In this document: positions 1-64,000 of the stretch, piece by piece | How the letters are laid out: the number at the start of each line of letters is the position of its first letter | How positions within the stretch are numbered: position 1 is the first letter of the stretch | Source: Phallusia mammillata | Taxonomy: Eukaryota | NCBI GenBank assembly: GCA_965637545.1 | Contig: OZ281496.1 | Coordinates: 26,040,001-26,104,000, forward strand | DNA: 64,000 bases | Direction of reading: 5' to 3' | Made by a program: the position numbers and the translations under genes | Notes under the pieces: model-generated | What the model was told of the DNA's origin: nothing | Databases searched by the model: none | The model's input: only the letters and a program-made list of their open reading frames with translations

Positions 1-301
1 TTTAGCATTACACCAGTTGAACAAAAAATTTGTTAAATATGCAACCTGGTGGACGAAAAGCCTGTTCAGTATTTTTAATGATATCGCATGCACAAAAACG
101 ACGCGTAGTGGTACAAAACAGACAGTGTGCAATATCTAAAAGTCCACTATCGATAGTGCCTTTGCTTGCGTATGAACTGTTATCGATAGTGCCTTTGCTT
201 GCGTATGAACTGTTAGCTATAAGCTAACGCAGGCCGGTTAAGAATGTTAAACACCAATTCTTTAGATTTCAAAGACATAAATAAAATTGTAACAGAGTTA
301 C

Positions 302-2113
302 CTCCACCGCATGTCTTCGTGCACTCTGACCAATTCCCGAATTCCCTCCACTTACAATCCACAGGACAACATATATCGTTGCAACTCCTTCAAAAACAGA
401 AACTGATTATTCTGGTTTCTGGATAGAAATTTCAGAATAATAAAATCGAAACTGTTTATCAGATTAATGAGGTAAATACTGACAATAACAGGCGTAAAAA
501 CAACACGCGTCATTTTCTTGTGATTCAGCAAATTGCTCCAATAGTTAGATTAAAACAACAAATAAAATAGATTGATGGTAATTGGTTTTACAACATTTCC
601 AAACTAATACGTTTGCTCGCTTGAAGTACAGCGTGTTAAATCAACAAGGACAAGTATTACTATAAAACGCACTACTTGCCAATTCGAAATATGCACTCAC
701 TGAGTTTCATTGGCAGAACCTTGGCACATCGCTCCTTTAAACATGTTTTTAACCTCTATATCTCGGCGTCGGGTTTTAATGCCCCCACCACAGGTTACGT
801 CACATTGGTCCCAGGGGCTCCAATGACTCCATACGCAATCTATGGGGCATCGCTTTACGAGGCATCTTTTCCAAGCAACGCTATAACCGTAACAAGCTGA
901 ACCTCCACAGCTTGAAGTACGATTGTATCCTCTGGTCCTCTTTTGAAGTCCTACACTACAGAAAGCAGAGCAAGTACCCCAAGGCTCCCAAGATCCCCAA
1001 GTGCAATCAACTGAAAAAAACATTCTCGGTTTTTTTATTGTCTGTGGCACTACATTAATTTACATGCTGGTGAAACGTTGGACAATGCTCATTTCGTTTT
1101 GGTTGACGTTTAAAAAACTATGATTTATACAACTTTGAATAGTTAGGAAGTTTCAAGGTGCTGTGTGTAACTAACAAAATATGGTATGTACCAAAAAACA
1201 GAAGATATAAGTCAACCGATTAGTGCAAACAGAATGTGTCAAGTCCGTAAACAAACTGCTTTAACTTTAGTACCTAAAAACAAGAAAATCGATTTGTCTA
1301 TTTTTAGTGTTTCGTATTTATGTAGCAGTAAATATTAAAACTTTTAGAAAGAAAAATAGTTAATCCTTTTAAGAAGTAGGGAAGCAAAACCTGTTGTTTA
1401 TAGGCCTATCTACATTTAACGATTTTTACCTGCACAACACTTTTAACGTGTATCTGACTTCTAAAAAAAGCATTGTGGTCGAATAATGACCGTTATGCAT
1501 TTTTTTTCCTGTAACGCTCGTGCCTTTTATTTTAGTTACCTGGGCAACATCGTTGATTACAAGTTTGTTCTTCTGGTAATTTGCAACTTCCACAAGGCCC
1601 TTCTGGCACAGTGACGTAGGGATACTGAACCCCTTCACCACAAGCCTGAGAGCATTCGCCCCACTCCCATTGACAGGGTGAAGAGTCGCATGGTCTGCAA
1701 GGTTGCAAAAATGTTTTTTAAAGTAAGAGTATGGAACAATATGTTCTAACAGCTTAATTAGTTTAGGTTACGTAGCCATTGGTTGCCATACAGTCATAGT
1801 TGCCATCATGCACCTCAAATCCAGATTTTGGTCTGATAATAAATGAAAAAGATAAAAACAAACATATTTGGATTTACATCAAAACGGTTTTGAAGCTTTA
1901 CCAAAAAATAACTTACTATAATACAACAGAACATTTAATTTCGTAATATAAATTAATCATTGATTACACAGTCATACAGGCAGAAATCAAAGCATAAGTA
2001 ATCGCACATTTTAGTTAAAAATAAACACTAGATACATACCCGCCAGCAACCCAAGCGTTAGTTAGGGCTAAAAAGCTCAAAGTCAGCACAACAACACAAA
2101 TCAGACGCCTCAT
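302..2113 (-). CDS. Secreted TSP1-repeat protein, paralogue A (3' part runs off the window start; lacks the Pro-rich exon 2)
   Basis: Exons 2113-2040 (MRRLICVVVLTLSFLALTNAWVAG, signal peptide), 1694-1540, 1010-701 and 387-302. All introns are GT-AG with matching phases. TSP1 motifs WGSWEPWGTCSAFC, WSHWSPWDQCDVTCGGG, WREFGNWSECTKTCGG. Exon sizes 74/155/310/86 are identical to paralogues B and C. Confidence 0.88.
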
Positions 2114-2958
2114 TTTGGATCAACTCCTCACATGACTTCGATGGAATTGAAACCTGCTTTTATAGCCTGAAATAGGTTTGAACTCAAATAGCGACTTCCG
2201 GCAATTGCTGCAAATAGTGTTTTGATGCAGCTCAGCAGAAACGTGTTTACCGCAAAGTTCCTGTGAAGTAGTTGACGATCGTGTAAAGTAATTGACCATC
2301 GTATAGCCTTGCAATTTGAAACAAAATTACCGTCAAACAAAACAAACCATCCTCAAAATCCAAGCTATTTTGCCATGTTATGCACCAGGTTTTGACAGGT
2401 TGCCAAACTAGCCTAACCAGGAAACTCCAGCGACTGCCCAGCAACACAACTACCTCGTTTCAATACAATCCTGATAAGGTGTAGGCTGCACCAAGTTAAG
2501 CTAAATTAATAGTATGATAAATCAAGCAAAGCACTGACGCTCTGTAACTATCAAATAGCATAAAGTCTTACAACTGTAAAGTCACACTGGGTGTTATGTA
2601 GGCAAGCTTTACCTTACACCACTTACGAGACAACCTCAGCCCGTTTTCCGCGCATTCTCGCTTGCAATGCCCAAAGCAGTCTTGTGTTTGGTGGAAAGCA
2701 TTTTGCCTCTGAAAGCAACTTTTTACGGTCTCTAGATAAACTTGGAGTCTAACTAAGCACCATTAATGAATTTGGCCTGATGTTTAGCAACTTAAGCCCA
2801 AAATAATAAAAATTAAAAGCGTTTGGAATTGCAGTGAAAATTGTTTATTAATAATGAAAATGTGGAACTACACAAACGAATCAAAATGCTTTGATACAAA
2901 ATTAAAAGTAAGGTATGACATCGTTGTTGATTGGAGTCGCTTCGTTCTTTAATTCGGA

Positions 2959-5900
2959 TCATTTTGGAGGAATTTCTGCAAACATTTAGTTTAATCCGTT
3001 TTTCTTGCGATTGTAAAAGCAAAGTGCATAAGTGACTATAATTGAAAGAGGACAGAAATTGACTTTGCATAAGCGAATTTATTATCTCAATTTCGAAAAA
3101 CAATGAAATATATGATATCAATTGGTATTCATTTTTGTCGAGTTAAACAGGTTTGCATGAAAAACTAACTTATTTAAATGTTTTAAATATCCGCCTAATG
3201 TGTTTACACATTTCACTGCAAACACCCATTGTGTTTTCACACGCCATGTTTAAACCAGTACACACTGGTGCGGGTTCAATGCACTCATCAATATCTGAAA
3301 AAATTGGTCAAGCGTTAATCTTAGCTCCATGTCATTAAGGCCATAGGCATATTGCTTATATGGAGTGTTTTCTTTGCTGCTGTGATATTGCACAACTAAA
3401 AAACGCAATGCCGACATTCTTTATTTCTAAAGGTTCGGCAAACGCTAATGCCATCATCAGTAAAGCAAGTATTTCTCGAAATTTGGTACAATAAAGTCGT
3501 TTTTTACATATTTTAGGGCCATAATATTCCTCGTTAATTTCATTATTATATTTTGCAAGAAAAAAATCCATATCAACAGATCCGTGTGCAGTATTCCGAA
3601 TTTGCACTAAGTTAGTTGTAGCGCAACCAGAAAAAAATGGACCAACCAAACTTACCTGTATCACAACAATCGCCAGTCCAACCTGGAAGACACTCACACG
3701 CACTATTCGATGTGTTGGCTGAGTTGAAACAAATCAATTCACATGGTTTTAGTTCTTCCAAGGCAGGACAATTTTGACCTTCACAAGCGGATGGAGTAAT
3801 GACTTCACGGTTCCTTTTGGAAAACGTCAGCACTCCACAAGTTGGCGGACAAGAGCTCCATTCGCTCCAGTTTGTCACCGCACAGTCAACTAAGAAGACA
3901 GTTCTTTGTTTTGTTTTATGAATTAACGTATGTAAAAGATTCTTTGGACACGTCGGGTTTAGAACTAAACTTGAGGCATAACCTTACTTTACATCACTTT
4001 GTAAGTCGAGTTGGGTGTTTCAGGTCGGATTCAAGCCAGGCTTGGGTCGGGTTCGGGTCAGGTTCAGGTTTGGGCTGAAGTTTCGTAAAATATACGGGCT
4101 TGATTCGGGCCTGACCTTAAATTTTGTCTCCGTTTTTTTTATCAGGGCTCGGGCCGTGTTCGGGCTCAAATTTAGTGCCCGTATACAACTCTGCTTTACA
4201 TTTGGCCACATTTGTGTCTTATTGTTACTTTGGTAAATCTTTCATTCAGATGTCATTGGGGCTTTGCTCAAAAAATATTTCGATTTGGGTCTTATTTGAT
4301 TCTCCAATTGCGGGTCTGCTTACAAATATGAGTTACACTGTGACACAACACACATTGCTTTCAACTGTACTAGTATGTTTCATATGCGAAGTTCAAGACA
4401 CATGATCTTATAACAAAAACGACGCATTCATACCGGGGCAACAGTTGATATTGCACACTCGATTTTCGACACTCGGTCCTTGACAATCAGCTCCTCCGCA
4501 CGTAGTCTCTTCGGATATTGTTCTAGATCTTTCTTGGGTTCCGTTTCCGCAAGTCAAGTCGCAGCTGAATTAATACAAAAATTTCATTGACACAGAATCC
4601 GTTTGTTACAGATTCTTTTTAGTAGGTTTTACGTCAAGTTATGGGAAAAGAAAGTTATAGACAGTGTGCAATTTTAATTCTGCTTATTTCAAAAAACGTA
4701 AGTTGATGAAGTATACCATGCAGCAAAAAGGAAAGTTTGACAAGAAATTCTACGGCCTTAAACTTGACTTTGAAGAAACATAATTGCAGAAACAGCAAAA
4801 GGATATTTTTAAGTCTTATGTATTTCCTAATGGATCAAAATCTCAGGTTCAGTAATAGATCATAACCATAAACAGCAAAGCTTAAACTGACAATCACTGT
4901 TTGCCCTTTTCTACTATAAAACAGTAAAACCAATCGACGACAAAATCCATGATTGATACAGAATTAGAATGCATTTGTTTTCGAAAAGATACCAATAAAA
5001 CCGGTGATGACTCAAATCAATAAATGTTTATTAATAGAAACAGCATCGTTTCGATTGCTAATTATTCAACATTGGGCCAAGAACGCAAGCCAGTCCCATG
5101 TCCAAACGCAATCAATTGCCTCTTTTCGATAAAATAATTTTATATTGTTGGCATTAAAGTCAGAACTGGGCGACAATTTAAAAATTCGGACTTAATCCAA
5201 ACATAGACTTGTGCGAGCATTTTTTTTCGGACATGTTTATGATTTCTAATTACTTTCCCCAAGCAGTCCACGGTGTCCAAGCGCAATCAGTCGGACAGCA
5301 CAAATCGTTACAAAGTCGTTCCTCTGTCGCTTCACCCGAACATACTGCACCGCCGCATGATCCAAATCGCTCAAAACTCCTCTCTCTTAACTGAGTACCT
5401 TTATTTAGAACATGGTTTAGGTTTTAAATTGGGCGACCTAAAGAAGGCCTTAGGAATGTATTTCACAACCTCTCAAAATGCTCATGCAACAAGACACAGC
5501 AGAGGTTTTTGAAACCATAAAACCATTTAGGCACTTAACTGTATTTCGGTTAGGTTGCACTCATAAAGATGACGCGCAGTGGCACAAAACAGACAGTTTC
5601 ATTGCTAAAACAAACCAACCCACCATGCAAACTGGGTTTTAGTCTGCTAATGTCTAAACGTCAGTCGAAAAACGACTGCCAAATCAAAAAAAATGCCTAA
5701 ACTACTATTAATACTGCCTTTGCAAAGCATGCTTGCGTATGAACTGCTAGCTAATGTAGGCCGTTCAAGAATGTTAAACACCCATTCTGTAGATTTCAAA
5801 AAGATTAATAAAAATGTTGTAACAGAGTTACCTCCTCCGCATGTCTTTGTGCACTCCGACCAATTCCCGAATTCCCTCCACTTACAATCAACAGGACAAC

Positions 5901-8161
5901 ATATATCGTTGCAACTCCTTCAAAAACAGCAACTGATTATTCTGGTTTCTGGATAGAAATTTCAGAACAATCTGAGCGAAACTTTTTGTCAGTTTAATGA
6001 GGTAAATACTGACAGTAACAGGGGTAGAAAACAACACGCGTTATTCTCTTGTGATTCGAAATTGCCTTATCAGTAAGTTAGTTATATTAAGACAACAAAT
6101 AAAATTGATCGATGTTAAATGGTTTTAACACAATTTCTAAACTAATACGTTAGCTCGCTTGAAGGTTTGTAAAGTATAGCATGGTGAAATCAACACAGAC
6201 AAGCATTACTACAAAACGCATTGCTTGATAGTTTGAAACTCACTGTGTTTCATTGGCAGAACCTTGGCACATTGCTCCTTCAAACGGATTTTTTACCGCT
6301 ATATCTCGGCGTCGGGTTCTGGTGCCGCCACCACAGGAAACGTCACATTGGTCCCAGGGGCTCCAATGTCCCCATACGCAATCAATGGGGCATCGCTTAA
6401 CGAGGCATCTTTTCCATGCAACGCTATAACCGTAACAGGCTGAACCTCCACAGCTTGAAGTATGATTGTATCCTCTGGTCCTGTTTTGAAGTCCTACACC
6501 ACAGGAAGCAGAGCAACTTCCCCAAGGCTCCCAAGATCCCCAAGTACAATCAACTGAAAAAACATTTTGGATTTATTTACTTTCTGGGTAGGTCTGTGGC
6601 ACCACATTAATTTACATGCTGGTGAAACGTTGGGCAATGGTAAGAAGAAAATAATCATGACTTTTATAATGTAGAGACGCAAATTCCATTGTCACCTTTA
6701 ATCATTTCTGTTCCTGTAACGATCAATGCCTTACTTTTGTTACCTGGGCAACAGCCTTGATCGCAAGTTTGTTCTTCTGGTAAATTGCAACTTCCACAAG
6801 GCCCCTCTGCCACAATGACGTAGGGATACTGAACCCCTTCACCACAAGCCTGAGAACAATAACCCCACTCCCATTGACAGGGTGAAGAGTCGCATGGTCT
6901 GCAAGGTTGCAAATAATGTTTTTTTTAAAGTAAGAGTATAGCATAATATGTTCTAACAGACTAACATCTTAATTAGTTTAGGCTACGCAGCCGTTGGTTG
7001 CCATACAATGACAACGTAAGTTATGTAGTAACCGGCTTATGTTTTACCATCAATCTTTGGGCTTCTCGTATAGCCTACCACAAATCCTTGGGCTTCATCA
7101 CGTCGGGTTTAAAAACTTTTCGGGGACTAAGTAAGTTTTGAGCTTGTACCTGAGCCCAGCCTAAATTTTCCAACGCTTAATTACAGCTCTTGTTCTAAAA
7201 TAAATGCCCTGACGAACGCTGACCACCCCATCTGTAGTAGGCAACTGCACTTCAGAGTTGTAAACGAGCCTGAAAATGCAGCCCGAACACAAAACTAAAA
7301 GCCCGAAACCCGACCCGAATGCAAATCGGTTTTGAGTACCTTGTTAAAACCCGAAAGTTTTCTTTTCAGGCCTGTGGAGCTACATTGAAGCCTCTGGAAA
7401 GACAAAGAAAACAAACACAATAGACAATGGGATTAAGCAAGGCGTTTTAGGGCTGTTCGGCAGTAGCTCAGGTCCTGTACCTAGCTACTTAGCTGGTTAA
7501 TTTTCTTTCAAAATAGGGTGTCAGGCCTAAATTAAACCCATTTTAAGACACCAATGCCTGAACCCGTACCGACACAAGACTCAGCGGTACTTACTTTGAT
7601 GGGATAAGAGATGGAAATTCTGGCAGTTGTATATCAGGCAGTTCAATGTTTGGTAGTAGTTGGGGCAGATCAATGTGGGGAAGTTCAGGCAATTCGATAT
7701 GGGGCAGCTGAATGTTTGGCAGCTCGATATGGGGCAACTGAATGTTCGGCAGGTGGATCTTTGGTTTTGGAATACGTGGCAGTTTGATCTTCGGCAATCT
7801 TATACGGGGACGCCGGATTCTTATTCTGTAACGATAAACACTCATCATGTCCAAAGTACTAGTCCTAGCTGAAATGCAGATTTTAGTCTAAGAATATAGG
7901 CAGAACAATGAAAACGAATATCTTTTTTTATAATTTTATACCTAAACGGTCTTGGAGCGTTACCTAAAAAGCTGATACAACAGAACAGTTAGTACACAAA
8001 TTGATCACACGTTCACAGGCATATATGCAGCAAATCAAAGCAAAAATAATCGCAAATTTTAGTAAAAAATAAGCACAAAATACATACCCGCCAGTACCCC
8101 AAGCGTTAGTTAGGGCTGAAAAGCTCAAAGTCAGCACAATAAGACAAATCAGACGCCTCAT
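2959..8161 (-). CDS. Secreted protein, paralogue B: signal peptide + Pro-rich pentapeptide repeat + 6xTSP1 + EGF + truncated cbEGF
   Basis: Exons 8161-8088, 7825-7595, 6898-6744, 6553-6244, 5917-5832, 5398-5254, 4564-4434, 3889-3656, 3294-(3170 stop, or weak donor after 3226) and 2975-2959 (EIPPK*). Phases chain in frame. AATAAA on the minus strand near 2845. 496 aa if exon 9 reads through to the TAA at 3172-3170. Confidence 0.88.
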
Positions 8162-9682
8162 TTTGTATCAACTCGTTACATGACTTCAAAGGAATTCAAA
8201 CCTGCTTTTATAGCCTTGAAATAGAGACTTCCGGTAATTGCAACATATAATGTTTTGTTGTAGCTTAATAGAAACTTGTTTACTGCAAAGTTACTGCCAT
8301 TTAAAGTAATAAACAATCTCATAGCCTTGTAATTCAAAACAAAATTACCTTCAAACAAAACAATTCATTTTCGAAAGCACAAGCAATTAATGCCACGTTA
8401 TGCACCTGATCGTTTGCACAGGTTGCCAAACAAGCCCGACCCGAAAACTCCAGTGATCGTTCAGCAATACATCTACGTCACCTTGGTGCGATCCTGGTAA
8501 GTTATGTTGTTAGCAGCACCGAATTAATTTGCAAGCGTCAATAGTTGCTTGATAGGATACGAAACCTGCTGTATAAAAAATCCTAAATAATTCGTGGGTG
8601 GGTTAAATCTTCATAATGATGTTGCGAGCTCAAGAGATGTAGCGTCTTAGGGTAAAAACCAGTCAAAAAATACATATCAACCATTGATTAAAGAAACTTT
8701 AACAAAACTCCAAACAAATGTTTTAAACGTCAGTTTTTGAAGTAAGGCGTACAGCGATTGTTAAAACGTCCCTAAAGATTACGTACAAAGTCTCTCGTAG
8801 TTTGCTTTTGATCAAATAATTTAAAACTTGCAAAAAGGAACAAACGTACAAGTTTTTGGCTCAGTGTTGTAAAAACCAACGGGCCTAGGTTCAATGACGA
8901 CATTTTCGATTGCCTAAAACATTTCCTACTCCAAAACTTGATTGACATTATTTCTACAGCAGATGCTGTCGAAGATCAAGTCGCTTGATATGGATGTAAG
9001 GGGCCAAATTGCGCGTACTTTTGCAAAGTCATGCGCATGTTATTATGAAAAAAAAAAACAATCAACAATGCATAAGCCAAACCTTTCCGTTTTTAATTGA
9101 ATATTGCAGAGGTCGACTCCGAACATCAACAGCAAATCGAAAACAGTTGACATTATCAGTGCCATTGATATAGAAACGGCAAGTTTGCCACAACTAACTG
9201 CTTTTGTTCGAACTGTTTTATAGTAAACAAAACATAGCACTGACACCCTGCAACTTCCAAACAGCATAAAGTGTTACTACTGTAAAGTTACATTGGGTGT
9301 TAGTCCTGTATGCAAGCTCTACCTTGCAACACATGCGATACAACATTAGCCTGTTTTTTCCCACGCATTCTCGCCTGCAATGCCCTAAGCAGTCGTGTCT
9401 TCGGACGAGCGCGTTTTGCCTCAGAAAGCAACTCTTTTTGGTTTCTAGAATCTAGACATACGTGGGGCGCGACTAAGCACCATTAATGCGTTAGGTCTAT
9501 AATGTTTAGCAACTGCGAAGCCCAAAATAATTAATATCAAAAGCGTTGGTAAATTGTAGTGAAAGTTGTTTATTATAAAGAAAATGTGGAATTACACAAA
9601 CGGATCAAAATGCTTTGATATACAATTAAATGGAAGGTATGACATCGTTGTTGATTGGAGTTGCTTCGTTCTCTAATTCAGA

Positions 9683-12600
9683 TCATTTCGGAGGAATTTC
9701 TGCAAACATTTAGTTTTTATCCGTTTTTAGCCATTGTGGATGCAAAATACAAAAGTAAATATAATTTAAACAGGACAGAAATTGACTGTGCCTTTTAAAT
9801 AAGCACAATTTCTCTGTTTCGAAAAATAAAAATTACACTGGTATGATCGTCTGTATTTTATGAAAGGTGACAACAATGAAATATTAGCGGAGTAATGAGC
9901 CTAATATTGGAAAACCTCATTGTTCATGTAAGTTATATGAAAGTCATATAAATCAATATTTGTTTTCGCCTTTATTTTGAAAACGCACTTGTTTTTAACA
10001 TACAAAGCTACTCCGCTGGTGACCGATTAAAACACGCTTTGCCAATAAAGTCCCTTACAGCTTTGGTTACATATATCACGTGGTGGTTGCTGTGATTACT
10101 TACCCTGACATTCTGAGCCAATCAGCGTCATGTATTTGGGACAAACGCAACTGAAACTGCCCATTGTGTTTTCACACGACGTGTATGAATCCGTACACAC
10201 CGGTTCAGGTCCGATACACTCATCAATATCTAAATACCCGCAAGGTGAGCACATGCCAAAATGTTTGCAAAAGAAATCACGTCGCTTTTTGCATCCATTC
10301 GGGCATTATATTTCTCATATAAGTGCATGCAAAATATACTTAAATCAGCGTCAGTGTAATGACGATCAGCGTCACTGTAATGTTTTATTTTTAAAAAATA
10401 TTAATTTCGCCTATTTAGGAATCGTTTTATTCATAAAATTGCATTTACTGTTTATTGTTTCCGTCCTATTCATAAAAGTGCATTACTGTTTATTTTCAAC
10501 CAAATTAACTAACCTGTATCACAACAATCGCCAGTCCAACCTGGAAGACATTCACACACGTTATTCGATGTGTTGGCTGAGTTGAAACAAATCAATTCAC
10601 ATGGTTTGAGTTCTTCCAAGGCAGGACAACTTTGCCCACCACAAGCAGATGGAGTAATGACTTCACGGTTCCTTTTCGAAAACGTCAGCACTCCACAAGT
10701 TGGCGGACAAGAGCTCCATTCGCTCCAGCTTGTCATCGCACAGTCAACTAAGAAGACAGTTCATATAACAGGAGTAGTTCAATTTGCGCCATTACAATAA
10801 TCATAATTTTTAGGAAAGCAACAGTAATTGTATGTTTGCTTGAAGTAATCTAGCACGATGTTTTATTGCTTCAATTCATCAAGTAAAGTTAAAACCTATA
10901 ATGTTTCAGTTGTGTTTAAAGTGAGTCCGCTGACATTTGCTCTATTAACCGAAACTGGTGCCACAATGTCATATTGGATACACCAGATAGAAACAATTTT
11001 AGTAACAGCAGTGACATGGCATAAAAATTGCTTTCATATGGTAGACACTTAATTTGACTATATGTTTCCTATGCGAGTCGAGACCATATGATGTTAGCTC
11101 AGGGGGCACGCCCAGCAAGCAATTAAGCAACATATACTTGGCTCTACATACCGGGGCAACAGTTGGTATTGCACACTCGATTTTCGACACTCGGTCCTTG
11201 GCAATCAGCTCCCCCGCACGTACTCTCTTCTGATATTGTTCTAGATCTTTCTTGCGTTCCGTTTCCACAAGCCAAGTCGCAACTGAATTGATTTGAAATA
11301 AGAGTTTGTTCGGACTATAAGAATTGTATTTCGGGCCGGGTTCGGGCTTGTTTTTCTTAACTAATTGGCTTAGTTCGGGCCCGACTTAACATTCTGTGTC
11401 CGTACCTTATGCCAAAACCTATAAAGGGGTGTTGGAGCCATTTTTCTTATTTTCCAATGTCGTCTTTAAGTATAGGCCTGTCAATCAAACTTTTGGGACC
11501 TAAACACGCTCCTGATAAATGAGTCGGGATCCGGCCGGACCGGGCTTCGGGCTCGCTTGCATCTCTGATTTAGACCTTTTCAAGTTAAGCTTGTTAACAG
11601 TTAATTTGTTGTGAAACGTCGTGGTGGGTGACAGGATGTACTATGACTACTTGTATTACAAGATGAGAGTCTTTTTTTCACACTAATCCAGATAGAATGC
11701 TAAGTTGTTCTACCTTACAAACATTATGTTTTATATTTGCAAACTTGAATTTATTGATTTAGGGTGTGGTTATGATTTGAACAAGCAGAAATAACCTTCC
11801 GGTGCTGTTGTTTTCGGAGAGAAACCATTACAAGTGCCTCAGCGATGACTCAAGCCAATAAGCAGTTAATAAATAGAAACTGTACTTGCTTCGATTGCTA
11901 ATTATGCAGCTGTACGTTCCTAACATTGTGCCAATGAAAGCAAATCAGCCCCAACGTACACACAATCAATTGCTCGCTTTCGTAATCGTTGTTTCTGCAT
12001 TGTTAACATTCAAGCCAAAAGTGGAATACGACCGAGAGTATAAACGAAACTGTATTGGATTGAAGCCAAGATAATGGAAACTGCAATGGCCACTAGCCAT
12101 ATTTATTGGCAAATCAGACATGGTTCAAAGAGCCCTTTTTGGTTGTAAAACAATTTTGATGCACTTGACTGACATATTTATGATTTCTACTTACTTTCCC
12201 CAAGCAGTCCACGGTGTCCAAGCGCAATCAGTCGGACAGCAGAAGTCATTGCAAACCCGTTCCTCTGTCGCTTCACCTGAGCATACTGCACCACCACATG
12301 ATCCAAATCGCTCAAAACTCCTCTCTCTTAACTGAGTGCCTTAATTTGAAAATGGTATGTTTAAATTTTATGGAAAGGTTTTGAAGAAAGCCTAAGAAAT
12401 GGATTTCACACAACTTCTGAAAATTCTCATACAAACAAGACAGAGCTTTTGTTTTGGACCTAAAAATCCATTTGGGCTGATAACTATATTTCAGTTTGGT
12501 TTCGTTCGTTTCGTTCTGGCGCGTAAATATACAAAACACTGTGCTATAGTGTTTCAGAGTCGGCAAAAAGGAAGTGAAAAATGCGTATTTAAGAAAACTA

Positions 12601-14823
12601 CTCTCGGCATTGCCTTTGCTTGCATATGAACTGTTATCTGATAGCTAATGCAGGCGAGTTAAGAATGTTAAAGTACCGATTCTGATTAAAGGCAAAAATA
12701 TAAATGTGACTGAGTTTACCTCCTTCGCATGTCTTTGTGCACTCCGACCAGGCACCAAATTCTCCCCACTCGCAATCCACAGGGCAACAAATATCATTGC
12801 AGCTCCTTAGAACATCAATTGGCCGTTTATCAGTTTGCTGTATTCTCATGTGTAAAATGCCAATATCACCTTCAAGCTAATATACTTGCTTAGGGATGTT
12901 TATACTACAGCAAGTTTAATTCAACAAGGGCAGTGTATTACTATAAAACGCATTAACTAGACAATTTAAAGCGCCTAATGTGCAATTGCCGTGTTTCAAT
13001 AGCAGAACCTTGGCACATTGCTCCTCCAAATCCATTTTGGACCACAATATATCTGCGTCGGGTTCTAATGCCTCCACCACAAGTGACGTCACATTGGTCC
13101 CAGGGGCTCCAATGACCCCATACGCAATCTATGGGACATCGCTTTACGAGGCATCTTTTAAATGCAACATTATAACCGTGACAGGGTGAACCTCCGCAGC
13201 TTGAGGCACGTCTGTTTCCTCTGGTCCTGTTTTGAAGTCCCACACCACATGAAGCAGAGCAAGTTCCCCAAGATCCCCAAGATGCCCAAAAGCAATCAAC
13301 TGAAAAAAACATTTTGAGTTATGTTTATACACCGGGGTGACTTGCTGGTTCCGGTACGGTCAAGCTTGGTTTCACCGAGAGTGTGACAAACCATGAGTTA
13401 TCAAACTTTGGTGAGCAATACAATATGCGGTGTACGAAACAAGAAATATGGGTACACCGATTCTTATATTTGAATCATAAAAACACAAACGTTGTCGCTT
13501 TAATGCTCTGATATAGGCTACTATTGCCGTTACATAATCTGAAAAATAACTATCTAACCTACATAAACAAAACTTTTTAACACGCAAAATAATTTGTGAT
13601 TACATACATTTAACGACCGTCACCTGAACAAACGTTTAACCATTTATTTCTTGTTGCTTGCCATAAGTGATCTGGTCGGAGGTTTGCTTTGTTGTAGCCT
13701 ATTTACTTCAACTTCCAGCAGTTTTGTTTCTGTAACGATCTATTCCAGCACACTTGACTTTATTACCTGGACAACAACGTTGATAGCAGTTCCGTTCCTC
13801 TGGTAAGTTGCAACTTCCACAAGATCCCTCCTGCACAGTGACATAGGGGGACTGATACCCTTCACCACAAGCCTGAGAGCAATCACCCCATTCCCATTGA
13901 CAGGGTGAAGAGTCGCACGGTCTGCAAGGTTATACATAGTATTGATTAGAATATTTAAGTTACAAAAAGATTTTTCAAAACCATCTGCCAGCTCAAACGT
14001 TTGCATTAGCCAGTTGGGGTGAACATAAATTTACAACTGGGGTCAGCCCTGAAGCGTCGATGCAGACCATCAATCACGGCAAACTCATATATAAATCATA
14101 GCACGCCAAACCCATGGAAGGCCTTTGCCTATATCCAGAGTGGGATTCAAATTTTTGTCAACCGATTCTATCACAAAAGTCATATTTTTCAGCCGTTTCT
14201 GTTACAAAAAGTCCATTGACAGTAACCAGGAATGCTAACCGGTTCGCTGATCACATAAAATTTTGTAAGACGGTTCTATAGAATCGGTGCGAACCGGATC
14301 ATCAAGCATTTAGTGTAGGCTTGTACTTGCCTTAAAATAGAAGGAGGCCATCCAGCCAGTGCTAAATCAGGTATTTCCAAGCGTTTAAGTTTGGGCCATT
14401 TTATCGGGGGCAATGTAAAGACAGGTGGCAAAAGGTTCGGCATGATGATCTTTGGCTTAGGTAGTTTAAAACGAGGCAGTTTAAACTTTGGCAATCGAAT
14501 CCGAGGAAGCTTCAATCTGCAAAAATAAACATTTGGTAAGTACCAGATCAAATACAGATTTTACAATAGGTCCTACCAAATTCTACAACTGAATATCATA
14601 TAGGCCTAACTGATAAGTAGTGAAATAAATAACAGACTAAATTGCAAACAATTCATTTTTTAACGGAGTCTACAGGCAGAAGAACCACAATCAAAGCAAA
14701 AGAGTCGTAAGTTAGTGAAATAAAACCAAAACAAAAGACACCCACTTACTTTTTAAAACCCCAAGCATCAGTCAGTGCTGTGAAGCACAAAGTCAGAACA
14801 ACAACACAAATAAGGCGCCTCAT
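9683..14823 (-). CDS. Secreted protein, paralogue C: signal peptide + Lys/Pro-rich repeat + 6xTSP1 + EGF + cbEGF (487 aa model)
   Basis: Exons 14823-14750, 14516-14331, 13921-13767, 13299-12990, 12805-12720, 12339-12195, 11282-11152, 10747-10514, 10229-10104 (DIDECIGPEPVCTDSYTSCENTMGSFSCVCPKYMTLIGSECQ, cbEGF) and 9699-9683 (EIPPK*). Two donors are GC rather than GT (14330, 12989). Confidence 0.85.
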
Positions 14824-15266
14824 TTTCAAATTTGTATCCAAACTTCTGATAACTTAATGACTTCAATGGAGTTAAAAACTGCTTTTATACGCTTGAACCC
14901 AAATTACGTAATATTTTGATGCAGCCTGATGGAAACTTGTTTGCTGTACCATTTCCACCATGCAAAAGAATACATGATTTTCAAGTCTTCTAATTCAGGA
15001 AATGTTGGAGTTGACTTGCCAACTTGCAACACCTGAAACATTAAAAAAACATCCAGAATTCCCTTCAAACAAACCAATTTAGTTTCGAAATGCAAGCAGT
15101 TATTATTCTCTGCACCTGGTTTGCGCAGATTGCCAAACAATTCTTTTGTATCTCCATTGATTGCTCAACAATAGACTAACAAGAATATCATCAGCAACAC
15201 CGGAAGCCCTGGTATGCGACGTGGTTAAACAAGTTATTTAAAGCGACAAGAATTGCTAAGTGTATG

Positions 15267-15452
15267 CAGTAAACCTCGGTTAAACCGAATTCGTTTAATC
15301 CAGATCTTCGCATAAATCGGACAAAACTCCAGATAGGCCTACAAATAATTTGTTATGTGGTAAGGCTTGATCGACATTGGTTTATCCAGATCTTTGCCTA
15401 ATCGGGACAAACTTTTTGGTCCAAACGGGTCCAGACTAACCGAGGTTTACTA
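15267..15452. mobile_element. Tc1/mariner-like MITE
   Basis: TIRs cagtaaacctcggtta / taaccgaggtttacta. An inverted relative lies at ~33430-33608. Confidence 0.6.
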
Positions 15453-17197
15453 CGTGGTATAAAATAATTGACATCAACTTATTTTAGGCATAAGGCGTTG
15501 CTTTCAGTTCGATGAATAAGACTAACGTATACATTTGTGTATGGGTCAAATCAGGATAGTACTAAACAAAATTGTGCTAATCACACAAATGTGTTTGCCA
15601 AAACATATTTGGTGAGTACTTTGACCCTATGCCTGAGGCAATTGACCATTATGATAAGATCTAAATGTGATCAGGGTTCGTATTACAAAGGGCCATTGGT
15701 TCGAAACCAGATCAAAAAAATTAACATTGGTTTAAGAAGCTTCGACAAAACTGAAAAAGGAACCTGTTTTGAACGTAAATAATCCAGATGACTTAAGAAT
15801 ACGAACTCAAAAATAAAAGGCATATTTAAAAGGTCTGTAACGAATGTGTTTGTTAAACACAACTCCTATCGCAGTATGGTGTTTGGCCAAATAACTTAAC
15901 ACTTGCAAAAAAGAACCACATTTAAACGTTCTTGGTTCAGTGTTGTAAAAACCAACGCGCCAATACTCAATGACGACATTTTCGATTGCGCGAAAATTTC
16001 CTACACCAAAACTTGAATGGCATCACTTCTACTGCAAATGCTGTCGGAGAGCCTTATATGGAAGGGGCTAAATTGGGCGTAATTTCGCAACTGTCATGCA
16101 CATATTATTACGGGAAAAAGAAACAACATATTGCATAAGCGAAGTATGTGAGCATGGTCCATTCATAACAGTTAAAGTTCAATTATGAAAAGTCGCTTTG
16201 AAACGGTGGGATTCCGCATCTAACAGCGAATTGACGCCAAAATTAGGAAACAATGCAACAAAGGCGAAACTCAACAATAAAGAAGGTACAATGTGACAAT
16301 ATGGTAAGTTGTAACAGCTGGATTAAACCTTTTCGCTGTTATTGGCGGTAGATTGTTTACGGTTTACATTTCATTTGTTTGTGTGAGGTAACATTTCAGA
16401 TCGCTTCTCATAGTCAAATAGTTCAAAAGCGCATCAAGTCAAATTGTTGTTGGAAACACGTTATGGCTGGAAGTACGGGCTTTGTGACTTTACCACTGTC
16501 AATCTAAAATTGAGAAGTAACATTCAGTCACACATATCTGATCCACAAAACGATCGTACTGTACACAATATAGATCAGACAAAACCAATTTGGCTTGCTT
16601 TGCTCACTTAAATTTTGTTTCACCGGTCGGGAGTCGCCTGCTTTAAAAAAAGGTCATTTCAAAGTGTACTAGATCATAAAGAAAGTTTCGGCCGCGGTAA
16701 TGATTGGCCTAAAATTTTCGTCACTGCATTTTACGCAAAAACATGATTGCTACGCTTTTCACAATAGCACTATACGAGAAAATACAGTCGACAAAAAATA
16801 CAGAACAAAACGCTTGATGACATTTTGGATGTTGCGCCATGTGTGAAAACTAGTTTAGCTACGAATGAAGAGAACCAACGAGCGTAGTGGCAGAGATACG
16901 GGAAGAACTCACATAATAAAGACTGCTACACAGTGCAGATATAATCAACTGTTTATCAAGATTAGCCAATCTTTTATCAATAGTTGGCTTTCGAGTAACC
17001 TTCATCAATGATCTATAGTGATGTTTTAAATTTAAAGACAATTTCATCAAGAACAACAAATTCATGATAGAAAAGCTCCTGTGTGCTTGTTTGGCCCCAC
17101 AAGCCTTTAAAATAGTCATCCAATCCAATTTCGCCACGTGGCGTTCAGACATGACTTCTGAAAATCTCCGCCCTAAAACGCTTATAATCTGAATATT

Positions 17198-20100
17198 TTA
17201 TTGTACTAATTCTCCATCTTCAAAGTCCATCGACGAAGCCTCGATTAGGTCCCGGTTGGCATCAAGAACTTCCCCCCAGCGACGCTCGAAGAATTCCCGC
17301 AGATCGTGCCCAGCTCTCCCGATCGCTGATTCATCCTCGTTGTATGTTCGACAGTTGTCAAAAACGGTGCGCACCTCGGCCGAAAACATCTCATGGTTTT
17401 TGTACCTTTTACATATAATCGATATTTAAGTTTGCATGAAAATGGCCTTAGTCGGGTTTCGATATAAACCATACAGTACATCGAAGGTTCAACATAAGTG
17501 ATAAAAAGGTGTTGGGCTGCACAGTCTTAGCACGACCGATAACTACCACTTACGATGCTGGTTGAGATTTTTTTTGCCACACGTTTTTGTAACTAATCAA
17601 AGGCTATACTATTTGGGTTTCAGTTCATTTCTTGATCCGTACAATTTAGCGTTGGTGTAACATTGTTTAGTTGTTATATACGATAACAATTTTCAAAACT
17701 TGTAGTATATTGGTTTTGGTTTCTTACCTTCCCTTTTTTAGGCGATTTCCTATAGTGCTGAAGTCAATTGGCTTCTTAATTATTTTCTTGTAGTCAGGAA
17801 CCTCGTTTAAATCAACAGGATAAAGAAACCAGTTGGCGGAGTCGTGCGACTGAAGTTCCCGCAACATTTCGCTACAATCGTCAATGTGTGTTATCCATAA
17901 GCAGAATGGTCATTTTTTACACAATAGCAAGCAAATCAAAAATGCAGCTGTAATTTGGACTTTACGAAAGTAACAAAGTCTTAGATAAAGAAAATGACAT
18001 TTGTTACCTGAAAACCAGGACAAAAATCAGACTTTTTATATTACGTACAGGTAGGTGTACTCTTTTTCAGATTTAACAATGTTGATATTGGAGGTATTAT
18101 TTGTTTTAGCACTTCAAACGATCTAAATGTGATTAAGGCGTTAAAATCAGACGTTCGATGTCGAATTTGTAAAAAAAATCTTAAAATTTATAGGGTTTTT
18201 TTTAACATTACTTTATTGCAAGATTTTGGTAAATTGCATTTATTATAATAATCATCTATTTTAAGTTATATTATTTACTGCACGCGTAATCATTTAGTGG
18301 CACTTAGGAGCTTACCGACAGAAAGTAGTGTGAGACTTCTTCCGTTTTGCGGCCTTGTCACCCTAAAAACATAAATTCAATGTTTAAACAGTAAATTGAT
18401 CTCTTTTCTGAGTATCCATTGTTTCTGATGTTTTACAGCTCTTTATTATATTTATTTTTCAAATTGTGTTTTCAGATACTGATGCCTGTTACTTAGGTCA
18501 GTGGTCGGCAACCGCCGGTCCGCGAGGAGTTCGTTACCGGGCCGTATCATTTTCAGGGTAAATGCTTCATTTTCCTCGTGCATCCCGGGGATGATAAACT
18601 GATTTAGGCTTTTTTTGCTAAATATTTGCTGTTTATTGAAGGCCGGTGTGTGATAAAATTTCATTTTTAGAAACGGTGCACAGTGAAAAAAAGTTTACCG
18701 ACCCCTGACTTAGGTAATATATACATATATATCTTCAAAAAACGGTGAATGACTTCAGACTTAAAGTTTCCAGCATGTTTCTACCTTATCTTTCTCCTTG
18801 TCTTTGTCCTTCTTTTTCTTGCTCTTCTTTTTCTTCTTCTTGGTCTCGACCCCTGCGTCACGTGACCCGTGTCCGCTGACGTCACTCGTGCGACTCGTTT
18901 CGTCAGCGTAGACTTCGCTGCCGAACGGCAACGTCGATCCTACGTCATCGTGGTCGTCATCAGATCGCGTGACGTCATTGAGAGTCGACGAGTCGCATTC
19001 ATCCCTAGAAAAGTGTTTGTTGGTTGTTATTTAAATTTTTAATTCAAATTTACAAAGCTCTTTTTTTATGGCCTGAAACTACAGTATGACAAAAAATCTT
19101 CGAAAAAAAGATAGTGTGTGCGTGAATTGAAAGTTATGAGGAGTATAGAACCACACTTGATAATCATACTACTTTGTAACTCACATTTAAATGCAAATGA
19201 AAGGTTATTTATATAAAAACTTTGGGGTAAAGAAGCAATACTTAGGTACACAAGACACTAAAGGAAATTGCCAGCGATGTAGATTAAAACGTACAAATAA
19301 ACGTAGATTTTATTGAACAAACATTTCGACAAAAACAATTGCCGCCATCATCAGTGAAAAATGAATAATGCACAAGCGGAAATCTTCGTTTTATTCCACA
19401 TTGCTGGCAATTTTGTTTTTAGTAAAGGAAGCAATACGCCGTTACACATACCAGTTTTGGCCAATGAAGTTGTTATGTAGCACACTCTACCTTAATTTGT
19501 CGCCAGGCTTAAATATATCGGCAGTGTCAATTGGCATTCGTGCACTCATATGGGAACTCTCGTCTATGTAAAGTGGATCAGGCGTAGGTGAGTCCACTAT
19601 TTTGGATGAGGACTTCTTCTTTTTCGGCAAACTGGCTCCACTTGACGAAGTGGTCGTGGATTTAGAAGCCGGGCGGCGCTTCTTGGTTCGCGGACTGGCA
19701 TCGGAACGGGTGGATGACTGCAATGTTATATTCACGACGCAATATTATTTTGTGTTTTTTGTGACATTGTATTAGAAGTGTTAAAACGATTTTTGTTTTT
19801 TTCGCACTTACAAGTAAACTAAAGACGCCGGAAAAATATACTTCGTAACTGTTTAACCAGTGCCGTTTTTATTATCCCTGCAAAAACCTGTGTTTACAAA
19901 CTGTGAACTCTTAGGCTCAATTTTATTAAGTTACTTTCCAAAAAAAGTCTACCAGTCAAATATTTATATCATTGGTGTTTTAACTGCATAAGTGCTTTCT
20001 CCAATATTGCGTCTAATTCTAGCTAAAAGAACTAATAACTTAAATACCTACTAGAGACATAAGGACCTAGAGAGTGTTTTGTAATCAAACTTTTGTATTT

Positions 20101-23100
20101 ACAGTAACTTACCATCGGTGTTTTTTCCCATGCAATACATGATTCGAGCATGGTAACACACATGGATAGTTGGGCAGCACTTGTGGCAGCTGATACAGCG
20201 TTTCTCCAAGTTCTTAAACCTGCCGCAACGTCGTTGACCCTGTTACAAGTTTTTGTAGTTAGAGAAGGAAAGATTTATTCAGTAACAATAATTTGTGTTT
20301 TCATATGGTATAGGAAACGCTTTGCAGAAAACGAATTGTTTACCACAGTGTGCATTCTCTTTAATGTATGACATTTCAATCATATCATACTAAACTTACA
20401 CACCAAACCTCCACTATTTTTTCCAAGTCTTACTGCTTTTACATTAGGTATTTTTACACACTTTAGGCCCGGTAGACACATTCTATCGAAACAAAGGCCA
20501 TCTTGAAAAAACTGGCCAAAAACGGTTGAACCTGCATGACAGAAATCCAACCAAGAGAGCGCTTTTCTAACTGGGATATAAGGCTTTGGTGATATACATA
20601 GCCGAAAGCTGAATGCAAAACAACAACTTATACAAGTACTACCGAGCCGACTCGACACCCACATGCTCAAATGCTTGAGTAACCACTTCACACTTCCAAA
20701 GCCAACCTACCCGGATTCTGAAAGGGACGGCAAATTGCTGAACTCTGTAGCGCCACCTTTCCGTATCAATGGTGGCTTCAAGTACAACCTTGAAAGTGCT
20801 AACTCAAGTTTTCGCACAAGTTCCACCGCTGCATGCATCACTGATCGTGGGTCATGATTGACCGGGTTTGAGCAGTCATGCTTGACGTTCGGATCGTCAT
20901 CGTGGCTGAATGGAATATGCGCAAGATCCATTCGATTCGTGCTGGCCTTTGGGGTCGTGCTCCAAGCCTTTAAGATAATTAAACATGATAAATTTAAACA
21001 AACTAACTTAGACATAAGTGATCGATGTTTGATTTTGCCTTTAGACTTGGTCGTTAAAAACTAACAAAAGTAAACGTTAGGAACAGTTTCAGAATGGGGT
21101 CTGGCCTATCTATTTCAAACTAAATCAACTGTGGTTATCATCAATGCAAAAGGTATTGGCGAAATCATAAACAGGGCGGGCATTTTTACCAACTGATAGA
21201 TCTTTTTGAAAACAAAATGCGACCAAAGATATGCTTAACCCCAGTGCGACACGATTATACACAATGTAGTCATATTGAACGTTAGCGACCTTGTTCAAAA
21301 TTCCAACAGCAACACATCTGTCAGAAAGCTCCTCGACTTGCTTTAGTGTTTCCATCTCAATTTGAAACGCGGTTTCCTCGGGAACTTCAAGAACGTCTTC
21401 CGGTTCCATGGCTATTTCGCCTAAAAGGAACACAAATTGATAAATTATATTCATCTAATCAAGTGTGTGCTAATACTTGGTTAACGCATATGGAACGCAC
21501 TTAGGAATTTTGGTCCCAAGGAAAGAAAGGCAGCAATAAGGTTTGATTCAGAAACTCAAACCTTTCCATGCTACGAAATTACTAAAAGGAGAGGCCCGTT
21601 GAAGTAAATACTGACCTTTTTTGTTAACCGACTTAGGTTGGTCAGTTTCCATGGCTGTTTCCTTTTCCTCGCCCGAGCCAATCTCATCTTTTACTGGAGG
21701 TTCAGGTTCAGGCCCATTGGCGAATTGGTATTCTATAGAATAAAGAGCAATTATTGAAACGTGTTCACTACGATGTACTCTATATAGATTTCTGTCTTTG
21801 ATTAAACTACTTTTTAAGTCCGTTTACAGTGTTCCAAAAAGCAATGTACGTTTGCGAAAGGAAAACAATTTTACATTACATAGGGAAAGGCAGAAGGATT
21901 TTACAACAAAAAACAAGTTTAAGATGGCACGGTTAACAAATCATTGTCCTCTCCAGTGTTGTAAAAACTATTGGGACTTTTTTCACGAATTTGGACTCTA
22001 CCAAACAAAAAATCCCGATCATTTTTTTTAATATAGAGGTTAATCATTTTAAATCATACGTTTACGTTTTTTGATTTACAACAACTTTGTAGAGCTTTTC
22101 TGACAATTATATTTTTGTACCAACGTTTCGACGTCCGATACATTTCGCCCTAATCAGGGTCCGATACATTTCGCCCTAATAACATCAAATGCGAATAGTA
22201 CAGTGTACGATAAACAAAGGGGAAAAAACCTCGCTGCCGAAAAGTTGCAGTACCCACCGGCTGCTCATCAAATGCTCTATTTGGATGTGAAAAAAAGTTT
22301 AAGAAAAAGTTTAACAGACAGAAAAAATTACCGGGTCTTTTAGCCACCAACATTGCATCAGTACAAAAACTACGGTGTTTTGCGATGGAACGGCTCAAAT
22401 GTTTTTCACGTATTCCTCGCGAGTGCAAATTCTCTGTTAAATTGTCGAGAAGTTTTTCGTCTCGTATCTTCCACCACCCGTACTTTGTTTCTGAAAGATT
22501 GAAAAGCTGTTTTAGTGATTTAAAACCCTATTAAGACTAAAGCAGTGGTTCTTAACTTGTGAGCAATTACCTTCAACGGAGTAATATGACATTTTTTAAA
22601 TGAATTTTTTTAATCTCGTGACATCATTATTTTGTAACGTCATTGCTGATAATTCACTAACTGATTCTGTTACTTTGAAAATATTTTCCATTTTCAGTTA
22701 TTTATTTTCATAAACAGTGATCGTCAATGACCATTTTTGGGAGGGATTGGCCGAGTCGAGTCAGAATCCGAGTACTCGGTATCGAGCATTAAGGTGAGAT
22801 TAAGGTGAACAGAAAGTATGCAGTTTTGGCCCATCCCTATTGACCATGCTCTATGTTGGAGGATCTGATACTGTACACTGTACAGTATAATCACTCTCAG
22901 TGCTGATTATTATAGTTTTTTTAAGGGTAATGTATATCTGGTTGCTTTCATGGAAAAACAATATTAAAAAGGTAAAGAACACGTCTTCATTAAACAATCT
23001 ATTGTATAATAATTTATAAAAGGAAAAATGTGTGGAAACGCCTATGTGGGGCTTTAACCATTCCAATATATTTTCCTAAACAAGGTCACGATCAAAGTCG

Positions 23101-26100
23101 CCACAAACCTCTTGGAATAGGCTTGGCAACGTCGTATTGATCCTCTGTCTTCCACCTAAGTCCCATCTCAAAGTTTTCCTCGCTTCCAAACTCTTGCTTT
23201 ACAGCCGCCATTAGTTCTGAGTTAGCGACATCGCCCTTGTAAATCATAAAGTTGTCAAAAACACCGGGCGGTAAACCCCCAAAAGCGAGAGCGGCTTGCG
23301 CAGGGTGAATGGAACTGATGTGGCCACTGGTTACAGACGCCGGTGAAGCTGTTTCGGACCGTTGAGGAGCTGAGGGCCGGGAAAGGTCAATTGGGGCGTT
23401 TTGAAGGTTTTCGTCGATGTTTTCCGTCTGGGACAAATAAAGGTAGAAATTTGTTAGTAGAATTTTAAATTTGCACATCAGGGGCCTTTGCTGATGGATT
23501 AAAAAGTAAATTGTGACAAAACGTTGTCGATTACAACTTCTAGTGCGAAAAAAATGGTGACAAACCACAAAAGAATTGAGACAACTTTTCACCCATGCAT
23601 GCAAGGTTGATACCAAACAGATACTATCCCATATTAATTATCAACAATAGTTTCAAATTGATCTAAATAAAACTGCCAGAATGCTTGTGAACAGTGAACA
23701 CATTTTATCGCAGATGTAAGCAGAGTTTTGATGAGAACCACAGTGGTTGTTGAAAAGTCTACAATAAAAACCCATCAACTATACCCAAAATAGTTTTCCC
23801 TCATATCAACTAACATATAGAACTCGAAACTTCAGGATGTTACAATACTTACAGTTGTTTTTTCGGTGCGATCGGCGTTTAGCAGTTGAGGCGAGTCCAC
23901 TGCGTTGGGCCTGGTGAAGTTAAATACAGCATCAAGCTGACCGTCGGCGTTTGGGGCAGAAATGCGAGTCAAAGCCTAGAAAAAACACAATATATGGTTG
24001 TCGGACTTGTGACATAGCGCGTTGCTCTTCAACCTAAATAAACAGTGAACCCAAGGGCACACCAAAACAGTCAGAATTCATAAGATCGCAGCATCAGTTA
24101 TACATGACAGATGAGAGAAAGAATGGTTATAGCGTGGGTCATTTCTGATAATCATTTGTTTAGCCTAGCATTACTTTTATTGTGTTATTGTGTAGATAGT
24201 GGACGGTGCTAATCATGATGTAACACATACGTGATGTAACAAAATTAATCTTTGTATAACTAGAAGAGTGGCTTTCTGATATACTTCCATTTTATATATT
24301 CTATACGATATTTACCAATTTACTATACACATCATTTGATCTACACATATGATTGTTTTTGTAAACAAAAACTAATGGGTCCCCACACGCATGTTTGTGC
24401 GGATTTACGGTAAACAAATGTTGCGGTGATTTTTACATTCTTAAGGACAAATTTTTAGAAAGCATTAACCCAACAATAAAAAAAATTGTTCGTATTCTTT
24501 TTGCACTATTCATGTAATTACAAAAACATTAAAAAAACGTAACAAAGACTTAAATCTAATCTCTTGCTTTAACCCAGATATAGTCCTCCAAGGTCGGGCA
24601 ATTTTTTTTAGAAAGCTGTAACAGTTGTGTTACAGACACTTTAAATTAAAAAGCGATTTGCTACAAGTGTATACATAACAAATTGTTTTTCATTTAACTT
24701 TGTTTCGCAAAATGAGTACCATTGACCTGTAGTAACCTCTCAGGGTGCACACGCCAAACGACTGTTTGACCTTTTGACACCGTTTTCAATAGCACGCCGT
24801 CATTCGTGTGCAACAATACTGTTAAGCCTAATTTATACATGCCTTGAGTATTGACTCCTAAATTGATTGTTAAAAAAACGCTACGTTATGAAGAAAGTTC
24901 TGAGCTGTGTTTGTAATACCGACTAGTTGACCTTAAGTAACCCGTGATCATGCGGCGGCCAACCTGACAGCGAGCATTTAAAAAAACATTTATTTGGCAA
25001 AAAAGTCAAGTTAATTTTTTCATCTTAACTTTTATTAACAAAGTTTTTCTTGACATATACAAAACCGAAGCACGGTTATTAGGCTTAAATCACGTCATAG
25101 GTGTAAAACCTTCGCCAAAACTAAAAATGTGAGTGATAACTTAATAAAACGACATAGCATTGCTGTGCAAAACAGCTGATTTCTAATCACTGAAACGATG
25201 TCTCGTAAAACGTCTGTCCGACGTCAAGCTGAGCCCTCCCGCTATCGTAAACCAGTGAGTTACTCTCTTGGTACTTCTGCCTACAGTGTCTTTCTTGACC
25301 AAACGAGCGTTAGACACATTTACGTTTCGGGGGCCTGCGGGTGAATCTCTGGGTCATACGGGGTCAAAATTCACATGGACCATCTTTAGACCAATATCTG
25401 TAATGTGTATAAAATTGAAAAAGTTTGAACCATTCTTTCTTGACCAAAACGTGGGAACAATAGCCGTGCTAAAAATTTCACGTTTTGGGGTGCTGTGGGT
25501 GAACCGAGGGATCAAACGGGGTCAAAATTCACATGGACCATCTTTAGACCAATACCTATTATGTGTGTCAATTTGAAAAAGTTTGAACCATTCTTTCTTG
25601 ACCAAAACGTGGGAACAAATCCGCGCTAAATATTTCACGTTTTGGGGGGCTGTGGGTGAACCGAGGGTTCAAACGGGGTCAAAATTCACATGGACCATCT
25701 TTAGACCAATATCTGTAATATGTGTAAATTTGAAAAAGTTTGAACCATTCTTTCTTGACCAAAACGTGGGAACAAATCTGCGTTAGAAAGAAAAAAAGAA
25801 AAAAGAAAAAAGAAAAAAAGAAAAAAGAAAAAAAAATATAGACAAAAACAATATGTGTCCCCTTCAGGGAAGGGGACCCATAATTAACATAGTACGTTCA
25901 AAATTTGGTCTTTGAAACCGGTATGTGTATATGACAGAATTTAAAGCTAAATGCATGATTTTGTTTTTTGTTGTAACGTTTCTTTTCTAATCCTTTGTTC
26001 AGCTGAATTTGGAGAAGAAGCACCAGTCTTCATTTTTTAAGCGCGATTTCACAGTAAGACTCTACAATTTTGATCATTGGTGCTAAAAGCCTGATATAAC

Positions 26101-29100
26101 TTAGCCCCACAATAAACTGTGACTCGTCAATTTTTACCGTACCTCGATCTGTGCATGACTCAGCTTGGACGGATCAACACCAATACTTTGTAAAGTGAGA
26201 GCAGTCAGTTTGCCAAGTTCTGTCTTATTGTCAATCTCTTTAGCCAAAGATTCAGCCACATCTAAAGAACATAAGGTTTTAATATGTGTAGGAACTAGGT
26301 AATTACTTGGTAGGCCTGTTTAACTGCACTGGCAGAGCTTGTATTTATCAATGCAAGTTTAGTTATATTAAGGCAAATAAAATTTGTTCTGTATCCATAC
26401 ATTGCGGACAATAAACATAGACGAGAAAATAGGGTACAGACTACAAAAATTGGTTACCTATGTGCACAGCAAGTTCTGCATGTGTTTTAGGAAACTTAAT
26501 TAAAAAATCCAGAATGTACGAAGTGTGGCTAATAGTACGTCCTACAACCAAAAATTAAACACATTGTAATGTCCAGCTCCTACACCCAGCGGGGAGACGG
26601 GAAAATTCTTAACGAATCATTACGTTACCTGTGCCTTCGGTGGATGAGGTGTGTTCACGTTGCACTTGTTTGGATGAGACGAGAGACAAAGGTCCGGGCG
26701 AGGGTAGATGGGATTTCACAGGATTTTGGTCTTGATTGACAGTTTGATTTTGGTCTTGATTGACAGTCTGACGAAGATCAGGCGAATGCACGATGGTCTT
26801 GTTTTGATCTTTAAAAAGTGAATTAGAAATCATATCATAACATTTTACCAAGATGTTTTTTCGGTTTGAAGACATGATAGTCACTGATTAGTTGCAGAGC
26901 TAAACCCAAAATGCTCTTCAGTCCAAAATATATACCATTCAATTTTTTTCAAAACAGCGCCAGTGAGCAAAAAAGAACTGTAATCTAATTGTATTACAGA
27001 TAATACCCTACAGTAGTACACTAAACATATTACAATATACACACCGAGATTGTTAGGAACAGTTTCTGTAACTCAAACCTACTTGGATACAAAATATGCG
27101 ATGACGAAGCCACAGCTTTGGCCGCAATCGCCTTTGCCGCTGCGACCACACTATCTTCTTCCTCATACCGTCGACCGATGACGTCATGTGACGCACGTGA
27201 AAGGTCATTTCCGTTGGAGGGCGCTATACCGTTTACGTCAACAAGAGGTGACGTCGTGGCCCGAAAATTTTCGCTTAAATCTTGAACTGTTTTTGTGTCC
27301 TTGTCTTCGGGCACGGAGCAGTCCATTGATAAATTCTGTACGCTAGGGGATTCCCCGTCCGGTGCGGCACCTTCTGTTATTTTTACGGGGCCGTTGGCAA
27401 GCGCGTGTTGCTCGTTTGTGGGCGGAGCAGCGTCGTTTGCAGGTTGAACGGCATCAGGCAATGGAAGAGAAGGTTCAGTGTTTTCTTCAGCGGGAGAAAC
27501 ATTATCTGAAACATTGGCTTTGTCTTCAGTATTTGGGGTTTCATTTTCCACTTGGGCAAGGTCCTCAGTGGGTGTGAGAATTCGGTCCGTGGTTTCAACT
27601 TTCATTTTCTCTACCGGAGCTTGGTCAGGTTCAGGTTTTTCTACTTCTTGTTCGATTTCAGTTTTTACTTCACTTTTGACGTCTGTAGGTTTTTCTTCAG
27701 GTTCTTCATCGCTCATTTCTCCCTCGTCATCAATCCATCCTCCACTTTCGAGCCCTTCAACGTAAACCTGCAGAATAGAAACATTTTTTGTAAAATCTCA
27801 AATAAAAATACATACTGATTTGTTTATTAGATGTTGGCCCGAAGTTTCAGCAGACATCCTTATTTTGTTTCACATAATTATTACCATTGTGGCCAATCAA
27901 GTATGTATTTCATACTGAAAAATACGCGAACTATTTCCGAGCAGGAAAAGGTATTTTATGAAAAGAACAAGTATTTTAATTCTCTTCAACGTTTTACTGT
28001 ACTTGGTACCATCGTTTTACTCTCCGCCATTTATTGAAAATTCACAAACACTTAAAACCTCAACTTTAATTTAAAATAATACAAATTAAATACTACAGAT
28101 TTGTCTGGGACGACAACTTTCACGCAAACTCTTGAAGAACTAAAGCCGAAAACACCTAAAAGCGAAAGTTTAAGGTAAAGAGTGGGTGCATCGGAATAAG
28201 TATTACAAATCTCACTAACGTTTTGCTTTATTAAGCTCAAAAATTCGCAATGTTAAAAAGCACAAGCGCTTTAACCACCTAATATTGGAATGGACACGAA
28301 AATAAAAGTATATTGGTCTTACCCCACCGACGTTAGAAAGTACCCAATATCTTCGCTTATATCGGTCCTGGCCAAGGTCTAAAGCTCTCAGTGGCTTGGA
28401 ACTTACAAACATCTTCTCATTAAAGGCTTGATGCTCCTACAATACAATAAGAAGTCGGATATAAGAAAGAAGCACTGAGGTGAATAGGAAACAACCGTGC
28501 AGTTCCAAACCTTAGTGAGTTTTTTCATTTTTTTCTCCATCGGTGTTTCGGTTTTAATGCATTTGCTTTCGGATGAACTTTGGTTCTGTTTACAAACACA
28601 AGAATTGTTTTTAAAGCTGTATTAATTTTAAAAAAACATTGGCGGATGTTTGCAAGTTTTGGAAATTTTTGGTCGGGCCAAGCGTCACTGGTCACATAAG
28701 GATTGTATAAATTGAAAAATACTATAGGCTGGTACTAAATACGTAAAATACTAAATAACCATGTGCTGGTAGACTTTAATGTTCTTTTTAATATCTTAGA
28801 ATTTTCAGGACTGATGATGCCATGTTGTTTATGGCAAAATCGATATCAACTAATTGTTTAGTTATAGGATAGTTACAGACTGATTAAGTTTCCGCTGTGA
28901 TGGGGGGAATACAAATGTTTTGAGTTGTCAAAGGAGGAATTCATGGAAAAAACGGGTAAAAAAGATTGCTTACAGAATCGTCGTCGGTGGCCTTGGCCGA
29001 ATCCTTTTCGTCTCTGTCTTCTGTCTCGCCGCTGATTGGCTGACGTAGCTTGACACGTGACTTAAGCGGCGAATTAGAAGACGCATCGCTTCCGTCGTTG

Positions 29101-32100
29101 GCATGTTCCACCCGGGCTCTGTAGCAACGAGATTAGAATCGATTGTGATGATTATTCAACAGTCTCATTTAGCTAATGACACAGGAAGGTCGTACGTGTC
29201 ATCAGTTGCATATTTTATTGCCTAATTACATTGAAGTGAAATTTACGTAACGTATTCCAAATATCAACGGGTATTTTTGTAAGGCAAGTCCAAGAGCATT
29301 TCTCAAAAATAAAGGGCAAATATTAAAATATATGTTTGTCTTTTATAAGAAAGCTAACAAATTTTAACCTGGAATTAAACGTTTCCAAACTTGTGGTAAT
29401 TGTATAATATGACAGTTGGATATCGTTACAGCAAAATGATTGAAAACTAGAATGGTGGCTTTCTGATATACTTCCATTTTATATCTTTTATACGATATTT
29501 ACCAATTTACTATACACATCATTTGATCTACACATATGATTGTTTTTGTAAACAAAAACTAATGGGTCCCCACATGCGTGTTTGTGCGGAGTTACGGTAA
29601 ACAAATGTTGCGGTGATTTTTAAATTCTTAAGAACAAATTTTTAGAAAGCGTTAACAAAACAATGAAAAATTTTGTTGTATTTTTTGGCACTATTATTGT
29701 CGTATAATTACAAAAACATTAAAAAAGAACGAAACAAATACTTTCAATTTAATCTCTTGCTTTGACCCAGATATTGTCGTCCAAGGTCGGGTTTTAAACA
29801 CAATTTTTTCTAGAAAGCTGTAACAGTTGTGTTACAGACAATTAAAAAGCGATTTGCCGCAAGTGTATACATCATTTAACTTTGTTTCGCAAAACGAGTT
29901 TTTCATTTAACTTTGTTTCGCAAAATGAGTACCATTGACCTGTAGGAACCTTTAGGGTGCACACACCAAACGACTGTTTGACCTTTTGACACCGTTTTCA
30001 ATAGCACGCCGTCCTTGGTGTTCAACAACACCGTTTGACCTAATTTATACATGCCTTGAGTATTTGATTAAAAAAAAACAAAAAAAAACGCTACGTGATG
30101 GCGAAAGAAAGTTCTGAACTGTGTTAGTAATACCTACTAATTGACCTTAAGTAACCCGCGGCCAACCTGACAACGAGCATTTAAAAAACTTTTATCTTGC
30201 AAAAAAGTCAAGTTTATTTTTTCATATTTAGTTTGTTTAACAAAGTTTTGCTTGACATTATACGAAACCGAAGCACGCTTATTAGGTTTAAATCGCGTCA
30301 TATGTGTGAAACCTTTGCCAAAACTGAAAATGTGAGTGATAACTTAATAAAACGACATAGCATTGCTGTGCAAAACAGCTGATTTCTAATCACCGAAACG
30401 ACGTCTCGTAAAACGTCTGTCCGACGTCAAGCTGAGCCCTCCCGCTCTGCCCTATTATTCGTAAACGTACTCTCTTGGGACTTCTGCCTACAGTGTCTTT
30501 CTTGACCAAACGAGCGTTAGACACATTTACGTTTCGGGGGCCTGTGGGTGTGTCGCTGGGTCATTCGGGGTCAAACTTCAGGTGGACCAAGTTCAGATTA
30601 ATATGTAACATATGTCCAAATTTCAATAAATTTGAAGCACTCTTTCTTTACTAAACAAGCGTTACAAACCAGCGTTAAAAATTTTACGTCTCGGGGGCCT
30701 GTGGGTGAACCGCTGGGTAATTTGGGGTCAAACTTCTGGTGGACCAAGTTTGAATTAATATCTAACATATGTCCAAATTTCAATAAATTTAAAGCACGCT
30801 TTCTTCACTAAACGAGCGTTACAGACCAGCGTTAAAAATTTTACGTTTCGGGGGCCTGTGGGTGAACCGCTGGGTAATTTGGGGTCAAACTTCAGGTGGA
30901 CCAAGTTTGGATTAATATCTAACATATGTCCAAATTTGAATAAATTTGAAGCACTCTTTCTTGACCAAACGAGCGTTACAAACCAGCGTTAGACAGAAAA
31001 AAGAAAAAAGAAAAAAGAAAAAAGAAAAAAGAAAAAAGAAAAAAGAAAAAAAGAAAAAAAAAATACGGACAAAAACAATATGTGTCCCCTTCAGGGAAGG
31101 GGACCCATAATAAATCAATTTATTACAATTTAAAATTCTTTAGGTAAAACGTGTTTTAAACTTTAAGTCGTTTTTAGTTTTTACAGATATTTAAAATACT
31201 TTTTGTCACCAAAACTGGTTAAATGTTTTTTTACCAACCCTGAAAAAACAGAACACATTTACAGGACTTTTGTAAACCATCAGAAACAACAAATTACAGA
31301 GATATTTTTGCTCTATAAAATATTTTTATCCTAAAAAATCCCCTTGAAAAAGGAAACTTACTGGCGAATTTTTCCTTCCACCACCCATTTGTCTCTGCGT
31401 AGTGAAGCTAGTTTTTCAAGATGTCGGTCGATATCAGCACAAACCGGTTGGCTACACACGAGTTCATTAACCAGAAACGCCAGGATTTCAGCCTTCTGAT
31501 CCCCGCTAAGTGAAGGGAAGGGTCTGGTCTCCAAGCAGAGGGCAAGCTGAAAAAATGCCAAAATTAAAACCCCGGTTTTGTTTTACTATTTTATGAGGCC
31601 GTGACTTTGGCTAATTCACTTTAAGTGCGCTGTAACACTATATACGTGTTATACATACGATGTCTATATCAACGCTACTCAACCTGGCGTACAGTAGACC
31701 CAAGGGTGTACTACAACAGTCACAGGGGTGTATTGGTATGGGTACCAAGCGTTTCTTAGGGGTTACACACATGTTAGTTACCAAATTAAGAAGTATAGCT
31801 GTGAGTAATTTGCAGGGTACAAATGATAATTCGCGTATCGCCATTTAACAACAGTTTTTAGGTTAAGTGTGATTTTTCAGAAATGTTGTATTCAAAACGC
31901 TTGGTTGGATTTGACAGCAGGTAAAAAGGTCGGATGGCAACAAACCTCGGTCTTATGTCCGTTTCGAGCCCATAAGAAAAGCCGCAAAATTTCAGAGTAA
32001 TTGCTTTTGCTCACATCAACATCAGTCACTTTCACACCAGTTGCACAATGAAGCTGAAGATGAAAATACATTGTAGTAAACACAGATGCCAAAAATACTT

Positions 32101-35100
32101 TTTACTTGTGCGCTTGCCCAGTTAGCATAAAGCCAAGCAAAGTTTTCGGGCAAAAACATTGACCTTTTTTGATAGTTTTGGGGTCACTCCGGTTTTGCAT
32201 TCGCAACGTGACTTTTCTGAGACGCTTTAATACAGCTTATAACAACACATTCAGTATTGAATGCACGTGGTTTAGGACGCTTTCTATATGCACAGTTTTA
32301 TTAACTACACATATGTGTTTATTGATTAGGCAGATTTTGTTTTCTGGTAAATTAACATGCATGGGCATGCCAAATATGAACGGTTATAGAGAGAAAGCGT
32401 TGTATGATTCTTCATTTAAAACGTGGATTTTGACTGAACCTTTGTCGTTACTTCACACGACGCTTTAGCCTCTTTTAGTCTCTTAAGGCCTCGCCAAACT
32501 ATACATCGAAATGTAAGATTCTGAAGACTAAAAAATTTGGTACTGTGGCTTATATTTTTTAGCTCCTATAGCCTTGTTATCAACATCAACAAGATATTTC
32601 ACTTTGACCAAACACTTACCCAAGGTCCAGGTGCTGGGACACCAGGGTCACACAGACACTGATGTAGCAAGGCCATGGTTAGTTGTACAAGAGATCCGGT
32701 GTGTTCAGGATCATTGAGAAGTCCCCGCTGAAGTTGCTCAAATGTTGGGATCACTGACTCGTCTGTGGTGGTGAAATAGTGGATAATAGACACAAAATAT
32801 ACGCTTTCGAGTACGTGCTTATGGATAAACAATAGGTGGTACATTCAGATAGGATAAACATTCATAACTAACAAGAGTTTTCCGGGGCCGGCGCTTTACC
32901 AACTGAGCTACACAGGCTTAGTGGTGAACCCGCCGAAAAGTGGAATCACAAGCACCGTTGCATGCCTTGTATGCGCACATGTTGTAGTAGGGGATCGCCA
33001 GTTCGACTTTATTGATATTTATAACTCGAACTACGGTAGGCAGTTCATTGTGAACACATCAGTTTCCCTACCTAGCAGTATGGCATCTTTGAAAGTAATA
33101 AGAAACTCCAGGACCATAAGCACATCGGCAGTTGCGTTTCCACTCAGCTGTGTCCATCTGCCCGAGTTCTTTTGTTCGTCGATCGTACCTGAATTCCCAA
33201 CAAATGTAAATTGTTAGTTGGGATTGCAATACTAGTATTTGCCGTTGCGCAATGACTTCTAACATTGGTGTCGGTGTTTGTTTAAATCTCTGTTTTGCAA
33301 TGTGATTGCCATATCCCATAGGAGGCAAGCTATGGGAAATGGGCCTGACTAACCAAATTGGAGTTTCCTTTATGTTTGTATCACTGACTTTCAAGTAAAC
33401 TACGTACACGTATCACGTGCATAATAACACAATAATCTCGGTCCATCCGGACCCGTTTAGACCAAAAACAATTGATAAGGCGAAGATCCAATTAAATGAT
33501 GTCGATTAGTTCAAGCCTTAGCACATTACAAATCATTTGTACCTCGAGCTTGTCCGAATTAGACGAAGATCTGAATTAACCGAATCCGGGTTAACCGAGA
33601 CTTACTGCGTTAAGTTTAAGTTAAGCCCTATATGTTTAAAGAGTTTGTATTTTCACCCATACTAATCAATAGGTATGAGTGTTGCTCACAAAGTATGGCA
33701 AACCCTAGCACGCGTGCATAGGTTTGCACTCCAGGTGATTTTTTCATGGCACTTTAATCGATTTGTGTGTTTATTCTGAAGTACTAATTTAAACAGTCAC
33801 ATCGCTTGTTTTCAGTTGTTTATCATTCAATTGTCTTAAAATCCAATCTACACGCACAAATCTATTTGCTTTCTGTTTACTGTGGACATCATGCAGCTGG
33901 CATAAACAACTATTACTCAGAAAAATGTTGGCACGCGAAGTCATTACCTCATGGAATAACAAGTAAATTGGCACGCGTCGCTTCAAAGGTTGCCGATCCC
34001 CTGATCGCCAAAATGCGGTGTAACAATTTAGTACATTTTCTATTCCCGACCCCTAAGATTAATCCGCCATTGTATCACCATGTTACCTTGCAAGTTCCCC
34101 AAATGTGGAAGCGGCTGGTGGCTCTTCAGTTTCATGTCCTCCACTGGCATCTTCAGCTCCCTGGCAAGTTTCATCGCTCTTCTCCGTTGCTCCAACTTCC
34201 TCTCACGAATGTAGATCTTTTCATTGCGGAGCTCCTCCCTCCTCCTGTCCCTCTCCTCCGCTCTTCTCTTCGTCTCGATGTTCTTCAGGAGGATAAGATG
34301 TTGGCGACGGCGTTCTCGCTCCTGGGATGGAGATGAAAAGTACATCGCCGTCAACTGTTCAGCCTTAGCAAGAGATACAAGCGCTGGTGGTTTAAACGGG
34401 GGGATTTGGGAGAGGACACATAAGTTTGTTTGGGGGTTAGTAATACGTACAAAGGTCGGAAGAGTTTATGAATTTTGGAGGCGAAAAGGAAAGTTTATGA
34501 AATATGCCTGGCAGCAATATATTTGTTTGGAGATGTTGACTACAAACGGAAGCGTAATGAAATCTGTGGGTGCCGAATTGCATGCAAGCCACATCAGAAG
34601 TTTGTTTGGGGATAAGTGATGGTAAAAACGTCGGACAAGTTTATACAATTAGGGGCTGAGCAGGAAGAAAAGTTTATAATATTCCTGGCAACAATGTACG
34701 GGTCTCGGGAAGTTGACTAAAAATGGTATCTGACTGAAATATTTTAAGTACGGGATTACATGCTACCCAAGAGACTAGCTCAGTGTATTTTAACCTTGTT
34801 TGAGCCGCCGAAGACTTGCAATAAAATCTTGCGGAACACCAAACGAAATGTTACAATGATGCGATTAAACAACACACTACACTACTGTATTGTACTTAAG
34901 TCGTAACAAGCATATGCAGTTATTCTTGCTTTTGGACAACAAATCATTTAAACTGGTAACAGCGGGCATTTTTGGCGGAAAACCTCCTGACGATATTTAA
35001 TGAAACACCGGTTGAAAATTAAATAAGGACAAAACAAAAGTAAATGAGGCTCTTAATACCGACTTGCAATGTGGCTGGATTAAAAATAATACCTTAAACG

Positions 35101-38100
35101 GTACGTATAGGAATCCACTGCAACATTATCTTATTTAAAACTGACTTTTTTGTAAAACACTATAGGCTACACCAGGGGTGGGCAACCTTTTTTACTGTGG
35201 GGCCAATTACAATTGTCAAAAATAGATCGCGGGCCGCACCTGTTATAACACAAGGTGATTTTACTTCGTTGCTTACAAATATGCTCAAATATAAGTATAA
35301 TTCGCATTTGATTCTAGCCACATTTTGCCAGGTCGCAGAAAACTGGCATCAGGCGCATTAATCTGCTTAAAAATATATAATAGTTCGTCTCGTTTGCCGG
35401 TACATTTGAAATCTAAGCGTCTCGGCGGGTCGCACAACCTTGAATCAAGGGCCGGAGGTTGCCCACACCTGGGCTACACGGATCTGTTTATAAGTTTAAT
35501 GACGAATATAACAGCACGAATAGACGTAAAAAGCAATCTGCTTTATTGTTCAAACGTTCGGCAAATGCCTAATGCCATCATTAAAGGTGTGATATGTTTG
35601 AACAACAAAGCATGTCGTTTTTAAATTCTGCTGTTTTATTCGTCATTTGGGCTGTTATTTTCGTCATTAGATTTTTTCAAGTTTAACATGTTCTTTAAGA
35701 CTAATAGAACAAGTTAAATACCTTGGGGTCTTGAAATTTAAAAACTTATATATACCTGTTGCTTAAACATGAGAGCTTGCTGTCTTTGCATCTCACGTTC
35801 CTGTAAAATTCAGCAAAAGCCTATTTAATTGTCTCAAGAAGTTTTGAAACTTTGAGCTTCGTTCAAATTTTGAAATTTCGTATGAAGAAGTTTAAAGGAA
35901 AGCGAGAACATACCTTAGCTTTCCGCAATGCCTCCTGGTATTTCATCTGCCTCGCCGCTTCTAGTTTTTGCCTTTCCTTTAACACAAACGACGTGTGTTT
36001 ACTATCAAAACTTTATCAATTATGGATCTAGTAAAAATGGAAACAAACCATTTTAACCCTGTTACATTCAATTTTTATAATAAACATTTGTCCGATTCTG
36101 GTGCATAATCGAATGCGTAGAGGATTTCACCCGAAATTAAAGCCTTTGGACTTTACCAGCATACTATACCGTTTACATATTTGAGATACGTTCGCAAACA
36201 TACTTGATTGCATCACCAAATGCAAATACGTACATGGTATATTTTCACAAATTCTTGGGCAGGCCCTAATACCCAGGTAGAAACACCTTTGAACGAACTA
36301 ACCTCAAGTAACTGTCTTTCCCGTAGTTCTCTCTCCGCCTTTTGTTGTTCAAGTCTCTGTTGTCGTTCCTTTTGCCGCAGAAGCTTCGCCAATCTTCGCT
36401 GTTCGTTCTTCTGTTGCAGCTTTAACTCGGCTGCACCCAACACATGTAAATGGCGTTAGTTGCACAAAAGCAAAATATTTAAGTGTTGCACCGTTTGTAT
36501 GCCTAGGATTAGAAGACGGTTACTTGTGACAACTACACCTACCTTTAATGCAACTGCACCTAAATAAAAAAATCAGAGCAAACACTCAAGTTGGATGCTT
36601 TGAAACAAAAAATCTGCGGATTAACCAGAGTTATAAGTCGGGTCGGGTTCGGGCTTTGTATTTTTACAAACATGTATGATTCGGGCTTGATTTCACATTA
36701 TGTGTCAGTAATTGTTTCAAATACAAATTACTGCAGCTAGTTTCTGGATATAACGTAATACCCAACATCCTTAACACGTCATTATTGTCTATTATTGTCC
36801 ATTGTGTAGGTCTTGTTTATAATAGGCCAGTCAATCAGGGCCCTAACGAGCTCCTCAAAAACGTCTCGGGTTCGGGTCGGGCTTATTCTTTCGGGTTCGA
36901 ACTCGAATTTCGAACCGGCCTACAACCCCTTGCTAAACAACGCATCCTAATGGCACAAATTTAAACTTGAAAAGCTAAAGCAAGTGCCTTTTGCGGTAAC
37001 TTCACGCAGCGTTTCAAACAAACTTAACGAAAGTTCAATTTTAAAAGGTTATAGCTTTTACATGTGTAACACCCGGATATGTGACATCAAAATCATATTT
37101 GGCCAAACACCAAACAGAAAACAGTAAAACAAAATACACTTGAGCACATCCCTTAATTTTAATCCCAATGCCTACCAGCTTGCTTCATGGCCTTCTGCCC
37201 AGCTTCTCGAAAGCAATGGTCTTCCAGCAGCTTCTGTGCATTCTGACTTAACGACGATCTATAGATTATATATAACCAATAAGACGAAGGTGTCGTTAAA
37301 CCCTCTATGACGCGCTTAGGCCTGCTAACTTATTCAAAGAAAAAAATTATAAAAGTACGTAATACAATATTACCTGTCGTGTCTATCATCGGTTTCAGAA
37401 TCTTCTGATTCGTAAACACCCAAACTTTCATCGAGTTTGGCAAAATACTTTTCAGCGTCTGGCGGGTTCAATTTTTTCCACTTGAAAAAAAAACACATAT
37501 AAATGGCACAAACAATACATTTACCCAGTTTTCCCGAAATTAATTTAAGTACAACCCTTCTATTTGGGCTTCCGTATTGTGTTACTGCTTATAATACGTC
37601 TTATGTTACTCAACGCACATACAACATCAAATAAAAACAGAATTTAACGTTTAAACATTAGTTTTTCAGAAAGAAGTCCAGCAACTCAAATACTTTTTTC
37701 AATTAGACGTATGAAATGGGTTAAATGACTCTGGTATAATATTAAGCACCTGTTCGTCTTCCCCGGGTGAAGGTCTGTGATAAAACGATCCGATTCGTAC
37801 GTTAGCAGCGAAACTGAAGTGATGCTGGCCAAATTTCGACTCGTTGCCATCGCTCAAGAGCTGCAAGGAATATGTATACCAAATATTTTAAATATTGAAC
37901 AGCTGTAAAAGGTATAAGTACGTTAGGCCCTTAGAAGGCGTTAAACTGAATCAGTCGGTCACCGAGCATTCCAATGTGACAAGGTGTAGGCTAGAAAAAA
38001 CTAGCCTGCGGTGGGATTCGAACCCACGACGGGAGTCTTTCTGGGACTCGCTCTCTACCCACTGAGCTACGCAGGCTCAGTGACAAACCCACCGAAAGTC

Positions 38101-41100
38101 GAATCACAAGCAACGTTGCTTGCCTCGTATGCTGCACATGTCAGCTTCGTACTATAGGGGTCGCCAGATTGACCAGTATCAGTTAAGATGAACATAAATT
38201 CATAACTGGGATCAGACCTTAAGCGTCGCCTATGAAATTATGTTCATCTTAATTAATTCAAACTTCCTTATATATATAGTGGACATAGCAACAAATACAA
38301 CACCTGAATAACGTCTTTCATAGAAGAAAGCTCATTCCCACCAGGAGATATGTACATAACTTCACTGGTCAAGTTACCTTCCGTGCCAGTAAAACGGACC
38401 TACAAAAAATTTAAACTCAAGATAAACAGCACAAGTTTTTTCTGTTGATATAAAGTTACCTCTCGAGTCCATCCAAGCTGCAAAGGTTCCTTTAGTTCAA
38501 CTTCGTTTGAGAGAAGACGTCTTCGTTTACGTTGTGGTTTATCTGAAATAAAATGCATTTACTAACTACAAATTCTCTGATAGTTTTGTCTCGATCAAAC
38601 TGTTTAGAGCTGCGTCGAGTGATGAAGTGGCAAGTGACTAGGGATGCGCCGAGCCGAGCCAGAACCCGAGTGCTCGGTACCGAGCATCGCTGTTTTTGAT
38701 GCTCGGTGCTCGGCCGAGCAGTTGCACAAACTGACCCGAGCGTTAAATTTGCATATTCATGCCCTGCTAACATAGGTAACTAGTGTTTTAAGGGTATTCA
38801 AGAAAAAAATGAATGATTTTTCAAATGTATTAGATGGTGGAAAAACGCGTTCTTTATGGGCATGTACAGCTCAATAAAACACCGCCGGTGACGTAAGAGA
38901 CCTTGTAGGGCTAAAACGTAGAAAGGGGATTTTTTTGTGACGTCATAATGGACCGAGCGTGCTCGGCCGAGTACCGAGCATTAAAGTGAGAGGCTCGGTG
39001 CTCGACCAAACAGAACATTTGCAGTTTTGGCACATCCCTACAAGTGACCATAACTTTAAATTTAATTTTAAGATCGCATGAAAAGTTTTGAAACAATTAA
39101 GGCTATATATAAACGGATGTGCTGATCTCTGATTGCTACAGGCTGTTGCTCAAATACTTTTGATTAGACGTCTTTGTGCTTCTTATCTGTGCGTTTGTTG
39201 TGTCGTTGTTGGCGTTTACGCCCCTTGTTGTTTTGTTCATTTTTGTTTTGCGGTTTTTTCCTTTGAAGTGTTGCATAGAATGTCGGTTAAAGAAGTACAT
39301 TTGCCCGAAATGCATTTTTCAGTTAATACAACTAAGATTATTAAAGAAAATTCCTTTTTTTAAAAATTACGTTGGTTTTTAAAAATTTAATTTTAAAAAA
39401 ACTTACGTTGGTGCGTTTGCTTTTTAAGATTTCATAAAGCAAAATAATAGCAGTCCGTGGGATTTAATATTACAAGTTGATTGAACAAAAAAACCAAAAA
39501 ACGAGACGTGATTAATCTCACTTTTATCGTCACAACATTATGGGTCTTTTTCATTAAAGTGTTTCGTGCGGTGGCTGCGTAATTAGGACCAAATCCCACT
39601 AGCACTTACAGTTACATCTGGAAGTCTTTCAAAGGGCGGCCCTACATTACATTTGTCACCAGTCAAGAAAGAAAGCCCATTATAGAGCAGTGAGCGACTG
39701 TGCAAGATCACATGTGAAAGTGTATGATTTATCGGTTTTAGGACTGCAGTCCCTTGGGCGCCGAACAATGCCAAAAGTTCAGGCTAGGCGATGGCCCTTA
39801 CCAATTTCATGCATTATTTATAGGCGACGAATTCGACACCATTGCAACGAGCAGGTATTACTTACATGAAGCTATGTCGTCCGTACGCACCGCCTCCCCA
39901 TCTGAAGAACTGCGGCCAAAATTCGATCGATCATTCGACGTCTTGTTACCTGAAACAGGAAAGGGAGGTGTTATGCAAATGAGTGGAAGACACGATTGCC
40001 TTAATATATTTTTTCGTTTGCAATTGCGTAAGCGATTATATCATACAAATGTAATACATTGTCTAAGCAACTGGCGGATGGCAAAAGGACCATATATTGT
40101 AGGTAATAAGTCAACCACCCTTAATACACAAAAGCTTTAGCCAGTTTCTTTGATGGAATGCTGATTTTAGATAAAACTTGTTTTTTCGCAACGCTTCTTT
40201 GAATAATTGTCCCCTCTTTTCCTACTTCAGCTTCTGCTTTTATTTTCGTTTCAAACGGCTTTACTCAAGCTTAAGAGTGATACCGGTGTTGTTTAAACGT
40301 CTCTAGCTTGAGTTTTGTCCTGTTTTTTATCTGTGTTTTTTTTTTCATTTAAAGTGATTTACTTGTAACTGACAATGATTAAACCTATTCTGAATGTTAC
40401 GGGGCCCTTCTAGGCTAATTAGAAAAGTTAAAAACGACTGTCGATCCACAAAAGACGAGGAACCTCGATGAGCACCTGTTTTAATTTGTATTCTTTTGTT
40501 TGGTTTGATACAAAAACTTAGAAAATGGTGTGTTTTCAGTTAATGAAAATACAAAGTTTCATACCTTTATCGTGCTCTCTGTCGCGAAACTCATCACCTG
40601 AGTGTGTCGGTTGCGCCTTAAAGAAAAAATGAAAAGTTACTAAAAATACTCATGATAAAAATACAGAAATCAACTTCCACCCATTGCTTGGTAGATGAAG
40701 ATTATCATGAAGCTTATAGCAGTAGTTTTTAGTTTAAAAAAGAACATTGAGGCATTCTTTTGTTAGGAAATATAACGGTCCAAATAGATGTAAAAAAATG
40801 CTTTATTATTCGAAATTTTCGGCAAATGCTAAAGCCATTAACAGTGATATTAAGGCTTTTGCACATTTTTGTTCATTTCAAAAATAGCATCAATCTATTT
40901 GGATGAAATATTGACGATGCTGTTGAAGCGAAATACTTATACCAATACGCATACGTAATTTGTTCCGCATTTTGTGATAATCTGTGTGTTTTCTTAATAA
41001 TCGTTGGGTTCTATGCAATTAAACTGATTTTGCGTTTAACCGGATTCGTCTGACTTATTGTTGCCGTGTACTTAAATCTACAAAAACATGTTACTAAATC

Positions 41101-44100
41101 ACATCCAAAAAACTTACTTTGTGTATAACAGACACACGATTTCCTCTCTCTGAACTGGCAGAATCCTTGCGCTTACTTCCAGGCTTGCCGTTGCTCAAAT
41201 TCTCCAGTTCTCGGGTCAGGTTCAATTGTTCCATTTGCAAACGATGCATTTCAGCCGCGACCGTTGCTGTCAGGAGTTCATTGATTTTATTGAGATCGCC
41301 GGATTTTCCACCGCCCGAAATCATTTCACTGTAAGCTGCTATCATTAGTTTGTTCAAATCTTCCTGCGTTGGTTGGTTGGTGCCCTGTCCTTGACCTTGT
41401 AGGGCCGCTAAGAAGTCTTTTTCACTGAAACTAGGTACTGAGTGCTGAGACTTTGAGGAAGCCGTGTTGAAACTTGGACTCTGTGATTTGCGTTGCGGAA
41501 ATTGCTTTACAAGTCGCACTGGCGAAGAGCTACTCCTCGCTGCCTCTGGGGTCGCTTTAGCTTTGACCAGGGGCAACGGCGAAGTCTGCGAGGCGTCTCG
41601 GTTTGAATTCCCGCCGAGCGGCGATGGGGTAGTTTGTCGCTGTAGCGAGTTAGCTACTGATGTTGGGTTTGCCTGTTTTCGGCGGCTCCTGATCTCATTG
41701 GGCTTCGGAGAGGATTTTCTATCACTTGGTGGATTTAGAAATGATGGGAGACTGCCACCTGGAGGATGATCTGGCTGCTGCATTTGCGAGTACAGTGCAG
41801 CCATAAAATTGGAATCTAAAAATAACTTTATCATGTAAGTTACATTTTAGATTTTCCTGTTAGAAAATGCAATTTTATAAAGTACTATAAAAAACGAGAT
41901 TAAATACACTTATTCTAAACGTTGTTTGCGAGTTATTTTAACCTAATGCAAAATTTACAAATTGCAGAGAATACGCAATGAAGCAAGCCAGAAAATTATT
42001 TAATCACTTTTTACAGTTAATTTTTTCAATAAGTATTGTTACAGCACAGTTAATTTTTTTCAATATTATCTCATCGTAACTTTTTTACGTTTTTTTTTTA
42101 CTGTGAAACTGACAAAGTAGTTTTGTTAGTTAGTGGCATGATTTTTACATACCAAGTGCATTAGCTAAAGTGTGATCATTTCCTCGACTAGGAGATTTAA
42201 AGTCTTGGGGTTGATCTCGACTGCGACTGCTCGATCTCCCACTGGATGTTGCACCATGTGAGGAGGAAGCTTTTGAGGAAGATCTGGATCTGTTGCTGCC
42301 TGACTGTTGTCCACTTGATTGAGGCATCTGGAAAGGCAAAATATTTTTTAAAACTTCACTGCACTTTTTATTTTTTAAACCCAACTTATTCTGTAAGTCT
42401 TGTTATATATTTTAGCCATTAACAGATGGACTGAGGCTACAGAACAATAGTTTAATTGGCATTTTTCATACTGTTTTGTTTAAAAAAATCATCAATGTTG
42501 CTATCATCAATGCAACAGTCTAACATATTACTTAAACATCATGAGTTAGCCAATTATTATCAAATGCTATAGTATGCACAAGGCATTAGCTGCAATGCAA
42601 AACCAAGCACCATCCCCACAAAATAGGAAGGTAAAACCAAAAATGGGTTCAAATAGTAAGAGCACACAAACAGATATACCAAAAGAAAGCAAATACAAAA
42701 TGTAAAAAAATCCCCTGTCAATGTAACAAAAATGCACAGACAACGTTTTTACCTGGCCTAATGCTAAAAGAGCTTCTATACTTGGCTGGGAAGCTTTTAA
42801 AGAGGAATTTGGAGAAAAGAACTCTGGGGGAAGGCCAACATTTGGTAAAGAGGAGTTAAGCTGCTGTGCTGATGATGACTAAAAATTTTAGTAAAACAAA
42901 TGTTAAAATTGTGTCAGCAAATATTTATATCTTCCGTTCAAAAAAATAAAAGTAAACAAAAACATTTAATTTATAACTTCAATATCTATTTTTTTCACAG
43001 AACATTTTAGGCGTTTTTTCTCCTTAATGGAAGACTAACACAAACTGTAAATTCTACATAGGATCGCCTGGTAAACACACCCTTTGTGAAGATTGGGATG
43101 ATTTGGCTTCTTTCTTGTTCAGAACCTGTAATGCTGCCTGTATCTGTTCCTGCTGTTGCTGCAACTGCATTTGATGCAGAATGAACTGCTGTTCAAACTG
43201 TCTCATTAATTCAGCCTGAAACAAAGAGTAATGAGTTGCGCACAATAATACACAAACAGTAAACATAACTAAAAAATTGCTATCATAACAGTTATATAAC
43301 TGAATATAGTGTTTTTGCCAGGCATATTTCACAAACTTTACTTTTAGCTCAACCATCAAATATAAACAAATCTTCCTATACTAGGTTGGGTAGAAGACTT
43401 TATGAAAAACCCCAAAAAGAGGTGTTAAAATTTTGGAAGATTTGTATATATTTGCTGGTTAAGGAAGGTTTACAACAGGTATCTATTATTTTGTAAAATA
43501 TAATCTTTGGTTGATATCCTTTAATACTGGCATAAGCATTAAAAAATAAGATTCCAACAATGTAAAATTTGAGTACAAAATTAAATACATACAAAATGAA
43601 ATGCAAGCAAACTGTTTTAAATATTCACCTGCATGATCTGTTCAGTTTGGGCCTGCTTTTGTGCCAATGCTTCATATTGCTGTTAATGCAAATGAATAAT
43701 TCAAGTTACATAAATCACTTGATATTTTGGAACACTATATACTGATCCGTTTGTAAGTTTAATGGTGACGATTGACGAACATTTATTTCAGATTTATTTT
43801 GCAGAAACATTTAAAAAATGTCACTTTTTACGTCTATTTGGGCCATTATTTTCACCATTAAACTCATTATTTTGTATGCTCACGTTTGAAATCACTTTTG
43901 AAACTGTTTCAGAAGCTGTCATCTGAGGACTCTTAATCTTTCTCGACTGTCGAGATGGAGTGCTCGGCCGAGGTGAGCTGTGGTTGGGCGTCATTCTTGA
44001 GGAAGTTGCATTGCTACCAGGCCATGAATTTTTGGATCCTTTGTTAAAACACAACATAATTGATCAACTTGTTGTAGTAAAGAAATTATAGGCATGTTCA

Positions 44101-45628
44101 TAACCATTTCAAAGGGAATCATATTTTATTTAAACCACTACAATCTTGCACAAGATAAAAGTTTCACAAAAAAACAATTGAACATCTGTAGATTTAACAT
44201 TGCTAATTGATTACTTTCCAAAAATACACATAAATATATTTTCTACAAATACAACTAGACGGGTGTTTTTTTCATTTTATTTATTATATAACCCATTTAC
44301 CCATAGTTTAGGACAGTGGTTCCCAAACTGTGGGCCATGGCCCAGTACAAGGCCACCAAGACATTTTCAATGGGCCACAGAGCCATTTGAACAGATTCTA
44401 CTGTTTTGTTACACTGTAGATATTAAGCGCTTTGTTTTGAAAAACATAATATTTGCAAAGAATTCCGAATCTTGTAGCCAAATTTCAGGAGTGCATCTCA
44501 TTAAAAATAAATTGCTAGAAAATTTTGCCTGTTTTTAAGTTATTTTTTTGTTTGTGCCCAAATTTACAGTACATGGTGAGCCACGAATCGCTATTAAATA
44601 GACACTTGGGCCACAGACCAAAAAAGTTTGGGAACCCCTGGTTTAGGATAACAAATAACATGTGCGTAAATTTCAATAGTTAGAGCTTTTTTGACCAACT
44701 GTTTGGAACATACCAGCGTTAGACAAAACAAAATACAAGCAAAAACAACATGTGTCCCTAATGTCAGGGAAGGGGACCCATAAATACCTTGTACAGAAGA
44801 TGGAACCGGTGATTTTCTGTTGCCTGATGAACTGGTGGCATTTCTTTTACTTGAACTTGAAGATGATTGCTTATTTGAAGAAGCACTATTCTGGTCAACA
44901 AAGTTTCCAAATGGATTGGCTGCATTCATTTGCGTCAAAAATTGGGGTGGAACCGACCCTCCCATTGCAGCTAGCAGTTGTGCTTGTTGTGCCATTGCAA
45001 CCCAATCTGCACCTATCGTAAGTGTTTGGTTTAGTAGTAGAAAACAAAGGTTGTCCTGTCAAAATGCAAACCACCCAAAAGGATATTTTTATCAGTGTAC
45101 AGCCTTACTTAAAATTTCTCTACAGTTTAAAACATTTTTCCAGTTTCTTAGGGCTTAGTTTATTTTTTATTTTTGCTTACCTGCTGCTGCTGCATTTCCA
45201 GGAAGAAAGCCAGGAGGGAAACCACCAGGTGGTAAACCCCCCATTGCACCCAATGCTGCCAGTGTAGTTGGATCCATTAAAGGCATACCTCCTGCTCCTG
45301 CTAACAGCTGCTGAGCATCAAAACCACCGTGCATCATTCCAGCAGCTAAATATAATTAAATCCCATTGATTCACACTTCAACAAAATTACCTTTGGAATA
45401 ATTTCAAACCTGGTTTGCAACAAAACTTTGTAGCTGTATACACTTACAGCAAAATCTGTTTTAAACATATATTTATTAAATATTACACACAAAACCCATA
45501 CCTCCCATTAATGTAGGATCAAAAAGACCAGCCATGCCAAGTTGGGATGCAAGTAAATCTTGAGCACTTGGTGCTCTTTGGCCCCCATTTCCTTGACTAT
45601 TCTTGCCTCTACCCTTTTTCATATCCAT
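17198..45628 (-). CDS. BAZ2B: Bromodomain adjacent to zinc finger domain protein 2 (BAZ2A/B, toutatis-like), about 35 coding exons
   Basis: gccATGG at 45628 with an upstream in-frame TGA. MBD/TAM exons 38542-38460, 38399-38304, 37860-37750 (RKRRRLLSNEVELKEPLQLGWTRE...HFSFAANVRIGSFY). Coiled coil ERERRRQHLILLK at ~34.3 kb. DDT 33188-33072 and 32762-32620. WHIM1 at ~31.4-31.5 kb (QKAEILAFLVNEL). LGQDRYKRRYWVL 28436-28323. GWWKI...LHSRGIREKHL 22490-22332. WHIM3 20239-20113 (LESCIAWEK). Bromodomain 17871-17728 and 17405-17198 (PVDLNEVPDYKKIIKKPIDF...VFDNCRTYNEDESAIGRAGH). Splice phases chain in frame throughout. Confidence 0.93.
18499..18707. mobile_element. hAT-type MITE
   Basis: TIRs cagtggtcggcaac / accgacccctg; perfect 8-bp TSD acttaggt. 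Same family as 58490-58723, in inverted orientation. Confidence 0.9.
19298..19357 (-). repeat. Short repeat with hammerhead-ribozyme-like core (probable Penelope-like remnant)
   Basis: Minus strand CTGATGA-T-GGCGGC...GTC-GAAA-...AATAAA. Relatives at ~3405-3462, ~35519-35592, ~40785-40848 and ~58263-58332. Confidence 0.5.
24258..25884 (+). mobile_element. Non-autonomous Helitron/Helentron-like element with internal ~157-bp tandem repeat, copy 1
   Basis: Starts aactagaa. About 1 kb unique, ~3.3 units of a 145-158 bp repeat, an (AAAAAAG)n tract, and a perfect 3' hairpin GTCCCCTTC-AGG-GAAGGGGAC (25857-25877) followed by ccataat. No TIR or TSD. Confidence 0.6.
29445..31111 (+). mobile_element. 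Non-autonomous Helitron/Helentron-like element, copy 2
   Basis: Same ends, internal satellite, (AAAAAAG)n tract and hairpin (31084-31104) as 24258-25884. A degenerate 3'-end fragment also lies at ~44650-44783. Confidence 0.6.
35173..35471. mobile_element. hAT-type MITE
   Basis: TIRs caggggtgggcaacc / ggttgcccacacctg; TSD ggctacac. A related inverted copy lies at ~57229-57545. Confidence 0.9.
38003..38076 (-). other. tRNA-like cloverleaf at the 3' end of a ~170-bp repeat (SINE-like or tRNA pseudogene)
   Basis: GCCTGCG acceptor stem, A-box TAGCTCAGTGG, anticodon stem GAGTC/GACTC, T-arm GTGGG-TTCGAAT-CCCAC, then a T-run. It lacks U33 and has a D-stem insertion. A related truncated copy is at ~32880-33000. 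Confidence 0.65.
38639..39040. mobile_element. hAT (Ac-like) MITE with subterminal ccgag/ctcgg repeats
   Basis: TIRs tagggatgcgcc / ggcacatcccta; TSD caagtgac. Confidence 0.9.
44314..44640. mobile_element. hAT-type MITE
   Basis: TIRs cagtggttcccaaac / gtttgggaacccctg; TSD gtttagga. Confidence 0.9.
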
Positions 45629-47499
45629 GGCATATTTGGCATCAGCAATTGTTTCATTATTACAATACCAGTGTACAAATATACAGATGTACTTTCACCT
45701 AAAACAGTGACTTAAAGAAAAATAGCAAACTTTTTAATCATGCATTTTTTTTGTCATATTATACTGTAACAAATGTTTCGATTGTGTGGCCCTCAACTTA
45801 CTTAAAAGTTCGTTTTTGGCCCTTAAAGTTGTTTGAGTTTGTCACTCCTGCTATAACCTAATTAACCTTATGGAGTTTAAAAACACTTATAATGACTGTC
45901 AAATGTCAATAGGTTGTACTGCTTTAAAATGTGTGCGAATAAATGTATATTTTTTACATTATTTGTTGGTTGTTAAAAGCAAAATTGTGACCCTATTATG
46001 TAGCAAAACACAGAAAAAGCGGAGTATGTAGCACGCCGGCGACCTACGACCTGCGACCGCCCACATGAGTGGAATACGACCTTTAACAATGTATTATTTG
46101 TTGACACAGGTTCACGCGAGATGTCGTCGTTGAGCAGTACAGCAAAGCATAACGTAACAGTTCGTCTCATTCACCCATACAATAAGCAACACATACTTTC
46201 CGGTTCGAGCATAAAAGCTGGATAAACAGTATGTTTTACAAAACTTTCCTGGAAAAGTCTTGCGACAAAAGTAACTACAGCTGACGGATGCCTTTCCAAT
46301 ACATATTCCGGTAATAGTTGCCGGTGGCGTAACTTGCAGTCTACGTCTCATATTTGCTGGTTTGTCCTTCAATATAGCCGCCCAGATGCAGTTATAGGAC
46401 AATATCAAAACGACTCGTAGGCTACATAATAACTAAGGGAAACCAACTGCATATTGCACAACCATACAAGAGAGACACAATAGTAGAGCGCTGCTCAAAC
46501 TTGTTCTGGCAGTCTCATCAACGGTAAGGAAATCGATTTTGGTAGTCGCGCAGGGTCAGAAACGATAAAATTCCTTGATTAGTCCTCAAGCCATAAGCCG
46601 TGTACGTTTACAGGCGATCCTACAAGCTGCATAGGCTGCATGCCGGAAGCCGCTTCAGCGCATGAGGCCTTTATTCGTCGACACTTCCCATTCCTTGCAC
46701 TGTGGCCGGCAACATGTGTTCTATTTATTGAAACACCCAGTGGTAGACTATGCGCAGTTGCCCTAGCTGTAAGGTATGTACATAATTAGCAACTGTCCAA
46801 AACAAACTAAGCTTTTCAACTGCTTTAATAGTGTGATACTTCTATAGCGAGAGACTGTTTGCTATTTACATTGCACGTGCGTAACAGTGTTACCCGGAAA
46901 AGATGACGCCTCCAACTGATTGTGACCGTCATTTAGAAGGGTGCTGACGACAACAAACATGTAGGCTGCCATTCTTGCCCAGCGCATTGCGACACCAATT
47001 GTTAGATTGCTGAAAAACGAAGGGAAGGCTTGCCCTTTCGCCCTTACAACTGTTCCGGCGTTTTATGTCTAATGCTTGTATTGTAAAATTAAAACAATCT
47101 GTACCACCTTAATGCGCAGATTATATTCATGCTGGTGATATGAACAAAAATAATACTTGATACATTTAATTACCACACAAAATCACATTGTTCTGGATAT
47201 AAAATCAAGACGCCTGTCGACCTTTAACGGTATTTTTAGCTACTAAATATTTCTCCCAACTGTATTTAGAACGCACATGTGTGTATAAACACGTTGTTTA
47301 ACTTAAATAAACACGGCAACTTGCGTTTACCACACCTTCTTCAAAGTATACCTAAATTAGTGTCAACACAAAAACAAACACCTGCCCTAATTACTAATTA
47401 AAAGGTGTGAAGTATGTTAGTTTCACCCTGCGTTTAGTTCCCACGCTGTTATATAGCTGCTTTGCTTTCTATATCCAAACGAAAGGAACCCTAGCTGCA

Positions 47500-48960
47500 G
47501 GTAGGGCAGGCGCTGTTGCTGGCAGTAATGGCTGACGGCGAACGTGATAAAACAGACGCAGCAATAACTATCATAAAACAAGACGCTTCTCTCTCTCTCA
47601 TGCGCAGTTAAACAGACAAAGAAATCGGTCTCGACATTCGGACAACCTAGCGCGTGATACCGACTGAATCGGTCTGAAAGCCCTTCACCAGTATGCCAAA
47701 CCTAACCTCAAACCACATCTAAACAAACGGGCTAAACTGTCAAATGCCCTTTTCATAACACCTGCCCGCTATCGCCTGTCGATGTAAGTAAACTTCCGCC
47801 GGATGTTTGTCATATTTTGCTTTCGTTTTCCTGCACAAAAAGTGGTTACATTTGCTGTTCTCCAGATGATATCAGGGCCAGCCCGCTGCGTGGCAAGAAG
47901 GGAAACGATTGCGCTGGCGCGGAGAGAAAGAGCGGGCGCTTTTAACAACACCGAAAAATAATCGAGCGTTACGACGAGACAGAAAATGAGTAGTAAGTAT
48001 GTAGTAGTGGCTCGATGTACCGCGCACTTAGCGCGCATGCGAAAGAAAACAAACCAAGGCACGTGTGAGTCTGACCGACGCGCGCGCCTGTTTTTGTGTG
48101 TGTTTGGCAATGCGAGCGCCCGTGACTATTTAGGAATAACAGAAACAAAGGGAGCGACCGCTCGCCCACTTTGCCGAACCAAGTCGGTGCACAGAGAAAG
48201 GAGGAAACGCGGTATTGCCACCGTGATCAATTAAAGAGGCAAAAGGGATAGACAGCTAGGGCCAGCGACTTGTCAAAGATACGCTTATTACACCAGGAAC
48301 AAACCGGGCCATTGCTTCAGTCGGAAGGGTATCTAGCGGGTTGGTGCAGGCCCACCCTGCATGGTGTGACGTGTTGGCCATACACAGGCATTGTAGCTGT
48401 TGGTTTTGGGGGCATTAAGACCGATTGCTTTCGTTACAGGTTATACAGCGATTAAGGTAAAAGATAGGCAACCGTAGGGCTTTTTGTTTCCTCGATAGCA
48501 CGGCGGTAGCAGTGGATTCCCTTGAAGCGAGGTAAAGTCGCGCTTTTAGGCTGCGGCTTGTCTCGAGACAGATGGCACCGTGTGCGTGACGTTGTCGAAT
48601 TGTCGAGGTGCAATGTATTTCTTTCTCTCGCTCGCCGGGGCGATGATGCTGTTGCTGAATGACAGACCGCTTTGCCTTGCCTCGTCGCCCGTTCGCTCGT
48701 GATCACGCAGCGTTGGTGTGATGAAAGCAAACCGAAAAGTCGACCTCGTGAATCTCGAAGCAAATGATGTCACAAAAAGCCGTCGTGAGGGATTGGCCAT
48801 TACGCCGCGCGCCATGTAACTGCCTGACTTGCACGATTGGGGGATAAACTGTACAGGTCGCTATGAAACCAGGCGCCCGCAATGAAAACACTGCTGGGCG
48901 TTTCGGGAAAGCAAAGCACTTGTACCGCAGGTTTCTATTCGACCCACATGTGTTCTTTAC
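47500..48960 (-). promoter_or_regulatory. CpG/GC-rich putative promoter and 5' region of BAZ2
   Basis: Local rise in GC and CpG in an AT-rich window, 2-3 kb upstream of the BAZ2 start codon. CCAAT-like (ggccaatc), GC-box/E2F-like and tgacatca motifs on the minus strand. No coherent coding exon found. Confidence 0.5.
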
Positions 48961-51471
48961 CCTTGCACAGCGGGACCATGTTTTTAGAAACATTGTTTAT
49001 TTTGGCAATGCATGTTGGTAAACAAGGGTTGATCTGTTTCTTACTATAGTATTATTTCCAACGCCGCTAAGTTATCTGATTTGTATTCCCAAATTCCTTC
49101 ATATGTATATGTATTACACACATGTAGTTTCTATAGATAACGTTGAAAAGTAGCTAAAACCGAAACTTTATTTGAAGTGTTATTTGCACGAAGCTAATGT
49201 ATTTGCCAATTTGACACCTTGTGTTTAAATCTCCAACCTAAACCAGAAATAACGCTATAGCAGCTTCCAGAGTTTATATAGAGCAGCTTCCAACGTTTAT
49301 ATAGAGTTTCCCAGAATTAAAAACGTTTAATTCATTCGCACCAACGGCCTAGATGTGTGAAAATTTACTTTTGAGATGTTTCAACTTCGACGAACTTTAC
49401 GCGAATGTTTTTTACATTAAAGACGTGTATTTTGGTTAAAATCGTGTGTTTTATAACCTGTGTTTCTGCACCTCGTTTGTCCCCCCGCTACTGTTTACAG
49501 AGGGTTATGTACCAATGTGCACTGGGTAGACTGTTTCATACAGACCAAGATAAATAAAGTGAGGTATATCCACAAAGCGGCTCAGTTGAATTTATGGTGT
49601 TATTTATTCACCCTGGCTTGGTGTGTTTAACATCCAGAGTTTTCATTAAAAAATATGCCAATTTAAATTCTTTGCGTATTTTTGTTTGTGCAGTAGCTGT
49701 AGTATGAAAGTGGTTTGCCTAAACGGAATTTAAACCCTTAGGGTTTGTTTCACATTAAATTGGGTAACCTAGTAACAAGGTAATTTTCTTAAAGTTTGAA
49801 TGCTAAATTATACATGGTTTGCTAATAACTTACTACAAACCGTTACAAACAACATAATTCACACCATTAACAACTATTAAACTATTCATAACCACGTTGT
49901 TAAAAATAAAGCAAGTAATTACATAAGCAGACCTTGATAAGCGATTAAGCACGCCCAGCGGCATACTTATGCGTTAAATTAGGACATGTACAAACTTGGG
50001 GTCTTTTGTGCATTAGGTATTAGAGACAACGGCTGTTTTTTAAGAATCGGAAATATTACATATTTTGCAACTAGTTTCAAATAATCAGTTCCCATTAAAT
50101 CATAGCGGTTAACATCGTAAAGTAGGTTGAATCCCACGAGGTAAATTATGATAATGACAGACCTGTCGCCTTGTTTTGTGTTGCTCAGTTAATTGCGCTT
50201 TATTGCCATCAAGTGACAAATACTAAACATGTGTTAGAACGCCAAGTGTCGCAAGCGAAACGTAAGTGATGACCCAGTTGCTGATCTACTAGTCCAGTAG
50301 TTCTCAACCTGGGGTACGTGTACCACTAGTGGCAGGCCGGAACTTTTAAATTGGTACGCGAGTAGGTTTCTGCTATACCTAATTCAAGTACCATTATAAA
50401 ATGGAACTTTACTCTCCTAACTGATCAGCGCTAGTTTGGGGCAAAACTTCTTTTTGGAATTTGCTAATCTTGCTGGTTTTACAAATACACTGTCGAAGTC
50501 AAAAATGCAGGCTTATTTCTTGGTTTACCCATTTAATCATGGTTAAGGTGCTATACGCAGCAATAGATAAAGGTCGTTAGGTGGTACGCCATCAGTAGAA
50601 GGTTAAGTACCACTGGACGCTTTGAAGAACATGACACAATATTCTTTCACTTGACTTGTACCTAATTTATGTTTTTGTTTTTTATTGTTTTGCTGCCCAA
50701 ATAGGATAGTGCGTAGTTTTGACCTTGTTAAGTGTGGTTGTAACTAAAGTTGCAAAAGTTGCCCATACTGCATTTTTTGTACAGAAAAAAATTAAATTCG
50801 AATTAGGCGCGAGCAATAGTTTTACCCAGGTAAAGTTACAACAGCAACGTGACCGAGTGTGAAGTCAGGCGCAATTGAAACCGTTTTACTTAAACTTAAA
50901 CCTAAATCGAACCTGAACCCGACCCGTAAAACTCGGCAACACCCACAACACTTGAAAACATGTACTTGATTGAATACGGATTAGAACCCGCAACCCGCAG
51001 GTTGCACGTTTACGTAATTACCACTTGGCCATATGTTTCCATTGCCTTGTAGTATAGCTGCAAGATCAGTTTCGACTTGCGTGTTATGTAATACGACACT
51101 ATTGCCAACTTTTGAATTTGGTGGTTTTTTAACCTTTTTGTAAACGCCCAATGTTTGTCGTACACTTCATATCGAAAGAGGCAATAAAACAAAAGTTTTT
51201 AGTTTTCTGAATTTAGCTGAAATCTACCTAAAAGCGTACCTCAAAGAATCCACTGGTGTACAGATTTAAGTGCTACCATTAATAAATTTATTTTGTATAT
51301 TTGTTTCACCTGATTTGTACATAAATGCCGAAAAATCATTAAACAATTGTTATTTCGCTTAACATTAGAAAACACTTACGTTAAGCTGTTCAAAAATATG
51401 TAATAACGTTACAAAATATGACTGGTAAAGGTTAGTAGTCGATGGAAATGCCATGATCGGATCCTTAAACT

Positions 51472-52993
51472 TTAACAACCGCCGCCAAAAATAGAGTAAC
51501 AGCTGCTTGTGTGGCGACATACATGCATTTGACAACGCAGGCAAGGAATGAAATCTGTAAAACAAACTTAAGTGGTTTCACGGAATTGACAAGCAACAGG
51601 TGATAGAATTTCCCATAAATGGAGGGATAGACTTTCTAATTGCCGCATGTCTGCATTTGAACCACAGACCACCACCGCAGAATATTTGAAAACAGAATAT
51701 ATACGGTTAAAATTCCGCGGACAGTTCATAGAACATTTAGCCATAGCTGACTTAGAACAAACCACAGAGTATATTTTCTACCTTTACGCACGATTCGCAA
51801 GCATTAATTAAATCGAGTGGCGTCCAATCCACAGGGAATTGTAGGTAATTTTTGTACATTTATGTCGTTTACTCATTTTACATTGAAGCAATTCACATAT
51901 TTTTTAATTGCATTTGAACAAGGTACACATATAGTTGGTCTCAAATTTCCTTTGCTAAAAAAAGACGTTTTTTCATAAAAGAAGTGTTGCCACTTAACGC
52001 TTTCACATAATACACACAAATAGTCTCCAAGCCATTGAATCAAGTGTTTATAAGTGTGCTGGTTTGGAATGAGTATCATAAGCTAAAAACAGGCATAACA
52101 AAAACTTTAACTTTTGACATTTGTAAATAAAAAGTCCTAAAAAAGAGTGTACAAGTTAAAAAAAAGGAAAAAAAAGTTTTAAACCATCGATTTCAACAAA
52201 TTGGTAAAACACTTGTGCGCGAATGCTGGGTGTATGCTATAGATAATACATTTGATCATTTGTAGCGATGACGAATTAGTGTGAGACATAGGGTCAAAAA
52301 AATGTGCCTAATATCAATGACACCCACTTTGATAATGGTCCCCCCATACAAAACGTATTGTTTTCTCAACTTAAATTAACAGTAGATAGTGCGTGCTTTT
52401 TTTTTGAAAAAAACTTACGCCTTGCGTGTTGGCAATTCCAACCAGTTTCAATCCACTCCTTACTGCAATACGAGTAAATGCATTTTCGGAAAAAGCGCGT
52501 GCTGCTGAGGCCTGCACAAAAAGTTTGGAAGTAAATGTTTATGAACATTTTGAATGGTTTTTAAATAAGTAATTGAAGCCAAAGCTGGTAATTCGACATG
52601 AAAACATGCCTAAAACTTTGTGCTTTAAACTAGTGATGCACCGAACCCACCTCAAAAGGTTCGGGCGAATAATTTTGGCCAAATAAGGCCGCATCAAACA
52701 CCCCCCTTTTGATTGATGTTTTCAATTAAACCCTGTGTTGTTGACATAAAGGAACTGGTTTATGACATCCCAAAGTCGCTCACACAAGCTTTGCTAAGCT
52801 GCTAATATTTTGCAGACAAGGTGACTTGTATTTTTTAGATGCAGTAATCAGGTAATTCATGATTTTTATATTCGCGATTTTGAAAGTTTTGGCATTAATT
52901 TCATACAATTAAAAAGTCCGGCATATTAAAAAAACGGCATGTTCGGCCGAAATGTTTCGGCCAACCGAAACTTCGGTGCATCACTACTTTAAG

Positions 52994-53026
<33 letters not shown>

Positions 53027-53246
53027 TTAAACCAATTCGATTTAGCCCCACCAATACCTTTTGCGTTACACAAAACAATTTGATTTGCTGGGAAAATAAA
53101 TACGCGAAATACAAGTTATGGCAGACTACGGGAAGTAAGTTATGGAGGAAAATACAGGTTTCAATAAATTTCTTACCCTTTTCGCTGGTGATAATAACAA
53201 AACGCGTCATGACCATCGCAATGGTATTCAAAGTACACATTTTCAT
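51472..53246 (-). CDS. Small 8-Cys putative secreted peptide, copy 1 (81 aa, family not recognised)
   Basis: Exons 53246-53177 (ccaaccATG; G|gtaaga), 52511-52419 (tgtgcag|...C|gtaagt) and 51554-51472 (ttttacag|...TAA). 70+93+83=246 nt. Protein MKMCTLNTIAMVMTRFVIITSEKGLSSTRFFRKCIYSYCSKEWIETGWNCQHARHFIPCLRCQMHVCRHTSSCYSIFGGGC*. AATAAA on the minus strand at 51292-51287. Confidence 0.78.
52631..52986. mobile_element. hAT (Ac-like) MITE in intron 1 of the peptide gene
   Basis: TIRs tagtgatgcaccgaa / ttcggtgcatcacta; partial TSD ctttaa. Followed by (ATCA)n. Copies at ~55488-55843 and starting ~62741. Confidence 0.8.
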
Positions 53247-54328
53247 GGTTGGTTCAAGGCAGATTTTGTTAACGTGTTGAAAACAAAACTGAAACGCATG
53301 GAAATATTTTCGGTTTAAACAGTATTTGAACTTTTATATGTTTGCTAACATGCGCGAAAGCTTTTTCTTTCACGCGACAAAGTGTAAAAAAATAACGAAT
53401 GATAAAAGTGTCTTGATATTTTTCTAATGTTTTTTCTATGAGTACGTTTTTTCGATGCGGCAACTTCTGGAATTTTTTAGCAACGATTTAGCAAACGTAC
53501 GCATGCGAATTTAAACGCAAACTTATTTATTTTAAAAGAAAAAAGTAACTAAAATGAATCAAAAAAGCAGATGCTCGTTTGTTTTAACAAATAGGGACTC
53601 TTAATCATTCTTTCATTAAATTCTATACTGACTTACGTAAAGCAAATGCAGTAACATGAAACTAAAAATGTTCATAATAAATATTTATTATTTTTCCTAT
53701 ATAGGTCATATCCAATTATTAACAAGATTAGATTGTGTTTTAATCCTTACAAAAATTTGCATTTGCACAATTAGGCCTATAAGCAATTTTGTTTTGATAT
53801 AGTTATTTCTTGTACTCCTGCAATGGCAAATCCTAGTTTAAAAAAATATGTCGAAAATCGTCTACGTTCTAAGAAAGCTTCACACCTGCACCAAAAAATC
53901 TAAAGACACCTGCGAAATTCAAGACTGAGTCGGTTTTTAAAAAATTTGCGACACACTATTGCCAACTTTTGAATTTGGTGGTTTTTTAACCTTTTTGTAA
54001 ACGCCCAATGTTTGTCGTACACTTCATATCGAAAGAGGCAATAAAACAAAAGTTTTTAGTTTTCTGAATTTAGCTGAAATCTACCTAAAAGCGTACCTCA
54101 AAGAATCCACTGGTGTACAGATTTAAGTGCTACCATTAATAAATTTATTTTGTATATTTGTTTCACCTGATTTGTACATAAATGCCGAAAAATCATTAAA
54201 CAATTGTTATTTCGCTTAACATTAGAAAACACTTACGTTAAGCTGTTCAAAAATATGTAATAACGTTACAAAATATGACTGGTAAAGGTTAGTAGTCGAT
54301 GGAAATGCCATGATCGGATCCTTAAACT

Positions 54329-56099
54329 TTAACAACCGCCGCCAAAAATAGAGTAACAGCTGCTTGTGTGGCGACATACATGCATTTGACAACGCAGGCA
54401 AGGAATGAAATCTGTAAAACAAACTTAAGTGGTTTCACGGAATTGACAAGCAACAGGTGATAGAATTTCCCATAAATGGAGGGATAGACTTTCTAATTGC
54501 CGCATGTCTGCATTTGAACCACAGACCACCACCGCAGAATATTTGAAAACAGAATATATACGGTTAAAATTCCGCGGACAGTTCATAGAACATTTAGCCA
54601 TAGCTGACTTAGAACAAACCACAGAGTATATTTTCTACCTTTACGCACGATTCGCAAGCATTAATTAAATCGAGTGGCGTCCAATCCACAGGGAATTGTA
54701 GGTAATTTTTGTACATTTATGTCGTTTACTCATTTTACATTGAAGCAATTCACATATTTTTTAATTGCATTTGAACAAGGTACACATATAGTTGGTCTCA
54801 AATTTCCTTTGCTAAAAAAAGACGTTTTTTCATAAAAGAAGTGTTGCCACTTAACGCTTTCACATAATACACACAAATAGTCTCCAAGCCATTGAATCAA
54901 GTGTTTATAAGTGTGCTGGTTTGGAATGAGTATCATAAGCTAAAAACAGGCATAACAAAAACTTTAACTTTTGACATTTGTAAATAAAAAGTCCTAAAAA
55001 AGAGTGTACAAGTTAAAAAAAAGGAAAAAAAAGTTTTAAACCATCGATTTCAACAAATTGGTAAAACACTTGTGCGCGAATGCTGGGTGTATGCTATAGA
55101 TAATACATTTGATCATTTGTAGCGATGACGAATTAGTGTGAGACATAGGGTCAAAAAAATGTGCCTAATATCAATGACACCCACTTTGATAATGGTCCCC
55201 CCATACAAAACGTATTGTTTTCTCAACTTAAATTAACAGTAGATAGTGCGTGCTTTTTTTTTGAAAAAAACTTACGCCTTGCGTGTTGGCAATTCCAACC
55301 AGTTTCAATCCACTCCTTACTGCAATACGAGTAAATGCATTTTCGGAAAAAGCGCGTGCTGCTGAGGCCTGCACAAAAAGTTTGGAAGTAAATGTTTATG
55401 AACATTTTGAATGGTTTTTAAATAAGTAATTGAAGCCAAAGCTGGTAATTCGACATGAAAACATGCCTAAAACTTTGTGCTTTAAACTAGTGATGCACCG
55501 AACCCACCTCAAAAGGTTCGGGCGAATAATTTTGGCCAAATAAGGCCGCATCAAACATCCCCCTTTTGATTGATGTTTTCAATTAAACCCTGTGTTGTTG
55601 ACATAAAGGAACTGGTTTATGACATCCCAAAGTCGCTCACACAAGCTTTGCTAAGCTGCTAATATTTTGCAGACAAGGTGACTTGTATTTTTTAGATGCA
55701 GTAATCAGGTAATTCATGATTTTTATATTCGCGATTTTGAAAGTTTTGGCATTAATTTCATACAATTAAAAAGTCCGGCATATTAAAAAAACGGCATGTT
55801 CGGCCGAAATGTTTCGGCCAACCGAAACTTCGGTGCATCACTACTTTAAGACAATCAATCAATCAATCAATCAATCAATTTAAACCAATTCGATTTAGCC
55901 CCACCAATACCTTTTGCGTTACACAAAACAATTTGATTTGCTGGGAAAATAAATACGCGAAATACAAGTTATGGCAGACTACGGGAAGTAAGTTATGGAG
56001 GAAAATACAGGTTTCAATAAATTTCTTACCCTTTTCGCTGGTGATAATAACAAAACGCGTCATGACCATCGCAATGGTATTCAAAGTACACATTTTCAT
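54329..56099 (-). CDS. Small 8-Cys putative secreted peptide, copy 2 (coding sequence identical to copy 1)
   Basis: Exons 56099-56030, 55368-55276 and 54411-54329, inside the second unit of the 2.86-kb tandem duplication. Confidence 0.75.
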
Positions 56100-58489
56100 G
56101 GTTGGTTCAAGGCAGATTTTGTTAACGTGTTGAAAACAAAACTGAAACGCATGGAAATATTTTCGGTTTAAACAGTATTTGAACTTTTATATGTTTGCTA
56201 ACATGCGCGAAAGCTTTTTCTTTCACGCGACAAAGTGTAAAAAAATAACGAATGATAAAAGTGTCTTGATATTTTTCTAATGTTTTTTCTATGAGTACGT
56301 TTTTTCGATGCGGCAACTTCTGGAATTTTTTAGCAACGATTTAGCAAACGTACGCATGCGAATTTAAACGCAAACTTATTTATTTTAAAAGAAAAAAGTA
56401 ACTAAAATGAATCAAAAAAGCAGATGCTCGTTTGTTTTAACAAATAGGGACTCTTAATCATTCTTTCATTAAATTCTATACTGACTTACGTAAAGCAAAT
56501 GCAGTAACATGAAACTAAAAATGTTCATAATAAATATTTATTATTTTTCCTATATAGGTCATATCCAATTATTAACAAGATTAGATTGTGTTTTAATCCT
56601 TACAAAAATTTGCATTTGCACAATTAGGCCTATAAGCAATTTTGTTTTGATATAGTTATTTCTTGTACTCCTGCAATGGCAAATCCTAGTTTAAAAAAAT
56701 ATGTCGAAAATCGTCTACGTTCTAAGAAAGCTTCACACCTGCACCAAAAAATCTAAAGACACCTGCGAAATTCAAGACTGAGTCGGTTTTTAAAAAATTT
56801 GCGACACAAAAAAGGTAGAAAATGGGGCCGGATTTTAAACGCAAAACGCTGTTTTTTCAGCATGTTGTGTTTTGTGCAATCACTAAACAATGTTGGGCTT
56901 TTCCAAATTGGTTATGTTTTCTAAAAAAAAATATTTAAGCTTACTTCGTGTTCCGAATAAACAAATGTAAAAAGAAATAAGAAAAAAATACCTTAAACCT
57001 ATCGCTAAACATTTGAGTGCTATTTTAGTACAAAAATCTGCAAAATACAAATCAAATGTTTTGTTTTTTATTTGGGTATATTTTCACTTTTTTATGCCAC
57101 CTGAACTAGAATAGTTTAATTGTGTGTATTCTTTTTAGCGTAGTCTAAATGTTTTTTTCCTAAAAACTAAATGCCACCGGAACAACATGAAATATTGTAA
57201 CTTTGTAGCTCAAACGATTCAACTAAACCAGGGGTGGGCAACCTGCGGCCCGTTGGGCCAAATGCGGCCCTTCAATAAAGGTTGTGGGGCCCGCAGAGAC
57301 GCTTGGATTTTGAATGTACTTGCAAACGAGTCCAACTACTATATATTTTTGAGCAAATTAATGCGCCTTGATGCTAGTTTTCTGCGACCTGACAAAATAA
57401 GGCTAGAATCAACTGCGAATTATGATGGTATTTGGGGATATTTGGTAAGCAACAAAGTAAAATCACCTTGTGTTATACACAGCTGCGGTCCGCGATCCAA
57501 TTTTTACAATTGTAATTGGCCCCACACTAAAAACGGTTGCTTGTAACCCACAACTGAACTAAACTATTGCCTTCATCAGCAAAGTACTGTATGTTAAGTC
57601 TAATTGATGGGGCATCGAGTATTATAAGCAACTTAAAAAACTTATTATAAGCAACTTTAATGGTCATCTTTATTCTTGGTTAAGCTACTCTTTCTTCGTG
57701 TTCTGTGTACCTAATATATTTAAATCTGTGCACAAATTTGGCCCACATCATGTGCAACAGTGTTAATCTTAACATGTTATACTGAAGTTAGAGGTGTTAT
57801 CAGAAAAGGGAGTGTTTTTAAGACCAAGACAACAAACGCAAACGACAATTCATCTTAAAAAATGTGTTTTAGGGCTGTTTGATATTAGGTCAGGTACAGC
57901 AACTAGCTAGTTAAATGTATTTTTTTTACAATACTGAGACGGAGTGTGAAGTCAGGCGATATATCAAGTCGTTTTTTTGGAAAAAAGACCTAAGCCCGAA
58001 CCTGGCTCTAAAAGCCCGGCCCGACTTACAACTCCGGGGCGTAAAGTCTTTTGTTGTGGGAACTACCATTAAAATTAAATAATTTAAGATTTAACAAAAG
58101 TAGGCAGCACACACTGTAAATCAAAAAGGTGGTTTTATAGCATTTTGACCACCTTTTCGGGTGCAATTTTGGTGCACCAACACATTATTTTTTAATATAA
58201 AAGAAGTCTAGAAAACTATATACAGATCAGTACCAAAGTGTAATGAGAAAAATACCGGTCAAAATAGACGTAAAAGCGACATGCTTTATTATTGAAACGT
58301 TTCGGCCAATGCTAATGCCATTACAAGTGATAGTCACATAGCTAAAAGATTAATAAAAAGGTGCAAACGCGTATGAATAATAAAGCAGGTGGCTCATTAT
58401 GTCTGTTTGGGCCGTTATTTTCCTCACTGAGTTTAGCAAACTTGTGCAATGTTAATGTGATTGGTGAGACTGTTTATGATAGCCTATAT

Positions 58490-58723
58490 CAGGGGTCGGC
58501 AACCTTTTTTGCACTGCGGACCGGTTTTGAAAGTAAAATTTTATCGCGGACCAATCTTCAAAAAATTACAAATATTTAGCAATGAAAAGCCTAAATTAGT
58601 TTATCATCCCCGGGATATATGGGCAAAATGCTTCATAGCATTTATCCTGGAAGATCATGCGGCCCGGTAACGAACTCCTCGCGGACCGGTACCGGGCCGC
58701 GGACCAGCGGTTGCCGACCACTG
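58490..58723. mobile_element. hAT-type MITE
   Basis: TIRs caggggtcggcaacc / ggttgccgaccactg; TSD gcctatat. Confidence 0.9.
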
Positions 58724-60196
58724 GCCTATATGACATCAAGGGTCGGCAACCTTTTCTGAAGGACGGTTTAAAACTAAAATTTTATCGCGAACCGGCCTTT
58801 AAAGAAACAAAAAATGATCCGCAATTAAAATTTATTTCAGATCATGTAAGTCATCACGATTTTGATTCAATGAGAACCTCAAACTTGTTTTGCCGCAACG
58901 AGACGCTCTCACTTAGGCATCATGTTTCGAATAATTTAACCTGAAAAAGAGTATAGCCTGGTCTCCCATTGAGGGCGCCACACCTAATCAGCCGGTCACC
59001 AAGCATTCACCACCATATGGCAAGGCGTAGGCTAGAATAATCTAGCCTGTGAATAGATTCGAACATTGTTTATTTTGGCAATGCATGTTAGTAAACAAGC
59101 ATTGATCTGTTTCTTAATATAGTATTTTTTTCCCATGCCGCTAATCTGACTTGTATTCCCAAATTCCTTCATATGTATATGTATTACACACAGAAGTTTG
59201 TATAGATAACTTTGAAAGTCAGTAAAAAACAAAACGTTATTTAATGTTTTATCTGCATCTAGCTAAAGTGCTTGCCATTTTCACACCTTGTGTTTAAATC
59301 TCTAACCTAAACCTGAAATAACGCTATAGCAGCAGAGTTTACCAGAATTAAAAACATTTAATTCATTCGCACCAACGGCCTAGATATGTGAAAATTGCTG
59401 TTGAGATGTTTCAACTTCGACGAATTTTACGTGAATGTTTTTTACATTAAAGACGTGTATTTTGGTTAAAATCGTGTGTTTTATAACCTGTGATTCTATG
59501 CCTCATTTGTCCCTGCGCTATTGTTTACAGAGGGTTATGTACCAAATGTGCACTGGGTAGACTGTTTCATACAGACCAAGACAAATAAAGTGAGGTATAT
59601 CCACAAAGCGCCTCAGTTGAATTTATGGTGTTTTATTTGATCACCCTGGCTTGGTGTGTTTAATATCAAGAGTTTTCAATAAAAAATATGCCAATTTAAG
59701 TTCCTTACGCATTTTGGTTCGTGCAGTAGCTGTAGTAACTTATAAAAGTGGTTTGGCATAAACGGAATTTGAACCTTGTAAAATTAGGGTTTGTTTCACA
59801 TTAAATTGGGTAACCTATAGTAACAAGGTATTTTGCTTAAAATTTGAATGCTAAATTATACGTGGTTTGCTAATAACTTACTACAAACCGTTACAAACAA
59901 CATAATTCACACCATTAACAACTATTAAACTATTCATAACCACGTTGTTAAAAATAAAGCAAGTAATTACATAAGCAGACCTTGATAAGCGATAAGGGTT
60001 AAGGACGCCCAGCGGCATACTTATGCGTTAAATTAGGACATGTACAAACTTGGTGTCCTTCGTGTATTAGATAAGATACAACCGCTGTTTTTAATGAATC
60101 GGAAATATTACATATTTTGCAACTAGTTTCAAATAATCATAGCCATTAACAACGTAATGGAGGTTGAATCCCACGCGTAAATAATTTCAATGTCAG

Positions 60197-60392
60197 CAGT
60201 GCCGGATTAACCATTAGGCAAAGTAGGCACGTGCCTACAGGCCAGTCAAAAATCCAGGCCTCTTGAAAATCAGTAGACTTTGTGACAATGATTTGGCAAC
60301 ACTGATTATTCTAATTTTTTAGCTGGCAACCCTGATTTTCGGGCCACTTGTAACATGTGTCTACAGGCCAGCAGACCCTTAATCCAGCACTG
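60197..60392. mobile_element. hAT-type MITE, present only in the right-hand paralogous segment
   Basis: TIRs cagtgccggattaa / ttaatccagcactg; TSD aatgtcag. The paralogous site near 50153 carries a single aatgacag. Confidence 0.9.
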
Positions 60393-61737
60393 AATGTCAG
60401 ACATCCTGCTTTGTTTTGTGTTGCTCAGTTAATTGCGCTTTATTGCCATCAAGTGACAAATATTAAACATGTGTTAGAACACCAAGCGTCGCAAGGGAAT
60501 GGAAAATAAGAGATAACCTAGTTGCTGTTCGATTAGTCCAGTCGTTCTCAACCTTTGGTACACGTACCACTAGTGTTACGCCGGATCTTTTAAAATGGTT
60601 CGCTATTTCTGATATACCTAATTCAAGTAACATCATGAAATTGAACTTTCTGACCCAACTGATCAGCCCTGGTTTGTGGCAAAACTTGTGTCTTGGACAT
60701 TCGTTTGGGACGGCCAACCTTGTTGGTTTTGGAAATATACTGCCCTAGTCAAAACTACAGGCCTACTTCTTGGTCTACGCATTCAAACAGGGTTAAGGCG
60801 GTATGCGCAGCAATAGATAAAGTCGTCAGGTGCTACGCCATCAGTATAAGGATAAGTACCACTGGACGCTTTTTAGAACATGACAAAATCTTATTTAACT
60901 TAACTTATACCTAAATTATGTTTTGGATGTTTTTTTTTTTTTGTTTTTTTATGCCCACAATTGAATAGAGCATAGTTTTGACCTGGTCAAGTGTAATTGT
61001 AACTAAACTTGCAAGATGGGCCCAAGCAGTTGTTTTTTTCAGAAAACATTAAACCAGAATTAGGCCCGAACATTAGTTTTACCTATGTTAAGTTACAACA
61101 GCAACGCGACGGAGTGTGAATTCAGGCCCGGTTGAAACTGATTTACTTGAACTTAATCCTGAATCGAACCTGAACTTTTACAACTCTTGAAAACATTGCC
61201 TGTACTTCATTGAACCCTTCGACTTTTTTATCTTTGGTTTCTAACTCAGACAAATCTAAGCGTTCGAAACGGATTAGAACCCGCAAATCGCAGGTCGCAT
61301 GTAAATGCCACTTGGCCATATGTTTCTATTGCGGTAATTGCAAAGAGCAGTTGACTTGCGTGTTATGTAATACGACATTAGGTGGTTTTTAACCGTTTTT
61401 GTAAACGTCCAATGTTTGTCGTAAACTTCATATCGAAAGAGGCAATAAACAAAAGTTTTTAATTTAGAAATTTAGAAATCTACGTAAAAGCGTACCTCAT
61501 AGGATTAAGTGCTACTATTAATAAATTTATTTTGCATGATTGTTTTCACCTGATTTGTACATAAATGCCGAAAAATCATTAAACGAATGTTATTTCAAAG
61601 AGTGAAGTGCTAGACTTATCGTTTGACATTAGAAAACACGTACGTTAAGGTGTCAAAAATATTAAATAACGTTTATACAAAATATGACTGATATAGGTGC
61701 GCAGACGATGGAAATGCCATGATCGGATCCTTAATCT

Positions 61738-62655
61738 TTAGCAACCGCTGCCAAAAATGGAGTAGCAGGTGCTTGTGTGGCGACATACGTGCATTTGACA
61801 ACGCAGACAGGGAATGAAATCTGTAAAACAAACTTAAGTGGTTTATCGCATTCGACAAGCGTATAAAACAACAGGTGATAGATATTCCCACAAAGGAATG
61901 GATAGTCTTTCTAATTGCCGCATGTGTGCACTTAATGATTCACCACTTCAGAATTTTCAAAAACATAATATACGGTTAAGTTCGTGGACAGGTTTTAAAC
62001 ATTTGGCTTTTATTGGCCTATAGAATAAACCACAGATTATGTTTTCTACCAAAATGGAGGATTCCATTCGTATTGCAAGCATCAATTAACTCCAGTGGCG
62101 TGGGAAATTGTATGCATTTTTTTACTTTTATGTTGTTTTCACATTTTTCATTGACGCAATTCACAGTTGTTGTTGTTTTTAGATAAGTCAATAAAAATCA
62201 AAAATAAAGTAAAAATCTTTTGAAGAAAAAAAATACATTTAATGTTTTATAAAAATCAATAAAACAATATAACTACAGTATTTCTATTTTTTCCTGATCG
62301 GAAAAACTAGTGTGCGAATGCTAGGTGTATGCAACAGATAATACAACTTATCAGCTACAGTGCTATTTTTAAGTGATATTGTATAGCGATGATAATTTAG
62401 TGTGAGGCATAGGGTCACAAAAAATGTATCAATTGCAACCATTTTGTTTAATGGTCACCCAAAACAAAACGTATTGTTTTCTCAACTTAAATTAACAGTA
62501 GTAATCGATGGGATATAACCTGCCGTGTGAGGTATAGTTCGTGTTTTTGTACAAAAACTTACGACTTGCGTATTGACAATTCCAACCAGTTTCAATCCAT
62601 TCCCTACTGCAATACGAGTAAATGCATTTGTAGAAAAAACGCGTGCTGCTGTGAC
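61738..62655 (-). CDS. Small 8-Cys peptide, diverged copy 3 (exons 2-3; first exon not found in the window)
   Basis: Exons 62655-62563 and 61820-61738 have the same sizes and splice sites as copies 1/2. Translation GHSSTRFFYKCIYSYCSREWIETGWNCQYASHFIPCLRCQMHVCRHTSTCYSIFGSGC*. Versus copy 1: 10 synonymous and 7 non-synonymous codon differences, no indels. Confidence 0.75.
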
Positions 62656-63303
62656 CTGCACAAAAAGTTTGGAAGTAAGTAAATAAGTTGTTTAAGTCAA
62701 GGCTGGACATAAATATGCCTAAAACTGTGTGCTTTGAACCAGTGATGCACCGAACCCGCCCCAAAAGGTTCGGGCCGAAACCGAGTATTCGGCCATCAGG
62801 CCAAATTATTTCGACCGAACTAGGCCGAATCTAAAATCCCCTTTCTGATTGGTGTTTTTAACTAAAACCCTGCATTGTTGATATAAAGCAGTGGTTCTTA
62901 TCTTTTTTTTTATTGTCCGGGCCAAATGGTAGTTTTTTTAAGTGCATAGGGAGCCGCAAAAAACTCGAGACCTCAGAAAAATCACTGCAGATTATTACCT
63001 TGAAAACTAGAATAGCAATCTTTGTCGTTTTCTGAGGTCTGGTGCGAGCCGCAAAATAACTAGTTGGGATACGGCCCTGCGGTTGATATAAGGATATACT
63101 GATATATTGGAACTGATGGTATATGACACCCCAAATTCCCTTTCTCAATGCACAAGCTGTGTTAAGCTTAAGTATTTTGCAAACAAGCCCAATCAGAAAT
63201 TTATCGCTACCCCAAGTTTGATTTATCCATAAATTATCGATAAGTCATACATGGGCAGTTGTTATAGTCCATGGATAAAAATGGGATAGACACTTGTTTA
63301 TAC

Positions 63304-63407
63304 CAGTGTTTCATACCGGAACGGAACGAAACCAAATAACGTTATTCGTTCTGAGCAAATCATTTATTTCGTTCCGGTATAACGTTCCGTTCCGGTATGA
63401 AACACTT
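63304..63407. mobile_element. Short foldback MITE
   Basis: Long TIRs cagtgtttcataccggaacggaacg / cgttccgttccggtatgaaacactt; TSD gtttatac. Confidence 0.85.
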
Positions 63408-64000
63408 GTTTATACCCCTGAAATTTGACATCGGCGGTTTGATGGCCCACACGTGCATTATGCACTGCGCAAGTACGATAACACTTGGGTGTTCCAAACA
63501 TAAATATGTTAAAATTAAGATAACCCTTACATGTCCCAAGCCTAAACACGACAAAAGTACATACTTCTTTACCTCGGCGCATCGCAAAAATGACACAACA
63601 TATTTATTTCGTACACTTTGTATTAAAAAGAACATTTCGCTTTCAATCAATGCTGCCAGTGATGCCCGTAGTGCACGTCCATATTCTATTCTCCAGCTCT
63701 TGTTCACCGTGTGATAAAACATCTGTAAAGAGAATGACTGCATAGTTAGTTCAGACTTCTGAAACTTACACATGTGATGAGAAAAATAAAAGACTAAACC
63801 GATTTGCTGAAAAGTAGACGCCGTAATTCTGCAACTTATTACACACATAAAACTATTTGAGTCTATTTTGTTTCAACACAGTTAGTTAAAGGAACTTGAA
63901 CATACAAACCAAGAACTTACCACTTATAACGACGATGTACATCACGCTTTCCCAAACCTATGCTGATACGTTTTTTGATTGAAGATTCTAAATAATTCCA

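Follow-up and report, generated by a model that had tools for sequence, protein, structure and literature searches.

The 64,000-nucleotide stretch of DNA analyzed here (the window) probably contains a genuine gene, restricted to one lineage, that encodes a small cysteine-rich peptide; the kind of gene is known, and the cysteine framework is possibly new. The whole gene occupies about 2 kb, is compact and is unannotated. Judging from its sequence, it is likely to be a real coding gene under selection, and the fuller reading, a real gene encoding a small cysteine-rich and probably secreted peptide, has about an even chance of being right. That the product is both secreted and disulfide-bonded we place slightly below even, and any single named function (host-defence, toxin-like or signalling), proposed by analogy, is at best rather unlikely to be the correct one. 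The most far-reaching proposal, an undescribed four-disulfide scaffold (C-X4-C-X10-C-X8-C-X2-C-X4-C-X5-C-X7-C) that would be confined to a single animal lineage, have genes that annotation misses and now be amplifying by tandem duplication, is possible but doubtful.

If real and expressed, the gene would add a new cysteine framework to the invertebrate repertoire of secreted peptides. Invertebrate secreted cysteine peptides have been a repeated source of host-defence molecules, toxins and signalling ligands. Animal genomes commonly contain orphan genes for cysteine-rich peptides, and the finding is therefore unsurprising in kind. The case shows how short multi-exon genes escape ORF-based and homology-based annotation; here every exon is shorter than 35 codons. 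The value of the finding would depend on expression and structural data.

Gene model and copies in the window

The minus-strand model of copy 1 joins three exons (70 + 93 + 83 nt) into 246 nt encoding 81 amino acids and a TAA stop (Table 1). Its junctions, 53177/52511 and 52419/51554, are in frame and lie exactly where the first-pass annotation had put them, and the splice sites, which it had described as strong, have GTAAGA and GTAAGT donors and polypyrimidine-CAG acceptors. The introns are 665 and 864 nt long, with a G+C content of 0.34-0.36 versus 0.44 in the coding sequence. The start codon stands in the context ACC-ATG, and exon 1 is the top-ranked ATG-to-donor candidate within 1.4 kb upstream of exon 2. 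Both introns are in phase 1, and the hydrophobic exon 1 ends right before the cysteine-rich part; phase-1 introns and a hydrophobic first exon that ends just ahead of a cysteine-rich part are the usual layout of secreted-peptide genes.

Table 1. Positions of the three gene copies and associated features in the window
Feature	Position	Strand	Description
Copy 1 exon 1	53177..53246	(-)	70 nt; ATG at 53246; moderately hydrophobic N-terminus; phase-1 donor GTAAGA
Copy 1 exon 2	52419..52511	(-)	93 nt; flanked on both sides by phase-1 introns; encodes Cys 1-3 and two Trp; polypyrimidine-CAG acceptor, GTAAGT donor
Copy 1 exon 3	51472..51554	(-)	83 nt including TAA stop; Cys 4-8; Cys is the last residue
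Copy 2 exon 1	56030..56099	(-)	same sequence as copy 1 exon 1
Copy 2 exon 2	55276..55368	(-)	same sequence as copy 1 exon 2
Copy 2 exon 3 with stop	54329..54411	(-)	same sequence as copy 1 exon 3
Copy 3 exon 2	62563..62655	(-)	11 of 93 nt differ from copy 1, without indels; both splice sites (acceptor, donor) kept
Copy 3 exon 3	61738..61820	(-)	8 of 83 nt differ from copy 1, without indels; same stop position
TATA-like box TATAAAAG	53331..53338	(-)	85 nt upstream of copy 1 ATG; copy 2 counterpart 56184-56191; sequence motif of presumed function
AATAAA signal	51287..51292	(-)	180 nt past copy 1 stop; also 54144-54149 (copy 2) and 61526-61531 (copy 3, surroundings conserved)
Tandem units, 2857 and 2853 bp	51096..56808	.	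51096-53952 and 53953-56808; 99.8% identity
Older duplicate carrying copy 3	59062..62888	.	paralogous to 48989-52751, with segment identities of 70-85%
MITE-like insertion, 21-nt terminal inverted repeats	52625..52992	.	inside intron 1 of copy 1; copy 2 element 55482-55849

The tandem units that carry copies 1 and 2 are distinguished by a single SNP and a 4-nt indel in a microsatellite, the two coding sequences being identical, and each 2.86-kb unit holds one complete gene from TATA-like box through AATAAA. Copy 2 could conceivably be an assembly artefact. Beside copy 3, decayed pieces of the MITE-like element are found at 62734-62888 and 63100-63187, and intron 1 of copy 3 is therefore homologous up to about 63187; no recognizable homologue of exon 1 of copy 1 occurs upstream of copy 3 within the window. 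Two candidates for this exon (63582-63531 and 63942-63921) were rejected as no better than chance, and exon 1 candidates whose donor score equals that of copy 1 turn up by chance in the unrelated DNA that precedes copy 3. An ORF of 162 amino acids in the same region (63360-63848) has neither a Pfam match nor a database record and appears to be non-coding. Searches of the window with tblastn at E 100 and with regular expressions for the cysteine pattern in six frames found no further copies. The description of the genes as an expanding family is not borne out or goes too far: it comes down to one very recent tandem duplicate and an older copy whose first exon is not visible.

The sequence of exon 1 does not differ between copies 1 and 2 and has no recognizable counterpart in copy 3, and the exon lacks comparative support. 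This lack of support, and the constraint on exons 2 and 3 of copy 3 even though a homologue of exon 1 is missing from the window, would fit a gene in which exons 2 and 3 are real and the 5' end is wrong or incomplete, the true gene having another N-terminal exon or the exons being the terminal ones of a larger protein. An example is a four-exon, 108-aa model that starts at an ATG at 53675, has a donor after 53637 and an acceptor (tttcag) before 53288, and shares the reading frame of the ATG at 53246. In this model the upstream exon ends at a perfect GTAAGT donor, encodes a more hydrophobic N-terminus and leads in frame through a polypyrimidine-CAG acceptor into exon 1. However, this arrangement would put the TATAAAAG box within an intron, and the sole TATA-like motif upstream of the ATG at 53675 sits about 20 nt from it. 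The 2.86-kb tandem units are self-contained, ORFs of 75 codons or more that lie between the copies or upstream of them yielded no Pfam domain, and a conserved stop and AATAAA close the 3' end of the gene. We consider a wrong or incomplete 5' end unlikely and retain the three-exon model.

Comparison of copies 1 and 3

Exons 2 and 3 appear to have evolved under purifying selection in the frame proposed by the first-pass annotation. Over 176 nt the two copies show 19 differences and no indel, whereas the introns are rich in indels, the alignment of intron 2 having 22 gap openings over some 950 columns. All eight cysteines of the cysteine-rich part are kept, four of them with a swap between TGC and TGT, as is the position of the stop, and conservation in copy 3 extends to four splice sites, to the poly(A) signal and to some 35 nt of the 3'UTR. 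These observations agree with the earlier description, and so does the codon count: nine whole-codon changes are synonymous and seven are non-synonymous, and one further change in the split codon 24, which would be synonymous, brings the former to the ten originally counted.

Third positions hold 11 of the 18 in-frame substitutions. With the Nei-Gojobori method, dS is 0.40 and dN 0.06 in this frame (omega 0.16; Fisher p 2e-4), while each of the other five frames either is interrupted by stops or has an omega of 0.7 or more. In permutations that preserve the mutation spectrum, the probability of seven or fewer amino acid changes is 0.009, and that of also keeping all cysteines and gaining no new stop is 0.0012. 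The paralogous alignment of about 4 kb contains 18 shared open stretches, of which the frame of exon 3 ranks first (p 0.0008) and that of exon 2 second (p 0.056, not significant by itself). The strongest synonymous excess is likewise found in exon 3 (six synonymous versus two non-synonymous changes), which contributes most of the selection signal. Because the coding sequences of copies 1 and 2 are identical, the result of a 2857-bp tandem duplication, there is a single independent comparison. The low omega and the permutation values uphold the claim of purifying selection, but what had been called direct evidence consists of 18 substitutions in one comparison, mostly in exon 3.

A non-coding block located 1.3-2.5 kb downstream (48989-50130 / 59062-60200) is 92% conserved, versus 89% for the exons (mismatch 7.8% versus 10.8%); it contains no shared ORF longer than 37 codons and has no Rfam match. 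Low divergence by itself therefore proves nothing, and patchy gene conversion is possible. Such conversion, mutation bias and luck could together have given a chance ORF in duplicated DNA its low divergence and codon pattern, or the gene could have died recently. Apart from the better conserved block, a non-functional locus would account for the absence of a first exon of copy 3 from the window and for the failure of exon 2 to resemble anything among 1.84 billion representatives, and the statistics come from one comparison with 18 substitutions in which six frames were examined. Yet the p values remain at 0.001-0.009 with the mutation spectrum held constant, and the two exon frames take the top two places among the 18 open stretches. 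The exons are free of indels amid indel-filled introns, the eight cysteines, stop, four splice sites and poly(A) signal have all been retained, and a dead copy 3 would have pushed omega toward about 0.5 or higher instead of the observed 0.16. We regard a chance ORF or a recently dead gene as quite unlikely.

The predicted peptide and known cysteine frameworks

The predicted 81-residue chain has cysteines at positions 4, 34, 39, 50, 59, 62, 67, 73 and 81, eight of which fall in the last 48 residues. Their spacing (X4, X10, X8, X2, X4, X5, X7) was recomputed and is identical to that first described, with a cysteine as the terminal residue; no two cysteines are adjacent. The 57-aa product of exons 2 and 3 has a pI of about 8.9, a positive net charge, nine aromatic residues and four histidines, and the cysteines of the putative mature part are even in number and invariant between copies 1 and 3. 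A dibasic site preceding the first cysteine of this part is lost in copy 3. The N-terminus had been called signal-like; it is indeed moderately hydrophobic, but it makes a weak signal, as an arginine lies inside the hydrophobic stretch, the Kyte-Doolittle mean over nine residues does not rise above 2.1 and there is no clear small-residue cleavage site.

We hypothesize that exon 1 encodes a cleavable, rather weak secretion signal, and that the eight cysteines would form four disulfides to give a small, stable, cationic secreted peptide. By analogy with other tandemly duplicated cysteine-rich peptide genes of invertebrates, its role may lie in host defence, in a toxin-like activity or in signalling. 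The weak N-terminus would also suit a genuine but non-secreted small protein: an intracellular or membrane-anchored metal binder, rich in cysteine and histidine, that holds zinc or another ion and forms no disulfides. C-X2-C and C-X4-C spacings are frequent in metal sites, and three of the four histidines, each adjoining a cysteine within exon 3 or at the exon border, are retained by copy 3. The remaining histidine, however, is lost in copy 3, no Pfam family of zinc fingers or metal binders matched either exon at E up to 10, and the gene layout and tandem duplication seem typical of secreted peptide genes. A metal binder is in our view very unlikely.

Homology searches were run per exon with pieces of about 30 amino acids. 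In Pfam (hmmscan, exon pieces of copies 1 and 3, E up to 10) nothing reached the cut-off; the only matches, both below it, were Toxin_18 (12.9 bits versus 24.3) and PSI_PSAK (13.9 versus 23.2). The match to Toxin_18, the conotoxin O-superfamily, covers nine residues of exon 2 (E 0.12) and was judged to be chance; the O-superfamily framework has an adjacent cysteine pair, unlike the peptide described here. Neither exon attained the gathering score of the defensin, macin, big defensin, WAP, Kazal, ShK, Ly6/uPAR or toxin profiles. No close homologue of the 64-aa stop-to-stop frame around exon 2 was found among candidates of 35-112 aa, a length window (0.55-1.75x) that leaves out full-length multi-exon proteins. 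A phmmer search of the 1.84 billion representatives with exon 2 gave a sole match (P0001, E 2.6e-4), which was rejected as repeat-inflated chance because the protein, a subtilase of 1989 aa, carries about 12 PEGA repeats in which the same weak match recurs with no cysteine aligned. Alignments of exons 2 and 3 scanned against metagenomes revealed no relative, profiles of the two exons had no significant match among PDB chains (top E 0.58), and a pattern search of full-text literature for the cysteine spacing returned no described framework that shares it. Comparison queries from the window were blank as well (two ORFs by exact look-up, a 255-aa ORF and a WSD-motif exon by homologue search), so blank results from protein collections, which here covered run assemblies too, are uninformative for this species. 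The assertion that the peptide belongs to no known family thus holds in that no described family matched, but its novelty is not established, because the searches went exon by exon with such short pieces.

CS-alpha-beta defensins, macins, big defensins, WAP/crustins and ShK-like peptides are small and cationic, contain 6-10 cysteines, are encoded by a signal exon plus a mature exon and are often tandemly duplicated. The predicted peptide is of the same general kind, although neither exon has a significant Pfam match to these host-defence families and the full-text pattern search did not retrieve the spacing, with its terminal cysteine, as a described framework. SCRiPs, found in stony corals and sea anemones, have an eight-cysteine framework with three adjacent cysteines near the C-terminus, a pre-protein of 68-83 aa with a mature part of 40-48 aa, and lineage-restricted, multi-copy genes (PMC10892658). 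The gene described here is likewise multi-copy and probably lineage-restricted, the 81 amino acids of its product fall within the SCRiP range, and eight cysteines lie in a short putative mature part. SCRiP pre-proteins start with a hydrophobic signal peptide; the N-terminus here is moderately hydrophobic and includes an arginine. In contrast to SCRiPs, its cysteines are never adjacent and the mature part would have up to 57 aa. The SCRiP-type structures 7LX4 and 5LAH (named in PMC10892658) were not matched by the exon 2 or exon 3 PDB profiles, run exon by exon and hence with reduced sensitivity at E up to 10. Membership was rejected, given the missing triple of adjacent cysteines and the lack of a sequence match to known members.

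The 'unknown fold' xibalbins of remipedes, an example of orphan venom or secretory scaffolds discovered through transcriptomics, illustrate that new cysteine frameworks without homologues are encountered routinely in invertebrates (PMC5577568). Xibalbins have expression and proteomic support, whereas the present gene is predicted from DNA sequence. The IGFBP-like scaffold of xibalbin 7 has 12 or more cysteines and begins C-x2-C-x4-C-x5-C-x8-C (PMC5577568). An IGFBP-like N-terminal domain was rejected for our peptide, as only the first three spacings agree and Pfam gave no IGFBP match. The exon 3 part and xibalbin 7 share the start C-x2-C-x4-C-x5-C, a short coincidence: here the chain stops after X7-Cys, whereas xibalbin 7 continues with ten more cysteines in other spacing.

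Gene model and predicted peptide

We propose that the three minus-strand copies described here, from an animal genome, probably represent a genuine, unannotated gene that is restricted to one lineage and encodes a small cysteine-rich peptide. This reading is based on the even number of invariant cysteines, the net positive charge and the tandem duplication, and on the layout of the gene, in which a hydrophobic exon 1 ends in phase 1 right before the cysteine-rich part, within a compact unit that runs from a TATA-like box to an AATAAA signal. Joining of the exons and comparison of the copies confirmed the three-exon, eight-cysteine ORF, and its recurrence, that had been reported in the first-pass annotation.

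The minus strand was read from 53300 to 51400, and the exons of copy 1 were joined by script to a 246-nt sequence encoding 81 residues. The donors read G/GTAAGA and C/GTAAGT, CAG or ACAG comes after a T-rich tract in the acceptors, and both introns (665 and 864 nt) are in phase 1. The G+C content is 44% in the coding sequence versus 34-36% in the introns, and the start codon has the context ACC-ATG. Coordinates of the gene copies and associated elements are summarized in the table.

Features of the peptide gene copies (window coordinates)
Feature	Position	Strand	Remark
Copy 1 exon 1	53246-53177	minus	70 nt, ATG at its beginning
Copy 1 exon 2	52511-52419	minus	93 nt
Copy 1 exon 3	51554-51472	minus	83 nt, TAA stop included
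TATA-like motif TATAAAAG	85 nt upstream of copy 1 ATG	minus	sequence motif
AATAAA	180 nt 3' of copy 1 stop	minus	sequence motif
Copy 2 exons	56099-56030, 55368-55276, 54411-54329	minus	coding sequence identical to copy 1
Copy 3 exon 2	62655-62563	minus	kept in older duplicate
Copy 3 exon 3	61820-61738	minus	kept in older duplicate
MITE-like element, copy 2	55482-55849		same element as 52625-52992
MITE-like element remnants, copy 3	62734-62888 and 63100-63187		decayed, upstream of exon 2
Alternative four-exon model, 5' part	ATG 53675, perfect GTAAGT donor after 53637, acceptor before 53288	minus	candidate, in-frame reading only

In the 81-residue model, cysteines occupy positions 4, 34, 39, 50, 59, 62, 67, 73 and 81, the last being the final residue. 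From residue 34 onwards the spacing is exactly that read in the first pass, terminal cysteine included. For residues 25-81, the joined model gives a computed mass of 6.7 kDa and a pI of 8.9, with seven Lys and Arg, two Asp and Glu, four His and nine aromatic residues.

Duplication history of the locus

Copy 2 stems from a 2857-bp unit (51096-53952) that recurs head to tail at 53953-56808. Each of the two units contains the whole gene from TATA-like box to poly(A) signal, and a single SNP and a 4-nt microsatellite indel are all that separates them. The repeat (51096-56808) reflects either a tandem duplication of very recent origin or an artefact of the assembly.

Copy 3 resides in an older duplicate (59062-62888), which matches 48989-52751 with 70-85% identity, depending on the segment. 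Besides exons 2 and 3, the features it has kept are the two acceptors, the donor, the position of the stop, approximately 35 nt of 3'UTR and, together with the sequence around it, the AATAAA. Intron 1 of copy 1 carries a 368-bp MITE-like element (52625-52992) with 21-nt terminal inverted repeats. Remnants of this element are found upstream of exon 2 in copy 3, up to about 63187; therefore, intron 1 of the two copies is homologous, and the element predates their duplication. Between about 63187 and base 64000, homologues of neither exon 1 nor the promoter were found for copy 3, so that its exon 1 has been lost, has been replaced or lies outside the window. Additional copies of the peptide gene were not found within the 64-kb window.

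The flank of copy 3 contains, at about 60200-60400, approximately 210 nt that the copy 1 sequence lacks at position 50158; these probably represent a small inserted element. Two pairs of inverted dispersed repeats with 80-85% identity (35182-35465 / 57254-57540 and 18515-18714 / 58483-58689), likely transposable-element fragments, each have one member in the interval that separates copy 2 from copy 3. Elsewhere, two duplicated segments (24258-25887 and 29445-31114) are 82% identical, and tandem repeats of about 158 nt are located inside each of them (25319-25789 and 30507-30991, respectively).

Coding signal between copies 1 and 3

Exons 2 and 3 of copies 1 and 3 differ at 19 of 176 positions and contain no indels; intron 2 shows 21.4% mismatches and 22 gap openings. 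In the frame of the 81-residue ORF, nine codons have changed synonymously and seven non-synonymously, the split codon 24 carries one further change, and TGC/TGT swaps occur in four of the eight cysteine codons. The Nei-Gojobori method yields a dS of 0.40 and a dN of 0.06 (omega, or dN/dS, 0.16; Fisher p 2e-4), and the five alternative frames either contain stops or show omega values no lower than 0.7. A second frame (frame 0, minus strand) is open over 52419-52511 and 51472-51554; with an omega of about 2 it was rejected as the coding frame.

Transitions make up 14 of the 18 in-frame changes, and for this reason the observed substitution types were re-dealt over the sequence. Seven or fewer amino-acid changes were obtained with a probability of 0.009, which drops to 0.0012 if retention of all cysteines and absence of stops are also required. 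As an empirical control, we scored all stretches of at least 26 codons without a stop in either copy, taken from the two strands of the whole paralogous alignment of approximately 4 kb. Among these 18 stretches the frame of exon 3 ranks first (p 0.0008) and that of exon 2 second (p 0.056).

One rival reading here is a non-functional ORF. The tests favour the frame (omega 0.16, p 0.0012-0.009) and thereby support the purifying selection claimed in the first pass, but the coding signal, although real, is modest, derives mostly from exon 3 and comes from a single comparison. A non-coding block downstream of the exons (48989-50130 versus 59062-60200) is 92% identical, above the exons, and includes a stretch of about 170 nt with one mismatch. 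It has no shared ORF longer than 37 codons, no match in Rfam and no further copy in the window. Since this block outdoes the exons in conservation, low divergence by itself does not argue for coding sequence here; the evidence lies in the codon-position pattern. Gene conversion, duplication at a later date, or constraint on a regulatory or RNA element could each account for the conservation of the block.

The 5' end, relatives and genomic surroundings

Of the ATG-to-donor candidates within 1.4 kb upstream of exon 2, exon 1 is the best, and its promoter is plausible. This candidate exon shows no difference between copies 1 and 2 and is missing from copy 3, and a chance candidate with an equal donor score is present in unrelated sequence upstream of copy 3. 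An alternative four-exon model, read in frame, would encode 108 residues with an N-terminus more hydrophobic than that of the 81-residue model. A rival explanation is that the 5' end is wrong, or that the exons are part of a larger protein. The N-terminus of the 81-residue model is moderately hydrophobic (best 9-residue Kyte-Doolittle mean 2.1) with an arginine in the middle of the stretch. A further rival is an intracellular metal-binding Cys/His protein. The layout is that of genes for secreted disulfide-rich peptides, from which we infer that the product of the proposed cysteine-rich peptide gene may act in host defence, as a toxin-like molecule or in signalling. The interpretation in the first-pass annotation is supported in part, as to a probably genuine gene; secretion and role are inferences.

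Relatives were sought exon by exon, with queries of about 30 residues, and the joined peptides of 81 and 57 residues were used for description only. None of the exons matched a Pfam family above cut-off, cysteine-rich families included; the best were Toxin_18 (12.9 bits versus a cut-off of 24.3) and, for exon 1, PSI_PSAK. No significant match was found among PDB sequence profiles, none in a word-indexed protein search with the 64-residue open frame around exon 2, and none in two metagenome scans. A phmmer search with exon 2 against 1.84 billion representatives gave a single match, a PEGA-repeat subtilase, which we rejected as repeat-inflated and without any aligned cysteine. These blanks carry limited weight, because the queries are short and other exons and ORFs of the window are also unmatched; the species seems not to be reachable in the collections searched.

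Nearest in size and cysteine count are the SCRiPs of corals and sea anemones, which are defined by three adjacent cysteines near the C-terminus (PMC10892658). The peptide does not have three adjacent cysteines, and membership was rejected; solved SCRiP-type structures were not matched by the exon profiles in the PDB sequence search. A full-text literature search for the cysteine spacing turned up nothing beyond a brief chance agreement with an IGFBP-like scaffold from a table of remipede venom (PMC5577568). The kind of gene is already known, and the cysteine framework may be new.

The peptide genes are located upstream of, and in the same orientation as, a GC-rich promoter-like stretch with a CCAAT motif (48400-48960), which may be the promoter and 5' end of a BAZ-type chromatin-remodelling gene. 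This minus-strand gene comprises a bromodomain piece (17201-17425) and a WSD motif (22153-22527), and perhaps extends to about 48900. A tRNA-Ser with anticodon AGA is found on the minus strand at 38002-38077, on which ARAGORN and Rfam agree. The minus strand of 1-16200 holds a tandem triplicate of a TSP1-domain gene (units approximately 190-3904, 5730-10762 and 12171-16143), with two TSP1 repeats in each of exons 700-1059, 6243-6572 and 12956-13318, and a TSP1 plus EGF-like part in exons 3615-3983 and 10512-10760.
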